This document shows positions 1-64,000 of a stretch of 64,000 nucleotides of DNA, piece after piece (the first letter of the stretch is position 1; each line of letters begins with the position of its first letter). The stretch is taken from assembly GCA_963727185.1 (NCBI GenBank), contig CAVSFP010000009.1:221702-285701 (forward strand), written 5' to 3'. The notes under the pieces are model-generated. The model made no database searches. It had not been told where the DNA came from and worked only from the letters and a program-made list of their open reading frames with translations. The position numbers and the translations under genes are program-made. This stretch comes from an uncultured Actinomycetes bacterium. Its GTDB lineage: Bacteria > Actinomycetota > UBA4738 > HRBIN12.

Positions 1-219
1 CAGGTTGCACGAGTCCATCAACGCGATGAGGTCGCCGACGTCCGACGACGTCCAACCGCCGTCCTCGCTCAACCAGCGTCCGAGGTGGTTGTGCACGTCG
101 ACGGCGGGGAACCGCGAGCGTGGGACGTGATGCGCTTCGACCCGGAGGGACGGTCGCGGCCGGAACTCGCGGAGGGGGAGGTCCCGTAGGGCGGGGTCGA
201 TGCCCGCGTTCATGCCCAT
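1..219 (-). CDS. amidohydrolase-family metal-dependent hydrolase, N-terminal part (gene runs off the left edge)
   Basis: Reverse complement of 1-219 is one open frame: MGMNAGIDPALRDLPLREFRPRPSLRVEAHHVPRSRFPAVDVHNHLGRWLSEDGGWTSSDVGDLIALMDSCNL. The VDVHNH context resembles the HxH metal motif of TIM-barrel amidohydrolases. It is absent from the ORF track because no stop lies inside the window. Confidence 0.45.
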   Translation of the reverse strand, partial: MGMNAGIDPALRDLPLREFRPRPSLRVEAHHVPRSRFPAVDVHNHLGRWLSEDGGWTSSDVGDLIALMDSCNL

Positions 220-313
220 CTCCGATCCCGGAGCGCGTTTCGGTGACAATGATGCTCGGAACTGTCCTAGAGTACGCTCGAATGAGCGAACTCGCGCATC
301 GAACACGCTGGGT

Positions 314-1246
314 GTGGGAACGTTGGCAGAAGCGACGCTGAAGCCGGCGCGGTCGCCGTGGTGGAAGCGGTTCATCCGCTCCGAACACCTCGCCGGTTGG
401 AGCCTCGCAGGCCCGGCCGTCTTCCTCATCGGCCTGTTCGCGATCTTCCCGATCTTCTGGTCGTTGGTGTTGTCGTTCCAGGAGAACAACCTGCTCTCCG
501 GGCACCCGACGTGGATCGGCTGGGCCAACTACCAGAAGCTGGCGCAGGATCCGGTCTTCACCGGCGCGATCCGACACACCCTGATCTACACCTCGCTCTT
601 CGTGCCGCTCTCGATGATGGGTGGGCTGCTCGTCGCCGTGGCCTTGAACCGGAAGATCGGGATGCGCGCCTTCTACCGCACGGCGGTCTTCGTGACTTTG
701 GCCATCTCCACGATCTCGACGGCCATCATGTTCCTGTGGCTGACGGACCCGACGTTCGGCCTCATCAACGACGTCCTGCACTGGTTCGGTATCGGACCGC
801 AGCAGTTCTTGTCCAGCACGAAGGAAGCGCTCTTCGTCATCGTGGCGATGGACGTGTGGGGCTGGCTCGGGTTCACCGTGATCATCTATCTCGCCGCGCT
901 CCAAGGTGTCCCCGCCGAGCTGCACGAGGCGGCGGCGATCGACGGCGCGAGCCCGTGGACCACGTTCTGGAGCGTCACGTTCCCGCTCCTCGGACCGGCG
1001 ACGCTCTTCCTCGCCATCTGGCTCTCGATCAACGCGCTCCAGCTCTTCGCCGAGGTCTACCTGACGACCAGAGGTGGGCCGCTGTTCGCGACCACGGTCA
1101 TCGTCTACTACCTGTTCCACAAGACGTTCGAGCAGTTCGACGCCGGACTCGGTGCGGCGGCGGCATGGGTGCTCTTCCTCGGGATCCTCGTCTTCTCGCT
1201 CATCGAGCTGTGGATCGGGAAGCGGAAGGTGCACTACAACTCATGA
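314..1246 (+). CDS. carbohydrate ABC transporter permease (CUT1, MalF/UgpA-like)
   Basis: ORF 200..1246 has multiple TM segments and the EAA-type loop (AAAIDGASPWTTFWSVTFPLL). The start is uncertain; GTG 314 or TTG 323 lie just before the first TM helix. The stop overlaps the next start (ATGA). Confidence 0.85.
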   Translation: MGTLAEATLKPARSPWWKRFIRSEHLAGWSLAGPAVFLIGLFAIFPIFWSLVLSFQENNLLSGHPTWIGWANYQKLAQDPVFTGAIRHTLIYTSLFVPLSMMGGLLVAVALNRKIGMRAFYRTAVFVTLAISTISTAIMFLWLTDPTFGLINDVLHWFGIGPQQFLSSTKEALFVIVAMDVWGWLGFTVIIYLAALQGVPAELHEAAAIDGASPWTTFWSVTFPLLGPATLFLAIWLSINALQLFAEVYLTTRGGPLFATTVIVYYLFHKTFEQFDAGLGAAAAWVLFLGILVFSLIELWIGKRKVHYNS

Positions 1247-2145
1247 GCGAGCAGGTCATCCTGCGGCCGACGGAGCCGTTCCGGACGGAACCGCCGCCAC
1301 CGAAACGGCGATGGCTGCCGTTCAACCGATGGCACCTCCTGCTGTTCCCGCTGTTGATCGTGATGCTCTTCCCGCTGGTGTGGATGGTGGTCACTTCGAT
1401 CGAGCTCCCGCGCGAGGCGCACCATTTCCCGCCGGTCCTGATCCCGCAGGGGATCCACTGGCAGAACTACCCGAACGCTCTGGACGCAGCGCCCTTCGGC
1501 CGCTTCTTCCTCAACTCCACGATCGTCGCCGTCACCGTCGTGGCGGGGAACCTGGTCTTCTGCAGCCTCGCGGGGTACGCGTTCGCACGGATCAACTTCG
1601 CGGGGAAGAACCTCGTCTTCATCCTGCTACTCGCGACTTTGATGGTGCCGTTCCAGGTCACGATGATCCCGGCGTTCCTGATCGTGAAGTGGCTCGGGTT
1701 GCACGTGAGCCCGTTGATCGGGATCGACAGCCTCGGGGCGCTCATCGTGCCGAGCCTGGTCCAGGTCTTCGGGATCTTCATGCTCCGGCAGTTCTTCCGG
1801 ACGCTTCCCATCGAACTTGAGGAGGCGGCCCGCATCGACGGCGCCTCGCGGCTCGGCGTCCTGTTCAAGATCATCTTGCCGCTGTCACTCCCGGCGCTGT
1901 CCACACTCGCCGCGCTGATGTTCCTGTTCTCGTGGAACGACTTCCTGTGGCCGCTCATCGTGATCCAGACGCAAGCGCATCAAACGGTCCAACTCGGCCT
2001 CGCGTACTTCCAAGGCGCGCACGTCACGCAGTGGACGCTCCTCATGGCCGGGAACGTCATGAGCTTGATCCCGATGCTCATCGTGTTCTTCCTCGCGCAG
2101 CGGTACTTCGTCCGTTCCGTGGCCACGTCGGGGCTGAAGGGATAG
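1243..2145 (+). CDS. carbohydrate ABC transporter permease (MalG/UgpE-like)
   Basis: In-frame ATG at 1243 inside ORF 358..2145 gives MSEQVILRP... The EAA loop is EEAARIDGASRLGVLFKIILPLSLPAL, with six predicted TM helices. It has a 4-nt overlap with the upstream permease. Confidence 0.9.
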   Translation: MSEQVILRPTEPFRTEPPPPKRRWLPFNRWHLLLFPLLIVMLFPLVWMVVTSIELPREAHHFPPVLIPQGIHWQNYPNALDAAPFGRFFLNSTIVAVTVVAGNLVFCSLAGYAFARINFAGKNLVFILLLATLMVPFQVTMIPAFLIVKWLGLHVSPLIGIDSLGALIVPSLVQVFGIFMLRQFFRTLPIELEEAARIDGASRLGVLFKIILPLSLPALSTLAALMFLFSWNDFLWPLIVIQTQAHQTVQLGLAYFQGAHVTQWTLLMAGNVMSLIPMLIVFFLAQRYFVRSVATSGLKG

Positions 2146-2148
2146 GCG

Positions 2149-3264
2149 ATGGCGGAGGTCGCGATCATGGACGTGACGAAGGAGTTCCCCGGCGGGGCGG
2201 TGGCCGTCAACCATCTGTCCATCACCGCCGAGGACGGCGAGTTCCTGATCCTCGTCGGACCGTCCGGATGCGGGAAGACCACGGCGCTTCGGATGGTCGC
2301 CGGTCTCGACGAGCCGACGTCGGGCGCCATCGCGATCGGCGATCGGTACGTGACCGGCCTCTCGCCGAAAGACCGCGACATCGCGATGGTGTTCCAGAAC
2401 TACGCGCTCTACCCCCACATGACGGTCTACAAGAACCTCGCCTTCGGGTTGAAACAGCGCAACGCATCGAAGGAAGAGATCGGACGCCGGGTGAAGGAGG
2501 TCTCCGCGATGCTCGGGATCGAGGAGTTGCTCGGACGCAAGCCCGCCCAGCTCTCCGGCGGGCAGCGCCAGCGGGTGGCCATGGGGCGGGCGCTCGTCCG
2601 CGAGCCGAGGGCGTTCCTGCTCGACGAGCCGCTCTCGAACCTGGACGCGAAGCTCCGCGTCCAGGTCCGTGCGGAGCTGAAGCGGCTCCACCGGCGCCTG
2701 GGTATCACCACGATCTACGTGACGCACGACCAGGTGGAGGCCATGACGCTCGGCGATCGGATCGTGGTGATGTCGGGCGGCGAGCTCCAGCAGGTGGGGA
2801 CGCCGCAAGACGTCTACGATCGGCCGGCGAACATCTTCGTGGCCGGGTTCATCGGGAGCCCGCCGATGAACCTCCTGCGTGGTACCGCAGTGGGTGGGCG
2901 GATCACGGCCGGAGATCTCACGTTCGAGCTGGGTGGTGTGCCCGAAGGCGAGGTGTCGCTCGGCATCCGACCGGAGCACCTCGCTCCCGCGGTCGACGGG
3001 CTTCCGACGTTCGACCTCCAGGTGGACGTGGTCGAGCCGCTCGGCGACGAGGTCATCGTCTATGGGTCCGTCGCCGGCCAGGTCGCCTCGGCCGAGATGT
3101 CCGTCGGGGAGGAGATCCTGCCCCCACTGCCGGGGTCGCGCGCGGAGATCACGGCCAGGCTGGGGCCGCATGAGCGTCCGGAGATCGGCGAGCCGCTCGC
3201 CCTCGGCGTCCACCCGGAAACGGTGCATGTCTTCGACGCACGCACCGGCGTCGCGATCCGCTAA
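2149..3264 (+). CDS. sugar ABC transporter ATP-binding protein (MalK/MsiK/UgpC family)
   Basis: Walker A GPSGCGKTT, signature LSGGQRQRVAMGRAL and Walker B FLLDEPLSNLD are present, with a C-terminal TOBE-like regulatory domain. Confidence 0.92.
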   Translation: MAEVAIMDVTKEFPGGAVAVNHLSITAEDGEFLILVGPSGCGKTTALRMVAGLDEPTSGAIAIGDRYVTGLSPKDRDIAMVFQNYALYPHMTVYKNLAFGLKQRNASKEEIGRRVKEVSAMLGIEELLGRKPAQLSGGQRQRVAMGRALVREPRAFLLDEPLSNLDAKLRVQVRAELKRLHRRLGITTIYVTHDQVEAMTLGDRIVVMSGGELQQVGTPQDVYDRPANIFVAGFIGSPPMNLLRGTAVGGRITAGDLTFELGGVPEGEVSLGIRPEHLAPAVDGLPTFDLQVDVVEPLGDEVIVYGSVAGQVASAEMSVGEEILPPLPGSRAEITARLGPHERPEIGEPLALGVHPETVHVFDARTGVAIR

Positions 3265-4772
3265 CGGACCGTTCGATCCTTCCCGGAGAGCTCGACGAGT
3301 TCGTGCATCGGATCGCGCAGCGCTCCATACAGCGACCGGTAGACCGCGTACCCGTCCTCATAGCGCGCGACGCGCTCCGGAGCGGGCTCCGTCACGGGCT
3401 CGCGCGTCTGGACGACCGTCGCGGCTTCGTCCACGTCGGCGAACGTGCCCGCCGCGACGTGTCCCAGCAACGCGGCACCGTATGCCGCCCCTTCGGGGAT
3501 CGCGAGCTGCTGAACGGGCGCACCGAGGATGTCGGCCTGGAGCTGCAACCACAGTTCGGATGTGGACCCGCCGCCGATCGCGCGGATCTGCGTCGGATCG
3601 ACATCGAGTCCTCGCATGATCTCAAGGCCGTCGCGCAGGCTGTACAGCACGCCCTCCATCAGCGCGCGGGTCATGTGCCCGCGTGTATGCCGCGCGGTCA
3701 GGCCGATGAAGCCGCCCGTCGCCCGCGGGTCGAGGTGCGGGGTGCGTTCACCCGTCAGGTACGGCAGGAAGAGGAGTCCCTCGCTTCCGGGTCCGACGGC
3801 TGCGGCTTCGGCGACGAGCTTGCCGTACGTGAGGCCGGTGACGTCGCGCCACCATCGGAGCGAGCCGCCCGCCGAGAGCGTGACCGCGAGCGTGCAGTAT
3901 CGGCCTGGCACGGCGTGAGCGAACGCATGGATCCGTCCCGACGGGTCGATCGTGCAGTCATCTGCGTGCGCGAACAGGACGCCGCTCGTTCCGATCGAGC
4001 TCGACATGAGCCCGTCGTGCGTGATCGCGGTCCCGATCGCGGCGGCGGCGTTGTCCCCGCCACCCGCGGCGATCGGCACACCCGTCGGCAGCCCGACCTC
4101 GTCGGCCACGGCGTCCGTCACCGACCCCGTCGGCCGGGTGCTCTCGACGACCGGAGGCAGCCACTCCGCCGGCACGTCGAGCGCCGTCAGCACTTCGGAG
4201 GACCACGTGCGCGAACGTAGATCGAGGAAGAGCGTGCCGGACGCGTCCGACGCATCGGTGGCCAGCTCGCGTGACAGCCGATAGCGGATGTAGTCCTTGG
4301 GGAGCAGCACGTGCGCGACCCGCTCGTGGTTCGCCGGTTCCTCATCCCGCAGCCAGAGCACCTTGGGCGCCTGGAATCCGGTGAGCGCGGGATTCCCGGT
4401 GATCTCGACGAGCCGCCGCGCACCGATCCGTTCGTTGATCTGGTCGCATTGGCGTTCGGTGCGTTGATCGTTCCACAGCAACGCTGGACGGATCACATCG
4501 AAGTCCCGGTCCAGGAAGACCGATCCGTGCATCTGGCCGGAGAGACCGATACCCACCACCTCAACGGAGGCTGTGCGGCATGATGAGGCGACGTGGCTGA
4601 GCGCTTCGGAGGTGGAACGCCACCACGTCGCCGGGTCCTGTTCGGTCCATCGCGGCCGTGGGGTGAGCAGCGGGTGTTCGGCACTCCACGCGTCGACGAC
4701 GCCGCCCCGCTCGTCGACGGCGATCGCTCGGGAGCCGGTGGTCCCGACATCGAGCCCGATCGCAACCTTCAC
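3261..4772 (-). CDS. xylB: FGGY-family carbohydrate kinase, xylulokinase-like
   Basis: 503 aa. The N-terminus MKVAIGLDVGTTGSRAIAVDERG and the motifs GLSGQMHGSV and GGGDNAAAAIG are typical of XylB/FGGY kinases. It is convergent with the ATPase, overlapping by 4 nt. Confidence 0.8.
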   Translation of the reverse strand: MKVAIGLDVGTTGSRAIAVDERGGVVDAWSAEHPLLTPRPRWTEQDPATWWRSTSEALSHVASSCRTASVEVVGIGLSGQMHGSVFLDRDFDVIRPALLWNDQRTERQCDQINERIGARRLVEITGNPALTGFQAPKVLWLRDEEPANHERVAHVLLPKDYIRYRLSRELATDASDASGTLFLDLRSRTWSSEVLTALDVPAEWLPPVVESTRPTGSVTDAVADEVGLPTGVPIAAGGGDNAAAAIGTAITHDGLMSSSIGTSGVLFAHADDCTIDPSGRIHAFAHAVPGRYCTLAVTLSAGGSLRWWRDVTGLTYGKLVAEAAAVGPGSEGLLFLPYLTGERTPHLDPRATGGFIGLTARHTRGHMTRALMEGVLYSLRDGLEIMRGLDVDPTQIRAIGGGSTSELWLQLQADILGAPVQQLAIPEGAAYGAALLGHVAAGTFADVDEAATVVQTREPVTEPAPERVARYEDGYAVYRSLYGALRDPMHELVELSGKDRTVR

Positions 4773-4785
4773 GACGCCGGGCAGG

Positions 4786-5982
4786 TCAACGCCGTTCGAT
4801 CATGGGGGCGTCGGTGTTGATGTCCGGACCGAAGAACTTGATCACGAGCAGGTCCTCTCGCCCGGTGTTCCGGACCTCGACGCCGCGGACCGCTCGGTCG
4901 TGCGTGACCAACAACTCGTCTCGGGTGGGATCACCACCCTGGACCTCGGCGCCACCGTAGCTCCCGCTGCCCGACCAGATGAGGATGTTGTGCACCCCGC
5001 TGTCTCGTGTCACGTAGGAACAGCCGGGATGCACGACCAGCTTCTTCCCGCTGAACTTGATCGAGTTGTAGTAGATCCAGTACTCCTCGCCGCCTTCGGT
5101 TCGCGACCCGTCGATGAGCCGGGGTGAGAGATGGTGGTTCTCGTAGAAGTACGGGTCGCCGTTCTCCTCCCAATCGATCAGCTCGAGGATGAATCGCTCA
5201 CCCATGCGTTCTCGATCCTCCGGGCGCACGTCCTTCCATAAGAGATCCTTCGAGATCTCCCTCCCGTCGACCACCGCTTGGAGCATCGCGTAGACGTCCG
5301 AGTCTTCCTGCAGTTCGATCGTGAGCGCGCTCCCCGGTGCATGCAGCACACCGGATGGGACGTGGAATCCCTCGTCGACCACTTGGAGGTACGCGACCGA
5401 GTGGCGAAGGATGAGATCGCCCTGCCACTCCACGAGATAGGGGAGCAGGACGTCGTACTCGTGGTTCTCCACGATCGACGGATGGACACCCAGGAACGTC
5501 TCGGGGTGCGGGCCCATGTCCCGGCCCGGCGGGAAGTAGTACGCCTCATCCTTGGATCGCCGTCCCACGAGCGCCGCGTGTTCTTGACGCTGGTGCAGGT
5601 GATAGGGGAGACGGCCTCGGTAATCGAAGATCTTCGCCAGGCGTCCCAGTCCCGAGTGCGTTGCGGCGTAGTCGACCCCCATGATGCCTTCGGGAGCGAA
5701 GTCCACCGCATCCTTCAACAGGATCCGCTCGCTTCCTCCCACGGAGACGTAGCTCAGACCCTCGTCCGGCGGCCCGATCCGATTGTCGGCTCTCGTCGTG
5801 GATCCCAGCCAGCGTTCGCACAATTCACCGCGATCGCCGAGATCGTAGGCGCCTTCAGCGAGTCCCAGGCGTCGCCCCGCGGGCAGGAAATCGCGGGCGA
5901 CCCAGGCCGGCTCCAATCGCACGATACCGTCGCCATCGGAAAGCGCTTGCTCGAAGTGATCACGCCTCGCGTCGACGACCAT
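4786..5982 (-). CDS. cupin-fold protein resembling type I phosphomannose-isomerase-like sugar isomerases (function unknown)
   Basis: 398 aa. LAKIFDYRGRLPYHLHQRQEH resembles the PMI K-x-L-x..L-S-x-Q-x-H-P region. A second cupin-like half contains HVPSGVLHAPGS. It lies 14 nt upstream of xylB on the same strand. Confidence 0.45.
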   Translation of the reverse strand: MVVDARRDHFEQALSDGDGIVRLEPAWVARDFLPAGRRLGLAEGAYDLGDRGELCERWLGSTTRADNRIGPPDEGLSYVSVGGSERILLKDAVDFAPEGIMGVDYAATHSGLGRLAKIFDYRGRLPYHLHQRQEHAALVGRRSKDEAYYFPPGRDMGPHPETFLGVHPSIVENHEYDVLLPYLVEWQGDLILRHSVAYLQVVDEGFHVPSGVLHAPGSALTIELQEDSDVYAMLQAVVDGREISKDLLWKDVRPEDRERMGERFILELIDWEENGDPYFYENHHLSPRLIDGSRTEGGEEYWIYYNSIKFSGKKLVVHPGCSYVTRDSGVHNILIWSGSGSYGGAEVQGGDPTRDELLVTHDRAVRGVEVRNTGREDLLVIKFFGPDINTDAPMIERR

Positions 5983-6078
5983 CCGTCCCCCATATGTGAG
6001 CCCGGCCGCATCGAGTTTAGTCGCGGCCGGGGAGCGTCAGGGGATGCCTGCCCGACCGCCAACGTCTATGGTCGCACG

Positions 6079-6879
6079 GTGTTCTTCCGCCTCGACAGTT
6101 GGGCGCTCGGGCTCATCCTGCTCGCCGTGGTGCTCGGAGCGACCGCGCTGGGCGTGGTCCTCGGTCGATCGCTCAGACACCTCAAGGAAGATCTCCGCGA
6201 GCCGTTCGGCGTCTTGCAGGCCGCCTTGCTCGGTGTCGTCGGGCTCATCCTGGCCTTCGGACTCGCGTTGGCCGTCGGACGCTACGAGGCTCGTCGTGCG
6301 GCGGTCGTGGACGAGGCGAACGCGATCGGCACCACGTATCTGCGCGCGCAGACCCTGGCCGAACCCGTCCGCAGTCGCTCCCTGGCGCTCCTGACGGACT
6401 ACACGGACACGAGGATCAGCCTTTCGCACTCCGTGCCCGGCAGCCCCCAGGCTCGTCAGGTCATCGCCCAAGGCGAGCAGTTCCTCCGCGAACTGTGGAC
6501 GCTCGGCGGCCAGGCGCTCGATACCGCTCCGATCGACAGCGCGCCACGGCTCTACATCGAGAGTCTGAACGAGACGATCGACATGGACACCGTTCGCATA
6601 TCGACGCTGAGCAACCGGGTTCCCGGGGCGGTCCTCGCGCTGGAAGTGCTCGGCGCCGCGTTCGCATTGGGCTTGCTCGGCGTCTACCTATCGATCCTGG
6701 GCGGCCGCGGCGTCGCGGCGGTCCTCCTTGGCGCGATCCTCGTCACCCTGCTGCTCCTGGTCACCTTCGACCTGGACCGTCCGACACGCGGCCTCATCCG
6801 CGTCCCCGACACCCCGCTCGTGGCCCTCCGCGTCTCCATGGAGCTGCCGCCGGCAGCGGCCGCCCCCACCATCCCTTGA
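6079..6879 (+). CDS. DUF4239-like integral membrane protein
   Basis: Only the C-terminal 266 codons of ORF 5278..6879 look like a protein. From GTG 6079 it reads VFFRLDSWALGLILLAVVLGATALGVVLG..., has a central soluble segment, and ends with two more TM helices. The part before 6079 is the antisense shadow of 4786..5982. Confidence 0.6.
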   Translation: MFFRLDSWALGLILLAVVLGATALGVVLGRSLRHLKEDLREPFGVLQAALLGVVGLILAFGLALAVGRYEARRAAVVDEANAIGTTYLRAQTLAEPVRSRSLALLTDYTDTRISLSHSVPGSPQARQVIAQGEQFLRELWTLGGQALDTAPIDSAPRLYIESLNETIDMDTVRISTLSNRVPGAVLALEVLGAAFALGLLGVYLSILGGRGVAAVLLGAILVTLLLLVTFDLDRPTRGLIRVPDTPLVALRVSMELPPAAAAPTIP

Positions 6880-7272
6880 CCGCCGGCGGTCGCACGGGTC
6901 TGCCGATCCGGCACCGTCCTGCACCTACTCGAGAACGGGCATCTTCGCCTCGCACCATCATCAATCAGATCCCGCGCGCCGAAACCTCTACTGGAAGGTG
7001 GTGGCCAGATGCAGCAGCTCCGCGCCGCACCAGCTGGCCGATAGACACGCCTCCTTCTCCGTCCGTTGCGCTTCCGCGACTCCGGTGTGACCCTGGGTAC
7101 CAACCGAGGTGCGCGCGGGCGAGCTGAAGATGCGACACCCTCTGCGCAGCTCACCTTGCTCAAGGCGAGGCAGAGGGGTGGGCACCAGCGAAGCGCCCCT
7201 AGTCCAGCGTCATCTCGAAAGAGGGCGTAGGCTGAGCGCTCCTGTATCGGATGGTTCGAGGGAGGGACGTTC

Positions 7273-8421
7273 ATGATCGGTTCTCGTTTGATCCGCACCG
7301 CCCTGGTGGCGGCGGTAGCGGTCGGCACGATCGCGGCGGTGGCCCCAAGCGCTGGCGCCGCGACCCAGACGTACACGGTGAAGGTCGACGGACAGCCACC
7401 GACGGGGGAGCCGTGGGCGTTCCTCCGTTTCTTCCCCGGGTCCTCCATCAGCGTTCATCAAGGCGATGTGGTGGACTTCGCGTTCTCCGCGACGGACACG
7501 CCGCACACCGTCACGCTGACCGGTGACGCCGATCCGGCCGCGTGGCGCGGCACGAATCAGGCTCCGGGCGGAGCCTACGAGGTCTTCGGTCCCGATTCCA
7601 CGTTCGGGGGCGACGATCAAAGCCTGGTGCTGAACCCGAAGGTCGGTGCGCCGTCCGATCCCGCGTGCGGGACCTCGGCCAACCCGTGCGCGTTCGATTC
7701 GACGAAGGTCGTGAACAGCGGGATCCAGTTCCCGAACAACCCGCAGCCAGCATTCTTCGTCGCCGTGACCGCGCCGGTGGGTAGCTACTCCTTCCTCTGC
7801 CTGCTGCACCCCGGCATGGAGGTCAAGCTGAACGTGGCGGCCGCTGCCACGACGATCCCCACGCCTCAGCAGGTGTCGAACGCGGGGGCCCAGCAGCTGA
7901 AGCAGGCGACCAAGATCGACGGAAGTGCCGCCGATCAGATGGCGCAGACGGTGACCAAGGGCAACCCATCCTCCGGTCCGCTCGTCAAGATCAACGCGGG
8001 CGGATTCTCGAACAACGTCAGCGCGAACGAGTACCCGGACAAGGCCGTCAAGGTCCACGTCGGCGACCGCGTTCGCTTCATCGGGATGCCCGAGATCCAC
8101 ACCGCGACCTTCCCGAAGTCCGCGGTCGGTGATCCGAAGTACGCGTTCCTCCAGACGTTCTGCGAACAGACGGGCGCGGACGTGCCCGCTCAGTCCCCCG
8201 CTGATTGTTCCGACCCGACGAAGTTCGAGACCGTCGTGAATCCGCTCGCGGCGGGGCCGACCAAGAACCTGAAGTTGGGGGACCCATCCGCGTTCAGGAA
8301 CTCCGGACTCCTGACACCGGGTACGAACGGGACGTTCCTCGCGAAGAAGCCGGGAACCTACACGTTCGTCTGTCTGGTCCACGGGCCGGAGATGAGCAGC
8401 ACGATCAAGATCGTCGCGTGA
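7273..8421 (+). CDS. secreted two-domain cupredoxin (blue-copper) protein
   Basis: Signal peptide MIGSRLIRTALVAAVAVGTIAAVAPSAGAA. Two C-terminal copper loops are present, FLCLLHPGMEV (C-x2-H-x2-M) and FVCLVHGPEM (C-x2-H-x3-M), each preceded by a candidate upstream His ligand (DTPHTVT, EIHTATF). Confidence 0.75.
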   Translation: MIGSRLIRTALVAAVAVGTIAAVAPSAGAATQTYTVKVDGQPPTGEPWAFLRFFPGSSISVHQGDVVDFAFSATDTPHTVTLTGDADPAAWRGTNQAPGGAYEVFGPDSTFGGDDQSLVLNPKVGAPSDPACGTSANPCAFDSTKVVNSGIQFPNNPQPAFFVAVTAPVGSYSFLCLLHPGMEVKLNVAAAATTIPTPQQVSNAGAQQLKQATKIDGSAADQMAQTVTKGNPSSGPLVKINAGGFSNNVSANEYPDKAVKVHVGDRVRFIGMPEIHTATFPKSAVGDPKYAFLQTFCEQTGADVPAQSPADCSDPTKFETVVNPLAAGPTKNLKLGDPSAFRNSGLLTPGTNGTFLAKKPGTYTFVCLVHGPEMSSTIKIVA

Positions 8422-8429
8422 TCTGACGA

Positions 8430-8461
8430 GGCACCTCGGGAGCTCCGGCTCCCGAGGTGCC
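8430..8461. terminator. perfect 14-bp stem hairpin between convergent genes (bidirectional terminator candidate)
   Basis: GGCACCTCGGGAGC-tccg-GCTCCCGAGGTGCC lies between the cupredoxin stop (8421) and the stop of the minus-strand small gene (8508). There is no U tract, which is not unusual in high-GC genomes. Confidence 0.6.
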
Positions 8462-8507
8462 CGACGTCGACGTCAGCCGAGGACCGCCCCCGTGGCCGGA
8501 GCCGGTG

Positions 8508-8690
8508 TTACTGGTACGAGCCGCGCGCGGACGAGCCGGCCAGCAGGAGCGACACGATCACCCCGAGAGGGAGCGCGCCCCAGTACGACAGTCCGAGCCC
8601 CACGTTGCCCAGGAAGAGCATCAACAACCAGGTCGCCGGGAACGTCGCGATCAGGAAGATCCCGAACGCGACCAACAGCGCTTTGAACAT
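8508..8690 (-). CDS. small two-TM membrane protein (60 aa)
   Basis: Internal ATG of ORF 8508..8747 gives MFKALLVAFGIFLIATFPATWLLMLFLGNVGLGLSYWGALPLGVIVSLLLAGS... It is preceded by AAGGAGG 5-6 nt upstream. Confidence 0.6.
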   Translation of the reverse strand: MFKALLVAFGIFLIATFPATWLLMLFLGNVGLGLSYWGALPLGVIVSLLLAGSSARGSYQ

Positions 8691-8757
8691 CGTGCCTCCT
8701 TCATAGGTGGAAAGGGCAGGATGCGATGGCGGGGCGAGCCGACGCAAGTCGGGTGGG

Positions 8758-9459
8758 TCACGCCGGGAGGTTGCGGGTGATCCGGACCCAGAGGAACTCG
8801 TCGACGATCTTCACCGGCGAGCTCGCGGGCCGGTCGAGCTCGGCAGGAAGCTCGGACGGTTCGACCGCCAGGCGTTCGGCGAATCCGACCAGCGCTCCGC
8901 GAACCGCCGCGAGGAACGTCGCGTACTCCGCAGCCTCCACGTGGCCCCAGCCGAACGCGCGTCGCATCGGCTCGTCCCACGGCGGGACCGCCAGAGGCCG
9001 GATCGCGAACAGCGCCTTCGCCGCCGCGGTGTCTCCGAACGAGACCGAGACGTCCCCGCCGCGACTCGCGCGGAACGCGGCCGGCGAGCGTGCGAGCGCG
9101 GCGTACGCCCGCCCCAACGCCGCGAGCTGGGCGTCATCCAGGTCCGTCAGCGGAGCCGTCTCCGACGGGAGCTTCGGTCCGAACCGGGACCACCACGACG
9201 CCAACGCCCGTGACGAACGCCCGGTGTCGTCACGGCGGAGATGGCGACATCCCCAGGCGCGGAGGAAGCGCAGCAGCGCCTCTCGGTGCGCGCGGACCGA
9301 GAGGTCGATCGCCGGACGGGTCGCGTCCCGCAGGACGGCGAGGCTCGTCTCGGGTCCGGCGATCGCCGCGAACGCGCGCAACGCCGCGGCTACCTGATCG
9401 CGCGTGAGCGTCGATCCCAGATCGTCGAGCAACGCCCACCCCGAGACCGGTCTCGCCAT
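8758..9459 (-). CDS. hypothetical protein (233 aa), no recognisable family
   Basis: This is the C-terminal part of ORF 8758..10662, starting at ATG 9459 (MARPVSGWALLDDLGS...). High GC3 and a continuous frame support coding. I recognise no motif. Confidence 0.5.
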   Translation of the reverse strand: MARPVSGWALLDDLGSTLTRDQVAAALRAFAAIAGPETSLAVLRDATRPAIDLSVRAHREALLRFLRAWGCRHLRRDDTGRSSRALASWWSRFGPKLPSETAPLTDLDDAQLAALGRAYAALARSPAAFRASRGGDVSVSFGDTAAAKALFAIRPLAVPPWDEPMRRAFGWGHVEAAEYATFLAAVRGALVGFAERLAVEPSELPAELDRPASSPVKIVDEFLWVRITRNLPA

Positions 9460-9461
9460 GC

Positions 9462-11337
9462 TCACCGACGGCTCAGAGTTCGACCGCGACGCCCGAGTTC
9501 GAGCGTCTGTCCGGCGGGCAGTTTGAAGTAGCTCGCCGCGCTGGTCGCGTTGCGGGACATGAACGCGAACAGGTGCTCGCGCCACCGCGCCATGCCGGGG
9601 CGCTTCGTCACTCGCAGCGGATTCTCGTCCGACGAAGTAGCTGACGCTTCGTGAGGTCGGTGCCGAGTCTCGTGCACCCGGTCGGCCAGCGCGCGGGGCA
9701 CGTCGGGATCCTCCATGAACCCGTAGTGCAAGGACGATCTCGTGGAAGCCGTACCGAGGTCGATGATCGTCGGCACGCTTGAGCAGGCAACACGCGGGTC
9801 GTTTCTCCGGACGAACGGACATCACCAGGATCTGGTCGTGGAGCGCGTCCGTGTGGCGCAGGTTCGCGAGCAGTGCCGGCGGGGTGACACCGGCGGTCGC
9901 GAACAGGTAGGCACCCGCTTCCCGGCGTAATCGCACGGGCGGGTGCTGCGAGTAGGCTGTCGATGAACGAGGCAGCGGCACCCCGCCGTGCAGCAGCCGT
10001 TCGTGGATGAGACGACGCCCGGTACGCCACGTCGTCAGGATGCTGAACACGACGACGCCCACGACCAGCGGGAACCAGCCGCCGTCGGGGATCTTGAACA
10101 ACGTCGCGCCGAAGAATGCGAGGTCGATGACGAAGAAGATCGACGCAGAGCGGCACGATGAACCACGTGTTCCATCCGAACGGCGTTCCCGGCACACGAC
10201 GAGAACAGGACGCGTCGTCAGCACCATGGTCGTCGTGACCGCGACACCGTAGGCGGCCGCCAGGTTCGCCGAGTGGCGGAATCCGAGGACGAGCCCGATG
10301 CAGGCCAGCATGAGGACCCAGTTGATCGACGAGATGTAGATCTGGCCGATCTGGGATCGCGACGTGTGCCGGATCTGGACCCGTGGCGCTGTAGCCGAGC
10401 TTGGACGGACTGACTCGGTGAGCGAGAACGCACCCGAGATCAAGGCCTGCGATGCGATGACCGTGGCCATCGTGGCCAAGACCGACGAGCGGATACGAGC
10501 GCCCAGTGCGGGCCATGCGGAAGAACGGGTTCTGCGACGGCGGTCGGCTCGCGGAGCAACAGCGCACCCTGTCCGAAATACACGAGGACGAGGCTCGGCA
10601 AGGACCGACCGCGTACCACCCGATGAGGATCGGCTTGCGGCCGAAGTGGCCCAGATCCGCATACATCGCCTCGCCGCCCACCACGACCAGGATCACTGCG
10701 CCCAGCACGAGGAACCCGGTGAACCCGTTTCGGCGAAGAACGAGACCGCGTAGTCAGGGAAGACCGCTCGCAGCACGTCCGGGTGCCTGGACGATCTGCG
10801 CCGCTCCGAGAACACCGATGGTGATGAACCACACGATCATCACCGGGCCGAACACCCGTGCCGATGCGTCCGGTGCCCGTGACTGAACGACGAACAGACC
10901 GATCAGGATGAGCACGCCGGCGGCACGACGAGATGGTGAAGGCTCGGAGCGGCGACCGACATCCCCTCGACCGCGGCCAGGACGGAGATCGCCGGCGTGA
11001 TCATGCCGTCGCCGTAGAGCAACGCGGCACCGAACAGACCGATCGAGCACGAAGACCCACCGGCGGCCTCGGTCGACGGCGACGTTGCCGATGGCCAGCG
11101 CTGACAGGGCGACGATCCCGCCCTCGCCGTCGTTGTCGGCGCGCATCACGAACGTCAGGTACTTCAGCGTGATGACGAGGATCAACGCCCAGAACATCAA
11201 CGACAGCAGACCGAGGACGTTCGCTTCGACTGATCCCGACGTGGTGCGGGCGCCTCGAAGGCCTCGCGCATCGCGAAGAGCGGATTCGTACCGATGTCGC
11301 CGAAGACCACACCCAAGCGCTCCGACGCGAGCACCAT
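9462..11337 (-). pseudogene. kup: KUP/HAK/KT potassium transporter, multiply frameshifted
   Basis: Kup hallmark peptides are spread over all three minus frames:
- LGVVFGDIGTNPLFAMREAFE (ORF 11197.. tail)
- [36 protein letters not shown] (10754..11200)
- [17 protein letters not shown] (9608..10708)
- [16 protein letters not shown]...[20 protein letters not shown]...[12 protein letters not shown] and [24 protein letters not shown] (8758..10662)
- [14 protein letters not shown]...MARWREHLFAFMSRNATSAASYFKLPAGQTLELG (9462..9776)
At least six frame changes are needed to join them. Confidence 0.85.
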
Positions 11338-11435
11338 CGTCCGGAGGTCCTTCACCGCGGGCTCCGCTCCCTCGGCGGAACGATCCCGGTCCGGTGAGCC
11401 GTTGCCCCGATCGCCCATGTCGGCTGCAGTGTGGA

Positions 11436-13610
11436 CTATCCGACCGGGACCGGCTCCTCCAGCTCTTCGGGATCCGAGGCGGTCTCCAGGCTCATCTTCG
11501 GCAGGATCCGATCGAGCCAGCCGGGGAGCCACCAGTTCGCGTCGCCGAGGAGCACCATGGTGGCCGGCACGAGGATGATCCGGACGACCGTCGCGTCGAT
11601 GAACACCGCGACCGCCAGGCCGATGCCGAACATCTTCGCGACCGGGTCCGGCTGGCTCACGAAGCTCAGGAACACCGCGATCATGATGAGCGCGGCGCTC
11701 GTGATCACGCGAGCCGTCGTGGAGATGCCGCTGACCACGCTCTCGACGTTGTTCCCGGTCTTCAGGTACTCCTCGCGGATGCGCGAGAGCAGGAAGACCT
11801 CGTAGTCCATCGAGAGCCCGAACAGGACGGCGAACATCATCATCGGCACGAAGCTGACGATCGGGATCAGCTGGTCGATGCCGAGCAGGCTGCGTCCCCA
11901 ACCCCACTGGAAGATCATCACGATCACGCCGTAGGCGGCGCCGATCGACAACAGGTTGAGCACCGCCGCCTTGAGCGGCACCAGGATCGAGCGGAACACG
12001 ACCATCAGCAACAGGAACGACAGCAGCACGACCGCGCCGATGAACCACGGCAACGCGTTCGTGATGCGGTCGGACAGGTCGATGAACGTCGCCGTGCCTC
12101 CGCCGACGTGGACCACCGCACCCGCGGGCGTAGCTCCCGGGATCACGTCGTCGCGCAGGCGCCGCACCAGCTCGGTCGTCGCCTGATCCTGCGGCGATGT
12201 GGTGGGGATGACCTGGATGATCGCGGCGTCGCCGGCCTTGTTCGGCTGCGGCGGCGAGACGGCTGCCACGCCCGGGGTCGCGGCGATCGCCGTCGTCAGC
12301 TGATCGAGCTGCTGGAACGCGGCCGGGTTGTCGAGCTCGACCGCCAGCAGCAGCGGGCCGTTGAACCCCGGTCCGAACCCCTCGGAGAGGAGGTCGTACG
12401 CCAGACGACGCGTCTCCGATTTCGGCGCCGTGCCGTCGTCGGGGAACCCGAGCTTCATGGAGAACAGCGGGATGGCCAGGAGCACCAACACCATGGCCGC
12501 CCCGATGAAGTACCGCCAGGGATGACGCTCCACCTCGTGGCCCCACCGGGACCACATGGTCTCCTTGCCTTCCAACTCGCCTTCGGTCGTGCGGCGTCGG
12601 TGGACGCTCAGCTTGTCGATCGCGTTGCCCGCGAAGCCGAGGAACGCGGGCAGCAGCGTGACGGCCGCGACGACGGCCACCAGGACGACGATCGCCGCGG
12701 CGGTCGCCATCATGCCGACGAACGCGATCCCGGAGATCCACAAGCCCAGGAGGGCGATCGAGACCATGATCCCGGAGAACACCACGGCCTGGCCCGCCGT
12801 GGCGCTCGAGAGGCCGATCGCGTGCAACGGCTCCATGCCGGCGTGCAGGTTCTGCCGGTAGCGCGTGACGATGAACAAGGCGTAGTCGATCCCGACGCCC
12901 AGGCCGATCATCGACGACAGGATCGTGGCGAACTGCGGCACGCTCGCGAACGACGCCAGGATGATGGTGAGGCCGGTCCCGGTGGTCAGGCCGATCACGG
13001 CGGTCCCGATCGGCAGGCCCATCGCGACCACGGAGCCGAACGCGATCAGCAGGATGATCATCGCGGCCAGCAGGCCGATCGCCTCGGACTTCCCTGTGTT
13101 GGGCTGTGCGCCCCACGACGCGTACTCGCCGCCGATCTCCACGTCCAGTGCGGGGGATCGGGCATCGCCCACGACCGCCTGGAGCCGATCGAACGGCACG
13201 GTTCCCAGATCGACGGCCGTCTGGTCGTAGGCCACCTGCGCGTATCCGATCGTGCCGTCGGCGGACAGCGCGCCGGGGGTCTGGAACGGGTCCGTGACCG
13301 CGACGACGTGAGGCTGACCCTTTATGGCGTCCAATGTGGCGTTCACGGCGTCGGCCTGCTCCTGGAGCGGCCCGCCGGTCGCGTGGAAGACGATGTACGC
13401 CGAGGTGCCGGAGGCGGCCGGGTAGCGCTGAGCCAGCAGGTCGTAGGCGCGCTGCGACTCGGAGTTCGGCAGCTTGAAGTTGTCGCTGAACTTGCCGCCC
13501 AGCGCGCTTCCCACGACGAAGATCGCGACCACGGCGGCGATCCAGATCCCGAGGGTGCGCCAACGGTGCCGCGCCGCAGCTTGCCCGAGCCGATAGAGGA
13601 ACGAACTCAA
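11436..13610 (-). CDS. MMPL-family (RND superfamily) membrane transporter
   Basis: 724 aa. The N-terminus MSSFLYRLGQAAARHRWRTLGIWIAAVVAIFVVG is followed by two 6-TM bundles separated by periplasmic-type domains, typical MmpL architecture. The 872-aa plus-strand and 816-aa minus-strand ORFs across it are shadows. Confidence 0.9.
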   Translation of the reverse strand: MSSFLYRLGQAAARHRWRTLGIWIAAVVAIFVVGSALGGKFSDNFKLPNSESQRAYDLLAQRYPAASGTSAYIVFHATGGPLQEQADAVNATLDAIKGQPHVVAVTDPFQTPGALSADGTIGYAQVAYDQTAVDLGTVPFDRLQAVVGDARSPALDVEIGGEYASWGAQPNTGKSEAIGLLAAMIILLIAFGSVVAMGLPIGTAVIGLTTGTGLTIILASFASVPQFATILSSMIGLGVGIDYALFIVTRYRQNLHAGMEPLHAIGLSSATAGQAVVFSGIMVSIALLGLWISGIAFVGMMATAAAIVVLVAVVAAVTLLPAFLGFAGNAIDKLSVHRRRTTEGELEGKETMWSRWGHEVERHPWRYFIGAAMVLVLLAIPLFSMKLGFPDDGTAPKSETRRLAYDLLSEGFGPGFNGPLLLAVELDNPAAFQQLDQLTTAIAATPGVAAVSPPQPNKAGDAAIIQVIPTTSPQDQATTELVRRLRDDVIPGATPAGAVVHVGGGTATFIDLSDRITNALPWFIGAVVLLSFLLLMVVFRSILVPLKAAVLNLLSIGAAYGVIVMIFQWGWGRSLLGIDQLIPIVSFVPMMMFAVLFGLSMDYEVFLLSRIREEYLKTGNNVESVVSGISTTARVITSAALIMIAVFLSFVSQPDPVAKMFGIGLAVAVFIDATVVRIILVPATMVLLGDANWWLPGWLDRILPKMSLETASDPEELEEPVPVG

Positions 13611-13699
13611 GGGATGAACCTTTCGTCGGGAGCGTGGGGACGCTCAACAGCGTACGTGAAGAGAAGACGGGTACGGACGACGCTCTCGTCGGGCGGCTG

Positions 13700-14080
13700 C
13701 TAGGGGGTCAGAACAGCGAGTCCGAGCGCGGACGCTGCTTGGGATTGCCGTATGTCGTATGTGATCATGGTGCGGACGTCAGGTCGAAGAGAGATCGCGG
13801 TAGCCAGGTGGATCGCATCGAGCGTCCGAAGCTCTTTCGGCCCGAGGGTCGCGGCCTCGCGGAGGATGCCTTCGTCGATGGGGACCAGGGCGATGCCGTC
13901 GAGGATCCGCTCGGCACGTGCCGTCGACCGACCGGCTCGACGGGTCGCGATCACGACCTCGGTCCACGCGATATGGCTCGAGACGACCACGGGATCCTCG
14001 CGGAGAGCCTCGACCAGTCGGGCCGTCTCCGGCTCGCGCACGACGAGCTTCACGATCGCGGAGGAGTCCAGGTAGTGCAC
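13700..14080 (-). CDS. vapC: PIN-domain ribonuclease toxin (VapC-like)
   Basis: 126 aa: MHYLDSSAIVKLVVREPE...TLDAIHLATAI... The acidic residues are at PIN positions. It lies 3 nt downstream of a small antitoxin-like gene. Confidence 0.85.
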   Translation of the reverse strand: MHYLDSSAIVKLVVREPETARLVEALREDPVVVSSHIAWTEVVIATRRAGRSTARAERILDGIALVPIDEGILREAATLGPKELRTLDAIHLATAISLRPDVRTMITYDIRQSQAASALGLAVLTP

Positions 14081-14083
14081 GAC

Positions 14084-14362
14084 CTAGATGCGATCCTCGC
14101 GGCCCTCGTCCAGGGCCCGGCTCACGTCGCGTGTGGACGTTCCCTTCGGTGGGAGCAGCGTGAGGAGGTCGCCGCGCGGCGCCATCACCCGACCGGATGC
14201 GACCAGCCGATCGAGCGCGTTCAGCGGGACAGGGAGCGGAGCCAGCACCGCGACCGGCCGCCCATGCTCGGTGACCTCGAGCCGCTCACCCCGCTTGATC
14301 CGGTCGAGGTACTTGCTGAGGTTCTGCCTCAACTCCCGAACACCCACCTGTCGGTCATCCAT
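14084..14362 (-). CDS. type II antitoxin (Phd/YefM-like)
   Basis: Internal ATG of ORF 14084..14407 gives MDDRQVGVRELRQNLSKYLDRIKRGERLEVTEHGRPVAVLAP, a typical Phd/YefM N-terminal fold signature. Confidence 0.75.
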   Translation of the reverse strand: MDDRQVGVRELRQNLSKYLDRIKRGERLEVTEHGRPVAVLAPLPVPLNALDRLVASGRVMAPRGDLLTLLPPKGTSTRDVSRALDEGREDRI

Positions 14363-14396
14363 GTAGCACACGGTAGCACAAGTGGCTCGAACATCT

Positions 14397-14864
14397 CTAG
14401 GGTCCACCGGATGAGCCGACGACGCGGGTCCGCAGCCCGGGAAGACCCTCGAAGCCTCGTTCGTCCGCGGTCACGAGGACGCGCGCAGAGCTCACCGCCG
14501 TCGCAGCGATGATCAGATCATGGGCGCCTCGAGGTCGCCCCCCTCGCCGGGTCGCAGCGAGCAGTGCAGCGTGGGCGCGTGCGGTGTCCGCGGTGTAGTC
14601 CTCGACGGTGAGCACCTCAAGCGCTCCGTCGACGAACGCGGCCCGACGCGACCGGTGGCGGGCGGTCGCGAGCTCCACCCCCACCAGGAGCTCCGCGATC
14701 GTGATCGCCGCGACCGCCACGTCGTCCTCGTCGCCGATCACCGCGTCGAGCCGGGCGCGGCTGCGCTCCGCCGCGATCAGGACCGTGGTGTCCAGGATCA
14801 GTCGGTCCAGGTGCGCTCCTCGGCGACCGACGCGGCTCGCAGCGCGGTCAGCTCGCCGCTCCAC
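14397..14864 (-). CDS. vapC: PIN-domain toxin (VapC-like); start uncertain
   Basis: LILDTTVLIAAERS...AITIAELLVG...AHDLIIAATAVSSARVLVTADERGF matches the PIN pattern. The true start is probably near 14,800, overlapping the upstream antitoxin stop at 14798. No ATG or GTG lies there, so the ORF-track maximum is given. Confidence 0.7.
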   Translation of the reverse strand: MERRADRAASRVGRRGAHLDRLILDTTVLIAAERSRARLDAVIGDEDDVAVAAITIAELLVGVELATARHRSRRAAFVDGALEVLTVEDYTADTARAHAALLAATRRGGRPRGAHDLIIAATAVSSARVLVTADERGFEGLPGLRTRVVGSSGGP

Positions 14865-15058
14865 CCGGCATCCACGCGGTGGCTCGACAGGAACGCCTTC
14901 ACCACCCGGCCCGGAGCCGCGACGACGGGCTGCAGGTGCGCGACGGGATGCCCACGTCGAACGATCGCGAACGATTCGCCGCGGTGCTCCACGGCATCCA
15001 ACACGTCAGAGAACCGGCGGGCGGCATCCGTCGCCGAGATGTCCTTCATGAGAATCAT
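14798..15058 (-). CDS. type II antitoxin (Phd/YefM-like)
   Basis: MILMKDISATDAARRFSDVLDAVEHRGESFAIVRRGHPVAHLQP. It overlaps the start region of the downstream PIN gene. Confidence 0.7.
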   Translation of the reverse strand: MILMKDISATDAARRFSDVLDAVEHRGESFAIVRRGHPVAHLQPVVAAPGRVVKAFLSSHRVDAGWSGELTALRAASVAEERTWTD

Positions 15059-15176
15059 ATTATCAGAGTTACTGTGTGGTCCGGCCATGCGAAGGACGGT
15101 AGGACCGCGTCGACGGCGGCACCGTGACCCACGTCACTGCTCCATGTCGGAGCGGGAACGGGTGGAACCCGAGCGC

Positions 15177-15935
15177 TCAGACGTCTCGGTGACGCTCGAA
15201 CCAGACGGCGGCCGCCCAGCCCAGCACGACGTAGGCGACCATCAGCAACCCGGCCTCGGGACGAGCGAACAGACGATCGCTCGCCTGCGACGAGAACGCG
15301 CCCGCCGCGCCGCCGAACGGGAGCCATTTCGCGGTCACCGGGATCAGGCTGCTCACGATGGACTCCACCACGAGCACCCACACGAGCAACCCGACGATCG
15401 CGGCCACCTGGTTGCGGAGCACCGCGCCGACCGCGACCCCCATCACGGCGCCGAACAGGGACTGCAGCCCGATCTGGAGGATCTCGAGGGGGATCGTGCC
15501 GTCGAGCGGCACGCTGTGGCCCTTCGCCGCGAACCAGACGAGGGCGACCAGGATCGGCACTGACCCGCCGACCAACCCGAACAGCGCGCCGATCGGGACG
15601 GCCGCGAGCATCTTGGCGGTGACGACCCGCGCTCGTCGCGGCGTCGCCAGGTACGTGATGCCCGCGGTGCCGTAGCGGTACTCAGACGTGGTCATCGTCA
15701 CGCCGAGGACGAGCGCCAGCGTCGCGGCGATCCCGCCGATGTCGAGCAACGTCCGAACGTCGGCGACCGTCTTCAGGTCGTGCAGGGCCCGAGCATCAGG
15801 GGAATCGGGACCCGGGGTGGAGGCCAGGACCGCGACGATGATCAACGCCACCACCGCGACGGCCACGCCGAGCAGCACCATCCACAGGCGCGTCGTTCGG
15901 AGCTTCAGCAGCTCCACGCGGACGAGACGGATCAC
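15177..15935 (-). CDS. ABC-2 type exporter permease
   Basis: GTG at 15935 (aa 147 of ORF 15177..16373) overlaps the ATPase stop (GTGA). The product reads VIRLVRVELLKLRTTRLWMVLLGVAVAVVALIIV... and has six TM segments. Confidence 0.8.
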   Translation of the reverse strand: MIRLVRVELLKLRTTRLWMVLLGVAVAVVALIIVAVLASTPGPDSPDARALHDLKTVADVRTLLDIGGIAATLALVLGVTMTTSEYRYGTAGITYLATPRRARVVTAKMLAAVPIGALFGLVGGSVPILVALVWFAAKGHSVPLDGTIPLEILQIGLQSLFGAVMGVAVGAVLRNQVAAIVGLLVWVLVVESIVSSLIPVTAKWLPFGGAAGAFSSQASDRLFARPEAGLLMVAYVVLGWAAAVWFERHRDV

Positions 15936-16879
15936 GGCAGGTCGCTCCGGGGGGGCGCCTCCGGGAGCTCCGGCGGAGCGCCGGGGTCGCCCTGCGGCTC
16001 GGTGAGGGAGAGGAAGGCCTGCTCCAGCGTGTGGACGCGCGTCCGGAGCTCGTGCAGGATCAGGCCGTCCCGCGCGGCCAGCTCGCCGACGCGCTCGATC
16101 GGGAGGCCGCTCACCTCCAGTGCACTCTCGGCGTCGGTGACGGTCGCGCCGTCGGCTTCCAACGCCGACCGCAGCCGGGCCGCGTCCGGCGAGCGCACGA
16201 TCACGACCGAACCCTGGGCCGTGAGGTCCTCCGTGGGACCCTCGTGCACCATGCGTCCGTGGTCGATCACCACGACGCGATCGGCCACCTCGGCCACCTC
16301 GGAGAGGATGTGGCTCGAGATCAGGACCGCGCCGCCGTTCGACGCGAACGATCGCAGGAAGCTGCGCAACCACGCGACGCCCGCGGGGTCCAGCCCGTTC
16401 GCGGGCTCGTCCAGGACCAGGACCTCCGGTTCGCCCAGCAGCGCCGCCGAGAGCGCGAGCCGCTGCTTCATCCCCAACGAGAACTTGCCCACGCGCCCGG
16501 ACGCGTACGTCGTCATGCCGGTGGCCTCGAGCACGCGGTCGACCCCACCCGCGCCGAGCCCGCCCTGCATCGCGACGACCCGCAGGTGGTTGCGCGCCGT
16601 CCGGCCGGGGTGGAAGCCGGTGAGCTCCAGGGAGGCTCCGACGCGTCCGAGCGGTCGTTCGAGCGCGACGTAGGGCGATCCCAACACGAACGTCTCGCCC
16701 TGGGTCGCCGCGGCGAGCCCCAGAAGGACCCGCATGGTCGTGGTCTTGCCGGCCCCGTTCGGCCCCAGGAACCCCGTGACCGATCCGTGCGGGACCGCGA
16801 AGCTCAGGTCCTGGACGGCCACGGTGTCGCCGTAGCGCTTCGTCAGCGAGCGGATCTCGAGTGCCGGGCGATCGTCCAT
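15932..16879 (-). CDS. ABC transporter ATP-binding protein (ABC-2/DrrA-like)
   Basis: Walker A GPNGAGKTT, signature FSLGMKQRLALSAALL and Walker B VLVLDEPANGLD are present. Confidence 0.9.
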   Translation of the reverse strand: MDDRPALEIRSLTKRYGDTVAVQDLSFAVPHGSVTGFLGPNGAGKTTTMRVLLGLAAATQGETFVLGSPYVALERPLGRVGASLELTGFHPGRTARNHLRVVAMQGGLGAGGVDRVLEATGMTTYASGRVGKFSLGMKQRLALSAALLGEPEVLVLDEPANGLDPAGVAWLRSFLRSFASNGGAVLISSHILSEVAEVADRVVVIDHGRMVHEGPTEDLTAQGSVVIVRSPDAARLRSALEADGATVTDAESALEVSGLPIERVGELAARDGLILHELRTRVHTLEQAFLSLTEPQGDPGAPPELPEAPPRSDLP

Positions 16880-17027
16880 CGGTCGCCAGCCTATCGACGG
16901 TGGGGATCAGGCGCCGCGAGAGGTCCTCAAGCGTTCGGGACGAAGGCCTCTCTCGTCGCCTCGGGCTCGGGCATCACGATCGGAGCCAAAGGCGACGTCC
17001 GGGGTTCCGGCTGCGCCGGTCCCCGGC

Positions 17028-17810
17028 ATGACGGAAGGGGGAACCGTGTCACAGCAAGTGACTGCCTCGGTGAAACCCGTGATCGCGCCTGAAGTCCAGG
17101 GGGAGCGAGACATCCCACGGAACCGGCTTCAGCGGATGCGCTCAGACAGGAAGGTTTCGACCCTCGTGGGGGTGCTCTTCATCGCCGGCGACATCGCCGG
17201 TGTGTTGAGCATCGCGGTGATGAACAAGATCTTCGACGGCCCGGGCGTTCTGGGAAACATCGCCACGAACCACGACAGGCTCGTGGCGGGAGCGCTACTC
17301 GTGATGGTCATGGGGTTCGCGCTCGCGATGATCCCGATCCTGTTGTATCCGATATTCCGCAGGTACGACGAAGCCTTGGCGCTCGCGTGTGTCATGTTCC
17401 GCGGCGCGATCGAGACCGTGATGTATCTCGCGACCGCGATCGTGCTACTCACGATCGCGGAACTCGGTCAGGAGAACGCGAACGGGGGTTCCATCGTCGG
17501 CGCTGGCCAACGAACGCTCGCCACGCTGCTGACGGCGGTCCGGGGTTCGATCACGGCGAACGTCACGGCCATCGTCTTCAGCATCGGAGCCGCGATCTTC
17601 TACTACCTCTTCTATCGATCGAGGCTCATCCCCCGGTGGCTCTCGGTCTGGGGGCTCGTTGGGGCCGCCCTGTACCTGGCGGCACCCGTCCTCGAGCTGT
17701 TCGGCTCCCCGCTCGGAGCGCTCATGGCTCCGCTCGCGGTGCAGGAACTGGTCCTCGCCGTCTGGCTGATCGCTAGGGGGATGGATTCACCGCTCGCATC
17801 GGGTGGATGA
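17028..17810 (+). CDS. DUF4386-like membrane protein
   Basis: The RKVSTLVGVLFIAGDIAGVLS start pattern and TM layout are typical of DUF4386. An alternative start is ATG 17136 (MRSDRKV...). A paralogue lies at 41077..41766. Confidence 0.65.
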   Translation: MTEGGTVSQQVTASVKPVIAPEVQGERDIPRNRLQRMRSDRKVSTLVGVLFIAGDIAGVLSIAVMNKIFDGPGVLGNIATNHDRLVAGALLVMVMGFALAMIPILLYPIFRRYDEALALACVMFRGAIETVMYLATAIVLLTIAELGQENANGGSIVGAGQRTLATLLTAVRGSITANVTAIVFSIGAAIFYYLFYRSRLIPRWLSVWGLVGAALYLAAPVLELFGSPLGALMAPLAVQELVLAVWLIARGMDSPLASGG

Positions 17811-18177
17811 GATGCCAACGACGACGAAGGTGTCACCCCCGAAGCTGTCACCGGCCCCGGTCCGCCCGGGCGAAGGGCGCAGCGCGTTAGGTCCGGCCGT
17901 CCTATCGCTCGCGAGCGGCGTTTCCTGGTGGCTCTGCCTCCTGGCCGCGCACGTGAGGGGCTTCGATAGCCCTGGCTTCATGAGCGGGATCGGGCTCTAC
18001 TTCCTGCCGCTCGCCGCGATCATGCTCGCGATGACAGCCATCGACCGATCGCGGTCGGTCCCGAAGGCTGGGCGTGATCGTCGGTGGAAGCTTGCCTCGG
18101 CTGCCGCGATCCTCGGCCTGGTGTTGGGTGGCCTCGGACCGCTGGTCCTGATCATGCTCATCGTGACTCAGGATTAG
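17803..18177 (+). CDS. hypothetical membrane protein (124 aa, about 3 TM)
   Basis: It overlaps the upstream stop by 8 nt and has hydrophobic helices (LASGVSWWLCLLAAHV, IGLYFLPLAAIMLAMTAI, AAAILGLVLGGLGPLVLIMLIV). Confidence 0.45.
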   Translation: MDEMPTTTKVSPPKLSPAPVRPGEGRSALGPAVLSLASGVSWWLCLLAAHVRGFDSPGFMSGIGLYFLPLAAIMLAMTAIDRSRSVPKAGRDRRWKLASAAAILGLVLGGLGPLVLIMLIVTQD

Positions 18178-18301
18178 CGGGGCGCAAGTCATCGTTCCCA
18201 GATCCTCGGGCAGGGACAGAAGTCTCTGCGAGCGCGGGTCATCGCTGCTAGGTTGCAGCATGAGGCGGAAACCGAGGCCTCGCCGGAGAAAGGGGACGTT
18301 G

Positions 18302-18757
18302 ATGAGGCACTCGAGTCGGTTCACCTCCTGGATCGGTCGGGTGAGCGTCCTGGCTCTCGTTGCCGTGCTGGCCACCGCGGCGACGGCCCTCGCCGCGAAC
18401 CCGGTCAACGGAGCCAAGTACAGCGGCCAGATCAACGCCGATAGCGGCCTCGCGATCAGCTTCAAGGTCTCCTCCAACGGCAAGGACGTCCTCAAGATGA
18501 AGGTTCCCCAACCGCCGATCTTCTGCCAGGGAGGCGGACCGCCGCCGCCACAGAAGCCGGCGAAGCCGGCTCCGATCTCGAGCACGGGGACCTTCAAGGA
18601 GACGCTCCAGTACGTGTCCAGCACCGGTTCCGTCATCGCAACCTTGAAGGTGACCGGCGCGTTTCACGCTCAACGCAAGGAGAGCGGCAAGGTGAAGGTG
18701 ACCTGGTCGGCCGCGTCGTGCAACGGGTCCGCTCCGTACTCGACGGAGGCAACCTGA
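18302..18757 (+). CDS. secreted hypothetical protein
   Basis: ATG 18302 gives MRHSSRFTSWIGRVSVLALVAVLATAATALAANP, which has signal-peptide features. The mature part is beta-rich and contains two Cys. Confidence 0.5.
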   Translation: MRHSSRFTSWIGRVSVLALVAVLATAATALAANPVNGAKYSGQINADSGLAISFKVSSNGKDVLKMKVPQPPIFCQGGGPPPPQKPAKPAPISSTGTFKETLQYVSSTGSVIATLKVTGAFHAQRKESGKVKVTWSAASCNGSAPYSTEAT

Positions 18758-18775
18758 TCGGTCGAGATCCAGGTG

Positions 18776-19732
18776 TTACGGGAACTCGATGACGCGACCG
18801 ACGCCTCTCTCCAGCGCACGGTCGTAGCAGAGGGCGCCAAGCGCCACGTCGTCCATCGCGATCCCCATGTTCAGGAACATGCGCCGCCCCGACGCGGGGA
18901 CCGGAAGCGTGCCGGCCACGATCTCCGCGAGCTCGCCGTCGGGCTCGCGATATCCCTCGAAGTGCTCCGCGACGTTGGCGTGGTACTGATCCAGGTCATC
19001 GACCGCGTAGAGGACCGCGTCGCTCGAGACGTGCGGGTCCAGCCCGAACTCGTAGTCGACCGGCAGCAGTAACGCATCGGGCGCGGACCCCTCGCACGTC
19101 AGGCGCTCGGGAAGCATGGTGGTGAGCGCGGTGATCACGAGGTCGGCGCCGGCGATGGCGTCCTCCGCTGACACGGCCACGGTCGCGCGCCGGTCACCGG
19201 CGAGCACCAGCAGTGTCCGGGAGGCGGCTGGCTCGATATCGAAGGCGCGGACCTCCGCGACATCGGGGCAGAGCTCCAGTAGGAGCTCCAGGTGTCGACG
19301 CGCCTGCGCGCCCGCACCGACGATCGCCACCGAGCGCGGGCTCGCGGACACCTGCCGGAGCACGACCCCCGAAACGCCCGCCGTCCGCATCTCGGTGACC
19401 CACCCGCCATCCATGATCGCGAGCGACCGGCCGGTCTCAGCATCGGTCAGCACGAAGATCCCGTTGATGTAGGAGAGCCCTCTCGCCCGGTTGGACTCAT
19501 AGCCCGCGATCCACTTGAGACCGGCGCGGTCCACGCCCCCCAGGTAGGCGGGCATGGCGTTGATGAATGCGTCGGGCCGCGGATGCAATGCGGGTTTCGG
19601 CGGGTTCTGGACCAGGCCGTCCGCCTTCTGCCGGAACGCATCCTCCAGCACGCCGACGAGGTCGGCCCAGGTCACCTCGAGCGAGACGAGCTCGTCTCGC
19701 CCGAGGACCAAGAGCTCGTTCGCGCCTCTCAC
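18776..19732 (-). CDS. ornithine cyclodeaminase / mu-crystallin family protein
   Basis: 318 aa with family-typical segments: INAMPAYLGG..GLKWIAGY, TEMRTAGVSGV and the Rossmann motif VAIVGAGAQARRHL. Confidence 0.85.
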   Translation of the reverse strand: MRGANELLVLGRDELVSLEVTWADLVGVLEDAFRQKADGLVQNPPKPALHPRPDAFINAMPAYLGGVDRAGLKWIAGYESNRARGLSYINGIFVLTDAETGRSLAIMDGGWVTEMRTAGVSGVVLRQVSASPRSVAIVGAGAQARRHLELLLELCPDVAEVRAFDIEPAASRTLLVLAGDRRATVAVSAEDAIAGADLVITALTTMLPERLTCEGSAPDALLLPVDYEFGLDPHVSSDAVLYAVDDLDQYHANVAEHFEGYREPDGELAEIVAGTLPVPASGRRMFLNMGIAMDDVALGALCYDRALERGVGRVIEFP

Positions 19733-19842
19733 GGCGTGAGTGTACGTTCAGGTTTCACGGGGCTTCAGACGGTGCAAGCTGGAGGCCGCCGGGCCACCGG
19801 AGAGACCGCCCTCTCTACGCCCTTCGGCAGCCTCTGCGCGCC

Positions 19843-20232
19843 CTAAGCGCTCCAGAAGGCGTCGGCGGCAGCCTGGTCGAACGGTGTGATCCAGACTTCT
19901 TTCGCCTTGCCGTCTTCGATGTGGAACACCAATACCTGCGCCAAGGTGACCGTGTTCCCACGGCGCGTCGCCGTCGCGCTCACGAGCGCGATGGTGTGTT
20001 CGTCGTCAGCGACGATCGCGTGGATCTCCTGGCTGAAGGAGTCGGTCTCTTGAGGGATCAGTGCGAAGCTCCCGAAGACCGCCTGCTTGCCCACGAAGTC
20101 CCCCGCGATGACGCCAGTGCCCGAGGCATGCCAGACGACGTCGTCGCTCATGATCCCATCGAGCGTCGCCATGTCTCCCGCAGCGAACGCCTCGAAGCCT
20201 TTCCGAACCAGGTCCGCATTCGGATGTGCCAT
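19843..20232 (-). CDS. SnoaL-like / NTF2-fold protein
   Basis: ATG 20232 gives MAHPNADLVRKGFEAFAAGDMATLDGIMSDDVVWHASG..., a typical SnoaL_2 N-terminus. Its 3' ~185 bp recur at 62337..62521. Confidence 0.75.
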   Translation of the reverse strand: MAHPNADLVRKGFEAFAAGDMATLDGIMSDDVVWHASGTGVIAGDFVGKQAVFGSFALIPQETDSFSQEIHAIVADDEHTIALVSATATRRGNTVTLAQVLVFHIEDGKAKEVWITPFDQAAADAFWSA

Positions 20233-20408
20233 CGTCGCCCTCCCGTTCCATCGGTATCCAGAACTGCTCTCCAGCGAGCGTACCTCGCGAACCTGCTCCC
20301 CCCGTCGCCGGCGGTCCAAGCGACCTCGCGCGAGACGTCTCGTTCAAGGACGTTGTCGCCTTGGGTCGACAGCGAAACCGAAGGAGGCTTCATCCTCGAG
20401 CGAAGCGC

Positions 20409-20735
20409 CTAGTTAGAAACGGGAGGGTAGGGCGGGAAGTGTTCGTCGATCGCTTCAAGCTCACGTGCGCGTGTCTCTCCGTCTTCGGTCAAGACGAAAG
20501 GACGGTACAGATCGATGCCTCGCGTATAGCTAAGCGGCCTGTGCCCGTTCGCTACCAACCCAGCCTCGCGTAAGTCTGAAAGCATCCGATCGACGACGGC
20601 GGGCGACTCCGGGACGACCCGGTTGTCGGCGTCCTCGACGTAGGAGGCGAGTTCGGCTGCATCGACGGCGGTTCCGATCCAGGACGCCCGTCCCTGCCAC
20701 ATCGCCAAGACCAACGTGTCAGCGGAGGAGCGCAT
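20409..20735 (-). CDS. hypothetical protein (possible winged-helix)
   Basis: Internal ATG of ORF 20409..20897 gives MRSSADTLVLAMWQGRASWIGTAVDAAELASYV...MLSDLREAGLV. It lies in a lower-GC patch. Support is weak. Confidence 0.3.
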   Translation of the reverse strand: MRSSADTLVLAMWQGRASWIGTAVDAAELASYVEDADNRVVPESPAVVDRMLSDLREAGLVANGHRPLSYTRGIDLYRPFVLTEDGETRARELEAIDEHFPPYPPVSN

Positions 20736-20846
20736 ACCACGAGCGTACCCGTATCTCAGTCGAGCAACCCTGCGATCTACGATCTTGGCAGTCTGATTTC
20801 CGTCAAGGTACCCCTTGGTAGAATGCCCTCGGGCTAGGATGAGGTC

Positions 20847-21188
20847 GTGCCTCGACCTCGAAGGGACCTGTCGACGCCCGAGAAACGGCACCTGCACTCG
20901 CTCGAGGGCCGTATGACACGGCTCGAAACCGAGCTACAGGCCATGCGCCGTGAGTGGGCGGAACTGGTCGAGGAGGCAGGCCAAGCGGCCGTGGCGCGAG
21001 AGCTGGGCGTATCGCGGCAGGCCGTCGCGGATCGCCTGCGGTCGCATCCGAGCGAACCACGAGAGAAGGAGCGGTCGGTGAAAAGCGCAAGGGGTCCCTT
21101 TGCGTTTTCCCGTGGCCGGGTATATGTTCGGTCGAGGTACCGGAGCGGCGCGAGCCGGTTCAGCCACCAGCGGTCAGAGCCCACCTAG
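20847..21188 (+). CDS. small HTH-containing hypothetical protein
   Basis: A coiled-coil-like N-terminus is followed by the HTH-like segment AAVARELGVSRQAVADRLR. Confidence 0.4.
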   Translation: MPRPRRDLSTPEKRHLHSLEGRMTRLETELQAMRREWAELVEEAGQAAVARELGVSRQAVADRLRSHPSEPREKERSVKSARGPFAFSRGRVYVRSRYRSGASRFSHQRSEPT

Positions 21189-21416
21189 GGCAAGCAACGT
21201 CAGCCAGCTAAGAGCTGCCGCAGCGCCGGGAACCTACGAGCCCCCGATGGGGCGGATGGAAGATGGTTTGGCCGGTCGCAAGGCCGGTCGAAGAGGTCAG
21301 TGTTCTTGCAAGGTGGACCTCTGAGAGGGCGGCCCCGAAGGACCGCCCTCCCCTGTTTCCTGGCTCGGTGCACGCGCCGAGGATCGGCTAGGGATCCGAC
21401 CCTGCGTCGAGACATG

Positions 21417-21454
21417 CCGCGGGACTTGATCCTCCCCGCGGGACTTGATCCTCC
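21417..21454. repeat. perfect 19-bp tandem duplication (CCGCGGGACTTGATCCTCC x2)
   Basis: Read directly from the sequence. It ends just 5' of an AGGAG box (about 2 nt away) and about 15 nt upstream of the GTG at 21470. Confidence 0.9.
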
Positions 21455-21469
21455 CTTAGGAGTTGGCCT

Positions 21470-21724
21470 GTGGTTCCGGAGGAACGTGTTCCGATCGATC
21501 GAGACCTTCGTCTGCACCTTCACGCGCTCGGGCCGACGGCGCGGACGGAACTTCTTCGCGTGCTGACCATGTCTCGTGGGAAGCGCGCTCGCCGGATCGG
21601 AGCTCTCTATCAGGTGCCCATGCTACAGACGAGCGCGGAGCTCCTCATGGACATAGAAGACGATCCTGCTGCACGGGCCGCCGTCTTGGCGGAACTCCGA
21701 ATCATGGAGCGAGAGGATGGCTAG
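21470..21724 (+). CDS. hypothetical protein (84 aa)
   Basis: ORF-track entry with AGGAG about 8 nt upstream of the start. No recognisable family. Confidence 0.35.
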   Translation: MVPEERVPIDRDLRLHLHALGPTARTELLRVLTMSRGKRARRIGALYQVPMLQTSAELLMDIEDDPAARAAVLAELRIMEREDG

Positions 21725-21792
21725 ATGCTCGCGTGTGGGTAACGCCTCTTGCCCACCCGCGGTTGCGTTGATCCGCTCAGGAGGTGAGAGGC

Positions 21793-21984
21793 ATGACATG
21801 GGAGGCCATCGGGCCTGAGATCAAGATCCTCCAAGCCGACAGCGGATTCTACTGGGAGCTGTGGAACGACGGTGAGCCCGTTCTGCAGAGCCTGAAGAAC
21901 TATCCTCACGCCACGGTCGAGGACTTCATCGAATGGGTCCGCCTGCACTTCGCAGAGATCGTTGTCGTCCCGTACGAGCCGTGA
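21793..21984 (+). CDS. hypothetical small protein, faint YegP/DUF1508-like pattern
   Basis: AGGAGG lies 9 nt upstream of ATG 21793. GFYWELWNDGEPVLQSLKNYPHATVEDFIEWV loosely resembles the DUF1508 repeat. Confidence 0.35.
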   Translation: MTWEAIGPEIKILQADSGFYWELWNDGEPVLQSLKNYPHATVEDFIEWVRLHFAEIVVVPYEP

Positions 21985-22189
21985 TGGTTGATGTCCCCCC
22001 ACTCCGTTGTCCCAACTGCACGAGTGATCTTCGGCTCGCCCATTGAGATGGCTAGGAATCGTCGAGGTTGAGGGTGTCTTCTCGGCCAAATGAGGAGAGA
22101 GCGCACCCCGGCTCATCGAGTAGTTATCGTAGGCGGGATGCGGCCGTCACGGCTTCGCCGATGCCGACAAGGCAAGGGAGGTCAACGAG

Positions 22190-22546
22190 ATGGTGGTTTG
22201 CGTTCCCGTAACCAGAGATGGCTTGATCGACCCACGCTGGGGTCGCGCGGATCGGGTGGCTATCGCAGAGGTAACTGCAAGCGGTATCGGGGACTGGCAG
22301 GAGTTCGACGTCGGGTGGAGTACCCACCACGATGCAGGAACTGAAGGCTCCCATCATGCACGTGTGGCTCGATTCCTCGTTGACCACCATGCCGAAGCTG
22401 TCGTCGCTGATCACATGGGCGAGCCGATGGCACACATGCTTCAGCAGATGGGTCTCGAGCTTCGCCTTGGGGCCAGTGGCGACGCGCGACAGGCCGTTAT
22501 GACGGTGAACGACAGCGAACTTCGCGGTGACCTAGGCCAACGCTGA
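22190..22546 (+). CDS. NifX/NifB-C-terminal-like (dinitrogenase FeMo-cofactor-binding family) protein
   Basis: MVVCVPVTRDGLIDPRWGRADRVAIAEV...VARFLVDHHAEAVVADHMGEPMAHMLQQMGLELRLG matches the small NifX/NafY-like fold pattern (Pfam PF02579-type). No nif genes are nearby. Confidence 0.55.
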   Translation: MVVCVPVTRDGLIDPRWGRADRVAIAEVTASGIGDWQEFDVGWSTHHDAGTEGSHHARVARFLVDHHAEAVVADHMGEPMAHMLQQMGLELRLGASGDARQAVMTVNDSELRGDLGQR

Positions 22547-22584
22547 CGAGCCGAGTCTGGCCCGGCCGACCCTTGGCGCGCTTC

Positions 22585-22806
22585 CTAACTCGCCAAGGCT
22601 CGCAACAGCGGGTACATCCTCAAACCGACCACCGCGGCCTCGGTCCGATTCGACACGCCGAGCTTCGCGTAGATGTTGCTCAGGTGGGCCTTCACCGTGG
22701 GCACGCTGACGTTGAGCTCCGCGGCGATCTCTCGATTCGTCTTCCCGACGATGAGGAAAGCAAGGGCTTCTTGCTCCCGGTGCGTTAGGTACGGGTGGTC
22801 ATCCAT
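22585..22806 (-). CDS. stand-alone LuxR/GerE-type HTH protein (73 aa)
   Basis: LTHREQEALAFLIVGKTNREIAAELNVSVPTVKAHLSNIYAKLGVSNRTEA is a canonical GerE HTH. No receiver or sensor domain is attached. Confidence 0.85.
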   Translation of the reverse strand: MDDHPYLTHREQEALAFLIVGKTNREIAAELNVSVPTVKAHLSNIYAKLGVSNRTEAAVVGLRMYPLLRALAS

Positions 22807-23082
22807 GATCGGCGTCCGGCGGCGGCCTCATACGCGATCGCTTGGAGACCTTCGGGGGGTACTGCCACGGGGAACGACGTCGTTCGCGCCACACCCTGAG
22901 TCGGTGGCGGAGGTTGTACGAGGGGAAGTTATGAAGTGGGGACATCCAGGACTCTCGACCATAGGCGCAGGCACGGTCGCCGCGTAACGCCCGTTGGCCT
23001 TAGCACCAACGACTGAGTCTCGAGGTGATGAGGTAGCGTCAACTCATGGACGACGAAGGCCGTTCATGAACCAGTAGAACGG

Positions 23083-23388
23083 CTAGAAGTGGTCACCGAT
23101 GCGTTCGTCGATCCAGACCCCGGGCTCAAGGATGATCAGGTCGAGGGTCACTGCCACGATCGCATGCTCCACGAAGGTACGGGCCGCCTCCTTGCTCTCG
23201 GCCCGCGCTCGACCCCTGATCGTGATCCTTTCGCCTTGAGCGTCGGGCACGACCATGACCTCCTCTAGCCCGTTGGCCGTGAGTTCTGCGACGAGCTCGC
23301 CGCGCCACTCGGGAACATCGAAGGGTGTGGAAGCGGGTGCCGGCTGGATGGTCGAGGCGCATCTAACGCTGAACTGTCGTCCGCTCAT
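23083..23388 (-). CDS. hypothetical protein (101 aa)
   Basis: ORF-track entry with a reasonable amino-acid composition. No family recognised. Confidence 0.35.
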   Translation of the reverse strand: MSGRQFSVRCASTIQPAPASTPFDVPEWRGELVAELTANGLEEVMVVPDAQGERITIRGRARAESKEAARTFVEHAIVAVTLDLIILEPGVWIDERIGDHF

Positions 23389-24014
23389 GGCTTACGCCGC
23401 CCCCTTGTTCCGGGCGGCTCGCAAGCGTCGCCTGATAGGACCATCGTCCATTCCTAGTGTCCCGTCAAACCCAGGTGGGAGCTTGCCTTCGGCGCGGATC
23501 TGATCCACCCGTTGGTGTGAGACTCAGAAGGACCGCGGCGGCCGCGGTCTCGCTGATCGGACGGTCTTACACGGCGAGCCAAGCCGCGCGCAGTGATCGG
23601 CCGGAGGAGCCTGAGCTGATCTCGGCCGATGGAGACTGTGCGCCGCTAGGGTTCGACGATTCCGCCACCGACGATCGGGACAGAAGCGCCGTTGTGCTTC
23701 AACCAACGGATGAAATCCACGGTGTCGTTCTTGTCGAGGTCGCCGTAGCTCTGTGGTCGTCTGTCGGTTCCAGAGCCCTCGGCTTGGTGAGTATCGGACC
23801 TCCCGTAGCTCGACTCGACCGAGGGGTTGAAAGAGCTTGGTATTGGACTTGCTTCGCCGAGTGGTCGTTTCACCTGAGGTCCTCGCACGTGTCGGGTGGG
23901 GCCGTAGGGAGGCCGACCCGATCGACATGCGGTGCCGTCGAACCGTGCGACGTCACCGGTCTCCGCGGTTTGGTCGATGACGCGTCGTCACCCTCGCCGG
24001 TCATGTCCGACGCC

Positions 24015-24971
24015 TTATCGCGAGAAGAGCGCGGCGCCCACCAAACCCGCCTGCGGCCCGATCGCGGACGGCATGATCGGGACCGCTCGCGCCGCGTCAG
24101 CCCAGATCGCGGCGCGAGCGGCCTCGACGGCCGCGTCCCGGTACGGACCCGCTGCGGAGCCCAGACCACCGCCCACCACGACGGCGTCGGGATCGAGCAG
24201 ATTGACCAGTTCGGCGAGCCCTCGCCCCAGTGCCCGGCCGGCAGACATGGCCACGTCGCGCGCTACCGGATCAAGCGTGGAACGCTCGAGGACATCTCGC
24301 GCGGAGGTTGCGACACCACCCGCATCGCGGTACCGCTGCACGAGCGCCGGACCTCCGGCGTACGCTTCGAGCGGCACGTCTCGGGGGCCTGGTCCAACGG
24401 TCGGGACATCGACCAGGACGCCGCTCCCGAGGAGGATCGCGGCGCCGTTCGCACCGGCCCACGGGCGACCGTCGAGCACGAAGCAGCAGCTGATCCCGGT
24501 TCCGATGGACACGAAGACGAAGGACTCCAGCCCGGCCCCGTGGCCGAATCGAGCTTCCGCGAGGGCTGCACCACGCACGTCCGCTTCGACGGCCGTCACA
24601 CCGAGGTCGGCCCACGCCGAAGCGAGGTTCCCGGACAAGCCGGGGATGACGACGTCGGTCAACACCTCGCCGACCGGCGACACGAGCTCAGGGACCACGA
24701 CGCCCACTCCTGCCGGCCGGACCTCCGAACCCGCGACCAGCTCCTCCACGACAACTCGGAGACGTCGGTGCAGGTTGTCAGCGTCTCGTTCCGCATGCGA
24801 GTCGATCTCTTGGACGTTCCGGACGATCCCCGATCCCACCTCGACGAGGCCGACCGCTGTCTTCGTCCCACCGACGTCGATACCGACCGCCAATCCCCGC
24901 TCCGACGCCATCATGCTGTCCGCTTCCAGTCGGTCATTGCTCGCCGGGAGGCCGCGTGTGGTCATGGACAT
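24015..24971 (-). CDS. ROK-family sugar kinase
   Basis: LAVGIDVGGTKTAVGLVEV (ATP-binding DxGxT) plus later glycine-rich ROK segments. The start is uncertain: ATG 24971 or 24965 overlaps the upstream gene, while ATG 24914 or 24911 lies after its stop. Confidence 0.85.
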   Translation of the reverse strand: MSMTTRGLPASNDRLEADSMMASERGLAVGIDVGGTKTAVGLVEVGSGIVRNVQEIDSHAERDADNLHRRLRVVVEELVAGSEVRPAGVGVVVPELVSPVGEVLTDVVIPGLSGNLASAWADLGVTAVEADVRGAALAEARFGHGAGLESFVFVSIGTGISCCFVLDGRPWAGANGAAILLGSGVLVDVPTVGPGPRDVPLEAYAGGPALVQRYRDAGGVATSARDVLERSTLDPVARDVAMSAGRALGRGLAELVNLLDPDAVVVGGGLGSAAGPYRDAAVEAARAAIWADAARAVPIMPSAIGPQAGLVGAALFSR

Positions 24972-26058
24972 GCGTCGAGGTGTCGGGGGTCCCGTTGACC
25001 AGCTGCAGGTCGCCGAACGTCGATGTGACGGCGACCATCGTCCCGTCTCCGGCCGCCGATCGGCGGCACGCGTCCACCACGTCGAGGACGTGGATGTCGT
25101 GGTCGAGGCTGAACACCTCCCATCGTCCCGAGCGCAGCGCCTCCACGGCGCTCCGCAAGCCGTCGGTCCAGTTCCATGTGCGGTCTGGGCTCGGGTATCC
25201 GCGCCAATGACCCCAACTCTCGCGGAACACCTCGATCCCTTCGGGGTCCCAGTCGTCGCCGAGCAGGTTCGCGGTCCCCTCGCTGCCGTACAGCTCGATC
25301 GCGGGACGTCGGTAGGCCCACACCGCGTGGCTCGCCATCACGGACGACGTCGCACCCCGCTCGTGCCGAAGCATCAGGTGCACGACGTCGGGATCGGGCT
25401 CACGGCCCTTCAGGGACTCCCGCTCGATATCCGATCGTGACTGTAGGCAACGGACCTCGCGAACGGGACCGAGCAGGGCGGTGAGCGACTTGAGGTTGTA
25501 GATCGCGAGATCGCCGAGCGGGCCGACCCCCGACGCGTGATACCAGGATGCCCACGTGGAACCCGGGTTCCCGTACATCGCGCGCGCCGAGTGGACCTGG
25601 CCGAGGACACCGGCCCGCACCCAGGCCCGCAGCATCCCGAACGCCGGCGAGAGCTGCACGAACGGTGCGACCGCGAGAAGGAGACCGTTCGCACGGGCGA
25701 GGTCGGCGAGCGCCCGGCCCTCGTCGGGATCGGAGGCGAACGGCTTCTCCACGACGACGTGCTTCCCGGCGTCGAGCGCCTGGCGCGTCAGCGCGGCGTG
25801 GCTGTCCGGGGCGGTCGTGATCAGGACCAGGTCGATGTCGCCGGCCAACACCTCATCGACGGTGGCGACCGCGCGCGTGCTCGGTCGCCGCGCGACGAGC
25901 TCGCGCCTCGTCTTGGCCCGGCGATCGCAGACCGGGCCATCGACCGCGGTGCCGGATGCGACGAGCGCGTCGAGCGTTCGCAGGTAGGCCCTGGACGCGC
26001 TGCCCGCGCCGATCAGGGCGACGACGACGGGTTCCCGATGCGCCCGCCGCCGAGGCAC
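24934..26058 (-). CDS. Gfo/Idh/MocA-family NAD(P)-dependent oxidoreductase
   Basis: GTG 26058 (aa 111 of ORF 24934..26388) overlaps the stop of the binding-protein gene. It has the Rossmann motif VVALIGAGSASRAY and the family motif HVVVEKPFA. Confidence 0.85.
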   Translation of the reverse strand: MPRRRAHREPVVVALIGAGSASRAYLRTLDALVASGTAVDGPVCDRRAKTRRELVARRPSTRAVATVDEVLAGDIDLVLITTAPDSHAALTRQALDAGKHVVVEKPFASDPDEGRALADLARANGLLLAVAPFVQLSPAFGMLRAWVRAGVLGQVHSARAMYGNPGSTWASWYHASGVGPLGDLAIYNLKSLTALLGPVREVRCLQSRSDIERESLKGREPDPDVVHLMLRHERGATSSVMASHAVWAYRRPAIELYGSEGTANLLGDDWDPEGIEVFRESWGHWRGYPSPDRTWNWTDGLRSAVEALRSGRWEVFSLDHDIHVLDVVDACRRSAAGDGTMVAVTSTFGDLQLVNGTPDTSTHVHDHTRPPGEQ

Positions 26059-27656
26059 TAGCCGATCCAGATCTGACGCCAGTCGTAGTTGTTGAGCGGC
26101 GCGCCGGTCTTCGTGGGCTCGACGCCATGCACTTGTGAAGACACCCCGTCGATCACCGGCGGGAACAGCGGGATGATGTACCCGCCGTCGTCGTAGTCGA
26201 TCTGCTGCATCTGGTGCACGATGTCGGTCCGCGCGTTCGCGTCCACCGTCTTCAACGCCTTGTTGTACAGGTCGGTGTAGGGCGGGTTGTCGTAGTGCGT
26301 CTCGTTGTACGGCGCGTCCGGGACGAAGAACTGGCCGACCGACGGCAGGTAGTACTGGTAGAAGGAGAAGTCCTGGGCGAAGACCCACTTCAGGTACTGC
26401 GGGCCGTAGAAGTCCGAGACCGTCACCTTCTTCAGGTTCACCGTCACGCCCGCAGCTTTCGCTTGCTGCGCGAAGACCGTGGCCATCGACGTCGCACCCT
26501 GCGCGAACTCCGACGTGACCAGGTCGATCGTCAGGCCCTCCAGGCCTGCCGCCTGCAGCAGCGACTTCGCCTGCTCGGGGTCGTAGGGCCGCTGTGGCAG
26601 GTCGTGGTTGTAGGAGGGGTCGTACAGGGACAACACATCGTTGCCGATCGTCCCGTTCCCGCCGAAGACCACGTTCATCATCTGCTCGCGGTCCACCATC
26701 AGACGGAACGCCTGACGAACGGAGGGATCCTTGAACGGATCAGCATCCACCCGCATCGTGAACGGCACCCACCCGCCGCCGGGCGAGACCACCGACTGGC
26801 CCCCGGAGGACGCGAGGGTTGCGGCGCCTGAGGCCGAGAGCTGGTTCACCATGTCGGCTTGTCCGCCGCTCAGCGCGTTCAGCTGCGCCGTCTCGTCGGC
26901 GAAGTCCGAGATCACGACCGTGTCGACGTACGGCTCGCCCGAGCGACAGTAGTTCTCGTTACGAACGAACGTGCTCTCCTGCCCTGGCGTGAAGCTCTGA
27001 TACTTGAACGGACCCGTGCCGACCGGGTTCTTCGGGTCATACCCCTGGGGGATGATGTTGTAGTAGTAGTTCGCGACCAGCTGATCCAAGATCGCGTACG
27101 GCGTCTTGCACGGGATCTGCACGGTCAGGTCGTCGATCTTCTTCATGTTGCCGACGTCCACGGCCGCCATCGGCGCGGCGCCCGGCAGCGGGGCCTTCGG
27201 GTCCACGATCCGCTGGAAGCTGTAGATAACGTCGTCGACCGTCAGCGGCTTGCCGTCGTGGAACGTGATGCCGCTCTTGAGCTTGAGCGTCCACAACGTC
27301 GCGTCCGAGTTCGAGGTGAACTCCTCAGCGAGGATCGGCACGAGCTTCGCGTCGTTGCCGAACCCGATCAACGGTTCGTTCAGCTGGAGGATCCGCGCGA
27401 AGTCGATCGTGGTGATCGCCGACTGGCAGTCGAGCGTGTCGGCGCTGGAGCCGCCGCTGATCGCCGCTCGGAGCGTGCCGCCCTTCTTGATCGCGGCGCT
27501 CGCGGACGGAGTGACCGAAGGCGTCGACGATCCGTTGCTGGTGCAGCTGACGGCGCCGAGGATCGGGATCGACACCCCCGCCAGCACGGCGGTGCGCAAC
27601 AGCTCGCGTCGACTCAGCGTCCAACCGTCACGATCGGACTGCGGTGTGCTCATCAC
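26058..27656 (-). CDS. ABC transporter substrate-binding protein, family 5 (DppA/OppA-like), Tat-lipoprotein signal
   Basis: 532 aa. The twin-arginine signal SRRELLRTAVLAGV is followed by the lipobox-like LGAVSC. The family-5 fold continues throughout. Confidence 0.9.
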   Translation of the reverse strand: MMSTPQSDRDGWTLSRRELLRTAVLAGVSIPILGAVSCTSNGSSTPSVTPSASAAIKKGGTLRAAISGGSSADTLDCQSAITTIDFARILQLNEPLIGFGNDAKLVPILAEEFTSNSDATLWTLKLKSGITFHDGKPLTVDDVIYSFQRIVDPKAPLPGAAPMAAVDVGNMKKIDDLTVQIPCKTPYAILDQLVANYYYNIIPQGYDPKNPVGTGPFKYQSFTPGQESTFVRNENYCRSGEPYVDTVVISDFADETAQLNALSGGQADMVNQLSASGAATLASSGGQSVVSPGGGWVPFTMRVDADPFKDPSVRQAFRLMVDREQMMNVVFGGNGTIGNDVLSLYDPSYNHDLPQRPYDPEQAKSLLQAAGLEGLTIDLVTSEFAQGATSMATVFAQQAKAAGVTVNLKKVTVSDFYGPQYLKWVFAQDFSFYQYYLPSVGQFFVPDAPYNETHYDNPPYTDLYNKALKTVDANARTDIVHQMQQIDYDDGGYIIPLFPPVIDGVSSQVHGVEPTKTGAPLNNYDWRQIWIG

Positions 27657-28558
27657 GACCTCCCTTTCGAGCTCATGTACGACGGCGCGGCCGCGAACAC
27701 GTACCGCGTCGATCCCTCGTGCGCCTGGTACCGGTGCTCCACTCCCTCCGGGACGTACCAGCCGTCACCGGGGTGGAGTTCGAACCACTTGCGTGCGTCG
27801 GGTCCCTCGACCGCCACCGCCAACGACCCCTCCAGGACGTAACCACACTCGTCGCCGGCGTGGGTGTGCCACTCGCCTCGCTGGCCTGCGTACAGGTCCG
27901 TCATCCCCACCGTGAGGTGCTCGGTGCTGACGAACAGGCCGACGGGAACGGGGTTGGGGCTGCCCGGCTCCAGGCGCCAGCGAAGATCGGCCGTTCGCAC
28001 GACCCGGATCGTGTCCTCCGCCGCCAGCGGAGCGCCGGGGACGAAGGTCCCGAGTTGTCGGTCGTCCCCGAGGGCGACGTCGGACAGCAACGGCTGCGAC
28101 CGCGCGTAGGTGCCGGACGTGCCGGCCGCCGGCGGCGGCGCGAACATCTCGAGCACCCGAAGCGGCTCCGGACCGACCGCGTGCGCATGGTGCCAGGTAT
28201 CGCGCCTGAAGAAGGCGGCGTCGCCGGCCTCGACGCGGTGCGCCTCACCGGTCGAGGGGTTCGCGATCATCATCGTGCCGTTCACGACGTAGAGGACCTC
28301 GTCGGCCGCGAAGATCGTGCGGAACTCGTCGGAGTGGCGGAACGACCCGTGCGGCGGGAGGCCGAACACGAGCTCGTGGATCTTCGCCGAGGAGACGTAG
28401 AGCCAGTCCTGGACCTCGCCAGACCCCTCGTCGCCCCAGGTGTAGGTGAGGACGTCCGCGCGGCGCAGCGCCGTCGCCTCGTCGAAGGTGGGGCGCGGCG
28501 ACGGGCGGTAGCCACTCACCGGGGCTTGCACCCGCGGCGTCGAGGCGGCGATCCCCAC
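27653..28558 (-). CDS. bicupin protein (two cupin_2-like barrels), function unknown
   Basis: 301 aa. The first barrel reads ..FRHSDEFRTIFAADEVLYVVNGTMMIA..GEAHRVEAGDAAFFRRDTWHHAH. The second reads GEWHTHAGDECGYVLEGSLAV...HPGDGWYVPEGVEHRY. It has an ATGA overlap with the downstream binding-protein gene. Confidence 0.7.
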   Translation of the reverse strand: MGIAASTPRVQAPVSGYRPSPRPTFDEATALRRADVLTYTWGDEGSGEVQDWLYVSSAKIHELVFGLPPHGSFRHSDEFRTIFAADEVLYVVNGTMMIANPSTGEAHRVEAGDAAFFRRDTWHHAHAVGPEPLRVLEMFAPPPAAGTSGTYARSQPLLSDVALGDDRQLGTFVPGAPLAAEDTIRVVRTADLRWRLEPGSPNPVPVGLFVSTEHLTVGMTDLYAGQRGEWHTHAGDECGYVLEGSLAVAVEGPDARKWFELHPGDGWYVPEGVEHRYQAHEGSTRYVFAAAPSYMSSKGRS

Positions 28559-28585
28559 CCGCTCCCCATCAGCGCGACCCTACAA

Positions 28586-28614
28586 GACCAGTTCATGACC
28601 AGTCAAGGACCAGT
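28586..28614 (-). promoter_or_regulatory. three direct GACCAGT repeats with 11-bp phasing (candidate GntR/HutC operator, internal to the operon)
   Basis: The plus strand reads aaGACCAGTtcatGACCAGTcaagGACCAGTgag. The array lies 28-56 nt upstream of the bicupin start (28558) and spans the ATPase stop codon (28603-28605). Confidence 0.55.
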
Positions 28615-30438
28615 GAGCGCGTCGAACCGTGGGACATCGTTCATCAGTGCGCGCGTGTACCCGTCCTGCGGGTGGTCGAGCACAGCGTCGACGGGTCCGG
28701 CTTCCACGACCCGGCCTTCCTTCATGACGACCACGTGCTGCGCGACGCTGCGGACCAGCGCGAGGTTGTGCGTGATGAACAACAACGACAGCGACCGGTC
28801 GGCCTGCAGGCGACGGAGCGTCTCGACGACCGCGGCCTGCACGGAGACGTCGAGCGCCGACGTGACCTCGTCGCACACGAGCAACGACGGGTCCACCACG
28901 ATGGTGCGCGCGATCGCGACGCGCTGACGTTCACCACCGGAGAGCTGATCGGGGTATCGAGCGACGAGCTCGACCGGCAGCGAGACCGACGCGATCGCAT
29001 CGCGCACGGCCCGGTCACCCTCGTGGCGGCTGAGCTTCGCGAAGTGGTCGACGGGCTGGGCGACGAGTCCACCGATGCTGCGCCGCGGGTTCAACGATGC
29101 GTAGGGGTTCTGGAAGATGTACTGGAGGCGTCGGAGGTTCTCGACCGACCGATGCCGGAGCCCTGGGATCAACGGCTCGCCCTCGAAGCGGATGTCCCCG
29201 GACCAGTTCGCATGGAGTCCGACGATGCACCGGGCGAGCGTCGTCTTCCCGGACCCAGACTCCCCGACGACCGCGACGCACTCACCTCGCGGCACCTCGA
29301 GCGAGACGCCATGAAGCACCTGGGTGGTCCCGTACGAGGCGTCGAGGTTCGCGACGGTGAGCACGGGCGCCGGGCCCGCTGCTTCTGGCGCCGAGGTCGT
29401 CCCGCGAACCGTGAGGCTCGGGCGCGGCGCCGCGGCGCCCGGGACGGCGAGATCGGGGCGCGCGAAGACGCACCGCGCGAGATGACCGGCGCCCCTCGCG
29501 GCGCGTGGTTCCGGGCGCTCCGTCCGGCAGACGTCGACGACGATCGGGCAACGCGGCGCGAAGGCGCACCCGGCCGGACGCGCGCCGGGTCGCGGAGGCA
29601 CGCCGTCCATCCCAACGAGGTGCTCGGCGCGGTCGGGCGACGGCACCGCGCGCAGGAGTCCCCGCGAGTAGGGATGCGCCGGGGCGCCGAAGACATCGGG
29701 CACTCGGCCGACCTCGACCACGCGGCCGGCGTAGAGCACGGCGACCCGGTTCGCGAGCTCACCCACGACCGCCACGTCGTGACTGACGTAGACCGCGGCA
29801 ACGGCATACCGGGTGCAGAGCTCGGCGACCGTCTCGAGGACCGTGCGCTGGGTGGTGACATCCAGGCCGGTCGTGGGCTCGTCCAGCACGATGACCGCAG
29901 GCCTGCACGCGAACGCCATCGCGATCGTTGCCCGCTGCTGTTGCCCACCCGAGAGCTGATGCGGGAAGACGTCCAGCACACCGGGGACCGACGAGAGGCC
30001 CACCTCTTCCAGCAGTTCCGAGATCCGCTCGTCAACCTCGTCGCCTTCATGACCGTGGAACGTAAGGGACTCACGCAGCTGGGAGCCGATCCGCCGGGAC
30101 GGGTTGAGCGCGGTCGCCGGATCCTGGGGAACGTACGCCAGCGTGGAGCCGCGCAGCCTTCGGAGCTCCGGCTCGGGCAGGGTGAGCAGGTCCCGGTCGT
30201 CGAGCCGGACGGAGCCGCCGGCGAACCGGAGTCCCCGCCGAACGTAGCCGATCATCGCGAGGGCGAGCGTCGTCTTCCCGGACCCGGACTCACCAACGAG
30301 TCCGAGGACCTCCCCGGCGACGACGTCGAGCGAGACGTCCTGCAGGATCTCGACGCCCCGCGTGGTGGCGATCGTCAGGTCCTCGACCCGCAGCTTCGCC
30401 GCGTTGGTCGGGGGTTGCGAATGCCCCGGACGGCTCAT
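28603..30438 (-). CDS. fused double ATP-binding protein of a Dpp/Opp-type ABC importer (DppD-DppF fusion)
   Basis: ATG 30438 gives MSRPGHSQPP.... There are two complete cassettes: Walker A GESGSGKTT twice, and signatures LSGGQQQRATIAMA and LSGGERQRVAIARTI. It has an ATGA overlap with the upstream permease. Confidence 0.9.
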   Translation of the reverse strand: MSRPGHSQPPTNAAKLRVEDLTIATTRGVEILQDVSLDVVAGEVLGLVGESGSGKTTLALAMIGYVRRGLRFAGGSVRLDDRDLLTLPEPELRRLRGSTLAYVPQDPATALNPSRRIGSQLRESLTFHGHEGDEVDERISELLEEVGLSSVPGVLDVFPHQLSGGQQQRATIAMAFACRPAVIVLDEPTTGLDVTTQRTVLETVAELCTRYAVAAVYVSHDVAVVGELANRVAVLYAGRVVEVGRVPDVFGAPAHPYSRGLLRAVPSPDRAEHLVGMDGVPPRPGARPAGCAFAPRCPIVVDVCRTERPEPRAARGAGHLARCVFARPDLAVPGAAAPRPSLTVRGTTSAPEAAGPAPVLTVANLDASYGTTQVLHGVSLEVPRGECVAVVGESGSGKTTLARCIVGLHANWSGDIRFEGEPLIPGLRHRSVENLRRLQYIFQNPYASLNPRRSIGGLVAQPVDHFAKLSRHEGDRAVRDAIASVSLPVELVARYPDQLSGGERQRVAIARTIVVDPSLLVCDEVTSALDVSVQAAVVETLRRLQADRSLSLLFITHNLALVRSVAQHVVVMKEGRVVEAGPVDAVLDHPQDGYTRALMNDVPRFDALTGP

Positions 30439-31397
30439 TCCGACACCACCTCCGCCGGCGGACCGAGGACCACGGGCACTTGAGCGGAGGCGACGACCGG
30501 AGGATCGACCTCCCGTCGATCGACGCCGAGCGCCACCCGCGTGATCGCGTCCGTGAGGGTGTTCAGCCCGATCGTGAGCACGGCGATCATCGCAGCCGGC
30601 GCCACCGCGGCCCATGCGTTCAGCGTCAGCCCGATCCGGTTCTCGTTGATCATCGTGCCCCAGTTCGGCTGCGGCGGCGGGAGTCCGAACCCGATGAACG
30701 ACAGACCCGCCATGATCACGATCGAGTACGTCATACGCAGACCGATCTCGACCATCAGCGGGGTCACGAGGTTCGGCAGGATCTCGCCGAGCATCACCCG
30801 TCGGCCCGAGACCCCCGTGATCTCGACCGCCTTGACGTAGTCGCGCTCGGACACGTCGAGCGTCGACGCCCGCAGCACCCGTGCCACCTGGGGGGCGTGT
30901 GACAATCCGACGGCCGCGACCAGCAGCCAATCGCTGGGTCCGACGACGGAAACCAACATGAGCACGAACACGAGCTGAGGGAACGCGAGCAAGACGTCGA
31001 CCGCGCGCATCACGATCGTGTCGGGGAGCCCGCGGCGATAGCCGGCGTAGATCCCCGCGAGGGCGCCGAGGGTCACTCCGATCACCGTCGCTGCCGCCGC
31101 CAGGACGATCAATTGCCAACCGCCCGCCAAGACCCGGCTGAAGACGTCGCGGCCCAAGACGTCGCCGCCGAGCCGGAACACGGCGGACGGTTTCGCGAAC
31201 GTCGCGGTCACGTACGCATCCGGGTCATACGGCGTGAAGAGCGGGCCGATGAAGGCCACGACGAGCACGAACATGGTGAGGACAAGTCCTGCCCGGCCCC
31301 TCGCCGTCCGCGTCGTCTCGAGCAGGATGTGCCCGAACTCTGAGCGGCGCACGCGAGGAGCGGCAGGTTCGTGCATCGCGCCCCGGTCTCGCGTCAT
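30435..31397 (-). CDS. Dpp/Opp-type ABC permease (DppC-like)
   Basis: 320 aa with typical DppC-like TM layout and EAA-type loop (DYVKAVEITGVSGRRVMLGEILPN). Its start overlaps the upstream permease stop. Confidence 0.9.
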   Translation of the reverse strand: MTRDRGAMHEPAAPRVRRSEFGHILLETTRTARGRAGLVLTMFVLVVAFIGPLFTPYDPDAYVTATFAKPSAVFRLGGDVLGRDVFSRVLAGGWQLIVLAAAATVIGVTLGALAGIYAGYRRGLPDTIVMRAVDVLLAFPQLVFVLMLVSVVGPSDWLLVAAVGLSHAPQVARVLRASTLDVSERDYVKAVEITGVSGRRVMLGEILPNLVTPLMVEIGLRMTYSIVIMAGLSFIGFGLPPPQPNWGTMINENRIGLTLNAWAAVAPAAMIAVLTIGLNTLTDAITRVALGVDRREVDPPVVASAQVPVVLGPPAEVVSE

Positions 31398-32410
31398 CGG
31401 GGGACCCGGCGGCGGGGACTGGCAAGGAGTGACACGATGTCCGCAGCGATGTTTATGAACACGTAGAAGGCGGCCAGCAGGATCACGATGAACTGGATCA
31501 CCGGGATGTCCTTGTCCGTAACGGCATTCACGAGACCCGCACCGATCCCCGGATACGCGAACACGTACTCGACGAGCACGATGCCGCCGGCCAGGTACAG
31601 GAAGGTCAAGCCGATCGCCTGGATCGTTGCCGGCAGCGCGTTCGGCAGCGCATGGCGGAGCAGCACCGCACGCTTCGGGAGTCCTTTGAGCCGCGCCATC
31701 TCGACATAGTCACTCTCGAGCGCCTCGATGCTCGCCGCCCGCATCATGCGGAAGATGTAAGGCACGACCACGACCACGAGCGTGAGCACCGGGAGGATGA
31801 GCATCCGCGGCTCGTCCCATGGCTTCTCACCCGGCGGGATCGGCGAGACCGCCGGGAAGATGTGGAACACGTTCGTCGCGAAGACGAACACGAGCGCGAT
31901 CGCGATCGCGAACTCCGGCAGTGACGTCACGGCGAGCGCCACCACCGACATGATGTGGTCCGACGCGCGGTCGCGACGCAGCGCGGCAGCCAGGCCGAGC
32001 AGCACCCCGACGATGGACCCGATCACCCCCGCGAGGACGACGAGGACCGCCGAGTTCACCACCCGCGGCCAGACCAACTCCCCGACCGGTTGCTGCTGGC
32101 CGACCAGACTCGTACCGAGGTCGCCCCGCAGCAGCCCGCTCAGCCAGTCCCAATACTGCTCGAGCGGAGGGCGATCCAGGCCGAGTCGATGCTCAAGCGC
32201 GGTCAGCGATTCCGGCGTGGCCGTCTGGCCGAGCACCGCGTACGCGGCGTTCCCCGGCAGCACCTGCGTCGCGGCGAAGACGATCATCGACACGAACAGG
32301 AGCGTGAGGAACCCGAGCAGCGTGCGCTGGATCAGCAGGTCCCGGATCGGATGAGGCGTCTTCGGCGCAGGCTGGACGACCTCGGGCGCGACGGGTTCGA
32401 GGGCACTCAC
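31394..32410 (-). CDS. Dpp/Opp-type ABC permease (DppB-like)
   Basis: GTG 32410 (aa 100 of ORF 31394..32707) overlaps the GntR stop (GTGA). It reads ..IRDLLIQRTLLGFLTLLFVSMIVFAATQVLPGNAA.., with an EAA loop DYVEMARLKGLPKRAVLLRHALPNA. Confidence 0.88.
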   Translation of the reverse strand: MSALEPVAPEVVQPAPKTPHPIRDLLIQRTLLGFLTLLFVSMIVFAATQVLPGNAAYAVLGQTATPESLTALEHRLGLDRPPLEQYWDWLSGLLRGDLGTSLVGQQQPVGELVWPRVVNSAVLVVLAGVIGSIVGVLLGLAAALRRDRASDHIMSVVALAVTSLPEFAIAIALVFVFATNVFHIFPAVSPIPPGEKPWDEPRMLILPVLTLVVVVVPYIFRMMRAASIEALESDYVEMARLKGLPKRAVLLRHALPNALPATIQAIGLTFLYLAGGIVLVEYVFAYPGIGAGLVNAVTDKDIPVIQFIVILLAAFYVFINIAADIVSLLASPRRRVPR

Positions 32411-33171
32411 CGCGACCCGGCCTCGGGTCCCGCGATCGACGTGACGGAGGCCCGGAACCGATATCGCTCGCCCGCGAACGCTCCTTCGGACACCTCGATC
32501 CGACGACCCTCCTCGTCCCATGTCGTCGCCTTGATCAGCAAGACGCTCGCGCCGATCGGGACATCGAGGAGCTTCGCCTGACGCTTGTCTGCGGTGCCGG
32601 CACGGACGTCGTAGTCGGCTCGAGCTGGCACGATCCCATCTGCGCGGAAGCCGCCGTAGATGGAGTCGCGCGCGTAGTCCTGCGAGACGAGGCTCGGCGC
32701 GAGCCATGCCGCCGCCACCGCACGCTGCCAGCCGACGGGGACGCCCCCGAGCAGCCGGACCCGTTCGAGCTCGAGCACCTGCGCACCGGGTGGGGCCTCG
32801 AGCTCGTCGCCCTCCGCGAGGGTCGCCTCCCGGGGGATACAGGCAAGGACGCGCGAGGTCGCCTCCAGCCCGCGCTCGGCGGCGAGGTCGGTGAACCCGA
32901 ACAAGGCGTTCGGCTCAACGAGCGGTGTGACGAACCATCCCCGGGTCCCGTCGGCGCGCACGTAGCCGTGCCGCTCGAGTTCCTCGAGGGCGCGGCGCAC
33001 TGTCGTTCGGCTGACGCCGAACCGGCGACAGATCTCGCGTTCGCCGGGCAACCGGTCACTGACCTGGAGCGCGCCGCGATCGATGTCGGCGCGCATCAGT
33101 CTGGCGAGTTGGAGGTAGCGAGGTTGCTCGACCGAGCCGATCGTCGCTGAGGGCAAGCGGGTCGAAGCCAT
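32407..33171 (-). CDS. GntR-family transcriptional regulator, HutC/UTRA subfamily
   Basis: The N-terminal wHTH reads LPGEREICRRFGVSRTTVRRALEELERHGYV. The C-terminal domain is UTRA-like. Confidence 0.9.
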   Translation of the reverse strand: MASTRLPSATIGSVEQPRYLQLARLMRADIDRGALQVSDRLPGEREICRRFGVSRTTVRRALEELERHGYVRADGTRGWFVTPLVEPNALFGFTDLAAERGLEATSRVLACIPREATLAEGDELEAPPGAQVLELERVRLLGGVPVGWQRAVAAAWLAPSLVSQDYARDSIYGGFRADGIVPARADYDVRAGTADKRQAKLLDVPIGASVLLIKATTWDEEGRRIEVSEGAFAGERYRFRASVTSIAGPEAGSR

Positions 33172-33186
33172 CGTCCCGACGCTATC

Positions 33187-33215
33187 GGACCAGTTAAAGA
33201 CCAGTCAAGGACCGT
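33187..33215 (-). promoter_or_regulatory. second array of 11-bp-phased GACCAGT-type repeats (candidate autoregulatory operator upstream of the GntR gene)
   Basis: The plus strand reads cgGACCAGTtaaaGACCAGTcaagGACCGTGtcg. It lies 16-44 nt upstream of the GntR start (33171). The third copy is imperfect. Confidence 0.55.
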
Positions 33216-33362
33216 GTCGAGCACGATGGCTCGGGCGCCGTCCGGCGGGCCCGACCGTCCCTAGGGACCTTGGTCCTCGGACCCTCGCCGTGCGTTCGGT
33301 GCTCATCGTGACGCAGGATCAGCGGGGGCTTCGGGATCTCGCGGGACGGGTCATCAGGGTCT

Positions 33363-33548
33363 TCAAGCGTGGAGCACCTTGAAGACGTGGTAGACCATCC
33401 AGGCTGGCCAGAAGATGCCCTGGAAGAACGCGAGGATGAAGGCCCAGAAGGTGTGGGCGTGTTGGAAGAAGTACACCCACGCGCCGAAGATGCCCAGCCC
33501 GTAGATCGCGCCGGCACCTGCCGCCGCACCTGAGCTGTCCTTGCTCAT
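33363..33548 (-). CDS. small membrane protein (61 aa)
   Basis: ATG 33548 is preceded by GGAGGTGG. The product is MSKDSSGAAAGAGAIYGLGIFGAWVYFFQHAHTFWAFILAFFQGIFWPAWMVYHVFKVLHA, with two TM helices. Confidence 0.55.
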   Translation of the reverse strand: MSKDSSGAAAGAGAIYGLGIFGAWVYFFQHAHTFWAFILAFFQGIFWPAWMVYHVFKVLHA

Positions 33549-33711
33549 CGTTACCACCTCCGCGTCGATCGGGCCCGAAGTCGCCGTCGACCCCGACCCT
33601 ATCGACATCCGACGCCGACGGCGGCATCGAGCGCCAAGCGATCCGCGTCAGAGCTCAAGTCGTCGAGGCGAAGGTCGAGGACGACTCCGACATCCCACTC
33701 TCCCAACCATC

Positions 33712-33986
33712 ACGAGCGCCAGGGTCGCGGCGATCCCGCCGATGTCGAGCAACGACCGAACGTCGGCGACCGTGTTCAGGTCGTGCAGAGCCCGGGTATG
33801 TCGGGGAACGCCTGCCACATGTAGCTGAACCACTCGATGCCCGCCTCCTTGGCCCCCATACTCCACAGGACCGCTGCGGTCGATGAAGTCATCCGCCAGA
33901 ATCTCCCGGGCAACTTCGGGCCGGTGGCCTGCTTGCCACTCCTCGACCAGACGGCGAACGAGGGCCTTGTTCTCCTCCTCGGACAC
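33712..33986 (-). pseudogene. chimeric remnant: frameshifted and truncated SnoaL/ester-cyclase-like gene joined to an 83-bp fragment of an ABC-2 permease gene
   Basis: From GTG 33986 the frame reads VSEEENKALVRRLVEEWQAGHRPEVAREILADDFIDRSGPVEYGGQ. After a frame change it reads GAKEAGIEWFSYMWQAFPDIPG. At about 33,797 it runs into ..LHDLNTVADVRSLLDIGGIAATLALV. That stretch (33712-33794) matches 15709-15791 inside the ABC-2 permease with 4 mismatches in 83 nt. Confidence 0.65.
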
Positions 33987-34136
33987 GCTACGCACCTCCC
34001 TCTCGGATGTGGATTCGGGGCCGCCCCGCCTCGAGTAACCCACGCTCGGATCCACTCTGGATGCTGGGCTCGCCGAACCTGAACCCGCCCGTCGGCACGA
34101 CCCCAGCAAAGCCCCTTCGGCCCATGCGAATGGGAA

Positions 34137-34400
34137 CTACGCCTCGACGAGGAACACGACAGTCTCGGGCAGCACGCCGTCGGACTCCATCTCTTCGCCG
34201 AACCCGGGGGTCTGCATCGCGGCCATGAGGGCATCCATGTCGGCAACGTCCATCAGCAGCCCCACGTGGGTCGGGTTCTGTGGGTTTACGAACGTCCGGA
34301 TGTTGGTGATGCCGATGGTGCCGAGGGCCTTGGCGCGATTCGGCGAGGCAAGCCAAAGGTCCTTGTCTTTAACCTCAAGGTGGCTAATCACGGTGGGCAT
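34137..34400 (-). CDS. hypothetical small protein (87 aa)
   Basis: Internal ATG (codon 12 of ORF 34137..34433) is preceded by AAGGAGG and gives MPTVISHLEVKDKDLWLASPNRAKALGTIGITNIRTFVNPQNPTHVGLLMDV... No family recognised. Confidence 0.5.
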   Translation of the reverse strand: MPTVISHLEVKDKDLWLASPNRAKALGTIGITNIRTFVNPQNPTHVGLLMDVADMDALMAAMQTPGFGEEMESDGVLPETVVFLVEA

Positions 34401-34519
34401 TGGTGCCTCCTTTGCTTGTGGGACGAGCCACAACGCCCGACCCGGTTGACAAACGTACGCTTATGAAGGCTTCACGAAGACGGGCCGGAGTGGAGGTCTC
34501 AAGGATCACCTTTGAGGAC

Positions 34520-34969
34520 CTAGGGAACGGCCGAACGAGCAGGGCGATCCCACTCCTTCAGGAGGCGCTCGCGCTGACGCAGGGCCCGGTCGTAGGCGAT
34601 GATGAGCGACCCCTTGAGCGGCGACAGCGCGACGACCGCCTCGTCGAGGAAGCCGGCGTGCACACCCGGGCGATCCCACCCCTTCAGGAGGCGATCGCGC
34701 TGACGCAGGGCCCGGCCGTACGCGATGACGAGCGACTCGCTGAGCGGCGACTGCGCGACGACCCCGTCGTCGAGGGATCCGTTGCTTTCCGCCACGCGGG
34801 TACCGCTGCCTTCCACGCTCGTCACGGATCGATCGCCTCGACCGGCCACGTTGAGTGCCACCGCGCTCAGGATCAGCGCCGCGGCCGCAAGAACGGACAC
34901 GGTTACGGTCCAGAACGTGAACAGCGCCGGTCGGCCGGAGAACCCCATGGTTCCCGCTTTCGTGCTCAT
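34520..34969 (-). CDS. membrane-anchored protein with 2 x 42-aa tandem repeat (copy 1 of a paralogous pair)
   Basis: MSTKAGTMGFSGRPALFTFWTVTVSVLAAAALILSAVAL forms an N-in signal anchor. It is followed by two 126-bp repeats encoding ..SPL(S/K)(E/G)SL(V/I)IAY(G/D)RALRQR(D/E)RLLK(G/E)WDRP.. GC3 is high, and GGGGAGGGA lies upstream of the ATG. Confidence 0.55.
   Translation of the reverse strand: MSTKAGTMGFSGRPALFTFWTVTVSVLAAAALILSAVALNVAGRGDRSVTSVEGSGTRVAESNGSLDDGVVAQSPLSESLVIAYGRALRQRDRLLKGWDRPGVHAGFLDEAVVALSPLKGSLIIAYDRALRQRERLLKEWDRPARSAVP
34542..34793. repeat. 126-bp tandem repeat x2 (in-frame, 42 codons) inside 34520..34969
   Basis: The units start at about 34,542 and 34,668 (GGGCGATCCCAC(T/C)CCTTCAGGAGGCG...). 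Similarity fades in the last ~15 nt. Confidence 0.85.
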
Positions 34970-34984
34970 GATCCCTCCCCTTCC

Positions 34985-35010
34985 CTCGGGTACCGATCTC
35001 TGATCCCGAG
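34985..35010. promoter_or_regulatory. conserved dyad CTCGGG-N14-CCCGAG directly upstream of the small-gene RBS (also at 42765-42790)
   Basis: It is identical in both module copies. Copy 2 additionally carries a ~12-bp near-tandem duplication of one arm (CTCGGGTACCtc/CTCGGGTACCga). It could be an operator or an RNA hairpin. Confidence 0.35.
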
Positions 35011-35082
35011 GCTAGAGAGAGCACCGACCCGAGGAATCCCCGAAACCCGTACCGATCGAGACGGTGACCGGTAGGTCTTGGC

Positions 35083-37882
35083 TCACGATCCCGGATGGCC
35101 GGATGGGAACGTCGAGGCCAGCTCCGTGCGGGAGCGGATGCCCAGCTTGCGGTAGATCCGCTTGAGATTGGCTTCCACGGTATGGACGCTGACGAACAGG
35201 GCGTCGGCCACCTCTCGGTTGGTGCTCCCGGCGGCGACCAGCTCCGCCACCCTGGCCTCGGTCGGGGTCAGGTCCACCGAGGAGGCGGCCCGTCCGCCGA
35301 TCCGGGCAAGCTCGGCACGCGTCCGTTCCGCCCACTCCGCGGCGCCGAGCCGCTCGAAGATCTCCAGAGCCTGCGTGAGCGTGTCCCGAGCCTCACGCTT
35401 CCTCTTGGCCCGGCGCTGCACCGCTCCCCTCACCAACAGCGTCCGACCCAGCTCGAACGGAAGGGGCAGGCGATCGTGTTGACGGACGGCCTCATCGGCT
35501 GCATCAGATGCACCTTGGAGGTCACCCCGGGCCGCGAACACGAGCGCCCGGCATCTGGCTCCCGTCGCCATCGCCCATGCCCGATCGAGGCTTCGGCCGG
35601 CCTCCTCGAAGGGGGCGAGGAGCGCCTCAGCCTCGTCGAGCCGCCCGAGGGCGACGAGCGCCTCGACCTCGTCCGGGACGACCCGGAAGTAGGCGGGCTC
35701 CCGAACGCCCATCGCTTGCTCGAGCTCGACGGCCCTGGACAGGAACGCATCGGCCTCGGCGGGTCGGCCCAGGGAAAGCTCGAGGAACCCCAGGACCGAC
35801 AGGTTCGGGATCAGGAGGAGGATCTCGCCGGCCGCCTCGGCGACCCGCAGCCCCTCGAGGGCTTCCAGCCTCGCCGGGTCGGCCCGCCCCAGATGGGCTT
35901 CCACCAGGCCCACCGCGAAGTGGCCCTCCGACCGACATGGGCCCCATGTGGTTCCGCTGGGCGGTCGCCCTGCTCTCCCGGGCGTGCTCGATGGCTGCAT
36001 CCCAGTTGCCCGCCCGACACTCCAGCTCGGCGAGGTGGTATCGGATCTGCGCTTGCGGGGTCTCAACGCCGTGCGCCGCGGCATCACCCAGGAGCTCGGT
36101 GAACGTCCGGCGGGCCTCGTCCAGGCGATCGGTGAACTTGAGGAGCTGCGCTACGACGAAGCTTGCACGCAGGACGTGGGATTTGAATTCGCCCTCCATG
36201 TGCCCTTCCAGGGCGATCCCGCGATCGAGCATCTCCTGATCGACCCCGCGTCCGAGGAGGAACTCGACGAATGGATACGCCTGGAACGCTTCGGCCATCA
36301 CCCGTGGTTCCTGCAGCTCCTCGGCCAGCTGCAGCGCGGCGCGAGCGTGCCGTTCCGATGCCGCGAGGTCGCCCCTGAACAGCCAGGCGTACCCGAGGTT
36401 CTGCTCGATCAGTGCCCGCAGCGCGAGATCGTCCCCCGCCTCGCCCCGAGCAGCCTCGAACACGGCCCAGGCCCCCCGCCACCCTTCGGTCTCGGCGAGG
36501 CCCATCCCCAGGTCCAGTAGCAGTCGGGCCCGAGCCGGCCCGGCCATCGAGAGGTCCACCGCTTGCTCCAGGACGCTCCGCGCCAGCGAGGGGTCCCCGC
36601 TCTCGAAGTGAGCCACGCCCGCCTGGTGGGTCCGACGCACCAGGTCCTCGCCTCGATCCCGCGGCGTGGCGCGGCGGGCCATCTCCCAGAGCTCGGCCGC
36701 GGATTGCGGCGCTCCCCGGGAGGAGGCCAGCAGGGCGGCCTCCTCGAGGGCGGCGGCGACGGCGACGTCCGGGCCCTCGACGGACAGAGCCAGGTGGCGG
36801 GCTCGTTCCTCCGGATCGAGGACGATCGTCGCGAGCCGCGCGTGCAGCTCGCGACGCCGGGCAGGCGGGATCTTCTGATAGACGGCGGAAGCAAGGAGAG
36901 GGTGCGTGAACCGGAGCCCGTCGCCGACGACCTCCACGACGTCGTTGTCGATGGCAGGACCCAGACGATCGTCAACCCCGCGCGAAGGAGCGATCGCCGC
37001 AGCGATCACATCGAACGTCGGAGCCGACAGGGCCGAGACGATCTCCAGGGCTTCGACGGTCCGCGCAGGGAGCCCCCCGAGGCGATCCTCGATGAGCTCT
37101 TGAAGGCGGTCAGGGATCGGGAGCCCTTCGCCGGCCGTCACGTCACCTCCGCGGCGAAGGAGCGCCAATCCGATCTCCCGTGCGAAGAAGGGATTGCCTC
37201 CCGACATCTGGTGGAGGCTGAGGAGCGTGGTTCGGGAGAACCCTTCCCCCACCTTGGCCCGAAGCACCCGTTCGAGGGCGTCCTGCGACAGCGGTCCGAC
37301 GTGGACGGCGTGCACGCGATCCTCGGCGAAGGCCGACACGACGCCCAGGGGGTCGTCATCGGCACGGGCGCCTCGAGCGGCCGTCATCAAACCGACCTGC
37401 TCGTCCTTCAGGCGCCGCACGACGAACTGGAGCACCCGGACCGAAGGGATGTCCATCCATTGGACGTCATCGACGGCCACCACCACGGGAGAGGTGGAGG
37501 CCACCGATCGGAGGCATCCAAGCACGGCCAGGGAAACGGCCCGCTGGTCGGCTCGGGCGCCCGATCTCGGGGAGCGCAAGAGGGCCACCTCGAGGGCCTG
37601 ACGCTGTGGCTCCGGCACGGTGGGAAGTGCCTCCTCGAGGATGGGCTCGAGGAGGTCACCGAGGGCAGCGTAGGACAGGCGTGTCTCGGCCTCGACCGGA
37701 CCGCATGAGAGCGTGCGGTAGCGCCGCAGCTGAGCACCCGCCAGCCCCTCCTTCCACACGGTGGTCTTGCCGATGCCGGGATCACCCGACAGGACCAAGG
37801 CGCTCGGCCCGGTCGGGATCGAGTCCAGGAACCGATGGAGGATCGCGAGCTCGGACTCGCGCCCGATGACGTCACCGGCCAA
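35083..37882 (-). pseudogene. LAL-type regulator (P-loop NTPase + TPR + C-terminal LuxR HTH), copy 1, split by a 1-nt insertion
   Basis: The N-terminal 751-aa ORF (35627..37882) has Walker A GDPGIGKTT and Walker B VVVAVDDVQWMD. The C-terminal 334-aa ORF (35083..36087) ends in the GerE HTH LTPTEARVAELVAAGSTNREVADALFVSVHTVEANLKRIYRKLG. The two frames join at about 35,921-35,940, where copy 1 has one nucleotide more than the intact paralogue. Confidence 0.8.
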
Positions 37883-37935
37883 GACGCTCTCCCCGCGCTC
37901 GGTGGATGCCAGGATTCTAAGGATGGCGGGTCCGA
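37883..37935 (-). promoter_or_regulatory. conserved upstream region of the LAL gene with -10-like TAGAAT (copy 2: TACAAT at about 45,691-45,696)
   Basis: The homologous segments are ..CCGCCATCCTTAGAATCCTGGCATCCACCG.. and ..CCGCCATCCTTACAATCCTGGCGTCCACCG.. Each lies about 31 nt upstream of a TTG start at the equivalent position, with GGGAGAG-type SD boxes between. Confidence 0.4.
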
Positions 37936-38061
37936 ACCTGCGCCTCGATCACTCCGAGCTCCCGTGCCGTCTGTCGCGGGTCCACCTCGAGGTCGCCGGT
38001 CGTGAGCGTCCCTGAGTTTCCCCAAGTTGCGTCCGGGGAGCGTTGATTGCACCATGCGCGC

Positions 38062-39408
38062 ATGGAGCGCCCCGGTGTCGCCTTCGCCCGCGCTCAGGAT
38101 GGGGCATACCTCGCGTACCAAGCCTTCGGCGATGGACCGATCGACCTCCTGTGGCAGGACGACTTCTTCGCGATCGTCGACGAGTGGTGGGACTCGCCGG
38201 TTGACCGCGCCATCTACGAGAACCTCGCTGGATCCGCGCGGGTGATACTGCACGACCGGCGCGGCACCGGTTGTTCGAGCCGTGACGGCGGGCCGGCGAA
38301 CCTCGAGACCCGGGTTTCGGACACGCTCGCCGTGATGGACGCCGCTGGCGTGCAGCAAGCGGTCGTCGGCGGTCTCTTGGAAGGGGGAGCGAGCATGGCA
38401 CTGTTGGCCGCCATGTACCCCGAACGGGTCCGAGCGTTGGTGTGGTCGCGGCCGGTACCGTGCGCCGCGGCGAGGCCTGATTTCCCATGGGGCGTCGACG
38501 CCTCGTATATCGAGCGTGAGGAGGAGATCACGAGCGACTGGGGCACGGAGGCATTCGCACGCGGCTTCATGGAGCTGAACGCAGAGGCCATGGAAGGCCC
38601 GTGGTCGGCAGAGAGCTATGTCGCCACCCTCGCTCGGATCACACGCCGGACGTGTACCCCCGACGTGGCGAAGCAGCTCAACACGATGTGGTACGAGACC
38701 GACGTCCGCGGGGTGTTGTCGTCCATCCAAGTGCCGACGCTCCTGCTCGTCGACCGGGAGGACTCCGACCACGACCTCCGCACGATCGGCGAGCACGTCG
38801 CTTCGTTGATCCCCGACGCCGTTATCGAGCCCTACATCCTTGTGGACGACACCGGCGCCGGCGTCCGCGCGATGGGGGAATCGATCCGCCGGTTCATCGG
38901 TGCCGAGCGACGGCCCGAAGCGCTGGACTCCGTCCTGGCGACCGTGCTGTTCACCGATATCGTCGACTCGACCAAGCGCAGCGCGGAGTTGGGCGACCGG
39001 GAGTGGGGCGCCGTGCGACGGCGGCACGATGACATCGTCCGCGCCGAGCTGGCGCGCTACCGTGGCCGCGAGGTGAAGACGATGGGCGACGGGTTCCTCG
39101 CAACCTTCGAGGGTCCCGCACGCGGTGTGCATTGCGCCCGAGCGATCGCGGAAGGCGTCAGAGCGTTAGGGATCGAGATCCGCGCCGGCCTCCACACCGG
39201 CGAGATCGAACTGGAGGGCGACGACATCGCGGGGATCGCGATCGCGATCGGCGCCCGCATCGGCGCCATGGCAGGTGCATCCGAAGTGCTCGTGTCTCGC
39301 ACCGTGAAAGACCTCACGGCCGGAAGTGGACTCACCTTCGAAGACGTCGGAGAACACGACTTGAAGGGCGTCCCCGACCGCTGGCAGCTCTATCGGGTTG
39401 CGGGCTAG
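38062..39408 (+). CDS. alpha/beta-hydrolase domain fused to class III adenylate/guanylate cyclase domain
   Basis: The N-terminal ~270 aa are alpha/beta-hydrolase-like (VILHDRRGTGCS; GGLLEGGASMALLAAMYPERV). The C-terminal cyclase homology domain reads LATVLFTDIVDSTKRSAELGD...KTMGDGFLATFEGP...RAGLHTGEIE. The start is taken at ATG 38062 (ORF-track TTG 38047). Confidence 0.85.
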   Translation: MERPGVAFARAQDGAYLAYQAFGDGPIDLLWQDDFFAIVDEWWDSPVDRAIYENLAGSARVILHDRRGTGCSSRDGGPANLETRVSDTLAVMDAAGVQQAVVGGLLEGGASMALLAAMYPERVRALVWSRPVPCAAARPDFPWGVDASYIEREEEITSDWGTEAFARGFMELNAEAMEGPWSAESYVATLARITRRTCTPDVAKQLNTMWYETDVRGVLSSIQVPTLLLVDREDSDHDLRTIGEHVASLIPDAVIEPYILVDDTGAGVRAMGESIRRFIGAERRPEALDSVLATVLFTDIVDSTKRSAELGDREWGAVRRRHDDIVRAELARYRGREVKTMGDGFLATFEGPARGVHCARAIAEGVRALGIEIRAGLHTGEIELEGDDIAGIAIAIGARIGAMAGASEVLVSRTVKDLTAGSGLTFEDVGEHDLKGVPDRWQLYRVAG

Positions 39409-39879
39409 CCCGATCCCGAATCAACGGAGGCCCTTGAACTGGGAATCCGGACCATCTGTCACGGATCGCCGCGTTCTCGCCCGCGGTCTGTTCTTCAGAC
39501 GGTGGCAATCGGTGGTGTCCGGGTTCGCGTCCGGAGAGCAGCCGAAGCTATAACCCCTTAGTGCTTGACGGCAGAGTTGCGGCTCGTCAGTTGGCGTTCC
39601 TTGAGTCCCCCTTGGCCGCGGTGAGTCAAGCGGGGGAAGCAGCGAAAGCACTGGGCCCCAGCGCATCGGATGAAGGCGCTTCCGACCGACTCGAACCCGC
39701 CAGCAATAGTGCTTCGAAGCACGGTCGGCGGTAACCGCGTGTCCACCCGCATATGGAGAAAGGGTTGCTTCAGTAACAAGACAAAGGTAGCGAGGCCGGT
39801 CACGGCTACGCCCGCGTGGTGTCCGTCTCCTCCCTCGGCTTGGATCCCCGGATCGGGCAGTGTTGCGGGTGCAAGGGCT

Positions 39880-40022
39880 TCAGGGCGATGATCGAGGCGG
39901 GGGAGTTCAAGCCGATCGTCGATCGGCGATATCGTCTGGAACGAGATCATCGAGGCCTACCGCTACGTCGAGACGGGGCGGAAGATCGGCAACGTGGTGA
40001 TCACGGTCGATCCGGCGAGCTA
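39880..40022 (+). pseudogene. C-terminal fragment of a medium-chain (zinc-type) quinone oxidoreductase/alcohol dehydrogenase, frameshifted
   Basis: ..MIEAGEFKPIVDRRYRLE, then after a frame change ..IIEAYRYVETGRKIGNVVITVDPAS-stop. This is the typical C-terminus of the MDR family. The upstream ~450 bp have no intact frame, though a faint AIVLRSTVGG resembles the D-V-V-L-D-T-V-G-G region. Confidence 0.5.
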
Positions 40023-40038
40023 GTCGAAGGAGGGACAC

Positions 40039-40425
40039 ATGGGCGAGGCAGACGCAGTCGTTGGCATCTCGCGTGACGAACTGCGCGCGGGGCTCCCGAC
40101 ACCGGGCATGCGGCGCGAAGAAGCGATCGCCACCGAGACGACCTGGGCGGGGCTCGCTCATACCGAGGCCGGCATGGTGTCGGGCTGGCATCACCACGGC
40201 GACTACGAGTCTGTCATCTACGTCCTCACGGGAGGGTTCCGGATGGAGTCCGGTCCGGCCGGAACCATCGTCTTCGACGCAGCGCCCGGCGACTTCCTGT
40301 TCGTCCCGCGTGGTGCGATCCATCGAGAGGGCAACCCGTCAGACGACGAAGGAACCGCGGTCGTCGTGCGCACGGGACGGGGTGATCCCGTCGTGAACGT
40401 GGACGGCCCGGCGCCGAGCGTCTAA
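40039..40425 (+). CDS. cupin_2 domain protein (128 aa)
   Basis: GAAGGAGGG lies upstream of the ATG. The cupin motifs are GWHHHGDYESVIYVLTGGFRME and GDFLFVPRGAIHREGN. Confidence 0.7.
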   Translation: MGEADAVVGISRDELRAGLPTPGMRREEAIATETTWAGLAHTEAGMVSGWHHHGDYESVIYVLTGGFRMESGPAGTIVFDAAPGDFLFVPRGAIHREGNPSDDEGTAVVVRTGRGDPVVNVDGPAPSV

Positions 40426-40813
40426 CGAAGCAGGGCGCGATCGAGCTCGCTCGCCATCACGGGTCGAGGGCGATGATCCAGCGCTTCGAGTTGCAGACAT
40501 CGACGTCGGCCTGGCCCCGACGCCCCTTGAACGTCCGGTCCCGCCTCCGAGAGCGAGCCGCCCCTTGAACGACGAAGTGAAGGCCGCAGCAAGGAGTCGC
40601 CTTGGGATGGGTCGCATCCCAGTGAGGCTCCGTAGTTGCCGGCCGTATGGAAGTCGCCGAGATGCAGGACTGGGCAAGACTCGCAGTTTCGTGAACCAAC
40701 GAGTCACAGGCGAGTCGACCGTGCATCGACAGGAGCGCCGGCCATGGGGGAGCGGATAGCGGAACCCGCGACGCCTGCGGCCTGGCGCTCTGGCACGTCT
40801 ACGTGGTGCGTTG

Positions 40814-40835
40814 TCGGCGGATCGAGAGGGCGCCG
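40814..40835 (+). repeat. 22-bp exact direct repeat, left copy (TCGGCGGATCGAGAGGGCGCCG)
   Basis: It is identical to 41977-41998. GGTGC is also shared a few nt upstream of both copies. Confidence 0.9.
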
Positions 40836-41076
40836 AGATTCGTGACTGGAGACGAGCGCATACGAGGTCAGGATCGCCCTCCGAGCTGGGCGGTTATGCG
40901 TCGAACGAACGCCACACGACGATCGCGATTGCATCCGCGACCCGAAGCGATCCGCCCACATGCTCATGCGTCGGGGGTAGAGGGGTTGGTAGGTGACAAA
41001 CGGGTTTGGACTGCACTCAAGGTTGACGAGAGTGAACTGCTACCCCAAAGACGGCTCGGGTGAAGCTTGAGGACGG

Positions 41077-41766
41077 TTAGCTCTTGGCCTCAAGCGCGGC
41101 AACAGCCTCCGTGTCGAAGCCTTTGACGATCAACCAGATGCCGAGGCCGAACTCGAAGACCGCGACCGGGAGCGCAGAGAGCCCCGCGAACCCGCCGGTT
41201 CGGTCGATCGTTCCGGAGAGCACAAGCAGGTAGCCAACGACGAGCAGGGGTGCTCCGATGATGCCGATCACCGATAGCCCTCGCGGCACCAGGCGCGACT
41301 TGTACAGCATGTAGCCGAGCAATAGGTCGCAGACGGCGGGCATGAAGCTTTGCCCTAGCAGGAAGATGCGGTTGTAGAGGGCAACGAGCGCGTGGCTCAC
41401 CGCGAGGCCTCCTGTTCCAGCGCCGTCCAGCCGCAGGGTCACGATCGACAGGATGAACGCTACCCCGACGAAGATCGTGGCGGACTCCAGGATGCGGGCC
41501 GCGACAAGACCGAGTGCGAACGTCTCGTTCTGCTTCTTGAGTATCGGGAACAGGATGACGGCGGTGGCGATGCCGGCGAGAGCCACGATGATCTCCAGGA
41601 TGCCGCCGACGATGGCAGCCGTATTCGAACCCGAGCCAAGGAGGTAGTTCGCGCCCTTAACTGAGCTGTACAGAGCGATCGAAGGTATCGAAACGAAGGT
41701 GAGCACATACGCGATGCCTGCGGCGAGGGAGATCCTTCTCTGTGAAGACGCTGCGGTGGTATTCAT
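41077..41766 (-). CDS. DUF4386-like membrane protein (paralogue of 17028..17810)
   Basis: ATG 41766 gives MNTTAASSQRRISLAAGIAYVLTFVSIPSIALYSSV.... It has the same TM pattern as the other DUF4386-like gene. Confidence 0.7.
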   Translation of the reverse strand: MNTTAASSQRRISLAAGIAYVLTFVSIPSIALYSSVKGANYLLGSGSNTAAIVGGILEIIVALAGIATAVILFPILKKQNETFALGLVAARILESATIFVGVAFILSIVTLRLDGAGTGGLAVSHALVALYNRIFLLGQSFMPAVCDLLLGYMLYKSRLVPRGLSVIGIIGAPLLVVGYLLVLSGTIDRTGGFAGLSALPVAVFEFGLGIWLIVKGFDTEAVAALEAKS

Positions 41767-41976
41767 ACGTCTACTGTCCCCCCTTGATCGTTGACTACTG
41801 CGCCCGCGCCGCCTACTTGGCGCCGTGTGTCTCATCCTGCCAGATGCTCTCCCACCAGTGGTGCCACTGCCATCTTCGCAAGCCGACTGGCCAGATATCG
41901 CCTTGTCGGCAGTCCCCAGCTGGCTTGAGTCCCATTCCCCGGTCTGGGAGGCAGAGTGTACGCATTAGGTGCTATC

Positions 41977-41998
41977 TCGGCGGATCGAGAGGGCGCCG
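41977..41998 (+). repeat. 22-bp exact direct repeat, right copy
   Basis: It is identical to 40814-40835. The two copies bracket 1.14 kb containing only the DUF4386-like gene. Confidence 0.9.
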
Positions 41999-42314
41999 GA
42001 CGGCTTATTCGAGGGGGAGGAAGCCGTCTTGCACCTGATGTGTTAGGAGATAGAACGCCCCGGGACGCCCCCCATCGAATCGCGATCTCGGAGAGGGCCT
42101 ATCCGAGGGAGAACCCGTCCTCCAACGCTTGATGAGAAGAGAGATAGAGAGCTAAGGATGCCCCAGCCCCTAACGCACATCGTGTGAGGATCTATTCGAG
42201 CCGCGCCCTCCTTACCTCCCCGAGCTATCACCGAGTCGGGTGCTCGCTCGCCGACTCGCCGAGCTCGCCCCCCTAAGCGTGGTCGGGCGGCGATCGTTGC
42301 GCTGGCTGCGGGTC

Positions 42315-42737
42315 CTATCGTCCAGCCGAGGACCGCGGGAAGATGATTCCTTGGTCGCACCCGACACAGGAGGGCAGGGAACGTGACCGAGCAAGCGCCC
42401 CAGCAAACCTCGGGAAGATGGTTCCTTGGTCGCACCCGACACAGGAGGGCAGGGAACGTGACCGAAGAAGCGCCCTAGGAACACCCGAGAAGATGGTTCC
42501 TTGATCGCATCCGACACAGGAGGGCAGGGCGCCCGCGTTCGCCGAAGCGCCGACCCGCTCGGCCCGCTCACCATCCCTTGCCACACTCGTAACGGAGCGA
42601 TCGCCGCGTACCGCCACGGTGAGCGCCAGGGCGCTCATGATCAGCGCCGCGGCCGCAAGAACGGACACCGTTACGGTCCAGAACGTGAACAGCGCCGGTC
42701 GGCCGGAGAACCTCATGGTTCCCGCTTTCGTGCTCAT
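42315..42737 (-). CDS. membrane-anchored protein with 3 x 25-aa CxxC-containing tandem repeat (copy 2 of the paralogous pair); coding status of the repeat part uncertain
   Basis: The N-terminal ~50 aa are almost identical to 34520..34969 (MSTKAGTMRFSGRPALFTFWTVTVSVLAAAALIMSALAL). The C-terminus is three repeats of SLPSCVGCDQGTIFP(R/S).....(S)R. The repeat part uses many low-GC3 codons (tgt, caa, gga, ctt, tca), unlike neighbouring genes. Confidence 0.45.
   Translation of the reverse strand: MSTKAGTMRFSGRPALFTFWTVTVSVLAAAALIMSALALTVAVRGDRSVTSVARDGERAERVGASANAGALPSCVGCDQGTIFSGVPRALLRSRSLPSCVGCDQGTIFPRFAGALARSRSLPSCVGCDQGIIFPRSSAGR
42337..42530. repeat. 75-bp tandem repeat x about 2.6
   Basis: The units start at about 42,337, 42,412 and 42,487. 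The first ~52 nt of each unit are nearly identical (GGGAAGATG(A/G)TTCCTTGGTCGCACCCGACACAGGAGGGCAGGGAACGTGACCGA). The last ~23 nt are more diverged. Confidence 0.85.
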
Positions 42738-42861
42738 GAATCCCTCCCTTCCCTCGGGTACCTCCTCGGGTACCGATCTCTGATCCCGAGGCTAGAGGGA
42801 GCATCGTTCCGGGGAATCCCCGAAACCCGTACCGATCGAGACGGAGACCGGTACGTCTTGC

Positions 42862-45765
42862 TCAGGATCCCGGGTGGCCGGATGGGAACTTCGAGGCCAG
42901 CTCCGTGCGGGAGCGGATGCCCAGCTTGCGGTAGATCCGCTTGAGATTGGCTTCCACGGTATGGACGCTGACGAACAGGGCGTCGGCCACCTCTCGGTTG
43001 GTGCTCCCGGCGGCGACCAGCTCCGCGACCCTGGCCTCGGTCGGGGTCAGGTCCACCGAGGAGGCGGCCCGTCCGCCGATCCGGGCAAGCTCGGCACGCG
43101 TCCGTTCCGCCCACTCCGCGGCGCCGAGCCGCTCGAAGATCTCCAGAGCCTGCGTGAGCGTGTCCCGAGCCTCACGCTTCCTCTTGGCCCGGCGCTGCAC
43201 CGCTCCCCTCACCAACAGCGTCCGACCCAGCTCGAACGGAAGGGGCAGGCGATCGTGTTGACGGACGGCATCATCGGCTGCATCAGATGCACCTTGGAGG
43301 TCACCCCGGGCCGCCAACACGAGCGCCCGGCATCTGGCTCCCGTCGCCATAGCCCATGCCCGATCGAGGCTTCGGCCGGCCTCCTCGAAGGGGGCGAGGA
43401 GCGACTCGGCCTCGTCGAGCCGCCCGAGGGCGACGAGCGCCTCGACCTCGTCCGGGACGACCCGGAAGTAGGCGGGCTCCCGAACGCCCATCGCTTGCTC
43501 GAGCTCGACGGCCCTGGACAGATACGCATCGGCCTCGGCGGGTCGACCCAGGGAAAGCTCGAGGAACCCCAGGACCGCCAGGTTCGGGATCAAGGGGAGC
43601 ATCTCGTCGGCCGCTTCGGCGAGGCGCAGCCCTTCAAGGGCTTCCAGCCTCGCCGGGTCGGCCCGCCCCAGATGGGCTTCCACCAGGCCCACCGCGAAGT
43701 GAGCCATCGACGAGAAGGACCCCATGGCTTGCCGCTGGGCGGCCGCCTTGCTTTCGCGGGCGTGTTCCATGGCTGCATCCCAATTCCCCGCCCGGCATTC
43801 CAGCTCCGCGAGGTGATACAGGATCTGAGGGACCGGGCTCTCGACACCATGCGCCGAGGCACCAGCCAGGAGCTCGTTGAACGTCCGGCGGGCCTCGTCC
43901 AGGCGGTCGGTGAACTTGAGGAGTTGAGCGAGGACGAAGCTCGCGCGCAGGACGTATGAGATTAACTCCCCCGACATATGCCCCTCCAGGGCTATGCCAC
44001 GATCCAGCAGCTCGTGATCGACTCCCCGCCCCAGGAGGAACTCGACGAATGGATACGCCTGGCAGGCTTCGGCCATCACCCGTGGGTCCTGCAGCTCCTC
44101 GGCCAGCTCCAGCGCCGCGCGAGCGTGCCGTTCCGATGCCGCGAGGTCTCCTATGAACAACCGGGCGTACCCGAGATTTTGCTCGACACGTGCTTTCAAA
44201 GCGAGATCGTCTCCCACCTCGTTCGAGGCAGCCGAGAAGATGTCCACGGCCCGCCGCCAGCCTTCCTCCGCCGCAACGACCTGGCCCAGATCGAGTAGCA
44301 CCCTTGCCCGAGGCGGCCCGTGGGTCGAAAGGTTCACCGCTTGCTCGAGGACGCTCCGCGCCAGCGAGGTGTCTCCGCACTCGTAGTGAGCCACGCCCGC
44401 CTGGTGGGTCCGACGCACCAGGTCCTCGCCTCGATCCCGCGGCGTAGCGCGGCGGGCCATCTCCCAGAGCTCGGCCGCGGATTGCGGCGCTCCCCGGGAG
44501 GAGGCCAGCAGGGCGGCCTCCTCGAGGGCGGCGGCGACGGCGACGTCCGGGCCCTCGACGGACAGAGCCAGGTGGCGGGCTCGTTCCTCCGGATCGAGGA
44601 CGATCGTCGCGAGCCGCGCGTGCAGCTCGCGACGCCGGGCAGGCGGGATCTTCTGATAGACGGCTGAAGCAAGGAGAGGGTGCGTGAACCGGAGCCCGTC
44701 GCCGACGACCTCCACGACGTCGTTGTCGATGGCAGGACCCAGACGATCGTCAACCCCGCGCGAAGGAGCGATCGCCGCAGCGATCGCATCGAACGTCGGA
44801 GCCGACAGGGCCGAGACGATCTCCAGGGCTTCGATGGTCCGCGCAGGGAGCCCCCCGAGGCGATCCTCGATGAGCTCTTGGAGGCGGTCAGGGATCGGGA
44901 GCTCTTCGCCGGCCGTCACGTCACCTCCGCGGCGAAGGAGCGCCAATCCGATCTCTCGTGCGAAGAAGGGATTGCCTCCCGACATCTGGTGGAGGCTGAG
45001 GAGCGTGGTTCGGGAGAACCCTTCCCCCACCTTGGCCCGAAGCACCCGTTCGAGGGCGTCCTGCGACAGCGGTCCGACGTGGACGGCGTGCACTCGATCC
45101 TCGGCGAACGCCGACACGACGCCCAGGGGGTCGTCATCGGCACTGGCGCCTCGAGCGGCCGTCATCAAACCGACCTGCTCGTCCTTCAGGCGCCGCACGA
45201 CGAACTGGAGCACCCGGACCGAAGGGATGTCCATCCATTGGACGTCATCGACGGCCACCACCACGGGAGAGGTGGAGGCCACCGATCGGAGGCATCCGAG
45301 CACGGCCAGGGAAACGGCCCGCTGGTCGGCTCGGGCGCCCGATCTCGGGGAGCGCAAGAGGGCCACCTCGAGGGCCTGACGCTGTGGCTCGGGCACGGCG
45401 GGAAGTGCCTCCTCGAGGACGGGCTCGAGGAGGTCACCGAGGGCAGCGTAGGACAGGCGTGTCTCGGCCTCGACCGGGCGGCATGAGAGCGTGCGGTAGC
45501 GCTGTTGCAGGGCACCCGCCAGCCCCTCCTGCCATACGGTCGTCTTCCCGATGCCGGGATCACCGGATAGGAGCAGGGCGCTCGGGCCGGTCGGGATCGA
45601 GTCCAGGAAGCGATCGAGGATCGCGAGCTCGGACTCGCGCCCGATGACGTTATCTGCCAAAGGCGCTCTCCCGCGTCGGTGGACGCCAGGATTGTAAGGA
45701 TGGCGGGGCCAACCTTGCAGACCCGTCGAGGCTCGCACGGTCGGCGGTACCCGCCATCGCGCCAA
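42862..45765 (-). CDS. LAL-type regulator (P-loop NTPase + TPR + LuxR HTH), copy 2, intact
   Basis: 967-aa ORF with the same Walker A/B motifs and C-terminal GerE HTH as copy 1. The likely true start is TTG 45660 (..LADNVIGRESELAIL), homologous to the copy-1 start and downstream of the conserved TACAAT box. Confidence 0.85.
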   Translation of the reverse strand: MARWRVPPTVRASTGLQGWPRHPYNPGVHRRGRAPLADNVIGRESELAILDRFLDSIPTGPSALLLSGDPGIGKTTVWQEGLAGALQQRYRTLSCRPVEAETRLSYAALGDLLEPVLEEALPAVPEPQRQALEVALLRSPRSGARADQRAVSLAVLGCLRSVASTSPVVVAVDDVQWMDIPSVRVLQFVVRRLKDEQVGLMTAARGASADDDPLGVVSAFAEDRVHAVHVGPLSQDALERVLRAKVGEGFSRTTLLSLHQMSGGNPFFAREIGLALLRRGGDVTAGEELPIPDRLQELIEDRLGGLPARTIEALEIVSALSAPTFDAIAAAIAPSRGVDDRLGPAIDNDVVEVVGDGLRFTHPLLASAVYQKIPPARRRELHARLATIVLDPEERARHLALSVEGPDVAVAAALEEAALLASSRGAPQSAAELWEMARRATPRDRGEDLVRRTHQAGVAHYECGDTSLARSVLEQAVNLSTHGPPRARVLLDLGQVVAAEEGWRRAVDIFSAASNEVGDDLALKARVEQNLGYARLFIGDLAASERHARAALELAEELQDPRVMAEACQAYPFVEFLLGRGVDHELLDRGIALEGHMSGELISYVLRASFVLAQLLKFTDRLDEARRTFNELLAGASAHGVESPVPQILYHLAELECRAGNWDAAMEHARESKAAAQRQAMGSFSSMAHFAVGLVEAHLGRADPARLEALEGLRLAEAADEMLPLIPNLAVLGFLELSLGRPAEADAYLSRAVELEQAMGVREPAYFRVVPDEVEALVALGRLDEAESLLAPFEEAGRSLDRAWAMATGARCRALVLAARGDLQGASDAADDAVRQHDRLPLPFELGRTLLVRGAVQRRAKRKREARDTLTQALEIFERLGAAEWAERTRAELARIGGRAASSVDLTPTEARVAELVAAGSTNREVADALFVSVHTVEANLKRIYRKLGIRSRTELASKFPSGHPGS

Positions 45766-45837
45766 GCCTCGAAGTCACCTTCGGAGATCGTGCGGCGAGT
45801 TGAGGGAGTCCTCTCGAAAGGATCGTCGAACCCCATT

Positions 45838-45892
45838 GGACACGGACTCCGATTCCTGAACCACATGGGACACGGACTCCGATTCCTGAACC
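45838..45892. repeat. 25-nt motif GGACACGGACTCCGATTCCTGAACC repeated twice with 30-bp period in the divergent LAL/cyclase intergenic region
   Basis: Read directly from the sequence, with copies at about 45,838-45,862 and 45,868-45,892. It is absent from the equivalent copy-1 intergenic region. Confidence 0.85.
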
Positions 45893-46035
45893 GCCAATGG
45901 CCTATCCCCAAAAGCGCTTCGTGCGACGTACAACCGCCGTGATCTAGAGTTCGGTGAGGCAGTGCCTACACGTCCAGCCGAGGGTAAGGGTTGTACGCGT
46001 GGTCGGCGCGGTAGGTGAGAGCTGGAGGGTGCTTC

Positions 46036-47292
46036 ATGATCGCGGACACCTCGATCGGCCCAGATGAGCTCGCCTCTCGCGCCAACGTCACCCGCGAGCG
46101 GGTCGACGAGCTGGCGAAGCTCGGCCTGATCGAGGCGCATGGCGATCGATTCGTGGCGGCGGACGTTGGCCGGATCGCCGTCGTCGAAGCCCTCGTCGGT
46201 TCCGGCGTTCCGCTGGCGGATCTCGTCGAGACCGCTGCCGCCGGCGTGGTGTCGCTCGCGTGGTTCGAAGGCGTGCTACCCCCGTCCCCCCCACTCGGTG
46301 CCAGAACGTATCGAGAGGTGCTCGAAGAGCTCGACCTGCCAGCCGCTCTCGTCTGCACCCTGTTCGAAATCTGGGGTGTCACCCAGCCGCCGCTCGATGA
46401 CCGCATCCGGGCGGACGACGAGCGACTGTTCCGCTTCCTTGCGCCTTCCTATGAAACGCTCGGCCGCGCCGATGAGAAGTTCCTCGAAGCAACGCGGCAC
46501 TTCGGCGACAACGCGCGTCGAAGCGCCGAGGCCCAGATCGACTTCTATCGTCGCAGGATCTTGGAACCGCTCCTCGCGTCGGGTCTCTCCTTGAAAGAGA
46601 TCGTGGAGAGGATCAATCCGATCACGAGCAAGGTGATGCGACCGGGCGTTCACGAACTCCTCCTTTGGCTTAACCGGCGTCACGTCGACGCCCTGAACAT
46701 GCAGATGCTCGTCCAGCTCGTCGAGACGGCTTTGCTCGACGCGGGCGTCGAGATTGCCCGCGAGCAACGACACCCCGCGATCGCGTTCCTCGATCTGTCG
46801 GGCTTCACTCGGTTAACCGAGGAGGCCGGCGACGAACAGGCCGTCTCGCTCGCCACGAACCTATCCGATGTCGTTAGGACTGCGGCCCTGAAGTTCGGCG
46901 GCATCGCCGTCAAGTTGTTGGGGGATGGAGTGATGTTCCACTTCCCTGATCCGGCGGACGCGGTGCGCTGTGCCTTGTACCTGCTGCCCGAAGCGGCCAG
47001 GCGCCAGCTTCCGCCGGCGCGGGTTGGCGTACACGCGGGACCGGTCGTGTTCCGAGACGGTGACTACTTCGGGCGGACGGTGAATCTGGCCTCCAGGATC
47101 ACGGATTACGCGCGACCGGGTGAGGTTGTCGTGTCCCAGTCGGTGGTTCAGTCGGTGGGCGAGGTGGAGGGCGTAGCATTCCAACCGATCGGGCCCGTGG
47201 CGCTCAAAGGTATCTTGGAACCCATCGTCCTCCACGTGGCACGGGGCCCTATCGGAGCAGGGCCGGTGCCGGGCTCATCTTCTGCCGCGTAG
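46036..47292 (+). CDS. class III adenylate/guanylate cyclase with N-terminal HTH-like (MerR-type?) and helical domains
   Basis: GGAGGG lies 7 nt upstream of ATG 46036. The N-terminus MIADTSIGPDELASRANVTRERVDELAKLGLI is HTH-like. The C-terminal cyclase domain reads AIAFLDLSGFTRLTEEAGDE...KLLGDGVMFHFPDP...RVGVHAGPVVFRDGDYFGRTVNLASRI. Confidence 0.8.
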   Translation: MIADTSIGPDELASRANVTRERVDELAKLGLIEAHGDRFVAADVGRIAVVEALVGSGVPLADLVETAAAGVVSLAWFEGVLPPSPPLGARTYREVLEELDLPAALVCTLFEIWGVTQPPLDDRIRADDERLFRFLAPSYETLGRADEKFLEATRHFGDNARRSAEAQIDFYRRRILEPLLASGLSLKEIVERINPITSKVMRPGVHELLLWLNRRHVDALNMQMLVQLVETALLDAGVEIAREQRHPAIAFLDLSGFTRLTEEAGDEQAVSLATNLSDVVRTAALKFGGIAVKLLGDGVMFHFPDPADAVRCALYLLPEAARRQLPPARVGVHAGPVVFRDGDYFGRTVNLASRITDYARPGEVVVSQSVVQSVGEVEGVAFQPIGPVALKGILEPIVLHVARGPIGAGPVPGSSSAA

Positions 47293-47782
47293 ACCGCCGC
47301 CCTGGAGTCTGGTCGGACTCCGATGCACGGCGTGCGTCGATGTCTTCGGGTCCCGACGGCACCTTATGCTCGAATTGCCAGGGGTGCCTTCGCCGGTAAC
47401 GCCACACCCGGATGCGGTGGCGCAAGGCGTATGAAGTGGAAGTCACGCGCTCTCATGGGTTCGCAACTACCCCACTCCGGGTCAGACGAAACAGCAAACC
47501 TCGCTTTGGCCGGAGGGGTTAGAGGCGTCCACCGCCGGGATATGACCTTGAGAGGCTGAGGGGAGCGGGCACCCGGGGAGCCCTCTTCCCCGGTCCCCTC
47601 GGCCGTTCGCCTCCGTGTGTAATCCGGGCCTGGGGCCGATCCGAGCCGCCGTCGCCGTCCCCGCGGGAACCGGCTGCGAAGCCTCGATTCTGATGGTCCT
47701 GATCGCGAGGAGCCGCGTGGCCCTACATGGAGCGGCCGCGCGGCGGGACGGTGGCACCGGAACGGAGAGGAGATGAACATCC

Positions 47783-48547
47783 ATGCCTGTTCCTGATCCC
47801 TCATTCGGTTGGCAGGACGCCACCGCTGCCTTCGCCATCATCGCGGTCGTGGCGTTCTTGGTGACCTGGGTTGTGACCGACCTCGGTCACGTGTCGCGGA
47901 CACCCTACGTGGCGATCCTCACGCTGATGACGCTCGCCCTTGCGGCTGGTTACCTCGTTTGGTCAGGTACGTCGGTGGCCGACCTCGTAACGACGGGGTG
48001 GGTCTGGGGCATCCTCGGAGGTCTGGTTGCAGCCGGGGTGGTTACGCCTCTCGTGCGTCGTTTGCCCTCAGGACGACCTCGACCTGAAGGTTCTCAGCTC
48101 GTTGGACGGCTCCTCTGGGAAGGGGTCGTGTACGGATTCGCGGAAGCAGTCCTGCTCGCCACCCTGCCGGTCCTAGCTGTTTGGCAGGCGACCGAGGCAC
48201 TCGGATGGACGGACACCACTTGGGCGAAGGTGGGCTCGGGCGCACTCGCAGTGGTCGGAGCGCTGTTCGTGGTCTTGGTCCACCACCTCGGATACCGGGA
48301 GTTCCGGGCGAGGGCCCATAGGAAGATGCTCTCGGGTGCGCTGGTGGGCTGCGGCATCCAGGCGTTGGCGTTCCTTCTGACGGGCAATGTGCTCGCCCCG
48401 ATCGTCGCCCACATCGTGCTGCACGGGCAGTTGACGCTCCGTGGCATCGAGATGCCTCCCACGTCGCACCCGGAGCCGGTTTCCAGTGGCGCAGACCGCG
48501 CGCGCGTCACCAAGGTCCCCGCACCGGAGAAGGAGCTAGTCGCGTAA
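47783..48547 (+). CDS. integral membrane protein, possibly a distant CPBP (CAAX-protease-like) family member
   Basis: 254 aa with about 6 TM helices. Weak CPBP-like motifs are present (WEGVVYGFAEAV; VLVHHLGY; APIVAHIVLH). A GGAGAGGAG RBS lies upstream. Confidence 0.45.
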   Translation: MPVPDPSFGWQDATAAFAIIAVVAFLVTWVVTDLGHVSRTPYVAILTLMTLALAAGYLVWSGTSVADLVTTGWVWGILGGLVAAGVVTPLVRRLPSGRPRPEGSQLVGRLLWEGVVYGFAEAVLLATLPVLAVWQATEALGWTDTTWAKVGSGALAVVGALFVVLVHHLGYREFRARAHRKMLSGALVGCGIQALAFLLTGNVLAPIVAHIVLHGQLTLRGIEMPPTSHPEPVSSGADRARVTKVPAPEKELVA

Positions 48548-48784
48548 GGAAGTCCGAGAACCCGCCAAGGATCACTTAGATGTGGAGTCAGCACGCGCCC
48601 CGGCGCGGGCAACCCCCATTAACCAGCTGAGCGCTCGTCCCCCACACACGCCTCGGAGGCGCCCCGGAGGGCCGAGGCGCCTCGACACGGATGGTACTCA
48701 GCAGCAGTCGGGCGGACAGCAATCGGGCGGGCAACCGGGATCCTGCATCGGACTTCGCCTCCTCTCACATCGATGGTGGTCGAT

Positions 48785-48817
48785 ATATTGACCAAAGAGA
48801 TAGACGGCTGTCAATAT
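48785..48817. promoter_or_regulatory. inverted repeat ATATTGAC-N17-GTCAATAT overlapping a TTGACC(-35)/CAATAT(-10)-like promoter and the arsR start
   Basis: Read directly from the sequence. The right arm overlaps ATG 48816. The spacing would place a transcription start near GTG 48825, suggesting a possible leaderless mRNA. Confidence 0.45.
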
Positions 48818-49169
48818 GTGCGTCGTGAAGCTCATCCAGCAGATCGACGCAACCTGTTGCCCCTCGTTCGCCGAGGCACCTCTCGGCGATCGGGAGGCCG
48901 AGGGCCTCGCCGCAGCGCTCCGCGTCGTCGCAGATCCGACGCGCCTTCGGCTGCTCAGCCTGATCGCAGCCAGCCCGAACCGGGAGGGATGCGTATGTGA
49001 CCTCACGGCGCACCTAGGTTTGTCGCAACCCACGGTCTCGCATCACCTCAAGGTGCTGAGTGAAGCCGGAATCCTCTATCGCGACAAACGCGGCCGCTGG
49101 GTCTACTACCGGATCAACACCGAACCGCTGGCGGCGTTGCAGGCGGCACTGACGCCGGCGTTCGCGTAG
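48816..49169 (+). CDS. arsR: ArsR/SmtB-family metalloregulator
   Basis: The HTH reads LGLSQPTVSHHLKVLSEAGIL. A CVC motif in GCVCDL corresponds to the As(III)-binding ELCVCDL of R773 ArsR. An additional N-terminal CC pair (DATCCPS) is present. An alternative start is GTG 48825. Confidence 0.85.
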   Translation: MCVVKLIQQIDATCCPSFAEAPLGDREAEGLAAALRVVADPTRLRLLSLIAASPNREGCVCDLTAHLGLSQPTVSHHLKVLSEAGILYRDKRGRWVYYRINTEPLAALQAALTPAFA

Positions 49170-49192
49170 GCACCCGGCGGGCCGATGGACAT

Positions 49193-50311
49193 GTGTCGAT
49201 GAGCGTGGACTGGAACCCGCTGCCCAGCTTGCTTCCACCCGTGATCGTCGTCGGTGGCGGCCAGTCGGGTCTGGCGGCCGCCCGAGCTCTGCGCGAGCTA
49301 CAGATGCCGACCGTGATCCTGGAGGCGAGCGACCGTCCAACCGGATCGTGGCCTCGCTACTACGACAGCCTGCGCGTGTTCTCGCCGGCTGCATACAGCT
49401 CGATGCCAGGGATGCCCTTTCCGGGTGCGCCTGATCGCTACCCAGGTCGTGATGAGGTGAGCGATTACCTGGAGCAGTACGCCGCCCGGCTCGACGTCGA
49501 GATCCAGACCAACACCCGCGTCGAGACGATCCGGCAGGACCGAATGGCGTTCCTCGTCCTGACCGGGGACGGACGTGAACTGCCCGCATCAGGCATCGTG
49601 GCCGCGAGCGGGTCGTTCTCGAACCCCTATCGCCCGAGCTTCGTGGGCGAGGAATCCTTCGTTCGCGAGCTGTCGCACGTCGCCGACTACCGCAACCCGA
49701 CGCCGTATGCCGGCAAGCGAGTGATCGTCGTTGGAGCGGGCGACTCCGCCGCGCAGGTCGCCAACGAACTCGCACCGGTCGCGGCGGTCACGATCGCCAC
49801 CCGCCATCCCTTGCGGTTCATCCCCCAACGGCTGCGGGGCCAAGACGTGCACTACTGGCTTCGCAGGACGGGGTTCGACACCTTGCCGGCGGTCTGGTTG
49901 AGCAAGATCACCGGGGGCAGCGTGGTGACCGACAGCGTCGGGTTCGAGCAGACTCTCGCTGAGGGCCGCGTCGATCGCCGTCCGATGTTCGTCGCGCTCG
50001 ACGGAGAGCGGGTCGTCTGGAGCGACGGCCAACGGGAACCGGTCGACGCGATCATCCTCGCCACCGGATACCGGCCCGGTTTGCACTACCTGCGCCAACT
50101 CGGGTCTCTGGACGAACACGGAACTCCGCTGCACGTCGGCGGCATCTCATCGACGAACCTCGGCTTGGTCTACGTCGGCTTGGAGTTCCAGCGCTCCTAT
50201 GCCTCAAACACGCTCAGGGGCGTCAGCGAGGACGCGAGAGCGGTGATCGCACCGCTCGTCTCTTGGATCCGCGACGCGCCCACCACGGTCGGACTTGGAC
50301 CGCCGCCTTGA
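49193..50311 (+). CDS. FAD/NAD(P)-binding flavin monooxygenase-like oxidoreductase (ArsO-like)
   Basis: VIVVGGGQSGLAAA is an FAD GxGxxG motif. A second dinucleotide motif is VIVVGAGDSAAQVA. It lies directly downstream of arsR. Confidence 0.7.
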   Translation: MSMSVDWNPLPSLLPPVIVVGGGQSGLAAARALRELQMPTVILEASDRPTGSWPRYYDSLRVFSPAAYSSMPGMPFPGAPDRYPGRDEVSDYLEQYAARLDVEIQTNTRVETIRQDRMAFLVLTGDGRELPASGIVAASGSFSNPYRPSFVGEESFVRELSHVADYRNPTPYAGKRVIVVGAGDSAAQVANELAPVAAVTIATRHPLRFIPQRLRGQDVHYWLRRTGFDTLPAVWLSKITGGSVVTDSVGFEQTLAEGRVDRRPMFVALDGERVVWSDGQREPVDAIILATGYRPGLHYLRQLGSLDEHGTPLHVGGISSTNLGLVYVGLEFQRSYASNTLRGVSEDARAVIAPLVSWIRDAPTTVGLGPPP

Positions 50312-50473
50312 GATCACGCTGACAAGAGGGTCCCCCTTTGAGCGGCGTCCACTCCCGGGCTGCATGAAGGACGCGTCGACAGCCAAACTGACAGCAAAGC
50401 GTATCGACGTTGGCGGGCGACGCCGGACGCTAGAAACTCAACGGGTACCCACGCCTGCATCCTGAGCCTCCTT

Positions 50474-50491
50474 GCCGTCTGACCGTGTGTC
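50474..50491 (+). repeat. 18-bp exact direct repeat, left copy (GCCGTCTGACCGTGTGTC) at the left edge of the lower-GC island
   Basis: It is identical to 61493-61510. Confidence 0.9.
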
Positions 50492-50578
50492 ACGGCGAAG
50501 CCAGCAGACGGGCCATCCGAAGTCCGTGCTCGGCGAGTGGTTCGCCAAGGCAAAGACCGACCGCTGATAATCGTAAGC

Positions 50579-50965
50579 TCATGCACGTTCATTGGCCCCA
50601 TCTCCAAGCCAAACGATTGCGTCTATCTCGACGTCGAACCCGATTAGATTCGACTGAATCGCTGTTCTGGCGGGCAGCGGCTCGATGAAATGCTTGCGAT
50701 ACTCCTCATCCATCTCTTCCCAGTCGCCGAGGTCCCTTAGATAGACGCCTACACGAACGGCGTTCGTTATCGACCCGCCCTCGGCACGGGCAGTCGCATC
50801 TAGGTTCGTCAGTGCCTGTCTGACCTGATCCGCGACCGATACGCCAACACGATTGCCTTGATTGTCAAATGGCCCCTGGCCGGTGAGGAACAGGAAGTCA
50901 CCCACCCGGATTCCCTGTGAGTAAGAGCCCGAAACCGGAGGAGCCTCGCTAGACGTTGCTTGCAT
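50579..50965 (-). CDS. RidA/YjgF/Endoribonuclease L-PSP family protein
   Basis: SGSYSQGIRVGDFLFLTGQGPFD...ALTNLDATARAEGGSITNAVRVGVYL...PARTAIQSN...VEIDAIV matches the family pattern and is intact. Confidence 0.85.
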   Translation of the reverse strand: MQATSSEAPPVSGSYSQGIRVGDFLFLTGQGPFDNQGNRVGVSVADQVRQALTNLDATARAEGGSITNAVRVGVYLRDLGDWEEMDEEYRKHFIEPLPARTAIQSNLIGFDVEIDAIVWLGDGANERA

Positions 50966-51053
50966 GCGCCTCATTCATCGCTCCCGTCACTTGTCGGTGT
51001 CAACCCCAGTCGTGCGGTCACTCTGGAACAACCATCCACTTGAAGCGCCCAAA

Positions 51054-52019
51054 TCATCCGTATCGGACTCGCGGGTCGAGGAAGGCGTACAATATGTCAA
51101 CGATCACGTTGGCAGACACGATGAAGAATGTGCCCAGAAGAGTGACGCCTGCGATCGCTGGTATGTCTGCCGCCCTCACCGCCTGGTAGGCGTAGAGTCC
51201 GATACCCGGAAGATTGAAGATGGTCTCGACGACCACTGCCCCCCCCAGAAGTAGAGCAAGATCGAGACCGAATAATGTGACAATGGGCGTCAAGGCACTC
51301 CTGAGCCCGTGCCTGAGGATGATCCGTCGCTCAGTTAACCCCTTTGCTCGCGCGGTCCGGATGTAGTCTTGGTGCATGACCTCAATGAGATTGCCACGGG
51401 TCATCCGCGCGTACCAGGCTGCGTAGCCCAGGGCGAGGGCAAACCACGGCAGGACCAGATGGCAACCCCAAGATGCCGGACTTACCGAAAATGGAACGTA
51501 TCCTGGGCCGCAGACAAGATGCAGCTTGAACCAGAAGAAATACAGCAGAAGTAGCGATAGCCACACCACGTACATCGAAACGCCGACGAGCGCGAACAGC
51601 ATCGCCACCCTGTCGACAAGCGATCCCTGCCGTGTCGCAGAGATGATTCCGATCGGAATGCCCATCAACAGCCAGATCAACGTAGCACCCGCTGCGAGAG
51701 AGATCGTCACCGGAAGCCGCTCAATGAGCTCCGTGCGAACGGGCACGAAGTTTTGGAAATGAGAAGCCAAGACCCGGCCAGCCGTACTGGTCACCGAGGA
51801 ATAGGCGTCGGATGAAGAGGCCGTACTGAACGAGCCGTGGTCGATCGGTGCCGAAGATATGTCGCAAGATCGCGATCGTCCGAGGCGTGGCACTCGCCTG
51901 GCAGCGAGCCTTGCGGGATCGGCCGCGGGGAGCAAGAAGAAAACGGCGAAGACAACCGCGCTCACCAGCAGGAGCGTGATGAAGGCCCAAAGCATCCGCC
52001 GCAAGATGTACCGACTCAT
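51054..52019 (-). pseudogene. DppB/OppB-type ABC permease with an internal out-of-frame segment
   Basis: The long ORF is open. However, residues ~40-95 (RRVPRLGRSRSCDISSAPIDHGSF...) are nonsense. The expected sequence (ATPRTIAILRHIFGTDRPRLVQYGLFIRRLFLGDQYGWPGLGFSF) sits in another frame (ORF 51721..51990). Two compensating indels are implied. Confidence 0.6.
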
Positions 52020-52059
52020 GGTCGCGTCATCCCATCCTCGGAGGGATGGACGTCCTCAT

Positions 52060-53043
52060 CTAGGGCCTCTTGGGGCTCAGCGCATCTTGGAGACCGTCGC
52101 CTAGGAGGTTGAAGGCGAGCGTCGTCAACAATAGAAAGAGTCCTGGGAAGAACATGTACCAGGGCGCGACCTGTAGACACCGTTGATCGAGGCCTCCGAG
52201 AACATCGCTCCCCACGATGGCGTTGTGGGGCTGACACCCACCCCCAGGAAGGACAAGGTCGCTTCGAAGAGGATGTTGTTCGGGATGATGAGTGTCGTAT
52301 AGACGATTATCGGTGCCGGCGATGTTCGGCAGCACCTCCCGGAACATGATTCGGGTTCCGCTCTCACCGAGAGAGCGTGCAGCCTCCACGAATTCGCGAT
52401 GTTTGAGCGAAAGCGTCTGTCCCCGAACGATCCGGGCGATGTAGGGCCAGTTGGCGAAGGCGATGATGATGACGATCAGGAAGAGTCCCGGCTTGAGATG
52501 ACCACCTAGACACCCCTGAACCGTGGCTGAACAGGTGGCGGCGATGCCCATAGCGAGCATCAAGATCGGGATGGATAGCACGACGTCCATTGATCTGGAA
52601 ACAAGCGTGTCTGCAAAGCCACCCCGGAAGCCGGCTATGAGTCCGAGCACGACACCGATGAATACAGAGAGGCCCGTCGCCACGAACGCGATGAGGAGAG
52701 AGGTTCGGGCTCCGTAGATCACCCGCACGAACAGGTCCCGTCCCACGCTGTCAAAGCCGAACCAAAAGTGACCATTCGGTCCCTTAGGAAGTCCCTCTAC
52801 CGTCGTCCCCTGGAGGGTGTACAGGGTATTGGGCGGGTGGTGGACCACGAACCTGACGATGAGCCCGGCGCCGAAGGCAACCGTCGTGAGGAGAATGACG
52901 AAGATCCCGCCGGCCATTGCGAGCCGATCCTTTCGCAGACGCCGCCACACCATCTGCCACGGTGTCCTCGCAATGACTGCTGGAGCAAGCTCAAGTTCTT
53001 CCGCGCCAACCCCGAGGTCCGCAGCGTCTCCTAGATGCTGCAC
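52060..53043 (-). pseudogene. DppC/OppC-type ABC permease with an internal out-of-frame segment
   Basis: The main frame loses sense after ..MFREVLPNIAG. The expected APIIVYTTLIIPNNILFEATLSFLGVGVSPTTPSWGAMFSEA is in ORF 52125..52367. The main frame then resumes with PWYMFFPGLFLLLTTLAFNLLGDGL. Confidence 0.6.
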
Positions 53044-53205
53044 CCATTCTCCCCATCAGATGCCACGCCGGGTCTCCTCAGTGCTCTTCTCCATCGCGGC
53101 CGCTCCAGCAGGGCTCGCGGAGCTTCTTGGGATTCCACCTCCTTGACAGGCCGAAGTGAAACAACCTAGGGTGTTTATGTCAATGACGCATGGACGTTTC
53201 ACTAT

Positions 53206-54075
53206 ATGACACAAGCATCGGTTCAGACGCTGGGTCGAGGCCTCGATGTGCTCGAGTACTTGGCCGAGAAAGGGGAAGCGCGTCTCTCCGAGGTGGCCGA
53301 GGAGCTTCGCGCCTCTCGGGCAACCGCGTTCCGCGTTCTGTCTACCCTGCGGGCCCGTGGTTACGTGGAGCACATGCGCGAAAGTCGTACCTACCGCCTC
53401 GGTTTCGGGCTTCGAGCCCTTGCGGCCCGCGCGGACGGGTCGTCCATCGTGGCTCGCTCCGTTCCGGGCATGGGCGAGCTCCGCACGTCAACCGGGGAAA
53501 CAGTGAACCTTGCGCTGCTGCGTCGGGGTCGAATCGTCTACGAACTTGTGCTGGAGGGGTTCCACGTGCCGCGGATGGAGGCGGTCGAGGGACAAGACGT
53601 CCCGGCACACGCCACCGCGTTGGGGAAGGCGATCCTGAGCCAGCTGCCGTTCGAATTCCAAGCGGCCCTCCTTCCGAGTGAGCCCTTCCCGGCGCTTACG
53701 TCACGCACCGTCACAACCCGCGCCGCCCTCGAGAAGCAGCTACGGATCGTTCGCAAGCGGGGCTATGCCGAGGACAACGGCGAGGGCGATGTCGGCGCCT
53801 TGTGCTTGGCCGCACCCATCCTCGACGGAGCCGGTGAAGTCGTTGGAGCGATTTCGGTGTCTGGGCTAGCCGCTCGGATCCCGACGAACAACCGACGCAG
53901 CATCGGAACAGCCCTTCGCGAACAGTGCGATCGAATCTCTGCCGAGCTTGTCGGGAAAAGAACACACCCTTTAGGGATCGATTCGAGGCTCCGCAAGGAC
54001 GTGGGTATGATGATCCGGCCGGGCGGCGTGCCTCGTATGCCTAATCAGCCATCTGCGAAGGGAGGTCATGATTAA
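53206..54075 (+). CDS. IclR-family transcriptional regulator
   Basis: The N-terminal wHTH is VQTLGRGLDVLEYLAEKGEARLSEVAEELRASRATAFRVLSTLRARGYV, followed by an IclR effector domain. The gene is intact. Confidence 0.88.
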   Translation: MTQASVQTLGRGLDVLEYLAEKGEARLSEVAEELRASRATAFRVLSTLRARGYVEHMRESRTYRLGFGLRALAARADGSSIVARSVPGMGELRTSTGETVNLALLRRGRIVYELVLEGFHVPRMEAVEGQDVPAHATALGKAILSQLPFEFQAALLPSEPFPALTSRTVTTRAALEKQLRIVRKRGYAEDNGEGDVGALCLAAPILDGAGEVVGAISVSGLAARIPTNNRRSIGTALREQCDRISAELVGKRTHPLGIDSRLRKDVGMMIRPGGVPRMPNQPSAKGGHD

Positions 54076-55960
54076 AGCATCCACGAAGCTCAGTCGACCA
54101 TTCACACTGCGGCTCGCACTCAAGACCGTGCATGCGCGCTCGCCGTTGTCCTGGTAATGGCGGCATGCACATCTTCGAGCTCTAACTCTGCCACGAACAC
54201 CCCGTCAACTTCCGAAAACTGCGACCTCCTCCTCGCAACTACAGTTGGGCGGCGTGCTCAAAGTCGGGTACCTATTTGACTTCGGGGGCGGCCTGGATCC
54301 GGCTCAGAACTATGACTTCGGCTGGGGTGTCCTGCGACTGATGACCAGGACTCTTTATGCATGGACGGAGACCACGGGCTCCGTCTCGCAGTTGGCTCCG
54401 GATATCGCTGAAAAGATGCCGAAGATCTCGTAGACTGGTCTGACGTATACGATCTCCATACGGCAAGGAGTGAAGTTCGGACCTCCTTTGGACCAGCAGG
54501 TCGTGTGCGCCGACTTCCAGACCGCCTTCGAGCGGATGTTCTCGCCCAACGTGCCGGCCGCCTACAACTTCTATTACACCGTGATCCAGGGTGCGAGTAG
54601 TTTTCAGTCGGGGAAGTCTAAAACAGCATCTCTGGGATTACCTGCCCTAACGACGAGACGATCGTATTCAAGCTCACCCAGCCCACCGGTGATTTCTTGG
54701 CTCGGCTCACTCTGTTTGCGGCTTCGCCAGTTCCGGCCGTAGCCGTCAAAGGTCACGATCAAGACTACGGAAGGTTCATCGTTTCGACGGGGCCCTACAC
54801 CTATCAAGGTATGAGTGCTGTGGACTTCTCTTTGCCAAGACTCCGCCCAGACTCCGCCACCCGGGTATAGCCCGAACAAGTCGATGACCCTTGTTCGCAA
54901 TCCTGACTGGAGTCAGAGTACGGAACGTGATTCGGAATGCATATCCGGATGAGTATCCCCGCTATTACGTTCGGAGGGGAGACCCAGAGCCTGTACGAGC
55001 AGGTGCAATCTGGCGCCTTAGACGCTGTAGAAGGTGATGCCATCACACCTCCCCAGGTACTCAGTTCCTACAGCTCGAACCCGTCCCTCAACGATTTTTG
55101 GTACTCGCGCCAGCTCCTCGGCGTGCGTCACGTCTACATCAACGTAACGACCCCGCCATTTGATGATGTCCACGTTAGAAAGGCGATGAATTGGGTCGTC
55201 AACAAGGCTTCACTGGCGCGATTGTATGGGGGACCAGCCTTCGGCCAGATCGCCACGCATGTCCTCTCGGCGCCTGCTGCCGACCCCGCCGTTCCAGCAT
55301 CCTATGATCCCGAACAGAGCACTCCCGGAAGTCAGGGGAGTGTGACCAAGGCCAAGGCAGAGATGATGCTCTCGAAGTACGCACACGAACCAAGACGGAC
55401 TCTGTGACGCCGCGGTCTGGCAAGAACGTCGTGGTGGTTGTGCCGAGTACCCCTCCCACACCGAGCGTCTTCACTTCGATCATGGCCGACCTGGCGAAGA
55501 TCGGGATCACGGGGCGGATTCAGTCCGTGTCGTCGACGACATGGCAGACCTATCAAGAGCGATCCCACGAAGAACATTCCGCTGGGGTACAGCCAATGGG
55601 TCCAGGACTACAACGACCCCTATACGCTCTTCGAACCGCGCAGATACGGCGCCATCGGAAAACCAGGAAGCAACTCCAATTACTCCCTCGTTACCGATCC
55701 CCACGTGACTTCTGAAATCGCCAGGTGCGAGGCCCTGCTGGGGAACGCGAGAGCCACCTGCTGGGCTGGGTGACCAGTACCTGATGGAAAGTGTTGTGCC
55801 ATCGTTCCGTTCCAGGTGTGGGAACGCCGTCCGCGTTCTTCTCGACCAACGTGGCCAATGTTCCGATCCCATGGGTGTCGGATCTCGCGACAGCTATCGA
55901 TGCCCTGGCGGATGCCGGCCGAAATCCAGGCCACGGCATCTCAGGTGAAGAGTGCCTAGT
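54068..55960 (+). pseudogene. family-5 ABC substrate-binding lipoprotein, fragmented over all three frames
   Basis: Pieces include the lipoprotein signal ALAVVLVMAAC|TSSSSNS (about 54,130). Others are GGVLKVGYLFDFGGGLDPAQ (54245..), KFGPPLDQQVVCADFQTAFERMFSPN (54470..), HVYINVTTPPFDDVHVRKAMNWVVNK (54937..) and YSQWVQDYNDPYTLFEP (55438..). The end coordinate is approximate. Confidence 0.7.
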
Positions 55961-56087
55961 GACGTGGAGGGGCTCGAAGATGAGATCATGGGCGGGGACA
56001 GCACCCAACTTCGGGGCGGCGACCTCTGCGACCTCAATGTCGTCTGGATGGTGGGACCGAGCGGAGCGCCGGAATCGGGAGGATTTG

Positions 56088-57545
56088 ATTGAGAGTTGGC
56101 GTCGGAGGGATCCTCCACGAGACGAATACGTTTGCGAGCGGCCTGACGAACGGCGGACTTCCGCGCCTATCAGTACGCCGAGGGCCGAGAACTCCTCGAG
56201 TACGAGAGCACGGGGTCTGAACTCGGAGGGGTGCTGTCTGAGCGCAGAGCTTGGCTGGACGGTTGTGCCGACGATAGGCCGTCCCGGGTGGCCGCGTCGA
56301 ACATCGGGCTTACCGCGCACTTGCGGACGGCCTCATCGAGGCACTGGCGGCAGACGACCAGCTGGACGGCGTCCTCCTAGTCCTACATGGGGCCATGGTC
56401 ACAACCGCCGAGGAGGATGCTGAAGGGGATCTGCTCGCAAGGGTTCGGAACGGGTTGGCCACGCCGGTGGTCGCAACGCTTGACTTCCATGCGAACATCA
56501 GCCCTCTCGGATGACGGAGAGCGTGGATGCTCTGGTCGGATACGACACGATCCGCACGTTGATATGCGAGATCGAGGTCGAGAGGCGGTCAGGATACTGG
56601 AACAGATCTTGGCCACAGGCCGGCGTCGTGCGGTCTCCCTGAACAAACTCCCACTACTCACCGCTCCCCAAACGCAGCGTACGGGACGCTCCTCCGATTG
56701 AAGGGTGGATGACGTTCTGTACACTAGTGGGAAGCGACCAAGGATGTGCAGGTAACCGTTGCGCCGGTTTCCCGTACGCCGATTCCGACTGCACCGGGAT
56801 CGCTGTGGTGGCGAGCTCGCCGATACCGCCTTGGCGTCTGAAGCGGCGGAGGCCATCGGGCAATTCCATCTGGAGCTGGTGCGATCTATTCGCATACGCC
56901 GGCGTGCGCGTGCAAGAGGCGGTCGACCAGGCCTCCGCGAGCGGGGATACACCGGTCATCTTGGTGGATTCCGCAGATAACGTCGGTGGCGGTGGTCCTG
57001 GAGATGGCACCGCCATCCTCGAAACCGCGGCTTTCCGGGGCTCTCAGATCTCCTTGTCTTCATCGCGGACCGGAGTCGGTCCGGGCGGCAGCGGCGGCAG
57101 GAGTGGGAGCCACCCTCCCGCTCACCGTGGGTGGAAAGACCGACGACCTCCATGGACTACGGGAACTTCAACCGACACCGTGCAGTTGATCTCGCATGGA
57201 CCTACGAGCACGCCAGCGAGTACTTCCAGGGTTACGTCTATTCCGTCGTGGCCTAACGTCGGTACTCGACGTCAGCGGGAACACCGTGGTGCTGACCGAG
57301 AAGAAAGACATGCCATTTGACGCTCAACAGGTGTGCTATCGCTGAGATCGATCCATCCCGATATCAGGCGATCGTAGTGAAGTCGGCGATCGCTTGGCGG
57401 AGTGGCTACGGGCACAGTGCGGGGAAAGATCGAGGTCGATGCCCCCGGCATCTGCACGGGCCGTCTCTCCCTCTGGATATTCAGCCGCGCGGCGGAAGAT
57501 GTTGCCGCCCTCGGAGAGGGCTCAGGTAGATCGGCCATGAAGGAG
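56088..57545 (+). pseudogene. MlrC-like (M81 family) metallopeptidase, multiply frameshifted
   Basis: RVGVGGILHETNTFA (about 56,090) and DGVLLVLHGAMVTTAEEDAEGDLLARVRNGLATPVVATLDFHANIS (about 56,360-56,500, interrupted by a stop) match the family. The C-terminal YQAIVVKSAIAWR.. lies at about 57,370. Boundaries are approximate. Confidence 0.6.
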
Positions 57546-57606
57546 TAGGAGCACCCCTAGAACATTGAGGCCCGTTACCGTGAGTCTCTAGCGCGGAAAC
57601 AAAGAG

Positions 57607-58860
57607 ATGCGAACCTGCATCCCAGGTGGGGTCAACAGCGTGTTCAGGGCGGCAAGCCAGCGTGTCGCTCACTTTCGTACGCGGACACGGCGCCCAGCTC
57701 GTCGACGTGGACGGCTACGAATACGTCGACTATGCCCTGGGGATGCGCATGCATCTGCTCGGCCATGCCCCTCCAGTCGTCACGCGAGCTGTCGCAGCTG
57801 CTTGGAGGATGGACAGCTTTTCCGCCGGGCTCAGCACCCGCGGGAGTCGGAACTCGCGGAGCTCGTAATGCATGAAGCGCATCCGTTGCGCCGAGATGAT
57901 CCGCTTCGATGTCAGAGATGACGCATCTGGCTATCCGGCTCGCACGAGCACAGACCGGACGGCAGCGTTTCATCAGGTTCTACGGGCACTATCACGGTTG
58001 GATGGATCCCGTCTTCATCGACCCGTCATCGGGGCGCAGTGGATGGGGCGAGTGAGTCGATGCTGACCGATGGGCAGTCGATTGCAGGTGGGGCAGACGT
58101 CATCGCACTTGCCTGGAACGATCCTGAGGTCTTGGACCTAGCGTTCGGGAGAGCACAGGGCTGAGATCGGGGCGGTGATCCTGCAGCGATCATGTGCAAT
58201 ACTGCGCGCGCACCCTGCTCGGCCAGGCTACCTGGACAAGCTCCAGAACCTCTGTCGCACCCATGGTGTGGTCTTGATCTTCGATGAGGTGATCACGGGA
58301 TTCCGTGTCAGCCTGGGGGCGCGCAAGACCTCCTTGGGCTCACGCCCGATCTCGCGGTCTTCTCGAAAAGCTATCGGGTCTGGGTTCCCATCCGCAGCGA
58401 TCGCTGGCTCCGGCGACCTGATGGAACCTCCTTGCGGAGGGTCGAGTGGTTCACAGTGGCACATACAACACAGGTGTGGCTGAGATGGCCGCGGCGATCG
58501 CGACGATGCGTTCGTTGATCGAAGACGATCCCTACCCGCAACTTGAACGCACGGGGCGTCAACTGATGCAAGGACTCGAAGACGCAGCGGTGGCGAACGG
58601 TATGGACCTCGTCATCGAAGGACTCCCGGCGGTGTTCCATACGCGATTCGGACCTGAGCAATCACCGATCGACCACGCGCAAGCTTTCGCCAGCTAAGCG
58701 ACGAGGGGTTGAGGAGTCGTTTCGTCCGCGGCCTCCAGGACGAGGGTGTCCGGATCACGTCGCGCGGACCTGGTTCGTGTCGACGGCGCACACGGATCGG
58801 GATGTGGAAAATCACCCTGGGCGGCCGACCGCGTTCTTCATCGACTCCGCTGACGCATGA
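57607..58860 (+). pseudogene. class III aminotransferase (glutamate-1-semialdehyde aminomutase-like), multiply frameshifted
   Basis: The pieces lie in different frames: IPGGVNSV, RGHGAQLVDVDGYEYVDYALG..LLGHAPPVV, GVVLIFDEVITGFRVSLG, KAIGSGFPSAAIAGSGDLM and HSGTYNTGVAEMAAAIATM. Confidence 0.65.
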
Positions 58861-60060
58861 TGGTTGACAGTCACGACAAGCTGGTCACTTCGCTGCATTG
58901 ACTGTGGCGCGTCGTCGCCTGCTGGATCACTTCGCTATCGGTGCTCGTGCGGGGCGAGATGCGCGTGAAGTATCAGTCTCCTTTCGCAATGGACGCGAGT
59001 CGCTCTGGCCTGTGGCGCTATTTCCCCCGCACTTCCCGTCGGATCTCCTGACGCAGTCGTGAGCGAGGCGAAGGACTCCTCCTCTTCTTCCCATGGCTCA
59101 CGCGAACTTCTTCCACCTTGAGCCGGGGCAGGTCGAACGCCGAGTACATCAATCCCAGCGGATCCTTCAAAGATCGGATCGCTTCCGTGCGCGCTTGTCC
59201 ATCGTCGTGCAGCGGCAGCTGGCGGGTTGTTTGGGGAACGTCGTCCGGGGGCGCCGCTGCCGCCTCATACGGGGCTCGTAGCGACCAACAGGTGGTCCTG
59301 CTCACCCTGCCGGAGGCACCGAGCGAGAAACTCCGACAGATCCTCGTCCATGGGGCAAGGTCATCGCAGTCAACGGTCTGGTACTCCGCCGAGGCGACGG
59401 ATCGGGTTGTCGACGTCGTGCGAGAGTTCGCGGTCAGATACAACTTCCTCCCATACCTGACCGGGGTTCGAGATCCGCCAGAGACGAAGGGGCGAAGACC
59501 ATTGCCTTCGAACTGCTGGAGGAGTTGCCTGAGACAACGGTCGTCTATGTTCCGATCGGTGGGGGTGGGCTCCTTACATCCATCTGGACAACGGCTACAG
59601 GGAGGGCGCCGAGCACTTGGAGGGCTGATGGCTTGTTGGCGTACAGCCGGAGGGGAGTGCGACCCTGGCGCCGGCCCTGCGGGGAGAGCCTGGACGTTTC
59701 GCGGGCGACGTGCGCACCTCCATTTCCGGACTGCAAGTCCCAGTTCGGTGTTCGACCCTTGATCGGGAGCTCCTGAAGCGATCAGGGAAACAGGTGGTCA
59801 TGTCGTGCAGGTGGCGGATCAAGAGATATGGGAAGCACAACGCTTCCTCGCGGAGACGGAAGGCATCTTCGTCGAGCCGGCCGGCGACGGCGTTCGCCGG
59901 TCTGGTCGCAGATTCGAGCGCTGGAGGGTTCTCCGGAGGGGACGTGGCCGTTGCCGTACTGACAGGCTCGGGATTCAAGGATCTGAGCGCCATCGACCGG
60001 ATCCTTGGTTCGAGACTCCCCAAGCTCGATCACTCTGGAGCAGGTCCCGAACACGCTCGA
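58860..60060 (+). pseudogene. threonine-synthase-like PLP (fold type II) enzyme, multiply frameshifted
   Basis: An N-terminal zinc-ribbon-like LRCIDCGAS...YRCSCG is present. The PLP lysine motif is NPSGSFKDRIAS (ORF 59118..), followed by ..VYVPIGGGGLL.. and a C-terminal VAVLTGSGFKD, spread over several frames. Confidence 0.55.
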
Positions 60061-60087
60061 ACGGATCAGTGTTCGCCGGGCATCCGA

Positions 60088-61365
60088 ATGACCGTCATCG
60101 ATTCGCGCGATAAGGGCTGGCCTCCACTGGATCAACCCGTAAACAGGACCCAGATCGAACGGCAGCGATGGAACGTCTTGAAAGGCGATCTGCTGCGCTA
60201 CCCACGATGGTGATAAAAAGGAAAGCGCGATCAGCAACAACATCACCCTCATGGCCGAGTACCGCCGCAAGCATGGTGTCTACCTTGGCTCTCGCATGGC
60301 AAAGACGACCATGGCCCCGCAAATCGTGAAGGCGGGCAAGATCGACGCCGGTGCCTGGGGGTTACCGCCGCCACGATCAGCCAGGTGAGAGCATTCCGTC
60401 ACTCCGGAATCGAGCGGATCCTCCTTGCGAACGAATTGGTGGAACCGGCAGCTATCGAGTGGATCGCCCGCGAAGTCGCCCGAGCGCCCGAGTTCCACTT
60501 CATCTGCCTCGTTGACTCCACTCGTAGCGTCGAATTGATGGCGAAGACGCTCGTCTCCTTCGGGGTTTCCAGGCCGCTACGGGTGTTGGTCGAATTGGGG
60601 GTGTCGGGGCGGCGAACCGGTTGCCGGACCTTGAGAGAGGCTCTCGCGGTTCGCACAGGCTGTCACCGACGTTCCCGCGCTTAGCCTTACCGGCGTGGCC
60701 GGCTTCGAGGGCATCATCAAACTGCCAGATGATGACTGCGACGATCGTCGCCGTCGATCGAGTTCCTTTCGGCGATGCGAAAGCTCACAGTTGAGATAGC
60801 TATGCGGGGGATGTTCAGTGGGCAAAAGAAGAGGTCATCGTGAGCGCCGGCGGAAGCGTCTTCGTTGATCCCAAGTCGCGCGGCTTCTCACCGGTTGGGA
60901 TATCGACCCGCGAGTTAGAACCGTGCTTCGATGCGGCGGCATACGCAACGCACGACCACGGGGAGTTCTGAGCGGATATCCCCCCTTGCGGGCCGCGGGC
61001 CGGGTGGTGGCCGGCTTCGTCCAGCACTCGAGATCTGGGCTACCGTGTCTGTCCTGCCCCGAAGATAGGCTTGCGATCGCTGGGTTCGGAAGGCGCGATG
61101 CTCCATTTGATGAAGCGCTCCCCGTTCCTCACGCGACCGTCAGGACGCCGGACGACATGCGCGGGGTTCCACCCGGGGCGCTAACCGTTACTCAACTGAA
61201 CGATCAGCACGGCGTACATTTCGGTTGCCACTGGTTTCGACCTCGCTGTCGGCGATCTGATCGGATGCGGGATAGCTCATCCGTGTACCGCTTTCGATAA
61301 GTGGCGTCGGATACCGGTCGTCGACGACGCTGCTACGACGTCATCGACGCAGTCGAGACCTTGTT
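60088..61365 (+). pseudogene. D-serine-deaminase-like / alanine-racemase-N-domain (DSD1-type) enzyme, multiply frameshifted
   Basis: MTVIDSRDKGWPPL...WNVLKGDLL is followed by KTTMAPQIVKAGKIDAGAWG, then GIERILLANELVEPAAIEWIAREV..FHFICLVDS (ORF 60385..). The C-terminal ..HPCTAFDKWRRIPVVDD lies at about 61,270-61,330. Boundaries are approximate. Confidence 0.5.
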
Positions 61366-61492
61366 TTGCGGTTCCCCTCACCTTCCTGTGAGTAGTCTCA
61401 CATTGAACTCGCCGCAGCAAAGGGAGACGCGGCCCACTCCATCTAGGTCTGACTCGAAGGGCCAAAGTGCTGTCTCCGGGTTGACTGACGGC

Positions 61493-61510
61493 GCCGTCTG
61501 ACCGTGTGTC
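61493..61510 (+). repeat. 18-bp exact direct repeat, right copy, at the right edge of the lower-GC island
   Basis: It is identical to 50474-50491. Confidence 0.9.
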
Positions 61511-61578
61511 CACAAGAACGGCCGCCCCAGCTCCCGCGAGTAACGAACTCGGACCACTGGCTCCGGTAGGGTCCTCAG

Positions 61579-62340
61579 ATGGGCGATATCGACCGCTTCT
61601 TCGCGTTCGAAGCCCATCGTCACTCGCTGCTCAGCACCCGTACGGAGCCGTTCGAGGGCGGCGTCGCGTACTTCGACGACGGGTATCCGGAGAGGTACGT
61701 GTCCAACTTCCTCCTCGTCGACCGCGACGAGGTAACGCTCACCGGCGATCGACTCGCGTCGTTGGCGGACGACATCATGGGTGGCGAAGGGCTCTCGCAC
61801 CGCCACGTGACGGTCCTGGGCGAGCGCGGCGGGCGACTGGCGCCGTCGTTCCGCGACCGCGGGTATGAGGTCGGGAGGATCGTCGCGATGGCGCTTCGCA
61901 GGCCTCCCGATCGTCCCGCCGCCCTGTCGACGGAGGAGCGTTCGTTCGATGAGGTCCGCCCGCTCATGGAGGAGATCTACTGCAGGGAGCTGCCGCGGGC
62001 GCCGGAGACCGCGGATCGTTTCGTCGAGCAGCACGCGGGGTGGGACCGCATCCTCGGCACACGGCGGTTCGCCGCGCGGATCGACGGCACGCTCGCCGGG
62101 CAATGTGAGCTGTACGTGAACGGCGCCGACGCGCAGATCGAGTACGTCGACACGCTCGAGGAGTACCGCGGGCGCGGGGTCGCGCGCGCCGTCGTGCTCG
62201 CGGCCGCCGAGGCGGCGCGCCGCGCCGGGGCCGATCGGGTATTCATCGCCACCGACGAGGACGACGGGCCGAAGCTCCTCTACGAACGCTTCGGGTTCGA
62301 CCCGATCGGCCACGAGTGGGAGTTCACGCGTTACCCCTAG
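61579..62340 (+). CDS. GNAT-family N-acetyltransferase
   Basis: The C-terminal acetyl-CoA motif is IEYVDTLEEYRGRGVARAVVLAAAEAARRAGADRVFI...LYERFGF. Confidence 0.8.
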   Translation: MGDIDRFFAFEAHRHSLLSTRTEPFEGGVAYFDDGYPERYVSNFLLVDRDEVTLTGDRLASLADDIMGGEGLSHRHVTVLGERGGRLAPSFRDRGYEVGRIVAMALRRPPDRPAALSTEERSFDEVRPLMEEIYCRELPRAPETADRFVEQHAGWDRILGTRRFAARIDGTLAGQCELYVNGADAQIEYVDTLEEYRGRGVARAVVLAAAEAARRAGADRVFIATDEDDGPKLLYERFGFDPIGHEWEFTRYP

Positions 62341-62521
62341 GCGCTCCAGAAGGCGTCGGCGGCAGCCTGGTCGAACGGTGTGATCCAGACTTCTTTCGCC
62401 TTGCCATCTTCGACGTGGAACACGAACACCTGCGCCAACGTGGCCGTCTTCCCACGGCGCGTCGCCGTCGCGCTCACGAGCGCGATGGTGTGGTCGTCGT
62501 CGGCGACGATCGCGTGGATCA
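62337..62521 (-). pseudogene. 3'-terminal remnant (about 60 codons) of a SnoaL-like gene, duplicate of 19843..20027
   Basis: It reads ..IHAIVADDDHTIALVSATATRRGKTATLAQVFVFHVEDGKAKEVWITPFDQAAADAFWSA-stop. About 185 bp align with the intact gene at 19.8 kb with about 10 mismatches. There is no N-terminal half and no plausible start. Confidence 0.7.
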
Positions 62522-62544
62522 GGCTCACGACACCGACATCGAGA

Positions 62545-63832
62545 TCACGGCTGATCCTTCCCACGCTCCTCTTCTTCCCGCTGCAGCTGGAGCCGGCGTT
62601 GGCTGCTCATCGCCTGCTTGTAGTGGAGCCGCTTCGCGCTGGTCGCGTCGAACGCGCCCTCCTCCAGGAACGGCAGGTCCTCCTCGATGTCGGCGGCCAG
62701 GCGCGTGAGCTCCTCGGCGTTCGGCGACCCGGCGGCGTGCGACCGGAGCTCGTCGGCCGCTTCGCGGAGCACGGTCTTCGCACCCTCGAAGTCACCCTGC
62801 TGCGCGCGACCCCGCGCGTCGCGCTGGGCCCTCGCCGAGCGCAGGATCACGACCTCCTCGCTCACCTCGGTGTCCAGGCCGGCCGCGGCCGCCTCGTCGG
62901 ACGAGACCAGGTTCACGTTCAGCGGGATCCGGGTCTCGTGCTGCTCGATCTGCTCGCCGATCGAGACGTAGCGCAGCACGACCTCGCCGATCGTGGTCGG
63001 GCCGAGCGTCGGGAGCGACGGCACGTGCAGCGCGAACACGACCCGCCGGGTCTCGCCGCCGTACGCGTCGCCCAGCTGCGTCTGGACGCCACCGTCCACC
63101 TGGACGCACGGGAACTCGTTCAGGACGCCGAGCACCTGCACGTGCTCCGAGCCCCGCACCTCGACGCTCAGGTTCTGCGCCACCAGCGAGACCAGGTCTG
63201 AGAACTCCTTCGCGAAGATGCCGGGCGCGTCGTCGGGCGAGGCGGCATGGTGCGCGCTGCCGCCCGTCGCCATCGCGGTCAGGAGCTCCTCGTCGAAGTC
63301 GTCGCCGAACCCGATCGTGGTGGTGCCCGACGCGCTGGCTCTGCACGGCGCCGTCGGCGAGCGAGACCAGCGAGGGCGCGTCCGTGACGCCGACGTTCGC
63401 CAGGCCGTCGGTCAGCAGCAGGATCTTGCGGATCGCGCCGCGCTCGTCGGCGGCGCCCAGGACCTCGAAGCCCTTCATCCAGCCGCCCGACAGGTTCGTC
63501 TGCCCGCCGGGGCCGATCGACGCGATCGCGGGCGCGAGCGTCGACGTCGGGTTCGCGAGCGGCGACACCAGCCGGACCTGATCGTCGTACGTGATCAGCG
63601 CGATCCGGTCGGTCGGAGCCAGCCGGCGGGCGAGGAACGCGGCGCACTCCTTCGTGACGTCGAGCTTCCGCCCCGCCATCGAGCCGGAGCGGTCGATCAC
63701 GAGCGCCAGGTCGAGCGGCGTGCGCGTGTCGGCGCCGGGCGCTGCCGGACTCGTGATCTCGAGCATGCAGTGGACGTCGTGCTCGGACTCCACGGCGAGC
63801 AGGGCGTGTTCGAAGCGAGCGGAGAGATGCAT
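62545..63832 (-). pseudogene. von Willebrand factor type A (VWA) domain protein, single frameshift (or sequencing indel)
   Basis: The N-terminal ORF 62792..63832 has the MIDAS motif LVIDRSGSM and ..LLTDGLAN. After ..LADGAVQSQRV the sense continues in another frame (GTTTIGFGDDFDEELLTAMATGGSAHHA.., ORF 62545..63273). The join is at about 63,300-63,320. Confidence 0.7.
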
Positions 63833-64000
63833 CGGGGGCCTCCTAGCGTTCGGGGGAAGACGCTTCGAAGGAGAGTGTCACCCAGGCCACTGACACGAAC
63901 AGACGTTCGATGGGTTAAGAGGGAGAACGGCCCTTCATGGCGACCTCCTTGCAGTCTGCTGCGTCGCGATCGGCGGAACCTCCAGCATGCTCAACCGAAG

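Follow-up and report, generated by a model that had tools for sequence, protein, structure and literature searches.

Two arrays of 11-bp-phased GACCAGT heptamers in the window, which is the whole 64,000-nucleotide stretch of DNA that was analysed from the MAG of an uncultured soil actinobacterium, are probably operators of the HutC-subfamily GntR regulator encoded in the same sugar-type uptake operon. They lie in a promoter/operator module that is present twice, and the internal copy is likely to be a regulated promoter. Judged by its sequence, the module is very probably the site of the repressor. The upstream copy, P_gntR, is predicted to drive gntR, the two permease genes and the ATPase gene, and the internal copy, P_cupin, would drive the genes of the bicupin, the binding protein, the oxidoreductase and the ROK kinase (Table 1).

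The minus strand is the coding strand, on which the units read ACTGGTC with an exact period of 11 bp in both arrays. On the plus strand, the internal array consists of three GACCAGT heptamers with the spacers tcat and caag, and the upstream array consists of two GACCAGT heptamers followed by GACCGTG, with the spacers taaa and caag. This third plus-strand unit is degenerate and keeps just the GGTC core, being CGGTC where the orthologs have TGGTC. The first-pass annotation had read both three-unit arrays in this way, except that the upstream one starts at 33188 and not at 33187, and it had rightly placed the internal array across the stop codon of the ATPase gene, the TGA within TTGACT; the last ATPase codons (Thr-Gly-Pro) form unit 1 of that array. 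The arrays are two copies of one duplicated ~50-bp promoter-plus-operator module, which on the coding strand is TGGTC-n-TTGAC-TGGTC-nnnAAC-TGGTC-n3-TAnnnT-N6-8-start codon, with N7-ATG at both modules of the window. Its units extend over the -35 box, the DNA immediately before it and the promoter spacer, and as the three TGGTC units stand head to tail at an 11-bp period, all of them are on one face of the DNA. Every unit has the same orientation and neither module contains a palindrome, in agreement with the direct-repeat geometry on a dre-type half-site that had been proposed. Such an odd unit count does not fit a simple dimer easily.

Table 1. Predicted features of the operon and its two promoter/operator modules (window coordinates).
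Feature	Position	Strand	Remarks
P_gntR, upstream promoter/operator module	33179..33216	-	cACGGTC-CTTG-ACTGGTC-TTTA-ACTGGTC-CGA-TAGCGT; ~50 orthologous loci; weight matrix 40.0 bits
Upstream unit 1, distal, degenerate CACGGTC	33210..33216	-	core CGGTC, TGGTC in orthologs
Upstream unit 2, ACTGGTC, fused to -35 box	33199..33205	-	invariant in type A loci
Upstream unit 3, ACTGGTC, within promoter spacer	33188..33194	-	better conserved than -10 box
P_gntR -35-like hexamer TTGACT	33203..33208	-	TTGAC invariant in type A, TTGAT in type B
P_gntR -10-like hexamer TAGCGT (TAnnnT)	33179..33184	-	18 nt past -35 box, 7 nt before gntR ATG
HutC-subfamily GntR regulator gene, 254 aa, wHTH + UTRA, predicted leaderless	32407..33171	-	PF00392, PF07702; ortholog starts 6-8 nt past -10 box
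DppB-type ABC permease, approximate start	31394..32392	-	
DppC-type ABC permease	30435..31397	-	
Fused DppD/F-type double ATPase, approximate start	28603..30441	-	TGA stop inside internal -35 box
P_cupin, internal promoter/operator module	28577..28614	-	ACTGGTC-CTTG-ACTGGTC-ATGA-ACTGGTC-TTG-TAGGGT; weight matrix 44.4 bits
Internal unit 1, ACTGGTC, within ATPase coding sequence	28608..28614	-	
Internal unit 2, ACTGGTC	28597..28603	-	
Internal unit 3, ACTGGTC	28586..28592	-	
Internal -35-like hexamer TTGACT, holding ATPase stop TGA (28605..28603)	28601..28606	-	arrangement common to all type A loci
Internal -10-like hexamer TAGGGT	28577..28582	-	18 nt past -35 box, 7 nt before an ATG
17-codon mini-ORF MGSGWGSPPRRRGCKPR	28516..28569	-	begins at predicted leaderless transcript start; TGA overlaps bicupin GTG (GTGA)
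Bicupin gene	27653..28519	-	likely start GTG 28519 (M-S-G-Y-R-P-S-P); longest ORF from GTG 28558
Family-5 (Opp/Dpp-type) solute-binding protein	26058..27656	-	
Gfo/Idh/MocA oxidoreductase, approximate start	24934..26061	-	
ROK-family sugar kinase	24015..24971	-	no DNA-binding domain

The lone heptamer is not enriched, as GACCAGT occurs 13 times in the window (8.0 +/- 2.9 expected) and 371 times in the genome (~420 expected). The phased pair GACCAGT-N4-GACCAGT, for which a genome scan had been suggested, has three occurrences in the genome of 3.88 Mb, each inside one of these two arrays, and by arithmetic from the genome counts ~0.02 such pairs are expected by chance. With a 28-nt weight matrix trained on the orthologous loci alone, from which the window's own rows were excluded, no genomic site other than the two modules scores above 12 bits. 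Among 41 relatives, the triple-phased pattern is found only at the regulator-bearing loci of genomes G000 and G012, plus two unrelated matches.

The regulator has an N-terminal GntR winged-helix domain (PF00392, E = 1.1e-17, residues 19-81) and a C-terminal UTRA domain (PF07702, E = 1e-27, residues 99-238), which covers the full profile. Its best PDB matches are NagR/YvoA, PhnF and DasR, and none of the NCBIfam equivalog models matches it at cut-off. In NagR, Arg38 and Arg48 read G-5 and G-4 of GTGGTC (PMC4333415). These residues align with R45 and R55 of the regulator, both invariant in alignment A1, and the guanine-reading arginines are conserved in a regulator whose proposed operator has the dre-type half-site word. 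The position of the NagR wing residue Gly69 (PMC4333415) is Thr76 in the regulator, within G75-T76-R77-G78-W79.

The module is kept upstream of ~50 orthologous HutC genes (56-91% identity) in flanking DNA that is unrelated, the flanks beyond -45 having no relation to one another. Many of the compared loci are on related soil metagenome contigs, and the loci are therefore not fully independent. In type A loci (23 unique rows), the information score is 8-9 of 9 for the three units and TTGAC and 0-3 for the DNA before unit 1, and the spacer unit is better conserved than the -10 box. Type B loci (24 unique rows), which have the gene order gntR-bicupin-SBP-GFO-ROK and lack the inserted transporter genes, carry one module, with four units at columns 29/40/51/62. 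Part of the module conservation (TTGAC, TAnnnT) belongs to the promoter and not to the operator. Across the relatives the number of units is 2-5 and the period 10-11 bp, and homologs that are 46-48% identical to the regulator have TGGTAT units at a 10-11-bp period. Arrays with 11-bp phasing also occur in more distant HutC groups of the same order, and one of these arrays is reversed in orientation. Group C regulators (41% identity), which also have bicupin and ROK genes downstream, have GACCAGC-ATAG-GACCAGT adjoining the -35 box, an array that is inverted and lies upstream of this box at ~-37 to -60, outside the promoter core, and group D has four 11-bp-phased (C/T)GGT(C/T) units. In one homolog lineage (L068 and L072, 58-61% identical), no array is present within the stretch of DNA covered at those loci. 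The proposal that the arrays are operators of the local HutC protein draws on the domains of the regulator, on an array kept before its orthologs and on the uniqueness of the array to this operon in the genome.

Binding of the arrays by a transcription factor other than the adjacent regulator is quite improbable. The heptamer is the dre half-site of DasR and NagR (PMC4333415), which would suit a DasR-like global regulator, and the genome encodes a second HutC paralog (C11:65640-66326), whose own promoter has a similar phased array of (C/T)GG(C/T)C units. However, the units of the paralog are CGGCC/CGGTC in this genome, and the whole genome has two dre-like palindromes, both weak, both away from the modules and neither near the paralog. 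The array also travels with the local regulator over ~50 loci and three gene orders, and its unit sequence shifts with the regulator lineage (ACTGGTC, TTGGTC, TGGTA), which argues for the local HutC protein as the ligand of the modules.

Both modules and their orthologs follow the sequence rule for leaderless genes, with TAnnnT 6-8 nt before the start codon, and in the orthologs this distance is kept although the bases between vary. The genome contains 12 matches to the composite TTGAC-N17/18-TAnnnT-N6-8-start, both modules included, whereas shuffles contain 1-4. A scan for E. coli-type promoters calls no promoter in the region, as expected because TAGCGT matches TATAAT at only 3/6 positions, and the promoter call therefore leans on conservation and on the TAnnnT rule for actinobacteria. 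Both promoters are predicted to produce leaderless transcripts. The 7 nt between the -10 box and the gntR start recur at the internal module, where they precede a predicted leaderless mini-ORF or, in some relatives, the bicupin gene itself.

It could be argued that the block is a promoter only, for instance of a specialised sigma factor, which was duplicated with its downstream genes, and that the repeats are promoter elements or by-products with no repressor involved. TTGAC and TAnnnT are indeed inside the block, the composite pattern is enriched genome-wide and one module is clearly a duplicate of the other. Yet the most conserved positions include the spacer AACTGGTC and the TGGTC upstream of the -35 box, which are uninformative in sigma-70-type promoters, and the TGGTC unit is present 2-5 times with a strict period of 11 bp. 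The other 10 composite matches in the genome have no repeats, and the unit of group C is inverted and outside the promoter core. A promoter without an operator is thus highly improbable.

All seven loci of the type A gene order have the internal module at the ATPase/bicupin junction; in L015, L061, L062, L063, L069 and L071 its distance from the gntR start is +4.51 to +4.58 kb. The first start codon past its -10 box is in frame with bicupin in two of these seven loci, and in the other five (the window, L061, L015, L062 and L071) it opens a mini-ORF whose end overlaps the bicupin start as NTGA. Where the genes stand in the other order, the bicupin-SBP-oxidoreductase-kinase block is directly behind gntR and its single module. 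An internal regulated promoter, as the first-pass annotation had suggested, is accordingly supported by the conservation of the second module in 7/7 type A loci, by the position of the downstream block behind the gntR module in the other order, and by a first start that is either that of bicupin or that of a coupled mini-ORF, and it is predicted at the ATPase/bicupin junction.

No terminator was found between the ATPase and bicupin genes, and read-through from P_gntR is therefore possible. This, together with the group C array, which is at a typical activator position, would be compatible with a regulator that binds the arrays as an activator or dual regulator, or with an internal site that is mainly a roadblock or attenuator of read-through and not a separate promoter. 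These roles are unlikely, since the units of types A and B lie across the -35 box and the spacer, a classic repressor position, and the internal module keeps the full layout of -35 box, -10 box and start codon, being directly before a putatively leaderless bicupin gene in L063. The characterised HutC proteins compared here are moreover repressors, namely NagR and DasR (PMC4333415, PMC4918961) and NagQ (PMC4173781). As the group C array is inverted and upstream of the -35 box, occlusion is not the sole possible outcome across the family.

In the repressor reading, each unit would bind one winged-helix domain of the operon's HutC regulator, which may use the same arginine-guanine contacts that NagR and DasR make on the palindromic dre half-site. 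The bound regulator would block RNA polymerase at both promoters, which would result in autoregulation and in joint control of both operon halves, and at the internal operator it could also obstruct read-through from P_gntR as a roadblock. Release of the repressor would follow when the UTRA domain binds a small-molecule effector, which is probably a sugar or sugar phosphate produced in the pathway.

The modules give a precise and testable operator/promoter map for an uncharacterised uptake/catabolic operon found widely among uncultured soil Actinomycetota, with a predicted regulon of a single operon in two co-regulated transcription units. The 28-nt matrix can be used for annotating such operons in metagenomes, and the module, as a predicted compact repressible leaderless promoter, could serve as an actinobacterial genetic part. 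Because the half-site word is, unusually, shared with DasR and NagR, the regulator is a good system for studying how half-site geometry alone sets specificity, and also how a UTRA-domain dimer is placed on an odd number of same-direction sites. A broader and doubtful possibility is that an actinobacterial HutC clade, with at least four paralogous or orthologous groups (41-91% identity), abandoned palindrome recognition and places its winged-helix domains head to tail on one DNA face over 2-5 TGGTC-type units, set exactly one helical turn apart, with the row running in either direction relative to the promoter. In that case specificity against DasR-type proteins would come from geometry and cooperative oligomerisation and not from base contacts, the UTRA-domain dimer would have a distinct, structurally uncharacterised DNA-binding mode, and odd unit counts would imply that the two DNA-binding domains are used unequally or that oligomers of a higher order form.

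Among known systems, the E. coli GntR-family repressor NanR binds (GGTATA)3, three tandem direct repeats that overlap the target promoter, with the repeat unit also given as TGGTATAW (PMC4494728). Three tandem repeats over a promoter follow a similar logic and do not indicate membership, as NanR is of the FadR subfamily, which has an all-helical effector domain (PMC11705089), whereas the present regulator has a UTRA domain, and the NanR repeat is shorter than the 11-bp period found here.

DasR and NagR (YvoA) share with the regulator the domain architecture, the half-site word (A/G)(C/G)TGGTC and the guanine-reading arginines, and are its nearest solved structures. However, dre is a 16-bp palindrome with half-sites head to head, whereas the units here are head to tail and 11 bp apart; the wing is G-T-R-G-W instead of the K-G-R-G-T of NagR, and the predicted regulon is one operon instead of a global nag/pts set. 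No 16-bp palindromic dre site is present at the modules, where the half-site word is in direct arrangement. The canonical HutC operator NyGTMTAKACNy (GT-N4-AC) is not in either module, and exceptions in the subfamily are published (PMC4494728). Control of GlcNAc genes (nagA, nagB, PTS, nagP), as in the dre regulon, is not seen, the products of the operon being a Dpp-type ABC transporter, a bicupin, a Gfo/Idh/MocA oxidoreductase and a ROK kinase.

NagQ, whose repeats are spaced by N4, is similar in being a HutC-subfamily protein encoded in its own operon that reads direct repeats of a TGGT-containing heptamer instead of a palindrome. It represses the GlcNAc regulon of alpha-, beta- and some gamma-proteobacteria through a tandem TGGTATT repeat (PMC4494728, PMC5343134) and is encoded within the operon under its control (PMC4173781). 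It differs in phylum, in pathway and in its unit, which here is TGGTC, the dre-type half-site; here the promoter context is predicted to be leaderless and the operon has no nagA/nagB. FarR/MngR of E. coli binds two 10-bp direct repeats TGTATTAWTT at its own promoter (PMC4494728), and MoyR (Rv0792c) of M. tuberculosis binds two ACGTATTA units 2 bp apart at its own promoter, as dimer, tetramer and hexamer (bioRxiv 10.1101/2025.08.21.671446). Both are HutC-subfamily proteins with direct-repeat operators at the regulator's own promoter, but they have two AT-rich units with a 10-bp period, where the TGGTC units of the present loci contain GC, number 3-5 and have an 11-bp period, and the module is duplicated inside the operon. 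Tandem-repeat HutC operators have at least two same-orientation units about one helical turn apart at the own promoter, and both modules have three such units at 11 bp. The geometry, which had been called unusual, is so for HutC proteins in general and is nevertheless precedented by FarR, NagQ and MoyR (PMC4494728, PMC5343134, bioRxiv 10.1101/2025.08.21.671446). As direct-repeat HutC operators are already known, the arrays join a known type, and the phased-repeat switch is well supported and not unprecedented, adding to the few tandem-reading HutC regulators a well-sampled case that comprises over 70 non-redundant sites from four related groups.

Since every gene of the cluster is on the minus strand, the heptamer GACCAGT reads ACTGGTC along transcription. 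The two arrays of this heptamer reported in the first-pass annotation are present and both have a period of exactly 11 bp, as described there, but the coordinate given for the upstream array is one position out. On its own, the heptamer is not enriched in the 3.88-Mb, 68% G+C genome (371 occurrences, about 420 expected). The phased pair GACCAGT-N4-GACCAGT, for which a genome scan had been proposed, has three matches in the 3.88 Mb, all inside the two arrays, and about 0.02 would be expected by chance as calculated from genome counts. A weight matrix trained on orthologs alone and applied to the same genome gave exactly two sites, which are the arrays (44.4 and 40.0 bits), all others scoring 12 bits or less. 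The triple-phased pattern, searched in 41 relatives, is found at the regulator loci of G000, the genome of the window, and of the relative G012, plus two unrelated matches. The predicted regulon is therefore this operon alone.

By Pfam, the eight genes of the operon encode a HutC-type regulator (GntR wHTH and UTRA domain), two Dpp-type permeases, a fused double ATPase, a bicupin, a family-5 solute-binding protein (SBP), a Gfo/Idh/MocA oxidoreductase (GFO) and a ROK kinase without HTH. It places a peptide-type (Opp/Dpp) transporter beside sugar-type enzymes, namely the oxidoreductase and the kinase, and an uncharacterised bicupin. The ROK protein was discarded as a DNA binder, having 318 aa, a ROK domain alone and no HTH. 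No NCBIfam equivalog model reached its cut-off for the regulator, and the closest solved structures are NagR/YvoA, PhnF and DasR.

The regions upstream of gntR and at the junction between the ATPase and bicupin genes align over about 50 bp on the coding strand, and the two arrays, judged by their sequence, are parts of one duplicated module. Each module has a -35-like TTGACT, an 18-nt spacer and a -10-like TAnnnT, with an ATG 7 nt further on. In the upstream module this ATG is the start codon of gntR, so the mRNA is expected to be leaderless. In the internal module, unit 1 encodes the final ATPase codons (x-Gly-x-stop) and the stop codon is the TGA of the -35 hexamer, so the array does span the ATPase stop codon, as first noticed. 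In all type A orthologs, the group with the gene order of the window, coding sequence, promoter and operator overlap in this way.

Positions of the regulatory features (window numbering unless a contig is named)
Feature	Position	Strand	Sequence or content
Internal array	28586, 28597, 28608 (unit starts)	+	GACCAGT x3
Upstream array	33188, 33199; 33210 (unit starts)	+	GACCAGT x2; degenerate GACCGTG
Internal module		coding	ACTGGTC-CTTGAC-TGGTC-ATGAAC-TGGTC-TTG-TAGGGT-CGCGCTG-ATGG
Upstream module		coding	ACGGTC-CTTGAC-TGGTC-TTTAAC-TGGTC-CGA-TAGCGT-CGGGACG-ATGG
ATPase end: last codons in internal unit 1, stop within internal -35 hexamer	28603-28614	-	TGA in TTGACT
Mini-ORF	28516-28569	-	MGSGWGSPPRRRGCKPR, 17 codons, predicted leaderless; 7 nt past internal -10; TGA overlap GTGA
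Likely bicupin start	28519	-	GTG
Operon	24015-33171	-	
GGACC/GGTCC-rich palindromes	~33255-33290	-	GGGTCCGAGGACCAAGGTCCCTAGGGAC, including perfect 12-mer GTCCCTAGGGAC
Second HutC paralog, outside the window	G000 contig C11:65640-66326		

A built-in E. coli-type scan of the region for promoters and terminators returned no promoter and no relevant terminator. E. coli criteria are unsuited to actinobacterial -10 boxes, and the count of a composite pattern was compared with shuffles instead. TTGAC-N17/18-TAnnnT-N6-8-(A/G)TG occurs 12 times in the genome, both modules included, versus 1-4 times in shuffles, an excess that suggests leaderless transcription from strong -35/-10 promoters as a regular feature of the organism. 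Rfam gave no structured-RNA match at E <= 1 within 23800-33600. The GGACC/GGTCC-rich palindromes, found 50-90 nt 5' of the gntR array, were rejected as part of the operator, being specific to the window and conserved in no orthologous locus.

The regulator is rare in the 40 nearest genomes, with a close copy in G012 only, and common in soil metagenomes, with homologs 56-91% identical. In total 61 loci were fetched and compared, many of which are related metagenome contigs and so not fully independent. The module architecture recurs 5' of nearly every ortholog, which supports the earlier proposal of the arrays as candidate operators of the HutC/GntR regulator. Type A gave 23 non-redundant rows, in which TTGAC and the three TGGTC units hardly vary (information 8-9 of 9). 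Conservation of the spacer unit AACTGGTC exceeds that of the -10 box, and neither the stretch 5' of unit 1 nor that from the -10 box to the start codon is conserved. The flanks past about -45 are unrelated because the neighbouring genes differ. On these alignments the module is a clean phylogenetic footprint, for which promoter elements alone cannot account, and the conserved block is partly promoter, not all operator. Hidden palindromes (GTC-N3-GAC between units, GACnnGTC inside the unit) were also weighed and discarded, because their matching arms are just 3 nt long, their spacing is unlike GT-N4-AC, and the direct 7-mer unit accounts for every conserved column.

One homolog lineage 58-61% identical to the regulator (L068 and L072), which has another gene context, shows no array within the DNA compared. 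Its members lie in high-G+C DNA with a leaderless-type promoter, TTGACG-N17-TACGGT-N7-ATG, and without TGGTC array, on contigs labelled as a Bifidobacterium breve MAG, a label that looks like a binning error. Two loci of the orthologous operon have broken genes but an intact operator module: the G012 locus (L070, contig C4), where gntR and permease B are each split over several frames, and L071, with a fragmented ATPase. Either these operons are decaying or the breaks are assembly errors.

Synteny mapping gave the type A order as gntR-permB-permC-ATPase-[module]-bicupin-SBP-GFO-ROK, found in the window, L015, L016, L061-L063, L069 and L071. Type B loci, whose regulators are 56-62% identical, have the order gntR-bicupin-SBP-GFO-ROK and one upstream module with four units phased at 11 bp; a second module is absent within +/-7 kb, and permease and ATPase genes are not adjacent. 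All type A loci that reach the junction carry the internal module, +4.51 to +4.58 kb from the gntR start, and its -35 box contains the ATPase stop codon. The bicupin block is thus always behind a module, and the module is duplicated wherever transporter genes separate this block from gntR. This retention supports the internal regulated promoter predicted in the first-pass annotation.

The first start codon 6-8 nt past the internal -10 box falls into two classes across 7/7 type A loci. In L063 and L069 it shares the bicupin frame, and the L063 codon is the actual start of the bicupin (M-S-G-Y-R-P-S-P). For the window, L061, L015, L062 and L071, a mini-ORF of 14-19 codons begins at this codon, and its TGA forms an overlap with the start codon of the bicupin, which reads GTGA, ATGA or TTGA. 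The peptides vary by lineage, so that the frame arrangement is retained and the peptide is not, which suggests translational coupling of the mini-ORF to the bicupin. The start/stop overlap therefore moves the likely bicupin start of the window to the GTG within it. The two start-codon classes lend further, indirect support to a transcription start at the internal module.

Phased arrays appear to be a clade-wide trait, as more distant HutC groups of the same order use them too. Homologs 46-48% identical have TGGTA/TGGTC units at 10-11 bp. In group C (G004 type, L079-L090), whose regulator is 41% identical to that of the window and is followed by bicupin and ROK genes, the motif is GACCAGC-ATAG-GACCAGT-C-nTTGACA, with two 11-bp-phased units that point the opposite way, sit upstream of the -35 box and abut TTGACA. 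A weak inverted partner, CCGGnC-ATGA-GACCAG, lies alongside, so the units do not keep one orientation throughout the family. Group D, to which the window genome's own paralog (L011/L101) belongs, has four (C/T)GGT(C/T) units, placed at columns 30/41/52/63. The last one runs into GGTCTATnAT, the -10 box of a further leaderless promoter. Upstream of this paralog a row of four 11-bp-phased CGG(C/T)C units ends with GGTCTATGAT, 6-8 nt before the ATG; the pattern is kept in 15 relatives, plus a GACTCTAG...GTCAAGCC block farther upstream. Unit sequence shifts with regulator lineage, as expected of cognate pairs. A competing DasR-type system in the genome was rejected, with two weak dre-like palindromes only and none near the paralog, as were nag-linked HutC genes in the plasmid collection, whose matches are just 33-38% identical and in unrelated contexts.

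NagR uses Arg38 and Arg48 to read G-5 and G-4 of GTGGTC, and its wing contacts G-7 through Gly69 (PMC4333415). The regulator of the window keeps the two arginines as R45 and R55, which are invariant in alignment A1, its wing reads G-T-R-G-W instead of K-G-R-G-T, and its inter-domain linker is no longer than that of NagR. Three units do not fit a simple dimer. In the most economical model, one winged-helix domain would bind each TGGTC unit, head-to-tail along one DNA face; the bound domains would cover the -35 box and spacer and exclude RNA polymerase, and an effector on the UTRA domain would release them. MoyR, an actinobacterial HutC regulator that also has direct-repeat sites, binds in dimeric, tetrameric and hexameric form (bioRxiv 10.1101/2025.08.21.671446).

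The regulatory element is solid and well delimited, and its predicted operator role is supported by these comparisons. The consensus HutC operator is a palindrome, with published direct-repeat exceptions (PMC4494728, PMC5343134), so the geometry first described as unusual is indeed one of direct repeats but is not unique. FarR uses direct repeats of TGTATTAWTT (PMC4494728), NagQ a TGGTATT operator called tandem (PMC4494728, PMC5343134), and MoyR also direct repeats (bioRxiv 10.1101/2025.08.21.671446), and NanR, a FadR-subfamily protein, has three GGTATA repeats (PMC4494728). The supplements of PMC5343134 and PMC4494728 contain no NagQ sites. In a literature search the present arrangement was not found described for Actinomycetota, which is no proof of absence. 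The system of the window would join the HutC tandem-repeat operator class, a known but minority type. Unlike FarR, NagQ and MoyR, it uses a dre-type half-site in 3-5 units at a strict 11-bp period, has its module duplicated inside the operon, and has predicted leaderless promoters.

Follow-up and report, generated by a model that had tools for sequence, protein, structure and literature searches.

A LAL/MalT-type regulator and a small membrane-anchored repeat-protein gene as a putative two-gene module of uncultured soil Actinomycetota, with cyclases as probably facultative neighbours

The window, that is, the whole 64,000-nt stretch of DNA from an uncultured Actinomycetes bacterium analysed here (contig CAVSFP010000009.1), contains two copies of a large regulator gene. 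Each is followed on the same strand by a small gene encoding a repeat protein, and each adjoins a class III cyclase gene that is transcribed divergently from it. The genes and duplicated segments are:

34137..34433, minus strand: 98-aa ORF 3' of small gene 1, co-conserved in the closest relatives only
34520..34969, minus strand: small gene 1, 149 aa, type C cassette (third-codon-position GC, homologues)
34809..37939, no strand: duplicated segment, copy 1 (blastn and global alignment to 42576-45715)
35083..37882, minus strand: regulator copy 1, AAA_16 - TPR - GerE, interrupted (two overlapping ORFs, Pfam)
38062..39408, plus strand: cyclase 1, LipJ-like alpha/beta-hydrolase + class III cyclase (Pfam Abhydrolase_1 and Guanylate_cyc)
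42315..42737, minus strand: small gene 2, 140 aa, type B cassette (SLPSCVGCDQGTIFP... x3; homologues P0121-P0126)
42576..45715, no strand: duplicated segment, copy 2 (counterpart of 34809-37939)
42862..45660, minus strand: regulator copy 2, intact, ~932 aa, in an ORF that reaches 45765 (Pfam, homology)
46036..47292, plus strand: cyclase 2, N-terminal region without Pfam assignment + class III cyclase (Pfam Guanylate_cyc)

The duplicate layout described in the original prediction exists. Segments 34809-37939 and 42576-45715 are 92.8% identical over 3152 alignment columns (~3.1 kb; blastn and global alignment), and both contain a regulator and the start of a small gene. The duplicated unit runs from a 57-nt stub of the regulator's promoter through the regulator gene and the small-gene promoter into the small ORF, where one of its ends falls after ~53 codons. 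The two small ORFs begin 113 and 124 nt past the respective regulator stop codons. Identity between the copies is a mosaic (~99% in the flanks, 75-86% over 35894-36588) that looks like the outcome of gene conversion of the flanks. Both cyclase genes lie outside the duplicated DNA and are only 30% identical across 145 aa of the catalytic domain, in agreement with the earlier view that they are independent of the duplication. The 98-aa ORF at 34137-34433 has 100% amino acid identity to its counterparts in related loci L045 and L046 and 71% in L048, and has no match in Pfam or NCBIfam.

Pfam searches bore out the domains expected of the regulators: both copies have AAA_16 (PF13191; E = 4e-19 in copy 2, 3e-18 in copy 1), TPR_12 (E = 2e-19) and, at the C-terminus, GerE (PF00196; E = 8.5e-14 and 2e-14). 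There is also a weak TPR_MalT match in the C-terminal half of copy 1, and the HTH part weakly matches MalT and IniR in NCBIfam. An N-terminal P-loop NTPase, a helical TPR sensor and a C-terminal LuxR/GerE HTH constitute the architecture of LAL/MalT-type STAND regulators. Pfam detected no cNMP-binding domain in the regulator and no Guanylate_cyc domain in either copy. A known anti-phage defence STAND system was considered and rejected, the PADLOC defence models having given just generic HTH and cyclase-domain matches of 27-30 bits.

Two gene models needed revision. The locus and domains of regulator 1 (35083-37882) are as predicted, but it is not a single ORF: a frameshift that had been overlooked divides it into two ORFs in different frames (35627-37882 and 35083-36087). 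The cause is an extra G at ~35932-35933 that is missing from copy 2 and from nine relatives. The counterpart of regulator 1 is the intact L045 regulator, the whole L045 unit being 96.5% identical in DNA; frame correction gives regulator 1 an identity of 96-97% with that of L024. For regulator 2 the domains likewise stand, but homology and the 931-aa gene calls of relatives place its start at ~45660 more probably than at 45765. The middle TPR segment of regulator 2 (aa 432-663) is ~80% identical to that of most relatives and 90% identical to that of L002. Is this divergent middle a family-wide hypervariable sensor? That was ruled out, conservation along the family being flat.

The two small genes have their N-terminal ~53 codons in common and then run into unlike tandem repeats, of 126 nt x1.9 in copy 1 and 75 nt x2.6 in copy 2. 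Variable columns in the common leader number 25, 18 and 38 at the first, second and third codon positions, and by this pattern the leader is coding. It recurs in 598 protein clusters, of which not one carries a Pfam domain, and the family (~600 clusters) was found only in soil metagenomes and MAGs. Its members are named 'hypothetical protein' in the sources seen except for P0048, called 'diphthamide synthase', an evident mis-annotation. The N-terminus has seven conserved residues, M-S/G-T-K-A-G/E-T. The conserved N-tail is MSTKAGTMGFSGRP, and a hydrophobic segment of ~28-32 residues is present. AlphaFold modelled a type A protein with a mean pLDDT of 54.8: residues 13-44 form a confidently predicted membrane helix, and the remainder of the chain has low confidence. 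The small protein is accordingly predicted to be a single-pass, N-in membrane protein with an unstructured extracytoplasmic repeat region. A type A family profile had no match in the PDB, nor did the small proteins have any in Pfam and NCBIfam apart from the recF fragment discussed below.

The repeats form exchangeable cassettes, of which there are at least five mutually unrelated types. Those in the window are:

34542..34781, minus strand: type C cassette, 126-nt unit x1.9 (Tandem Repeats Finder and repeat search)
42332..42556, minus strand: type B cassette, 75-nt unit x2.6-3 (tandem-repeat detection)

The type B cassette has no DNA similarity to types A and C, and the notion that the three are frame-shifted or reverse-complement forms of one another was dropped when their similarity proved no higher than that of shuffled sequences. 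Repeat cores include LWDAGKLEAMQGRVLA and LPSCVGCDQGTIFP. In types A and B the cores are more strongly conserved than the spacers; type A proteins retain the motif W-D-x-x-K-L-x-A-M-x-G-R even behind divergent leaders (L001, L019), and full-length type B homologues (P0121-P0126) contain an invariant LPSCVGCDQ core in one to four copies. A non-homologous protein, of type E, preserves the N-tail, the membrane helix and the repeat layout.

The type C unit is of another kind. It is 60-70% identical to RecF fragments and matches positions 131-172 of TIGR00611 (recF); P0190 was confirmed as RecF by comparison with solved structures. Small gene 1 does not encode a full RecF ATPase with Walker A/B and signature motifs, and on these alignments its cassette is a captured internal recF fragment (~42 aa, present twice) and not a RecF protein. 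TPR/CHAT and YadA-stalk matches to the same unit (~35% identity) were taken as repeat composition rather than homology. Between small gene 1 and typical loci, homology is lost at ~34774-34789 and regained at 34542-34496; the cassette can be exchanged for unrelated sequence between conserved flanks. Such swaps, the in-frame recF fragment included, illustrate how unrelated DNA can be built into new ectodomains or pro-peptides. Small gene 1 has whole-protein homologues in P0153 (aligned over its full length, with 83% identity over the repeat region) and in P0139 of L045-L047. In comparison with L045, the ratio of synonymous to nonsynonymous codon changes is 3:8 in small gene 1 and 68:38 in regulator 1, which suggests that the small proteins evolve under weak constraint.

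How constant is the association of these genes? The survey covered 45 genome loci of relatives and 89 stretches from metagenomes. Regulator and small gene were adjacent on the same strand in 41 of the 42 informative genome loci. The regulator comes first in 30 and the small gene in 11; adjacency therefore outlasts a change of order. The two also adjoin in 61/66 informative metagenome stretches. Several genomes carry multiple copies of the pair, in non-syntenic contexts, and no further gene family is conserved around it among the related loci. The homology of all relatives examined there ends at 37939, 57 nt upstream of the regulator start. These comparisons strongly sustain one part of the original prediction, namely that the regulator has a dedicated and undescribed partner in a variable repeat protein anchored in the membrane, and our literature search found no description of a LAL regulator paired with such a gene. 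The proposed three-gene neighbourhood was not conserved; only the regulator and the small gene are kept together, and the conserved unit appears to be a self-contained duo, not a trio.

The duo also has a characteristic control region, between the regulator and the small gene:

34970..35082, minus strand: small-gene control region, copy 1 (alignment of 35 loci)
35033-35059, minus strand: 27-nt element, copy 1, near-invariant among loci
35049-35074, minus strand: palindrome GTACCGnT-N10-AnCGGTAC, copy 1 (alignment of 35 loci)
42738..42861, minus strand: small-gene control region, copy 2 (palindrome 42829-42854, 27-nt element 42813-42839, dyad)

The palindrome occurs twice in the window (0.09 occurrences expected), both times at a small-gene promoter, and 42 of its 54 matches across loci precede a small gene by 40-140 nt. 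Exact copies of the 27-mer are present in 29/48 loci, in both window copies and in the 89 metagenome stretches; where the flank is long enough, a small ORF with the leader-helix-repeat layout begins 61-62 nt behind it in 81 of 83 stretches. Copy 1 further has a -10-like hexamer, TAGCCT, and the Shine-Dalgarno sequence GAAGGGGAGG. A scan with an E. coli-type model detected no E. coli-type promoter, and a terminator scan gave nothing useful. The dyad claimed at 34985-35010 is present (34984-35011), and the control region of copy 2 contains a 12-nt duplication (42752-42774). We do not claim a conserved RNA structure at the dyad: the copy-1 hairpin has a z-score of -2.4, but the 5' UTR hairpin folds well in the window copies only (-0.1 to -1.2 in relatives), and RNAalifold on the 5' region recovered pyrimidine-tract/Shine-Dalgarno pairing alone and not the dyad. 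An Rfam search of the whole window returned nothing, and one of the small-gene region gave no meaningful match.

The 27-mer is better conserved than the protein encoded behind it. This could mean that the small ORFs are not functional proteins at all. Conservation would then concern a non-coding element, regulatory or 3', that belongs to the regulator, and the repeats would be unstable DNA. Consistent with that, codon-position GC is flat in the cassette of small gene 2, synonymous:nonsynonymous ratios of types B and C are near neutral, cassettes are mutually unrelated (one of them a captured gene fragment), and several relatives have frameshifts within the repeats. However, the frameshifts are plausibly long-read errors, all repeat units are multiples of 3 nt, and small gene 1 has a strong third-codon-position GC signal along its entire ORF. 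Moreover, an open frame with a Shine-Dalgarno sequence lies at a fixed distance in those 81/83 metagenome cases, the leader varies most at third positions, the type A motif is kept behind divergent leaders, the LPSCVGCDQ core is invariant in six clusters, and the non-homologous type E protein repeats the architecture. Taken together, we regard a non-protein explanation as very improbable.

The cyclases were originally seen as the third member of a trio. In Mycobacterium, the Mclx proteins Rv0386, Rv1358 and Rv2488c are cyclase-AAA/NB-ARC-LuxR fusions (PMC4452763), and the separate genes in the window might on this Rosetta-stone argument be a split Mclx, an obligatory set of cyclase, STAND-LuxR regulator and small membrane protein in which the cyclase or its product controls the regulator. 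A divergent cyclase does stand beside both window copies, at independent junctions, and a cyclase lies within 10 kb in 15/45 loci, mostly within 5 kb. Cyclase genes number ~15 within 5 kb and 3 at 5-10 kb (344 vs 254 kb; p ~0.01-0.02, a test that overstates independence, as the loci are related). LipJ-like relatives of cyclase 1 recur near the module in L004, L010, L012, L021 and L028, with a remnant in L045, and a Zn-ribbon-cyclase-AAA_16-TPR fusion adjoins the module in L034. But in none of ~40 relatives is there a divergent adjacent cyclase, two thirds of the loci have none within 10 kb, and where one occurs its position, strand and architecture vary. L045 and L046, the loci closest to copy 1, have no intact cyclase at the corresponding place. 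Nor do the regulator-cyclase intergenic regions contain the 27-nt element or the palindrome, and the regulator lacks a detectable cNMP-binding domain, as noted above. We consider an obligatory trio quite unlikely. Since the cyclases are loosely enriched and in variable positions, the Rosetta-stone argument stands as no more than a plausible lead to a coupling. The cyclases look like facultative neighbours and not core parts.

The two cyclases also differ in their prospects as enzymes. Cyclase 2 (PF00211, E = 9e-12) has the canonical motifs FLDLSGFT, GDG and VNLASR and so, by its residues, the catalytic set of a class III cyclase. In cyclase 1 (Guanylate_cyc domain E = 3e-7) the transition-state Asn is replaced by Ala (GIAIAIGARI vs GRTVNLASRI), which makes its activity doubtful. 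Against NCBIfam NF058673, cyclase 1 aligns from end to end but scores 309 bits, short of the cut-off of 800.

Our preferred reading, at a probability of roughly 0.6, is a two-gene module in which the regulator controls the adjacent small gene, with feedback by the small protein as the likeliest, though speculative, further step and the cyclases as facultative neighbours. LuxR/NarL-type HTH domains recognise palindromes as dimers, and we infer from this that the regulator binds the palindrome as a candidate operator. The cytoplasmic LAL/MalT-type STAND regulator would di- or oligomerise on the palindrome and the adjoining 27-nt element, and in its bound form would control transcription of the small gene. 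The small protein might then act back on the regulator, speculatively through released peptides or as a membrane tether via its cytoplasmic tail. Counting against the module are the lack of an E. coli-type promoter match, a 5' UTR hairpin that relatives do not consistently support, a weak co-variation test and the weak constraint on the small proteins. Both window copies also adjoin cyclases, a coincidence that would be improbable even given how dense cyclases are locally, and the recF-fragment cassette raises the question whether cassette sequence matters.

What might the small protein do? The RRNPP family comprises the Rap/Rgg/NprR/PlcR/PrgX peptide quorum-sensing receptors. By analogy, the small protein could be an exported pro-peptide whose cores are released by proteases, re-imported and bound by the TPR domain of a regulator that controls the pro-peptide gene. 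The strict adjacency of a TPR-containing cytoplasmic regulator and a small exported-protein gene fits this, as do the conserved cores, variable spacers and variable copy number of types A and B, which recall multi-copy peptide precursors. The module is self-contained, often present several times per genome and in non-syntenic contexts, and copy 1 has an ABC transporter of the Opp/Dpp type at a distance of 2-8 kb. Rap-Phr systems provide a known case of tandemly duplicated pheromones (PMC11343458). On the other hand, the hydrophobic segment resembles an anchor and not a cleavable signal, and the type A core is near-identical across regulators that differ by 10-25%, without the pattern of strain-specific pheromones. 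The transporter, whose neighbour is a GntR/UTRA regulator, is not conserved near the module. One of the cassettes derives from recF, and the would-be receptor, a STAND NTPase of 930 aa that ends in a LuxR HTH, is unlike those of RRNPP systems. Nor, in the one clear test, does the cassette type seem to follow the TPR segment: the L028 small gene has a type B cassette like window copy 2, but the TPR segment of the L028 regulator is typical and not regulator-2-like. TPR1 and core distances gave a Mantel correlation of 0.44 (p ~0.009) among related sequences, and this simple test of receptor-ligand co-variation is weak. An RRNPP-like loop is accordingly unlikely. We hold as equally tentative a broader form of peptide-based cell-cell or self-signalling, in which the STAND-LuxR protein would be a receptor for peptides from a cassette-swappable precursor, or for the cytoplasmic N-tail freed by intramembrane proteolysis, with cyclases as optional inputs.

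The two-gene module can be set beside four known systems. LAL/MalT-type regulators are abundant in Actinomycetota, with signals that are mostly unknown; those that are known control sugar regulons or biosynthetic gene clusters and answer to small molecules. The window regulator is like them in its AAA_16 P-loop NTPase, TPR/MalT-like superhelix, GerE/LuxR HTH and length of ~930 aa, but its sole conserved partner is one small membrane-anchored repeat-protein gene. The analysis defines a regulator clade with a single conserved partner, an unannotated small repeat protein that is membrane-bound or secreted, corrects the cyclase trio to a loose association, and offers experimental handles in the near-invariant 27-nt cis element, the palindromic candidate operator and the fixed start-codon spacing. 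Among the LipJ/Rv1900c lipase-cyclases, cyclase 1 resembles the family in its full-length alignment to NF058673 (alpha/beta-hydrolase + class III cyclase), but its score is well under the equivalog cut-off and the transition-state Asn is replaced. With Mclx the window regulator has in common its ATPase and LuxR HTH modules, occurrence in Actinomycetota and association with class III cyclases; frequent pseudogenisation by frameshift is a feature of that family (PMC4452763), and regulator copy 1 is frameshifted as well. Unlike in Mclx, the window cyclases are separate divergent genes of two unrelated architectures, not conserved beside the regulator; around the nearest Mycobacterium homologue (L042, 38% identity), both a cyclase and the small gene are missing.

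Finally, the receptor/pro-peptide cassettes of the RRNPP systems, tandemly duplicated Phr pro-peptides included, are described from Bacillota (PMC10075063, PMC11343458). The likeness lies in a cytoplasmic TPR regulator beside a small gene whose product has an export segment at its N-terminus and repeated units in its C-terminal part, and in a multi-copy cassette in variable genomic contexts. The differences are that RRNPP receptors are TPR-only or have an N-terminal HTH and no NTPase, whereas the window regulator (932 aa) has AAA_16 and a C-terminal GerE domain; that the window leader is anchor-like and the commonest core highly conserved rather than strain-specific; and that the present module is from Actinomycetota, not Bacillota, and known from sequence alone. 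If the repeats were released signals, peptide signalling would reach a major soil phylum via a new type of receptor, and RRNPP-like logic would for the first time be found outside Bacillota, built on a different receptor class.

The window holds two copies of a regulator gene accompanied by a small gene for a repeat protein, and a cyclase gene adjoins each regulator:

34520-34969 (-): small gene 1, 149 aa; repeats at 34542-34781, 126 nt x 1.9
35083-37882 (-): regulator 1; AAA_16, TPR_12, GerE
38062-39408 (+): cyc1; alpha/beta-hydrolase and Guanylate_cyc
42315-42737 (-): small gene 2, 140 aa; repeats at 42332-42556, 75 nt x 2.6-3
start most likely near 45660 (-): regulator 2; AAA_16, TPR_12, GerE
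46036-47292 (+): cyc2; N-terminal region without assigned domain, and Guanylate_cyc
35049-35074 and 42829-42854: palindrome GTACCGnT-N10-AnCGGTAC in the small-gene control regions
35033-35059 and 42813-42839: 27-nt element TCGATCGGTACGGnTTTCGGGGATTCC in the same regions

A genome scan gave 41 loci with regulators 75-90% identical, all from uncultured soil Actinomycetota MAGs, and exact-protein look-ups added four more. Nearly without exception the small gene adjoins the regulator on the same strand. It starts 114-197 nt past the regulator in 30 loci, and in 11 the order is reversed, with the small gene just upstream; one locus is indeterminate and the remaining loci are truncated. That adjacency is kept despite the changed gene order is strong evidence for a functional linkage of the two genes. 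Several genomes have two copies of the unit. Among metagenome stretches found with the 27-mer, the regulator adjoins in 61 of 66 informative cases. When all ORFs flanking the related loci were clustered, no further family reached beyond about 11 loci, and homology of the window to every relative examined at this boundary stops 57 nt ahead of the regulator start, at 37939. The conserved unit therefore consists of two genes, the regulator preceded by a promoter stub and the small gene preceded by its control region, in non-syntenic surroundings.

A DUF4386 membrane protein is encoded near the module in the window (41077-41835, minus strand) and in one related locus (L046:15280-16029), and an unannotated 254-aa membrane protein (window 47783-48547) recurs beside it in L045 and L046, in differing orientations. 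A tRNA-Ala(tgc) gene is directly beside the module at L002:16624-16698 and L019:13364-13437; after the second regulator of L002 come the palindrome and the tRNA gene, in that order and without a small gene. An Opp/Dpp-type ABC transporter beside a GntR/UTRA regulator lies 2-8 kb from small gene 1 (26058-33171, minus strand: fused double ATPase with oligo_HPY, 28603-31119; permease, 31394-32707; GntR/UTRA, 32407-33171); this transporter is not kept with the module in relatives. Frameshifts occur inside the repeat array of eight small genes (L012, L023, L027, L029, L032, L033, L038, L040) and in seven regulators (L031, L033, L036, L038, L040, L041, L048). Because most of these are long-read MAGs, indel errors are the likely cause, real decay being the other possibility.

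Within the window (GC about 67%), 34809-37939 and 42576-45715 form a direct duplication (92.8% identity, 3152 aligned columns), each copy of which includes the regulator as well as the small ORF's control region and its first ~53 codons. The small ORF starts 113 nt past the regulator stop in copy 1 and 124 nt past it in copy 2. Regulator 1 had been read as one gene (35083-37882) but is in two frames, with one extra G at ~35932-35933 that copy 2 lacks, as do nine relatives, some with a unit 96-97% identical in DNA. The insertion may be a sequencing error; otherwise the gene was inactivated very recently. Regulator 2, thought to extend to 45765, is shortened by its more probable start. Are the copies a simple recent duplication? 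Their identity is a mosaic: ~99% where the regulator's NTPase and C-terminal parts are encoded (35094-35800, 36588-37688) and 75-86% over 35894-36588, a middle region that is not hypervariable in the family as a whole. Regulator 1 is a normal orthologue of the regulator in L024 and corresponds to that in L045; the middle of regulator 2 is an outlier. The mosaic suggests that the copies are older paralogues, their flanks homogenised by gene conversion, rather than a simple recent duplication. ARAGORN called a 92-nt tRNA-Ser(cga) within the coding region of regulator 1 (35802-35893, minus strand); it gave no such call in the matching part of copy 2, so this is probably a false positive. A stand-alone 73-aa protein (22585-22806, minus strand) has only a GerE/LuxR-type HTH and clusters with the regulators' C-termini.

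The ~100 nt ahead of the small gene are more conserved than the proteins themselves. Besides the palindrome and the 27-mer they contain a TAGCCT hexamer, which fits the actinobacterial TANNNT -10 pattern, a GC-rich dyad and a strong Shine-Dalgarno sequence. In the window the palindrome is confined to its two sites (0.09 expected), as is the 27-mer, and both are missing from the intergenic regions that separate regulator and cyclase. Of 48 loci, 29 have the 27-mer without a mismatch. A scan of metagenome contigs found it in 89 stretches; 83 of these have enough flank, and in 81 of them a small ORF with this architecture begins 61-62 nt past the element. For the window copies of the dyad at 34984-35011, singled out in the original prediction, folding is good (z ~ -2.5), but it is inconsistent in relatives. 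No Rfam family matches. The copy-2 5' region has a 12-nt direct duplication (CCTCGGGTACCT, 42752-42774) giving a second copy of the dyad's 3' arm.

The small-protein family comprises 598 clusters at E <= 0.01, all from metagenomes or MAGs, and no member has a Pfam domain. The source names seen are all 'hypothetical protein' except for one cluster (P0048), evidently mis-annotated as 'diphthamide synthase'. The leader (conserved N-tail plus membrane helix) is coding, as its variable columns by codon position (25, 18, 38) indicate. AlphaFold predicts a confident helix at residues 13-44, with low confidence and a short helix per repeat elsewhere; together with K and R ahead of the helix, this supports the N-in single-pass anchor that had been predicted. 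Constraint is weak relative to the regulator: in the same genome pair, synonymous:nonsynonymous codon differences are 3:8 for the small protein vs 68:38 for the regulator. For small proteins with the usual repeats (type A below) the leader gives 285:378 and the repeats 279:490, and the copy-2 cassette has no codon-position GC signal.

Each small ORF of the window runs across the duplication boundary into tandem repeats unrelated to those of the other. Such C-terminal cassettes are of several types:

type A (the usual one): 1-5 copies of core LWDAGKLEAMxGRVLAE with a variable ~9-aa spacer, ending ...GRVLAG
type B (window copy 2): LPSCVGCDQ core, 1-4 copies, invariant across six clusters
type C (window copy 1): also protein clusters P0153, P0139, P0148 and P0150
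type D: VTGTGPGL repeats
type E: 3-4 ERGRAADAARWAGQADAWL repeats, ~61 nt past the 27-nt element in metagenome stretches L054, L088, L122 and L136

The type A motif W-D-x-x-K-L-x-A-M-x-G-R is retained even behind divergent leaders. Type E keeps the MGTKAET start with an unrelated membrane helix, so that only the first seven codons are common with other types. The cassettes compared with one another have no DNA similarity. The homology of window copy 1 to loci of type A ends at ~34774-34789 and restarts at 34542-34496, which indicates that a cassette was replaced between conserved flanks. The copy-1 repeat unit (34542-34781) matches TIGR00611 positions 131-172 and is 60-70% identical to RecF fragments of related organisms; comparison with solved structures identified the matched proteins as RecF. 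The type C unit is an internal recF segment, captured in frame and tandemly duplicated.

The original prediction was largely right, and its domain calls were correct, but it made the cyclase a third member of the unit, and this part did not hold. As it had proposed, both cyclases lie outside the duplication; they are only 30% identical over 145 aa. By iterative profile search, 15 of the 45 related loci have genes with a cyclase domain, ~15 of these genes being within 5 kb of the unit vs three at 5-10 kb (344 vs 254 kb available; p ~0.01-0.02, with loci that are not independent). Position, strand and architecture vary (LipJ-like, HAMP-cyclase, Zn-ribbon-cyclase and, in L034, a Zn-ribbon-cyclase-AAA_16-TPR fusion), and the divergent, adjacent layout of the window occurs in no relative. 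Cyclases are thus recurrent but facultative neighbours. That they abut both window copies is somewhat more than chance. The near-identical units of L045 and L046 have no intact cyclase. Cyc1 is LipJ-like along its full length, scoring under the NCBIfam cut-off, and its relatives recur in L004, L010, L012, L021 and L028. In L045 the regulator is directly preceded, on its own strand, by a 65-aa ORF (6581-6778, plus) with 38 aa left over from the C-terminal end of a cyclase domain like that of cyc1 (VDVSQTVDDLVAGTGLTFVDAGEHELK...). The L034 fusion (13370-16861, minus strand, 1164 aa) is convergent with the small gene and immediately after it, and in L015 a Zn-ribbon-cyclase begins 4 nt past the regulator stop. 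Between regulator 2 and cyc2, at 45828-45892, a 30-nt unit is repeated in tandem (2.2 copies, 94% matches). The argument from the Mclx fusions of Mycobacterium (PMC4452763) makes a cyclase-regulator link plausible, but a domain search found no cNMP-binding domain in the regulator and nothing connects the cyclase promoters to the conserved putative operator.

The LuxR-type HTH of the regulator probably binds a candidate operator formed by the palindrome and the 27-mer, and would through it control the small gene. The small protein might in turn feed back on the regulator, conceivably as a precursor from which peptides are released in several copies, or else as a membrane tether acting through its conserved cytoplasmic N-tail. 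The length of its hydrophobic segment speaks against a plain, cleavable signal peptide, and receptor-peptide co-variation tests were weak or negative. Proof of peptide signalling would make the module more interesting. A reading of it as a defence system found no support.

The partnership of the regulator with a small membrane repeat protein, put forward as undescribed, is real and widespread, and we did not find it described in the literature searched. In its conserved-core/variable-spacer pattern and variable copy number the small protein resembles tandemly duplicated Phr pro-peptides (PMC11343458). The regulator itself is of the LAL/MalT type, but differs from such regulators in having a dedicated small-protein partner.

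What the first reader, a model, noticed from the sequence alone, without database searches (positions are those of the whole stretch)
34800..37935. Mosaic segmental duplication: near-identical ends, diverged central (TPR) block
Region about 34,800-37,935 recurs at about 42,590-45,712. The first ~440 codons of the regulators (ATPase and the first helical part) differ by only scattered substitutions. The last ~290 codons, the HTH, the intergenic spacer and the first ~50 codons of the small gene are equally close.

The central ~230 codons are much more divergent at both protein and DNA level (copy 1 about 35,930-36,560; copy 2 about 43,700-44,340). Examples are AVDLSMAGPARARLLLDLGMGLAETEGWRGAWAVFEAARGEAGDD versus AVNLSTHGPPRARVLLDLGQVVAAEEGWRRAVDIFSAASNEVGDD.

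Such a pattern fits gene conversion homogenising the flanks. It also fits diversification or replacement of a putative ligand- or partner-sensing TPR block.
Basis: seen in the sequence. Interest (0 to 1): 0.6.

Follow-up and report, generated by a model that had tools for sequence, protein, structure and literature searches.

The report
Partly gene-converted paralogous LAL regulator genes
Two old sister copies of a large ATP-binding LuxR-type (STAND) regulator gene in an uncultured soil actinomycete have recently copied about 1.1 kb and 0.65 kb of sequence from one to the other. The middle sensor (TPR) segment stayed distinct, which is a clean but ordinary case of bacterial gene conversion.

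Summary
Window 34809-37939 recurs at 42576-45715 (92.8% over 3.15 kb), and the identity is sharply mosaic:

| Segment | Identity |
|---|---|
| Outer edges | 87-88% |
| Two inner tracts (1093 and 647 bp) | 98.7-98.9% |
| Central 684 bp | 80.7% |

Both copies are minus-strand genes for 932-aa AAA_16 + TPR + LuxR-HTH (LAL/STAND) regulators. Each is followed by a small membrane-anchored repeat protein.

Block-wise trees with 39 homologous loci, AU tests and per-block dS show two things:
- The centre is old (dS 0.38, ω 0.33). It belongs to two deep classes: B (copy 1 and most relatives) and A (copy 2 and a minority).
- The flanks are recent copies of each other (dS about 0.03).

So two old paralogues were partly homogenised by gene conversion, most likely with copy 1 as donor. 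Post-duplication diversification is rejected.

The A/B split is family-wide and confined to residues about 447-712 of the TPR sensor. Other genomes show their own conversion tracts.

Copy 1 carries a +1 G frameshift at about 35932, which I judge about 70% likely to be a long-read assembly error.

The parts
35083..37882 (-). Copy 1: B-type LAL/STAND regulator gene (TTG start at 37882, stop at 35083). It would encode 932 aa, but is split by one extra G at ~35932.
   Evidence: ORFs 35627-37882 and 35083-36150 overlap in different frames. Full-length DNA is 95.0% identical to the single orthologue of congener G001. The central block is 95-99% identical to G001, G007, G010 and G017_a.
35932..35933 (-). 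+1 G frameshift in copy 1 (TCGGTCGG where all relatives have TC-GTCGG), 10 bp from the sharpest identity breakpoint.
   Evidence: Alignments. No other lesion occurs in the gene. Single-base frameshifts are common in long-read MAG homologues and almost absent in short-read ones. In G000, 2 of ~24 other sampled genes are also frame-broken.
42862..45660 (-). Copy 2: intact 932-aa mosaic LAL/STAND regulator gene (TTG start at 45660; the frame is open upstream to 45765). It has B-like tracts around an A-type central block.
   Evidence: Pfam AAA_16 4e-19, TPR_12 2e-19, GerE 8.5e-14. Walker A GDPGIGKT at aa 33-40. AF2 model pLDDT 89.7. Start codon and RBS are shown.
36607..37699 (-). N-side conversion tract (copy 2: 44385-45477), 1093 bp, 98.7% identical. 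It encodes aa ~62-425 (P-loop NOD, winged helix, arm, first TPR helices).
   Evidence: dS is 0.028. c1 and c2 differ at 12 of 413 family-polymorphic sites, against 64-163 in other co-resident A/B pairs. c1 and c2 are sisters in the block tree.
35923..36606 (-). Unconverted central cassette (copy 2: 43702-44384), 684 bp, 80.7% identical. It encodes aa ~426-653, eleven TPR-like helices of the sensor domain.
   Evidence: dS 0.377, dN 0.126, ω 0.33. c2 groups with L038a, L037, L040 and L075; c1 groups with 33 B-type sequences. AU test p = 1e-44 against c1+c2 monophyly. c1 and c2 differ at 99 of 224 polymorphic sites, like other A/B pairs.
35743..35922 (-). Patchy transition zone (copy 2: 43522-43701), 92.8% identical. 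There is an identical stretch at 35858-35922 and an unconverted patch at 35799-35857 that keeps the A-state residue D685.
   Evidence: Difference positions are listed.
35096..35742 (-). C-side conversion tract (copy 2: 42875-43521), 647 bp, 98.9% identical. It encodes aa ~714-928 (distal TPRs and the LuxR HTH).
   Evidence: dS is 0.033. c1 and c2 differ at 5 of 227 polymorphic sites, against 62-75 in other pairs. They are sisters in the block tree.
37700..37939 (-). Old N edge (copy 2: 45478-45715), 88% identical. It covers the first ~60 codons, the RBS and the core promoter (-10 TAGAAT / TACAAT). Homology ends ~55 bp upstream of the start codon.
   Evidence: dS is 0.25. The c1 edge is 95-96% identical to B orthologues; the best match of the c2 edge is 91-93% (L037, L040, L068).
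34809..35095 (-). Old downstream edge (copy 2: 42576-42874), 87% identical. It covers the last LAL codons, a hairpin-bearing spacer (11-bp duplication in copy 2 at ~42753-42763) and the first ~55 codons of the small gene.
   Evidence: The c1 edge is 98% identical to G001 and G007; the best match of the c2 edge is 88-90%.
34520..34969 (-). Small gene 1: TM-anchored protein with 2 x 42-aa C-terminal repeats.
42315..42737 (-). Small gene 2: the same TM anchor, then 3 x 25-aa CxxC repeats (75-bp tandem repeat at 42332-42556). This tail is conserved in congener G010.
   Evidence: G010 matches 133 aa at 79% and DNA 42338-45731 at 89%.

Best explanation
**Anatomy.** The two segments are an old pair of paralogous operons. 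Each has a core promoter, a 932-aa LAL/MalT-like STAND regulator and a small membrane-anchored repeat protein. The regulator has a P-loop NOD, a TPR sensor superhelix and a C-terminal LuxR HTH.

**Two classes.** The regulators fall into two classes that differ family-wide only in part of the TPR sensor (aa ~447-712):
- Class B is the common orthologue. Copy 1 belongs to it.
- Class A is a minority paralogue that co-occurred with a B copy in every genome where this could be checked. Copy 2 belongs to it.

**What happened in this genome.** Homologous recombination between the two copies, which lie 7.8 kb apart, recently overwrote two stretches of copy 2 with copy 1 sequence. These are 1093 bp (NOD and proximal helices) and 647 bp (distal TPRs and HTH), plus a patchy 180-bp zone. 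Left untouched were the 684-bp core of the A cassette, the promoter with the first 60 codons, and the spacer with the small-gene start.

The tracts probably stop at the cassette for one of two reasons. Its 20-33% divergence may block heteroduplex extension or mismatch-repair-tolerated pairing. Alternatively, convertants that lose the A sensor may be selected against. Which of the two applies is inferred, not shown.

**Result.** Copy 2 is a natural chimera with a B ATPase, a mostly A sensor (14 of 19 class-defining residues) and a B DNA-binding domain. It should therefore bind the same operators as copy 1 but respond to a different signal.

**Frameshift.** The +1 G in copy 1 is most likely (about 70%) a Nanopore consensus error at the repeat boundary. 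Otherwise it is a very recent inactivation of the B copy.
For: **Shown**
- The mosaic identity profile and breakpoints; the permutation test.
- dS is 13-fold lower in the tracts than in the centre, with equal ω.
- Block trees and AU tests (ΔlnL 164, 249 and 75; p = 1e-44, 1e-34, 8e-5).
- At family-polymorphic sites c1|c2 differ at 12/413, 99/224 and 5/227. Three other co-resident A/B pairs differ at 64-163, 104-116 and 62-75.
- Copy 1 is collinear with its congeners' single B gene: 95.0% over 3169 bp to G001, with edges at 98%. Copy 2's edges and centre have no such close relative. This supports c1 as donor.
- The gene order A -> small gene -> B is also found in congener G008.
- Independent conversion tracts exist in other genomes. 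L070|L075 are 97-100% identical over ~450 bp, and L043a|b are 94-99% identical at the 3' end.
- The family-wide dimorphism is confined to the centre:

| Data | Block | A-B | B-B | A-A |
|---|---|---|---|---|
| DNA | centre | 80.5 | 90.6 | 86.3 |
| DNA | N | 85.4 | 84.7 | 86.7 |
| DNA | C | 86.0 | 85.4 | 88.9 |

- Among 95 full-length database proteins the centre is bimodal, 16 A against 79 B. The A clade has support 1.0 in the centre only.
- All 19 class-fixed residues lie at aa 447-712.
- Architecture: Pfam, the AF2 model and fold hits to STAND-TPR 6mfv, Avs3 8dgc and MalT 8bob.

**Inferred**
- The direction of transfer, the reason the tracts stop at the cassette, and the sensor function of the cassette. 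The sensor role is by analogy with MalT-type STAND regulators (established knowledge).
Against: - The genome is an 86%-complete MAG in 24 contigs, probably a Nanopore-only assembly like its relatives. A consensus artefact in the near-identical tracts therefore cannot be formally excluded.
- The direction c1 -> c2 rests on similarity to congeners. The flanks carry no class signal family-wide.
- Two separate tracts need either two events or one event with patchy repair.
- Nothing shows that either regulator is expressed, or what it senses.
Confidence: 0.8

Rival explanations
1. Recent duplication of the B gene (copy 1 giving copy 2), followed by replacement of the central block. The donor would be an A-type gene, either a lost or unassembled third copy or DNA from another strain.
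For: The end product (B-A-B) is the same. The genome is only 86% complete, so a third copy could be missing. This gene family recombines freely between lineages. The locus has no conserved flank synteny with congeners.
Against: Copy 2's promoter with its first 60 codons (88%, dS 0.25) and its spacer with the small-gene start (87%) are also old, and they are not copy 1-like. A recent duplication would therefore need three separate replacements. The only other paralogue in the assembly is 38% identical. The best A-type relative of the centre is only 89-91% identical, so no recent donor is seen. The A -> small gene -> B order is shared with G008.
Confidence: 0.1
2. Assembly or polishing artefact. 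A metagenomic long-read consensus mixes strains or mis-maps reads between the two copies, creating the near-identical tracts or the whole second copy.
For: The genome is a MAG. Relatives come from Nanopore-only Flye assemblies with one Medaka round. The assembly shows frame breaks in 2 of ~24 sampled genes. The frameshift sits 10 bp from a breakpoint.
Against: The copies have unique flanks on one 306-kb contig, 7.8 kb apart. Mis-mapping cannot turn ~15% divergence into 99% identity over 1.1 kb while leaving a sharp 684-bp island at 80%. Residual scattered differences remain in the tracts. Similar tracts occur in other, independently assembled MAGs.
Confidence: 0.05
3. Recent whole-segment duplication followed by rapid adaptive diversification of the TPR block.
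For: The divergence is concentrated in a putative sensor segment.
Against: Central dS is 0.377, 13 times that of the flanks, and ω is 0.33, no higher than in the flanks. The same A-type block occurs in at least 16 other protein clusters and 4 other loci, as a well-supported clade.
Confidence: 0.02

Closest known systems
LAL (large ATP-binding LuxR-family) / MalT-type STAND transcription regulators, e.g. E. coli MalT and actinomycete cluster regulators such as PikD (recalled from established knowledge)
   Same: N-terminal P-loop NOD (AAA_16, Walker A GDPGIGKT, invariant DD), a long TPR-like sensor superhelix, a C-terminal LuxR/GerE HTH, and ~930 aa. The best fold matches are STAND-TPR protein 6mfv, Avs3 and MalT. 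Database homologues carry the precomputed Pfam family PF17874, which I recall as the MalT-like TPR region.
   Different: There is no sequence-level hit to MalT or any LAL in the PDB beyond the HTH and generic TPRs. The ligand, the targets and the ATP dependence are unknown. The gene is paired with a small membrane-anchored repeat protein and sits next to class III cyclase genes, not in a recognisable biosynthetic cluster.
Ectopic gene conversion between bacterial paralogues, e.g. the tufA/tufB system of Salmonella (PMC5485169) and PE_PGRS pairs of mycobacteria (PMC1762029)
   Same: Non-reciprocal homogenisation of stretches of hundreds to ~1000 bp between dispersed copies in one chromosome. 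The tracts are bounded by the limits of homology, and mismatch repair shortens or patches them.
   Different: Here conversion is partial and leaves an internal island, whereas in tuf the whole gene is kept uniform. The direction and rate were not measured. The organism is uncultured.
IFIT1/IFIT1B of mammals (PMC4887208): TPR proteins with recurrent gene conversion
   Same: An ancient paralogue pair in which one part of the gene is repeatedly homogenised (97-98% identity) while the specificity-determining part stays 62-63% identical. The breakpoints recur at a structural subdomain boundary, and only the non-converted part recovers the true A/B phylogeny.
   Different: That system is eukaryotic and antiviral. 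It has one converted end rather than two tracts around a central cassette. The functional difference was shown experimentally there but not here.
M. tuberculosis Rv0386-type proteins (class III cyclase fused to ATPase-TPR-LuxR; recalled from knowledge, not tested here)
   Same: The same set of domains is associated: class III cyclase genes lie divergently upstream of both copies.
   Different: Here the cyclase is a separate gene. The two cyclases are only 30% identical, and the association is loose in relatives.

Membership tests
LAL / MalT-type STAND LuxR regulators | N-terminal P-loop NTPase (Walker A and B) of the STAND/AAA_16 type | tested here: met
   PF13191 AAA_16 E = 4e-19. GDPGIGKT at aa 33-40. 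Invariant G36, K39, T40, D138 and D139 in 31 homologues.
LAL / MalT-type STAND LuxR regulators | C-terminal LuxR/GerE helix-turn-helix | tested here: met
   PF00196 E = 8.5e-14 at aa 906-958 of P0001. PDB profile hits to GerE, NarL and DevR HTHs.
LAL / MalT-type STAND LuxR regulators | Long helical-repeat (TPR/SUPR) sensor domain between the NOD and the HTH; total size ~870-1100 aa | tested here: met
   TPR_12, TPR_8 and TPR_2 hits. The AF2 model has paired helices from aa 373 to 860, pLDDT ~90-98. Fold hits to 6mfv, 8dgc and 8bob. Length is 932 aa.
LAL / MalT-type STAND LuxR regulators | Inducer- and ATP-dependent oligomerisation that activates transcription | not testable with these tools
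   Needs biochemistry.
Ectopic gene conversion between paralogues | Tracts in which paralogues within a genome are more alike than either is to orthologues, next to segments with the opposite pattern | tested here: met
   Tracts are 98.7-98.9% identical between c1 and c2, against at most 96% to any orthologue. In the centre c1 is 95-99% identical to orthologues but 80.7% to c2.
Ectopic gene conversion between paralogues | Significant phylogenetic incongruence between adjacent segments | tested here: met
   Block trees. AU tests give p = 1e-44, 1e-34 and 8e-5.
Ectopic gene conversion between paralogues | Synonymous divergence collapses inside the tracts | tested here: met
   dS is 0.028 and 0.033, against 0.377 in the centre and 0.247 at the N edge.
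Ectopic gene conversion between paralogues | Non-reciprocal transfer with an identifiable donor | tested here: inconclusive
   Copy 1 stays collinear with its congeners' B genes, which suggests it is the donor. The flanks carry no class signal family-wide.
Ectopic gene conversion between paralogues | The pattern is present in the DNA molecule, not only in the consensus | not testable with these tools
Adaptive diversification of a duplicated sensor domain | Excess of non-synonymous change (ω > 1, or raised relative to the flanks) with low dS | tested here: not met
   Centre ω is 0.33 with dS 0.377. Flank ω is 0.29-0.31.
Pseudogene (copy 1) | A disabling lesion confirmed in reads, usually with further decay | tested here: inconclusive
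   There is one +1 G and no other lesion. The assembly and its long-read relatives are rich in single-base frameshifts. Reads were unavailable.

The most novel reading that the evidence does not exclude
The A/B difference is a selectively maintained, exchangeable 'sensor cassette' (aa ~447-712). Across this uncultured actinomycete lineage, the NOD, the distal TPRs and the HTH of co-resident paralogues are repeatedly homogenised by conversion, while two signal specificities are kept apart. Natural chimeras such as copy 2 (B ATPase and HTH with 14 of 19 A-defining residues) would then map the specificity determinant of an LAL/STAND regulator. They would also show that two sensors feed one shared regulon.
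Probability: 0.35. Interest if true: 0.5.

Novelty: new member of a known kind. Interest (0 to 1): 0.35.

Why it matters
- **Phylogeny and annotation.** Whole-gene trees or identity values of these regulators are misleading. Only the central ~0.7-0.8 kb tells which paralogue a gene is, as in the IFIT1/IFIT1B case.
- **Function.** The sharply bounded A/B cassette, with 19 class-fixed residues of which 9 lie in aa 447-495 (seven in two helices, H449-466 and H468-481), gives a concrete and testable guess for where signal specificity of an LAL/STAND regulator lies. The natural chimera shows that the modules are interchangeable.
- **Data quality.** Single-base frameshifts in long-read MAGs, especially at repeat boundaries, should not be read as pseudogenes without checking reads.

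Otherwise this is an ordinary, well-understood evolutionary process in ordinary regulators.

Tried and rejected
- **Reads.** Neither the frameshift nor the physical linkage of the copies could be verified with reads, and read laying was not attempted.
- **A third close paralogue as cassette donor.** The only other paralogue in the assembly is 38% identical.
- **Flank synteny with congeners** (to place the ancestral copy). DNA homology with G001, G007, G008, G010 and G017 is confined to the same ~3.15-kb module. tblastn of the neighbouring genes found only scattered cyclase and DUF4386 hits.
- **Residual differences in the tracts.** At most of the 21 sites copy 2 carries the minority state, but the sites are polymorphic family-wide, so nothing decisive follows about patchy versus post-conversion change.
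- **Small gene 1 repeats as a frame-shifted version of the usual repeat.** No similarity was found to the LWDAGKLEAMQGRVLAE repeat of relatives. Only the first 196 nt and the last 21 nt match.
- **Technical failures.** The first MAFFT run and the first genome-wide tblastn timed out and were redone with lighter settings.
- **PDB sequence search.** It gave only HTH and generic TPR hits and no solved LAL.
Full report
**1. The observation**

A self-BLAST of the window finds one long direct repeat, 34809-37939 vs 42576-45715, at 92.8% identity over 3152 columns. A global alignment with 100-bp sliding windows and likelihood change-point segmentation resolve six segments:

| Copy 1 | Copy 2 | Identity | Length |
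|---|---|---|---|
| 34809-35095 | 42576-42874 | 87.0% | |
| 35096-35742 | 42875-43521 | 98.9% | 647 bp |
| 35743-35922 | 43522-43701 | 92.8% | |
| 35923-36606 | 43702-44384 | 80.7% | 684 bp; minimum 67% near 36450 |
| 36607-37699 | 44385-45477 | 98.7% | 1093 bp |
| 37700-37939 | 45478-45715 | 88.0% | |

The clustering of differences cannot be chance. The best-window log-likelihood ratio is 70.4, against at most 11.6 in 200 permutations.

**2. What the genes are**

Both copies lie on the minus strand.

- **Copy 2** is intact (42862-45660, TTG start with a GGGAGAG ribosome-binding site).
- **Copy 1** (35083-37882) has the same start context. It carries one extra G at ~35932 (TCGGTCGG where copy 2 and all seven first-compared relatives have TC-GTCGG). 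This splits it into two overlapping ORFs.
- **Domains.** The 932-aa protein has AAA_16 (4e-19), TPR_12 (2e-19) and GerE/LuxR (8.5e-14) domains and a Walker A motif GDPGIGKT. An AlphaFold2 model has mean pLDDT 89.7. It shows a P-loop NOD with a winged helix (aa 1 to ~340), paired helices from 373 to 860, and an HTH at 873-924.
- **Fold.** Foldseek's best PDB matches are a STAND-TPR protein (6mfv), Avs3 (8dgc) and, among many TPR proteins, MalT (8bob). This is a LAL/MalT-type STAND regulator.
- **Neighbours.** Each copy is followed by a small gene (34520-34969; 42315-42737) that shares a TM anchor and then has unrelated tandem repeats. Each is preceded, divergently, by a class III cyclase-domain gene (38047-39408; 46015-47292). 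The two cyclases are only 30% identical.
- **Extent of the repeat.** The repeated DNA spans only the core promoter (-10 TAGAAT / TACAAT), the regulator, the spacer and ~55 codons of the small gene.

**3. Age of the blocks**

The extra G was removed for this analysis only. Nei-Gojobori estimates between the copies are:

| Block | dS | ω |
|---|---|---|
| N tract | 0.028 | 0.29 |
| Centre | 0.377 | 0.33 |
| C tract | 0.033 | 0.31 |
| First ~75 codons | 0.247 | 0.25 |

Selection is equally purifying everywhere, and only the age differs. This rejects post-duplication adaptive diversification of the TPR block.

**4. Relatives**

The genome is an 86%-complete MAG of 3.88 Mb in 24 contigs. Its only other paralogue is 38% identical. 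Congeners and related genera carry 75-90% identical homologues, sometimes in tandem (G008, G017, L043). They are all uncultured Actinomycetota MAGs, many from the Microflora Danica long-read catalogue.

An alignment of 39 homologous genes with c1 and c2 shows two deep classes in the central block:
- Class B holds c1 and 33 others, 87-98% identical to c1.
- Class A holds c2, L038a (= G008_a), L037, L040 and L075, 83-91% identical to c2.

In the N and C blocks c1 and c2 are sisters, and the class A members are scattered among class B sequences. AU tests reject:
- c1+c2 monophyly in the centre (ΔlnL 164, p = 1e-44);
- class A monophyly in the N block (ΔlnL 249, p = 1e-34);
- class A monophyly in the C block (ΔlnL 75, p = 8e-5).

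At sites that are polymorphic in the family, the G000 pair compares with three other co-resident A/B pairs as follows:

| Block | c1 vs c2 | Other co-resident A/B pairs |
|---|---|---|
| N tract | 12/413 | 64-163 |
| Centre | 99/224 | 104-116 |
| C tract | 5/227 | 62-75 |

The centre of the G000 pair is therefore a normal A/B comparison. Its flanks are more than 10-fold too similar. This is the signature of gene conversion.

**5. Direction and history**

Copy 1 is collinear with its congeners' single B gene along its whole length:
- 95.0% identity over 3169 bp to G001, against 89.7% for copy 2;
- a downstream edge 98% identical to G001 and G007;
- a centre 95-99% identical to G001, G007, G010 and G017_a.

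Copy 2's edges and centre have no such close relative (best 88-93%). So copy 1 is unmixed B, and copy 2 is an A gene with two B tracts. I infer transfer from c1 to c2.

Congener G008 has the same order, A -> small gene -> B. This fits an old tandem pair that in G000 is separated by ~4.4 kb of other DNA. The two tracts have equal dS, so they may stem from one event with patchy repair or from two events close in time. The 180-bp transition zone contains an unconverted patch (35799-35857) that still encodes the A-state residue D685. That looks like patchy heteroduplex repair.

A recent duplication of B followed by cassette replacement would give the same centre. It does not explain copy 2's old promoter, first 60 codons, spacer and small-gene start.

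**6. A family-wide pattern**

With G000 excluded, mean DNA identities are:

| Block | B-B | A-A | A-B |
|---|---|---|---|
| Centre | 90.6 | 86.3 | 80.5 |
| N block | 84.7 | 86.7 | 85.4 |
| C block | 85.4 | 88.9 | 86.0 |

The A/B difference thus exists only in the centre. It spans c1 coordinates ~36650-35800, which nearly coincides with the island left unconverted in G000.

Other co-resident pairs have their own tracts. L070|L075 are 97-100% identical over ~450 bp of the N block, and L043a|b are 94-99% identical at the 3' end.

A search of the 5.8-billion-protein collection with copy 2's central 228 aa found 277 relatives. Among 95 full-length representatives the centre is cleanly bimodal, 16 A against 79 B with no intermediates. 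The A clade has support 1.0 in the centre tree and does not exist in the N or C trees.

Nineteen residues are fixed between the classes, all within aa 447-712. Nine lie in aa 447-495, mostly in helices H449-466 and H468-481. Copy 2 has the A state at 14 of the 19 and the B state at 495, 667, 708, 711 and 712, the last four inside its C-side tract. In class B this block is also the most conserved part of the gene.

I infer that the block carries the paralogue-specific function, most plausibly signal or partner sensing, as in MalT-type STAND proteins. I also infer that either its divergence or selection stops conversion there. Neither inference is shown.

**7. The frameshift**

Single-base frame breaks occur in at least 11 of ~25 long-read MAG homologues of this gene but in almost none of 14 short-read ones. 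The related catalogue is Nanopore-only Flye with one Medaka round (PMC12313526).

In G000 itself, about 24 non-LAL genes have short-read-MAG homologues. Two of them are frame-broken, with three events (C12:56422-58129; C6:83054-83664). That is roughly one break per 10 kb.

Copy 1 has no other lesion. Its extra G sits in a cluster of c1/c2 differences 10 bp from the sharpest breakpoint, where mis-assigned reads of the other copy would disturb a consensus. I put ~70% on an assembly error and ~30% on a real, very recent inactivation of the B copy.

**8. Comparison with what is known**

- Gene conversion between dispersed bacterial paralogues is well established, for example tufA/tufB (PMC5485169) and PE_PGRS pairs (PMC1762029).
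- The closest analogue in pattern is mammalian IFIT1/IFIT1B. These are TPR proteins in which one part is repeatedly homogenised and the specificity-bearing part is not, with recurrent breakpoints at a subdomain boundary (PMC4887208).
- A full-text search found no description of this for LAL/STAND regulators.

The case is a new, well-resolved member of a known kind of process in a known kind of regulator.

**9. Verdict**

- The gene-conversion reading is supported (0.8). Cassette replacement is at 0.1, an assembly artefact at 0.05 and adaptive diversification at 0.02.
- Interest is modest (0.35). The most novel reading still open is a selectively maintained, exchangeable sensor cassette on a concertedly evolving backbone (probability ~0.35).

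Noticed in passing
34520-34969 and 42315-42737; loci L037-L076: The small gene downstream of the regulator has a conserved TM anchor but a hypervariable repeat tail. Most relatives carry 2-5 copies of a ~26-aa unit, PLWDAGKLEAMQGRVLAE... Small gene 1 has 2 x 42 aa of an unrelated unit. Small gene 2 and congener G010 have 3 x 25-aa CxxC units. The DNA homology between the copies, and with relatives, ends just before the repeats.
   Followed up: partly
45833-45892: A perfect-register 30-bp tandem direct repeat (GGTTCAGGAATCGGAGTCCGTGTCC[C/A]ATG[T/G], minus-strand reading) lies in the unique DNA upstream of copy 2's promoter, between it and the divergent cyclase gene. It could be an operator or a slippage product.
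   Followed up: no
34984-35080 and 42764-42860: The spacer between the regulator and the small gene contains an inverted repeat, CCTCGGG...CCCGAGG. Copy 2 has an 11-bp duplication (GGTACCCGAGG, about 42753-42763) next to it. GTACCGATC-like motifs recur in the spacer.
   Followed up: no
38047-39408 and 46015-47292: Class III adenylate/guanylate cyclase-domain genes lie divergently upstream of both regulator copies (one fused to an alpha/beta hydrolase). They are only 30% identical to each other. Cyclase genes also lie within a few kb of the regulator in several relatives (L039, L047, L055, L057).
   Followed up: partly
Genome G000: C12:56422-58129 and C6:83054-83664; loci L058, L062, L063, L067, L068, L072, L073, L075, L076: Single-base frame breaks are frequent in this MAG (2 of ~24 sampled genes) and in long-read MAG homologues of the regulator. 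They are nearly absent in short-read MAG homologues. 'Pseudogenes' in this genome need read-level confirmation.
   Followed up: partly
Window 34774-37939 vs G001, G007, G008, G010, G017 loci (L031-L035): The ~3.15-kb regulator and small-gene-start module is the only DNA around this locus shared with congeners. The flanks are not syntenic in any of five relatives, so the module sits in a plastic region.
   Followed up: partly
19841-20026 and 62335-62520: A 186-bp direct repeat at 94.6% identity, 42 kb apart, was seen in the window self-BLAST.
   Followed up: no
L070 and L075 (one contig, ~58 kb apart); L043 tandem pair: Independent conversion tracts occur between co-resident paralogues in other MAGs. 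L070 and L075 are 97-100% identical over ~450 bp of the NOD region, and the L043 pair is 94-99% identical at the 3' end.
   Followed up: partly
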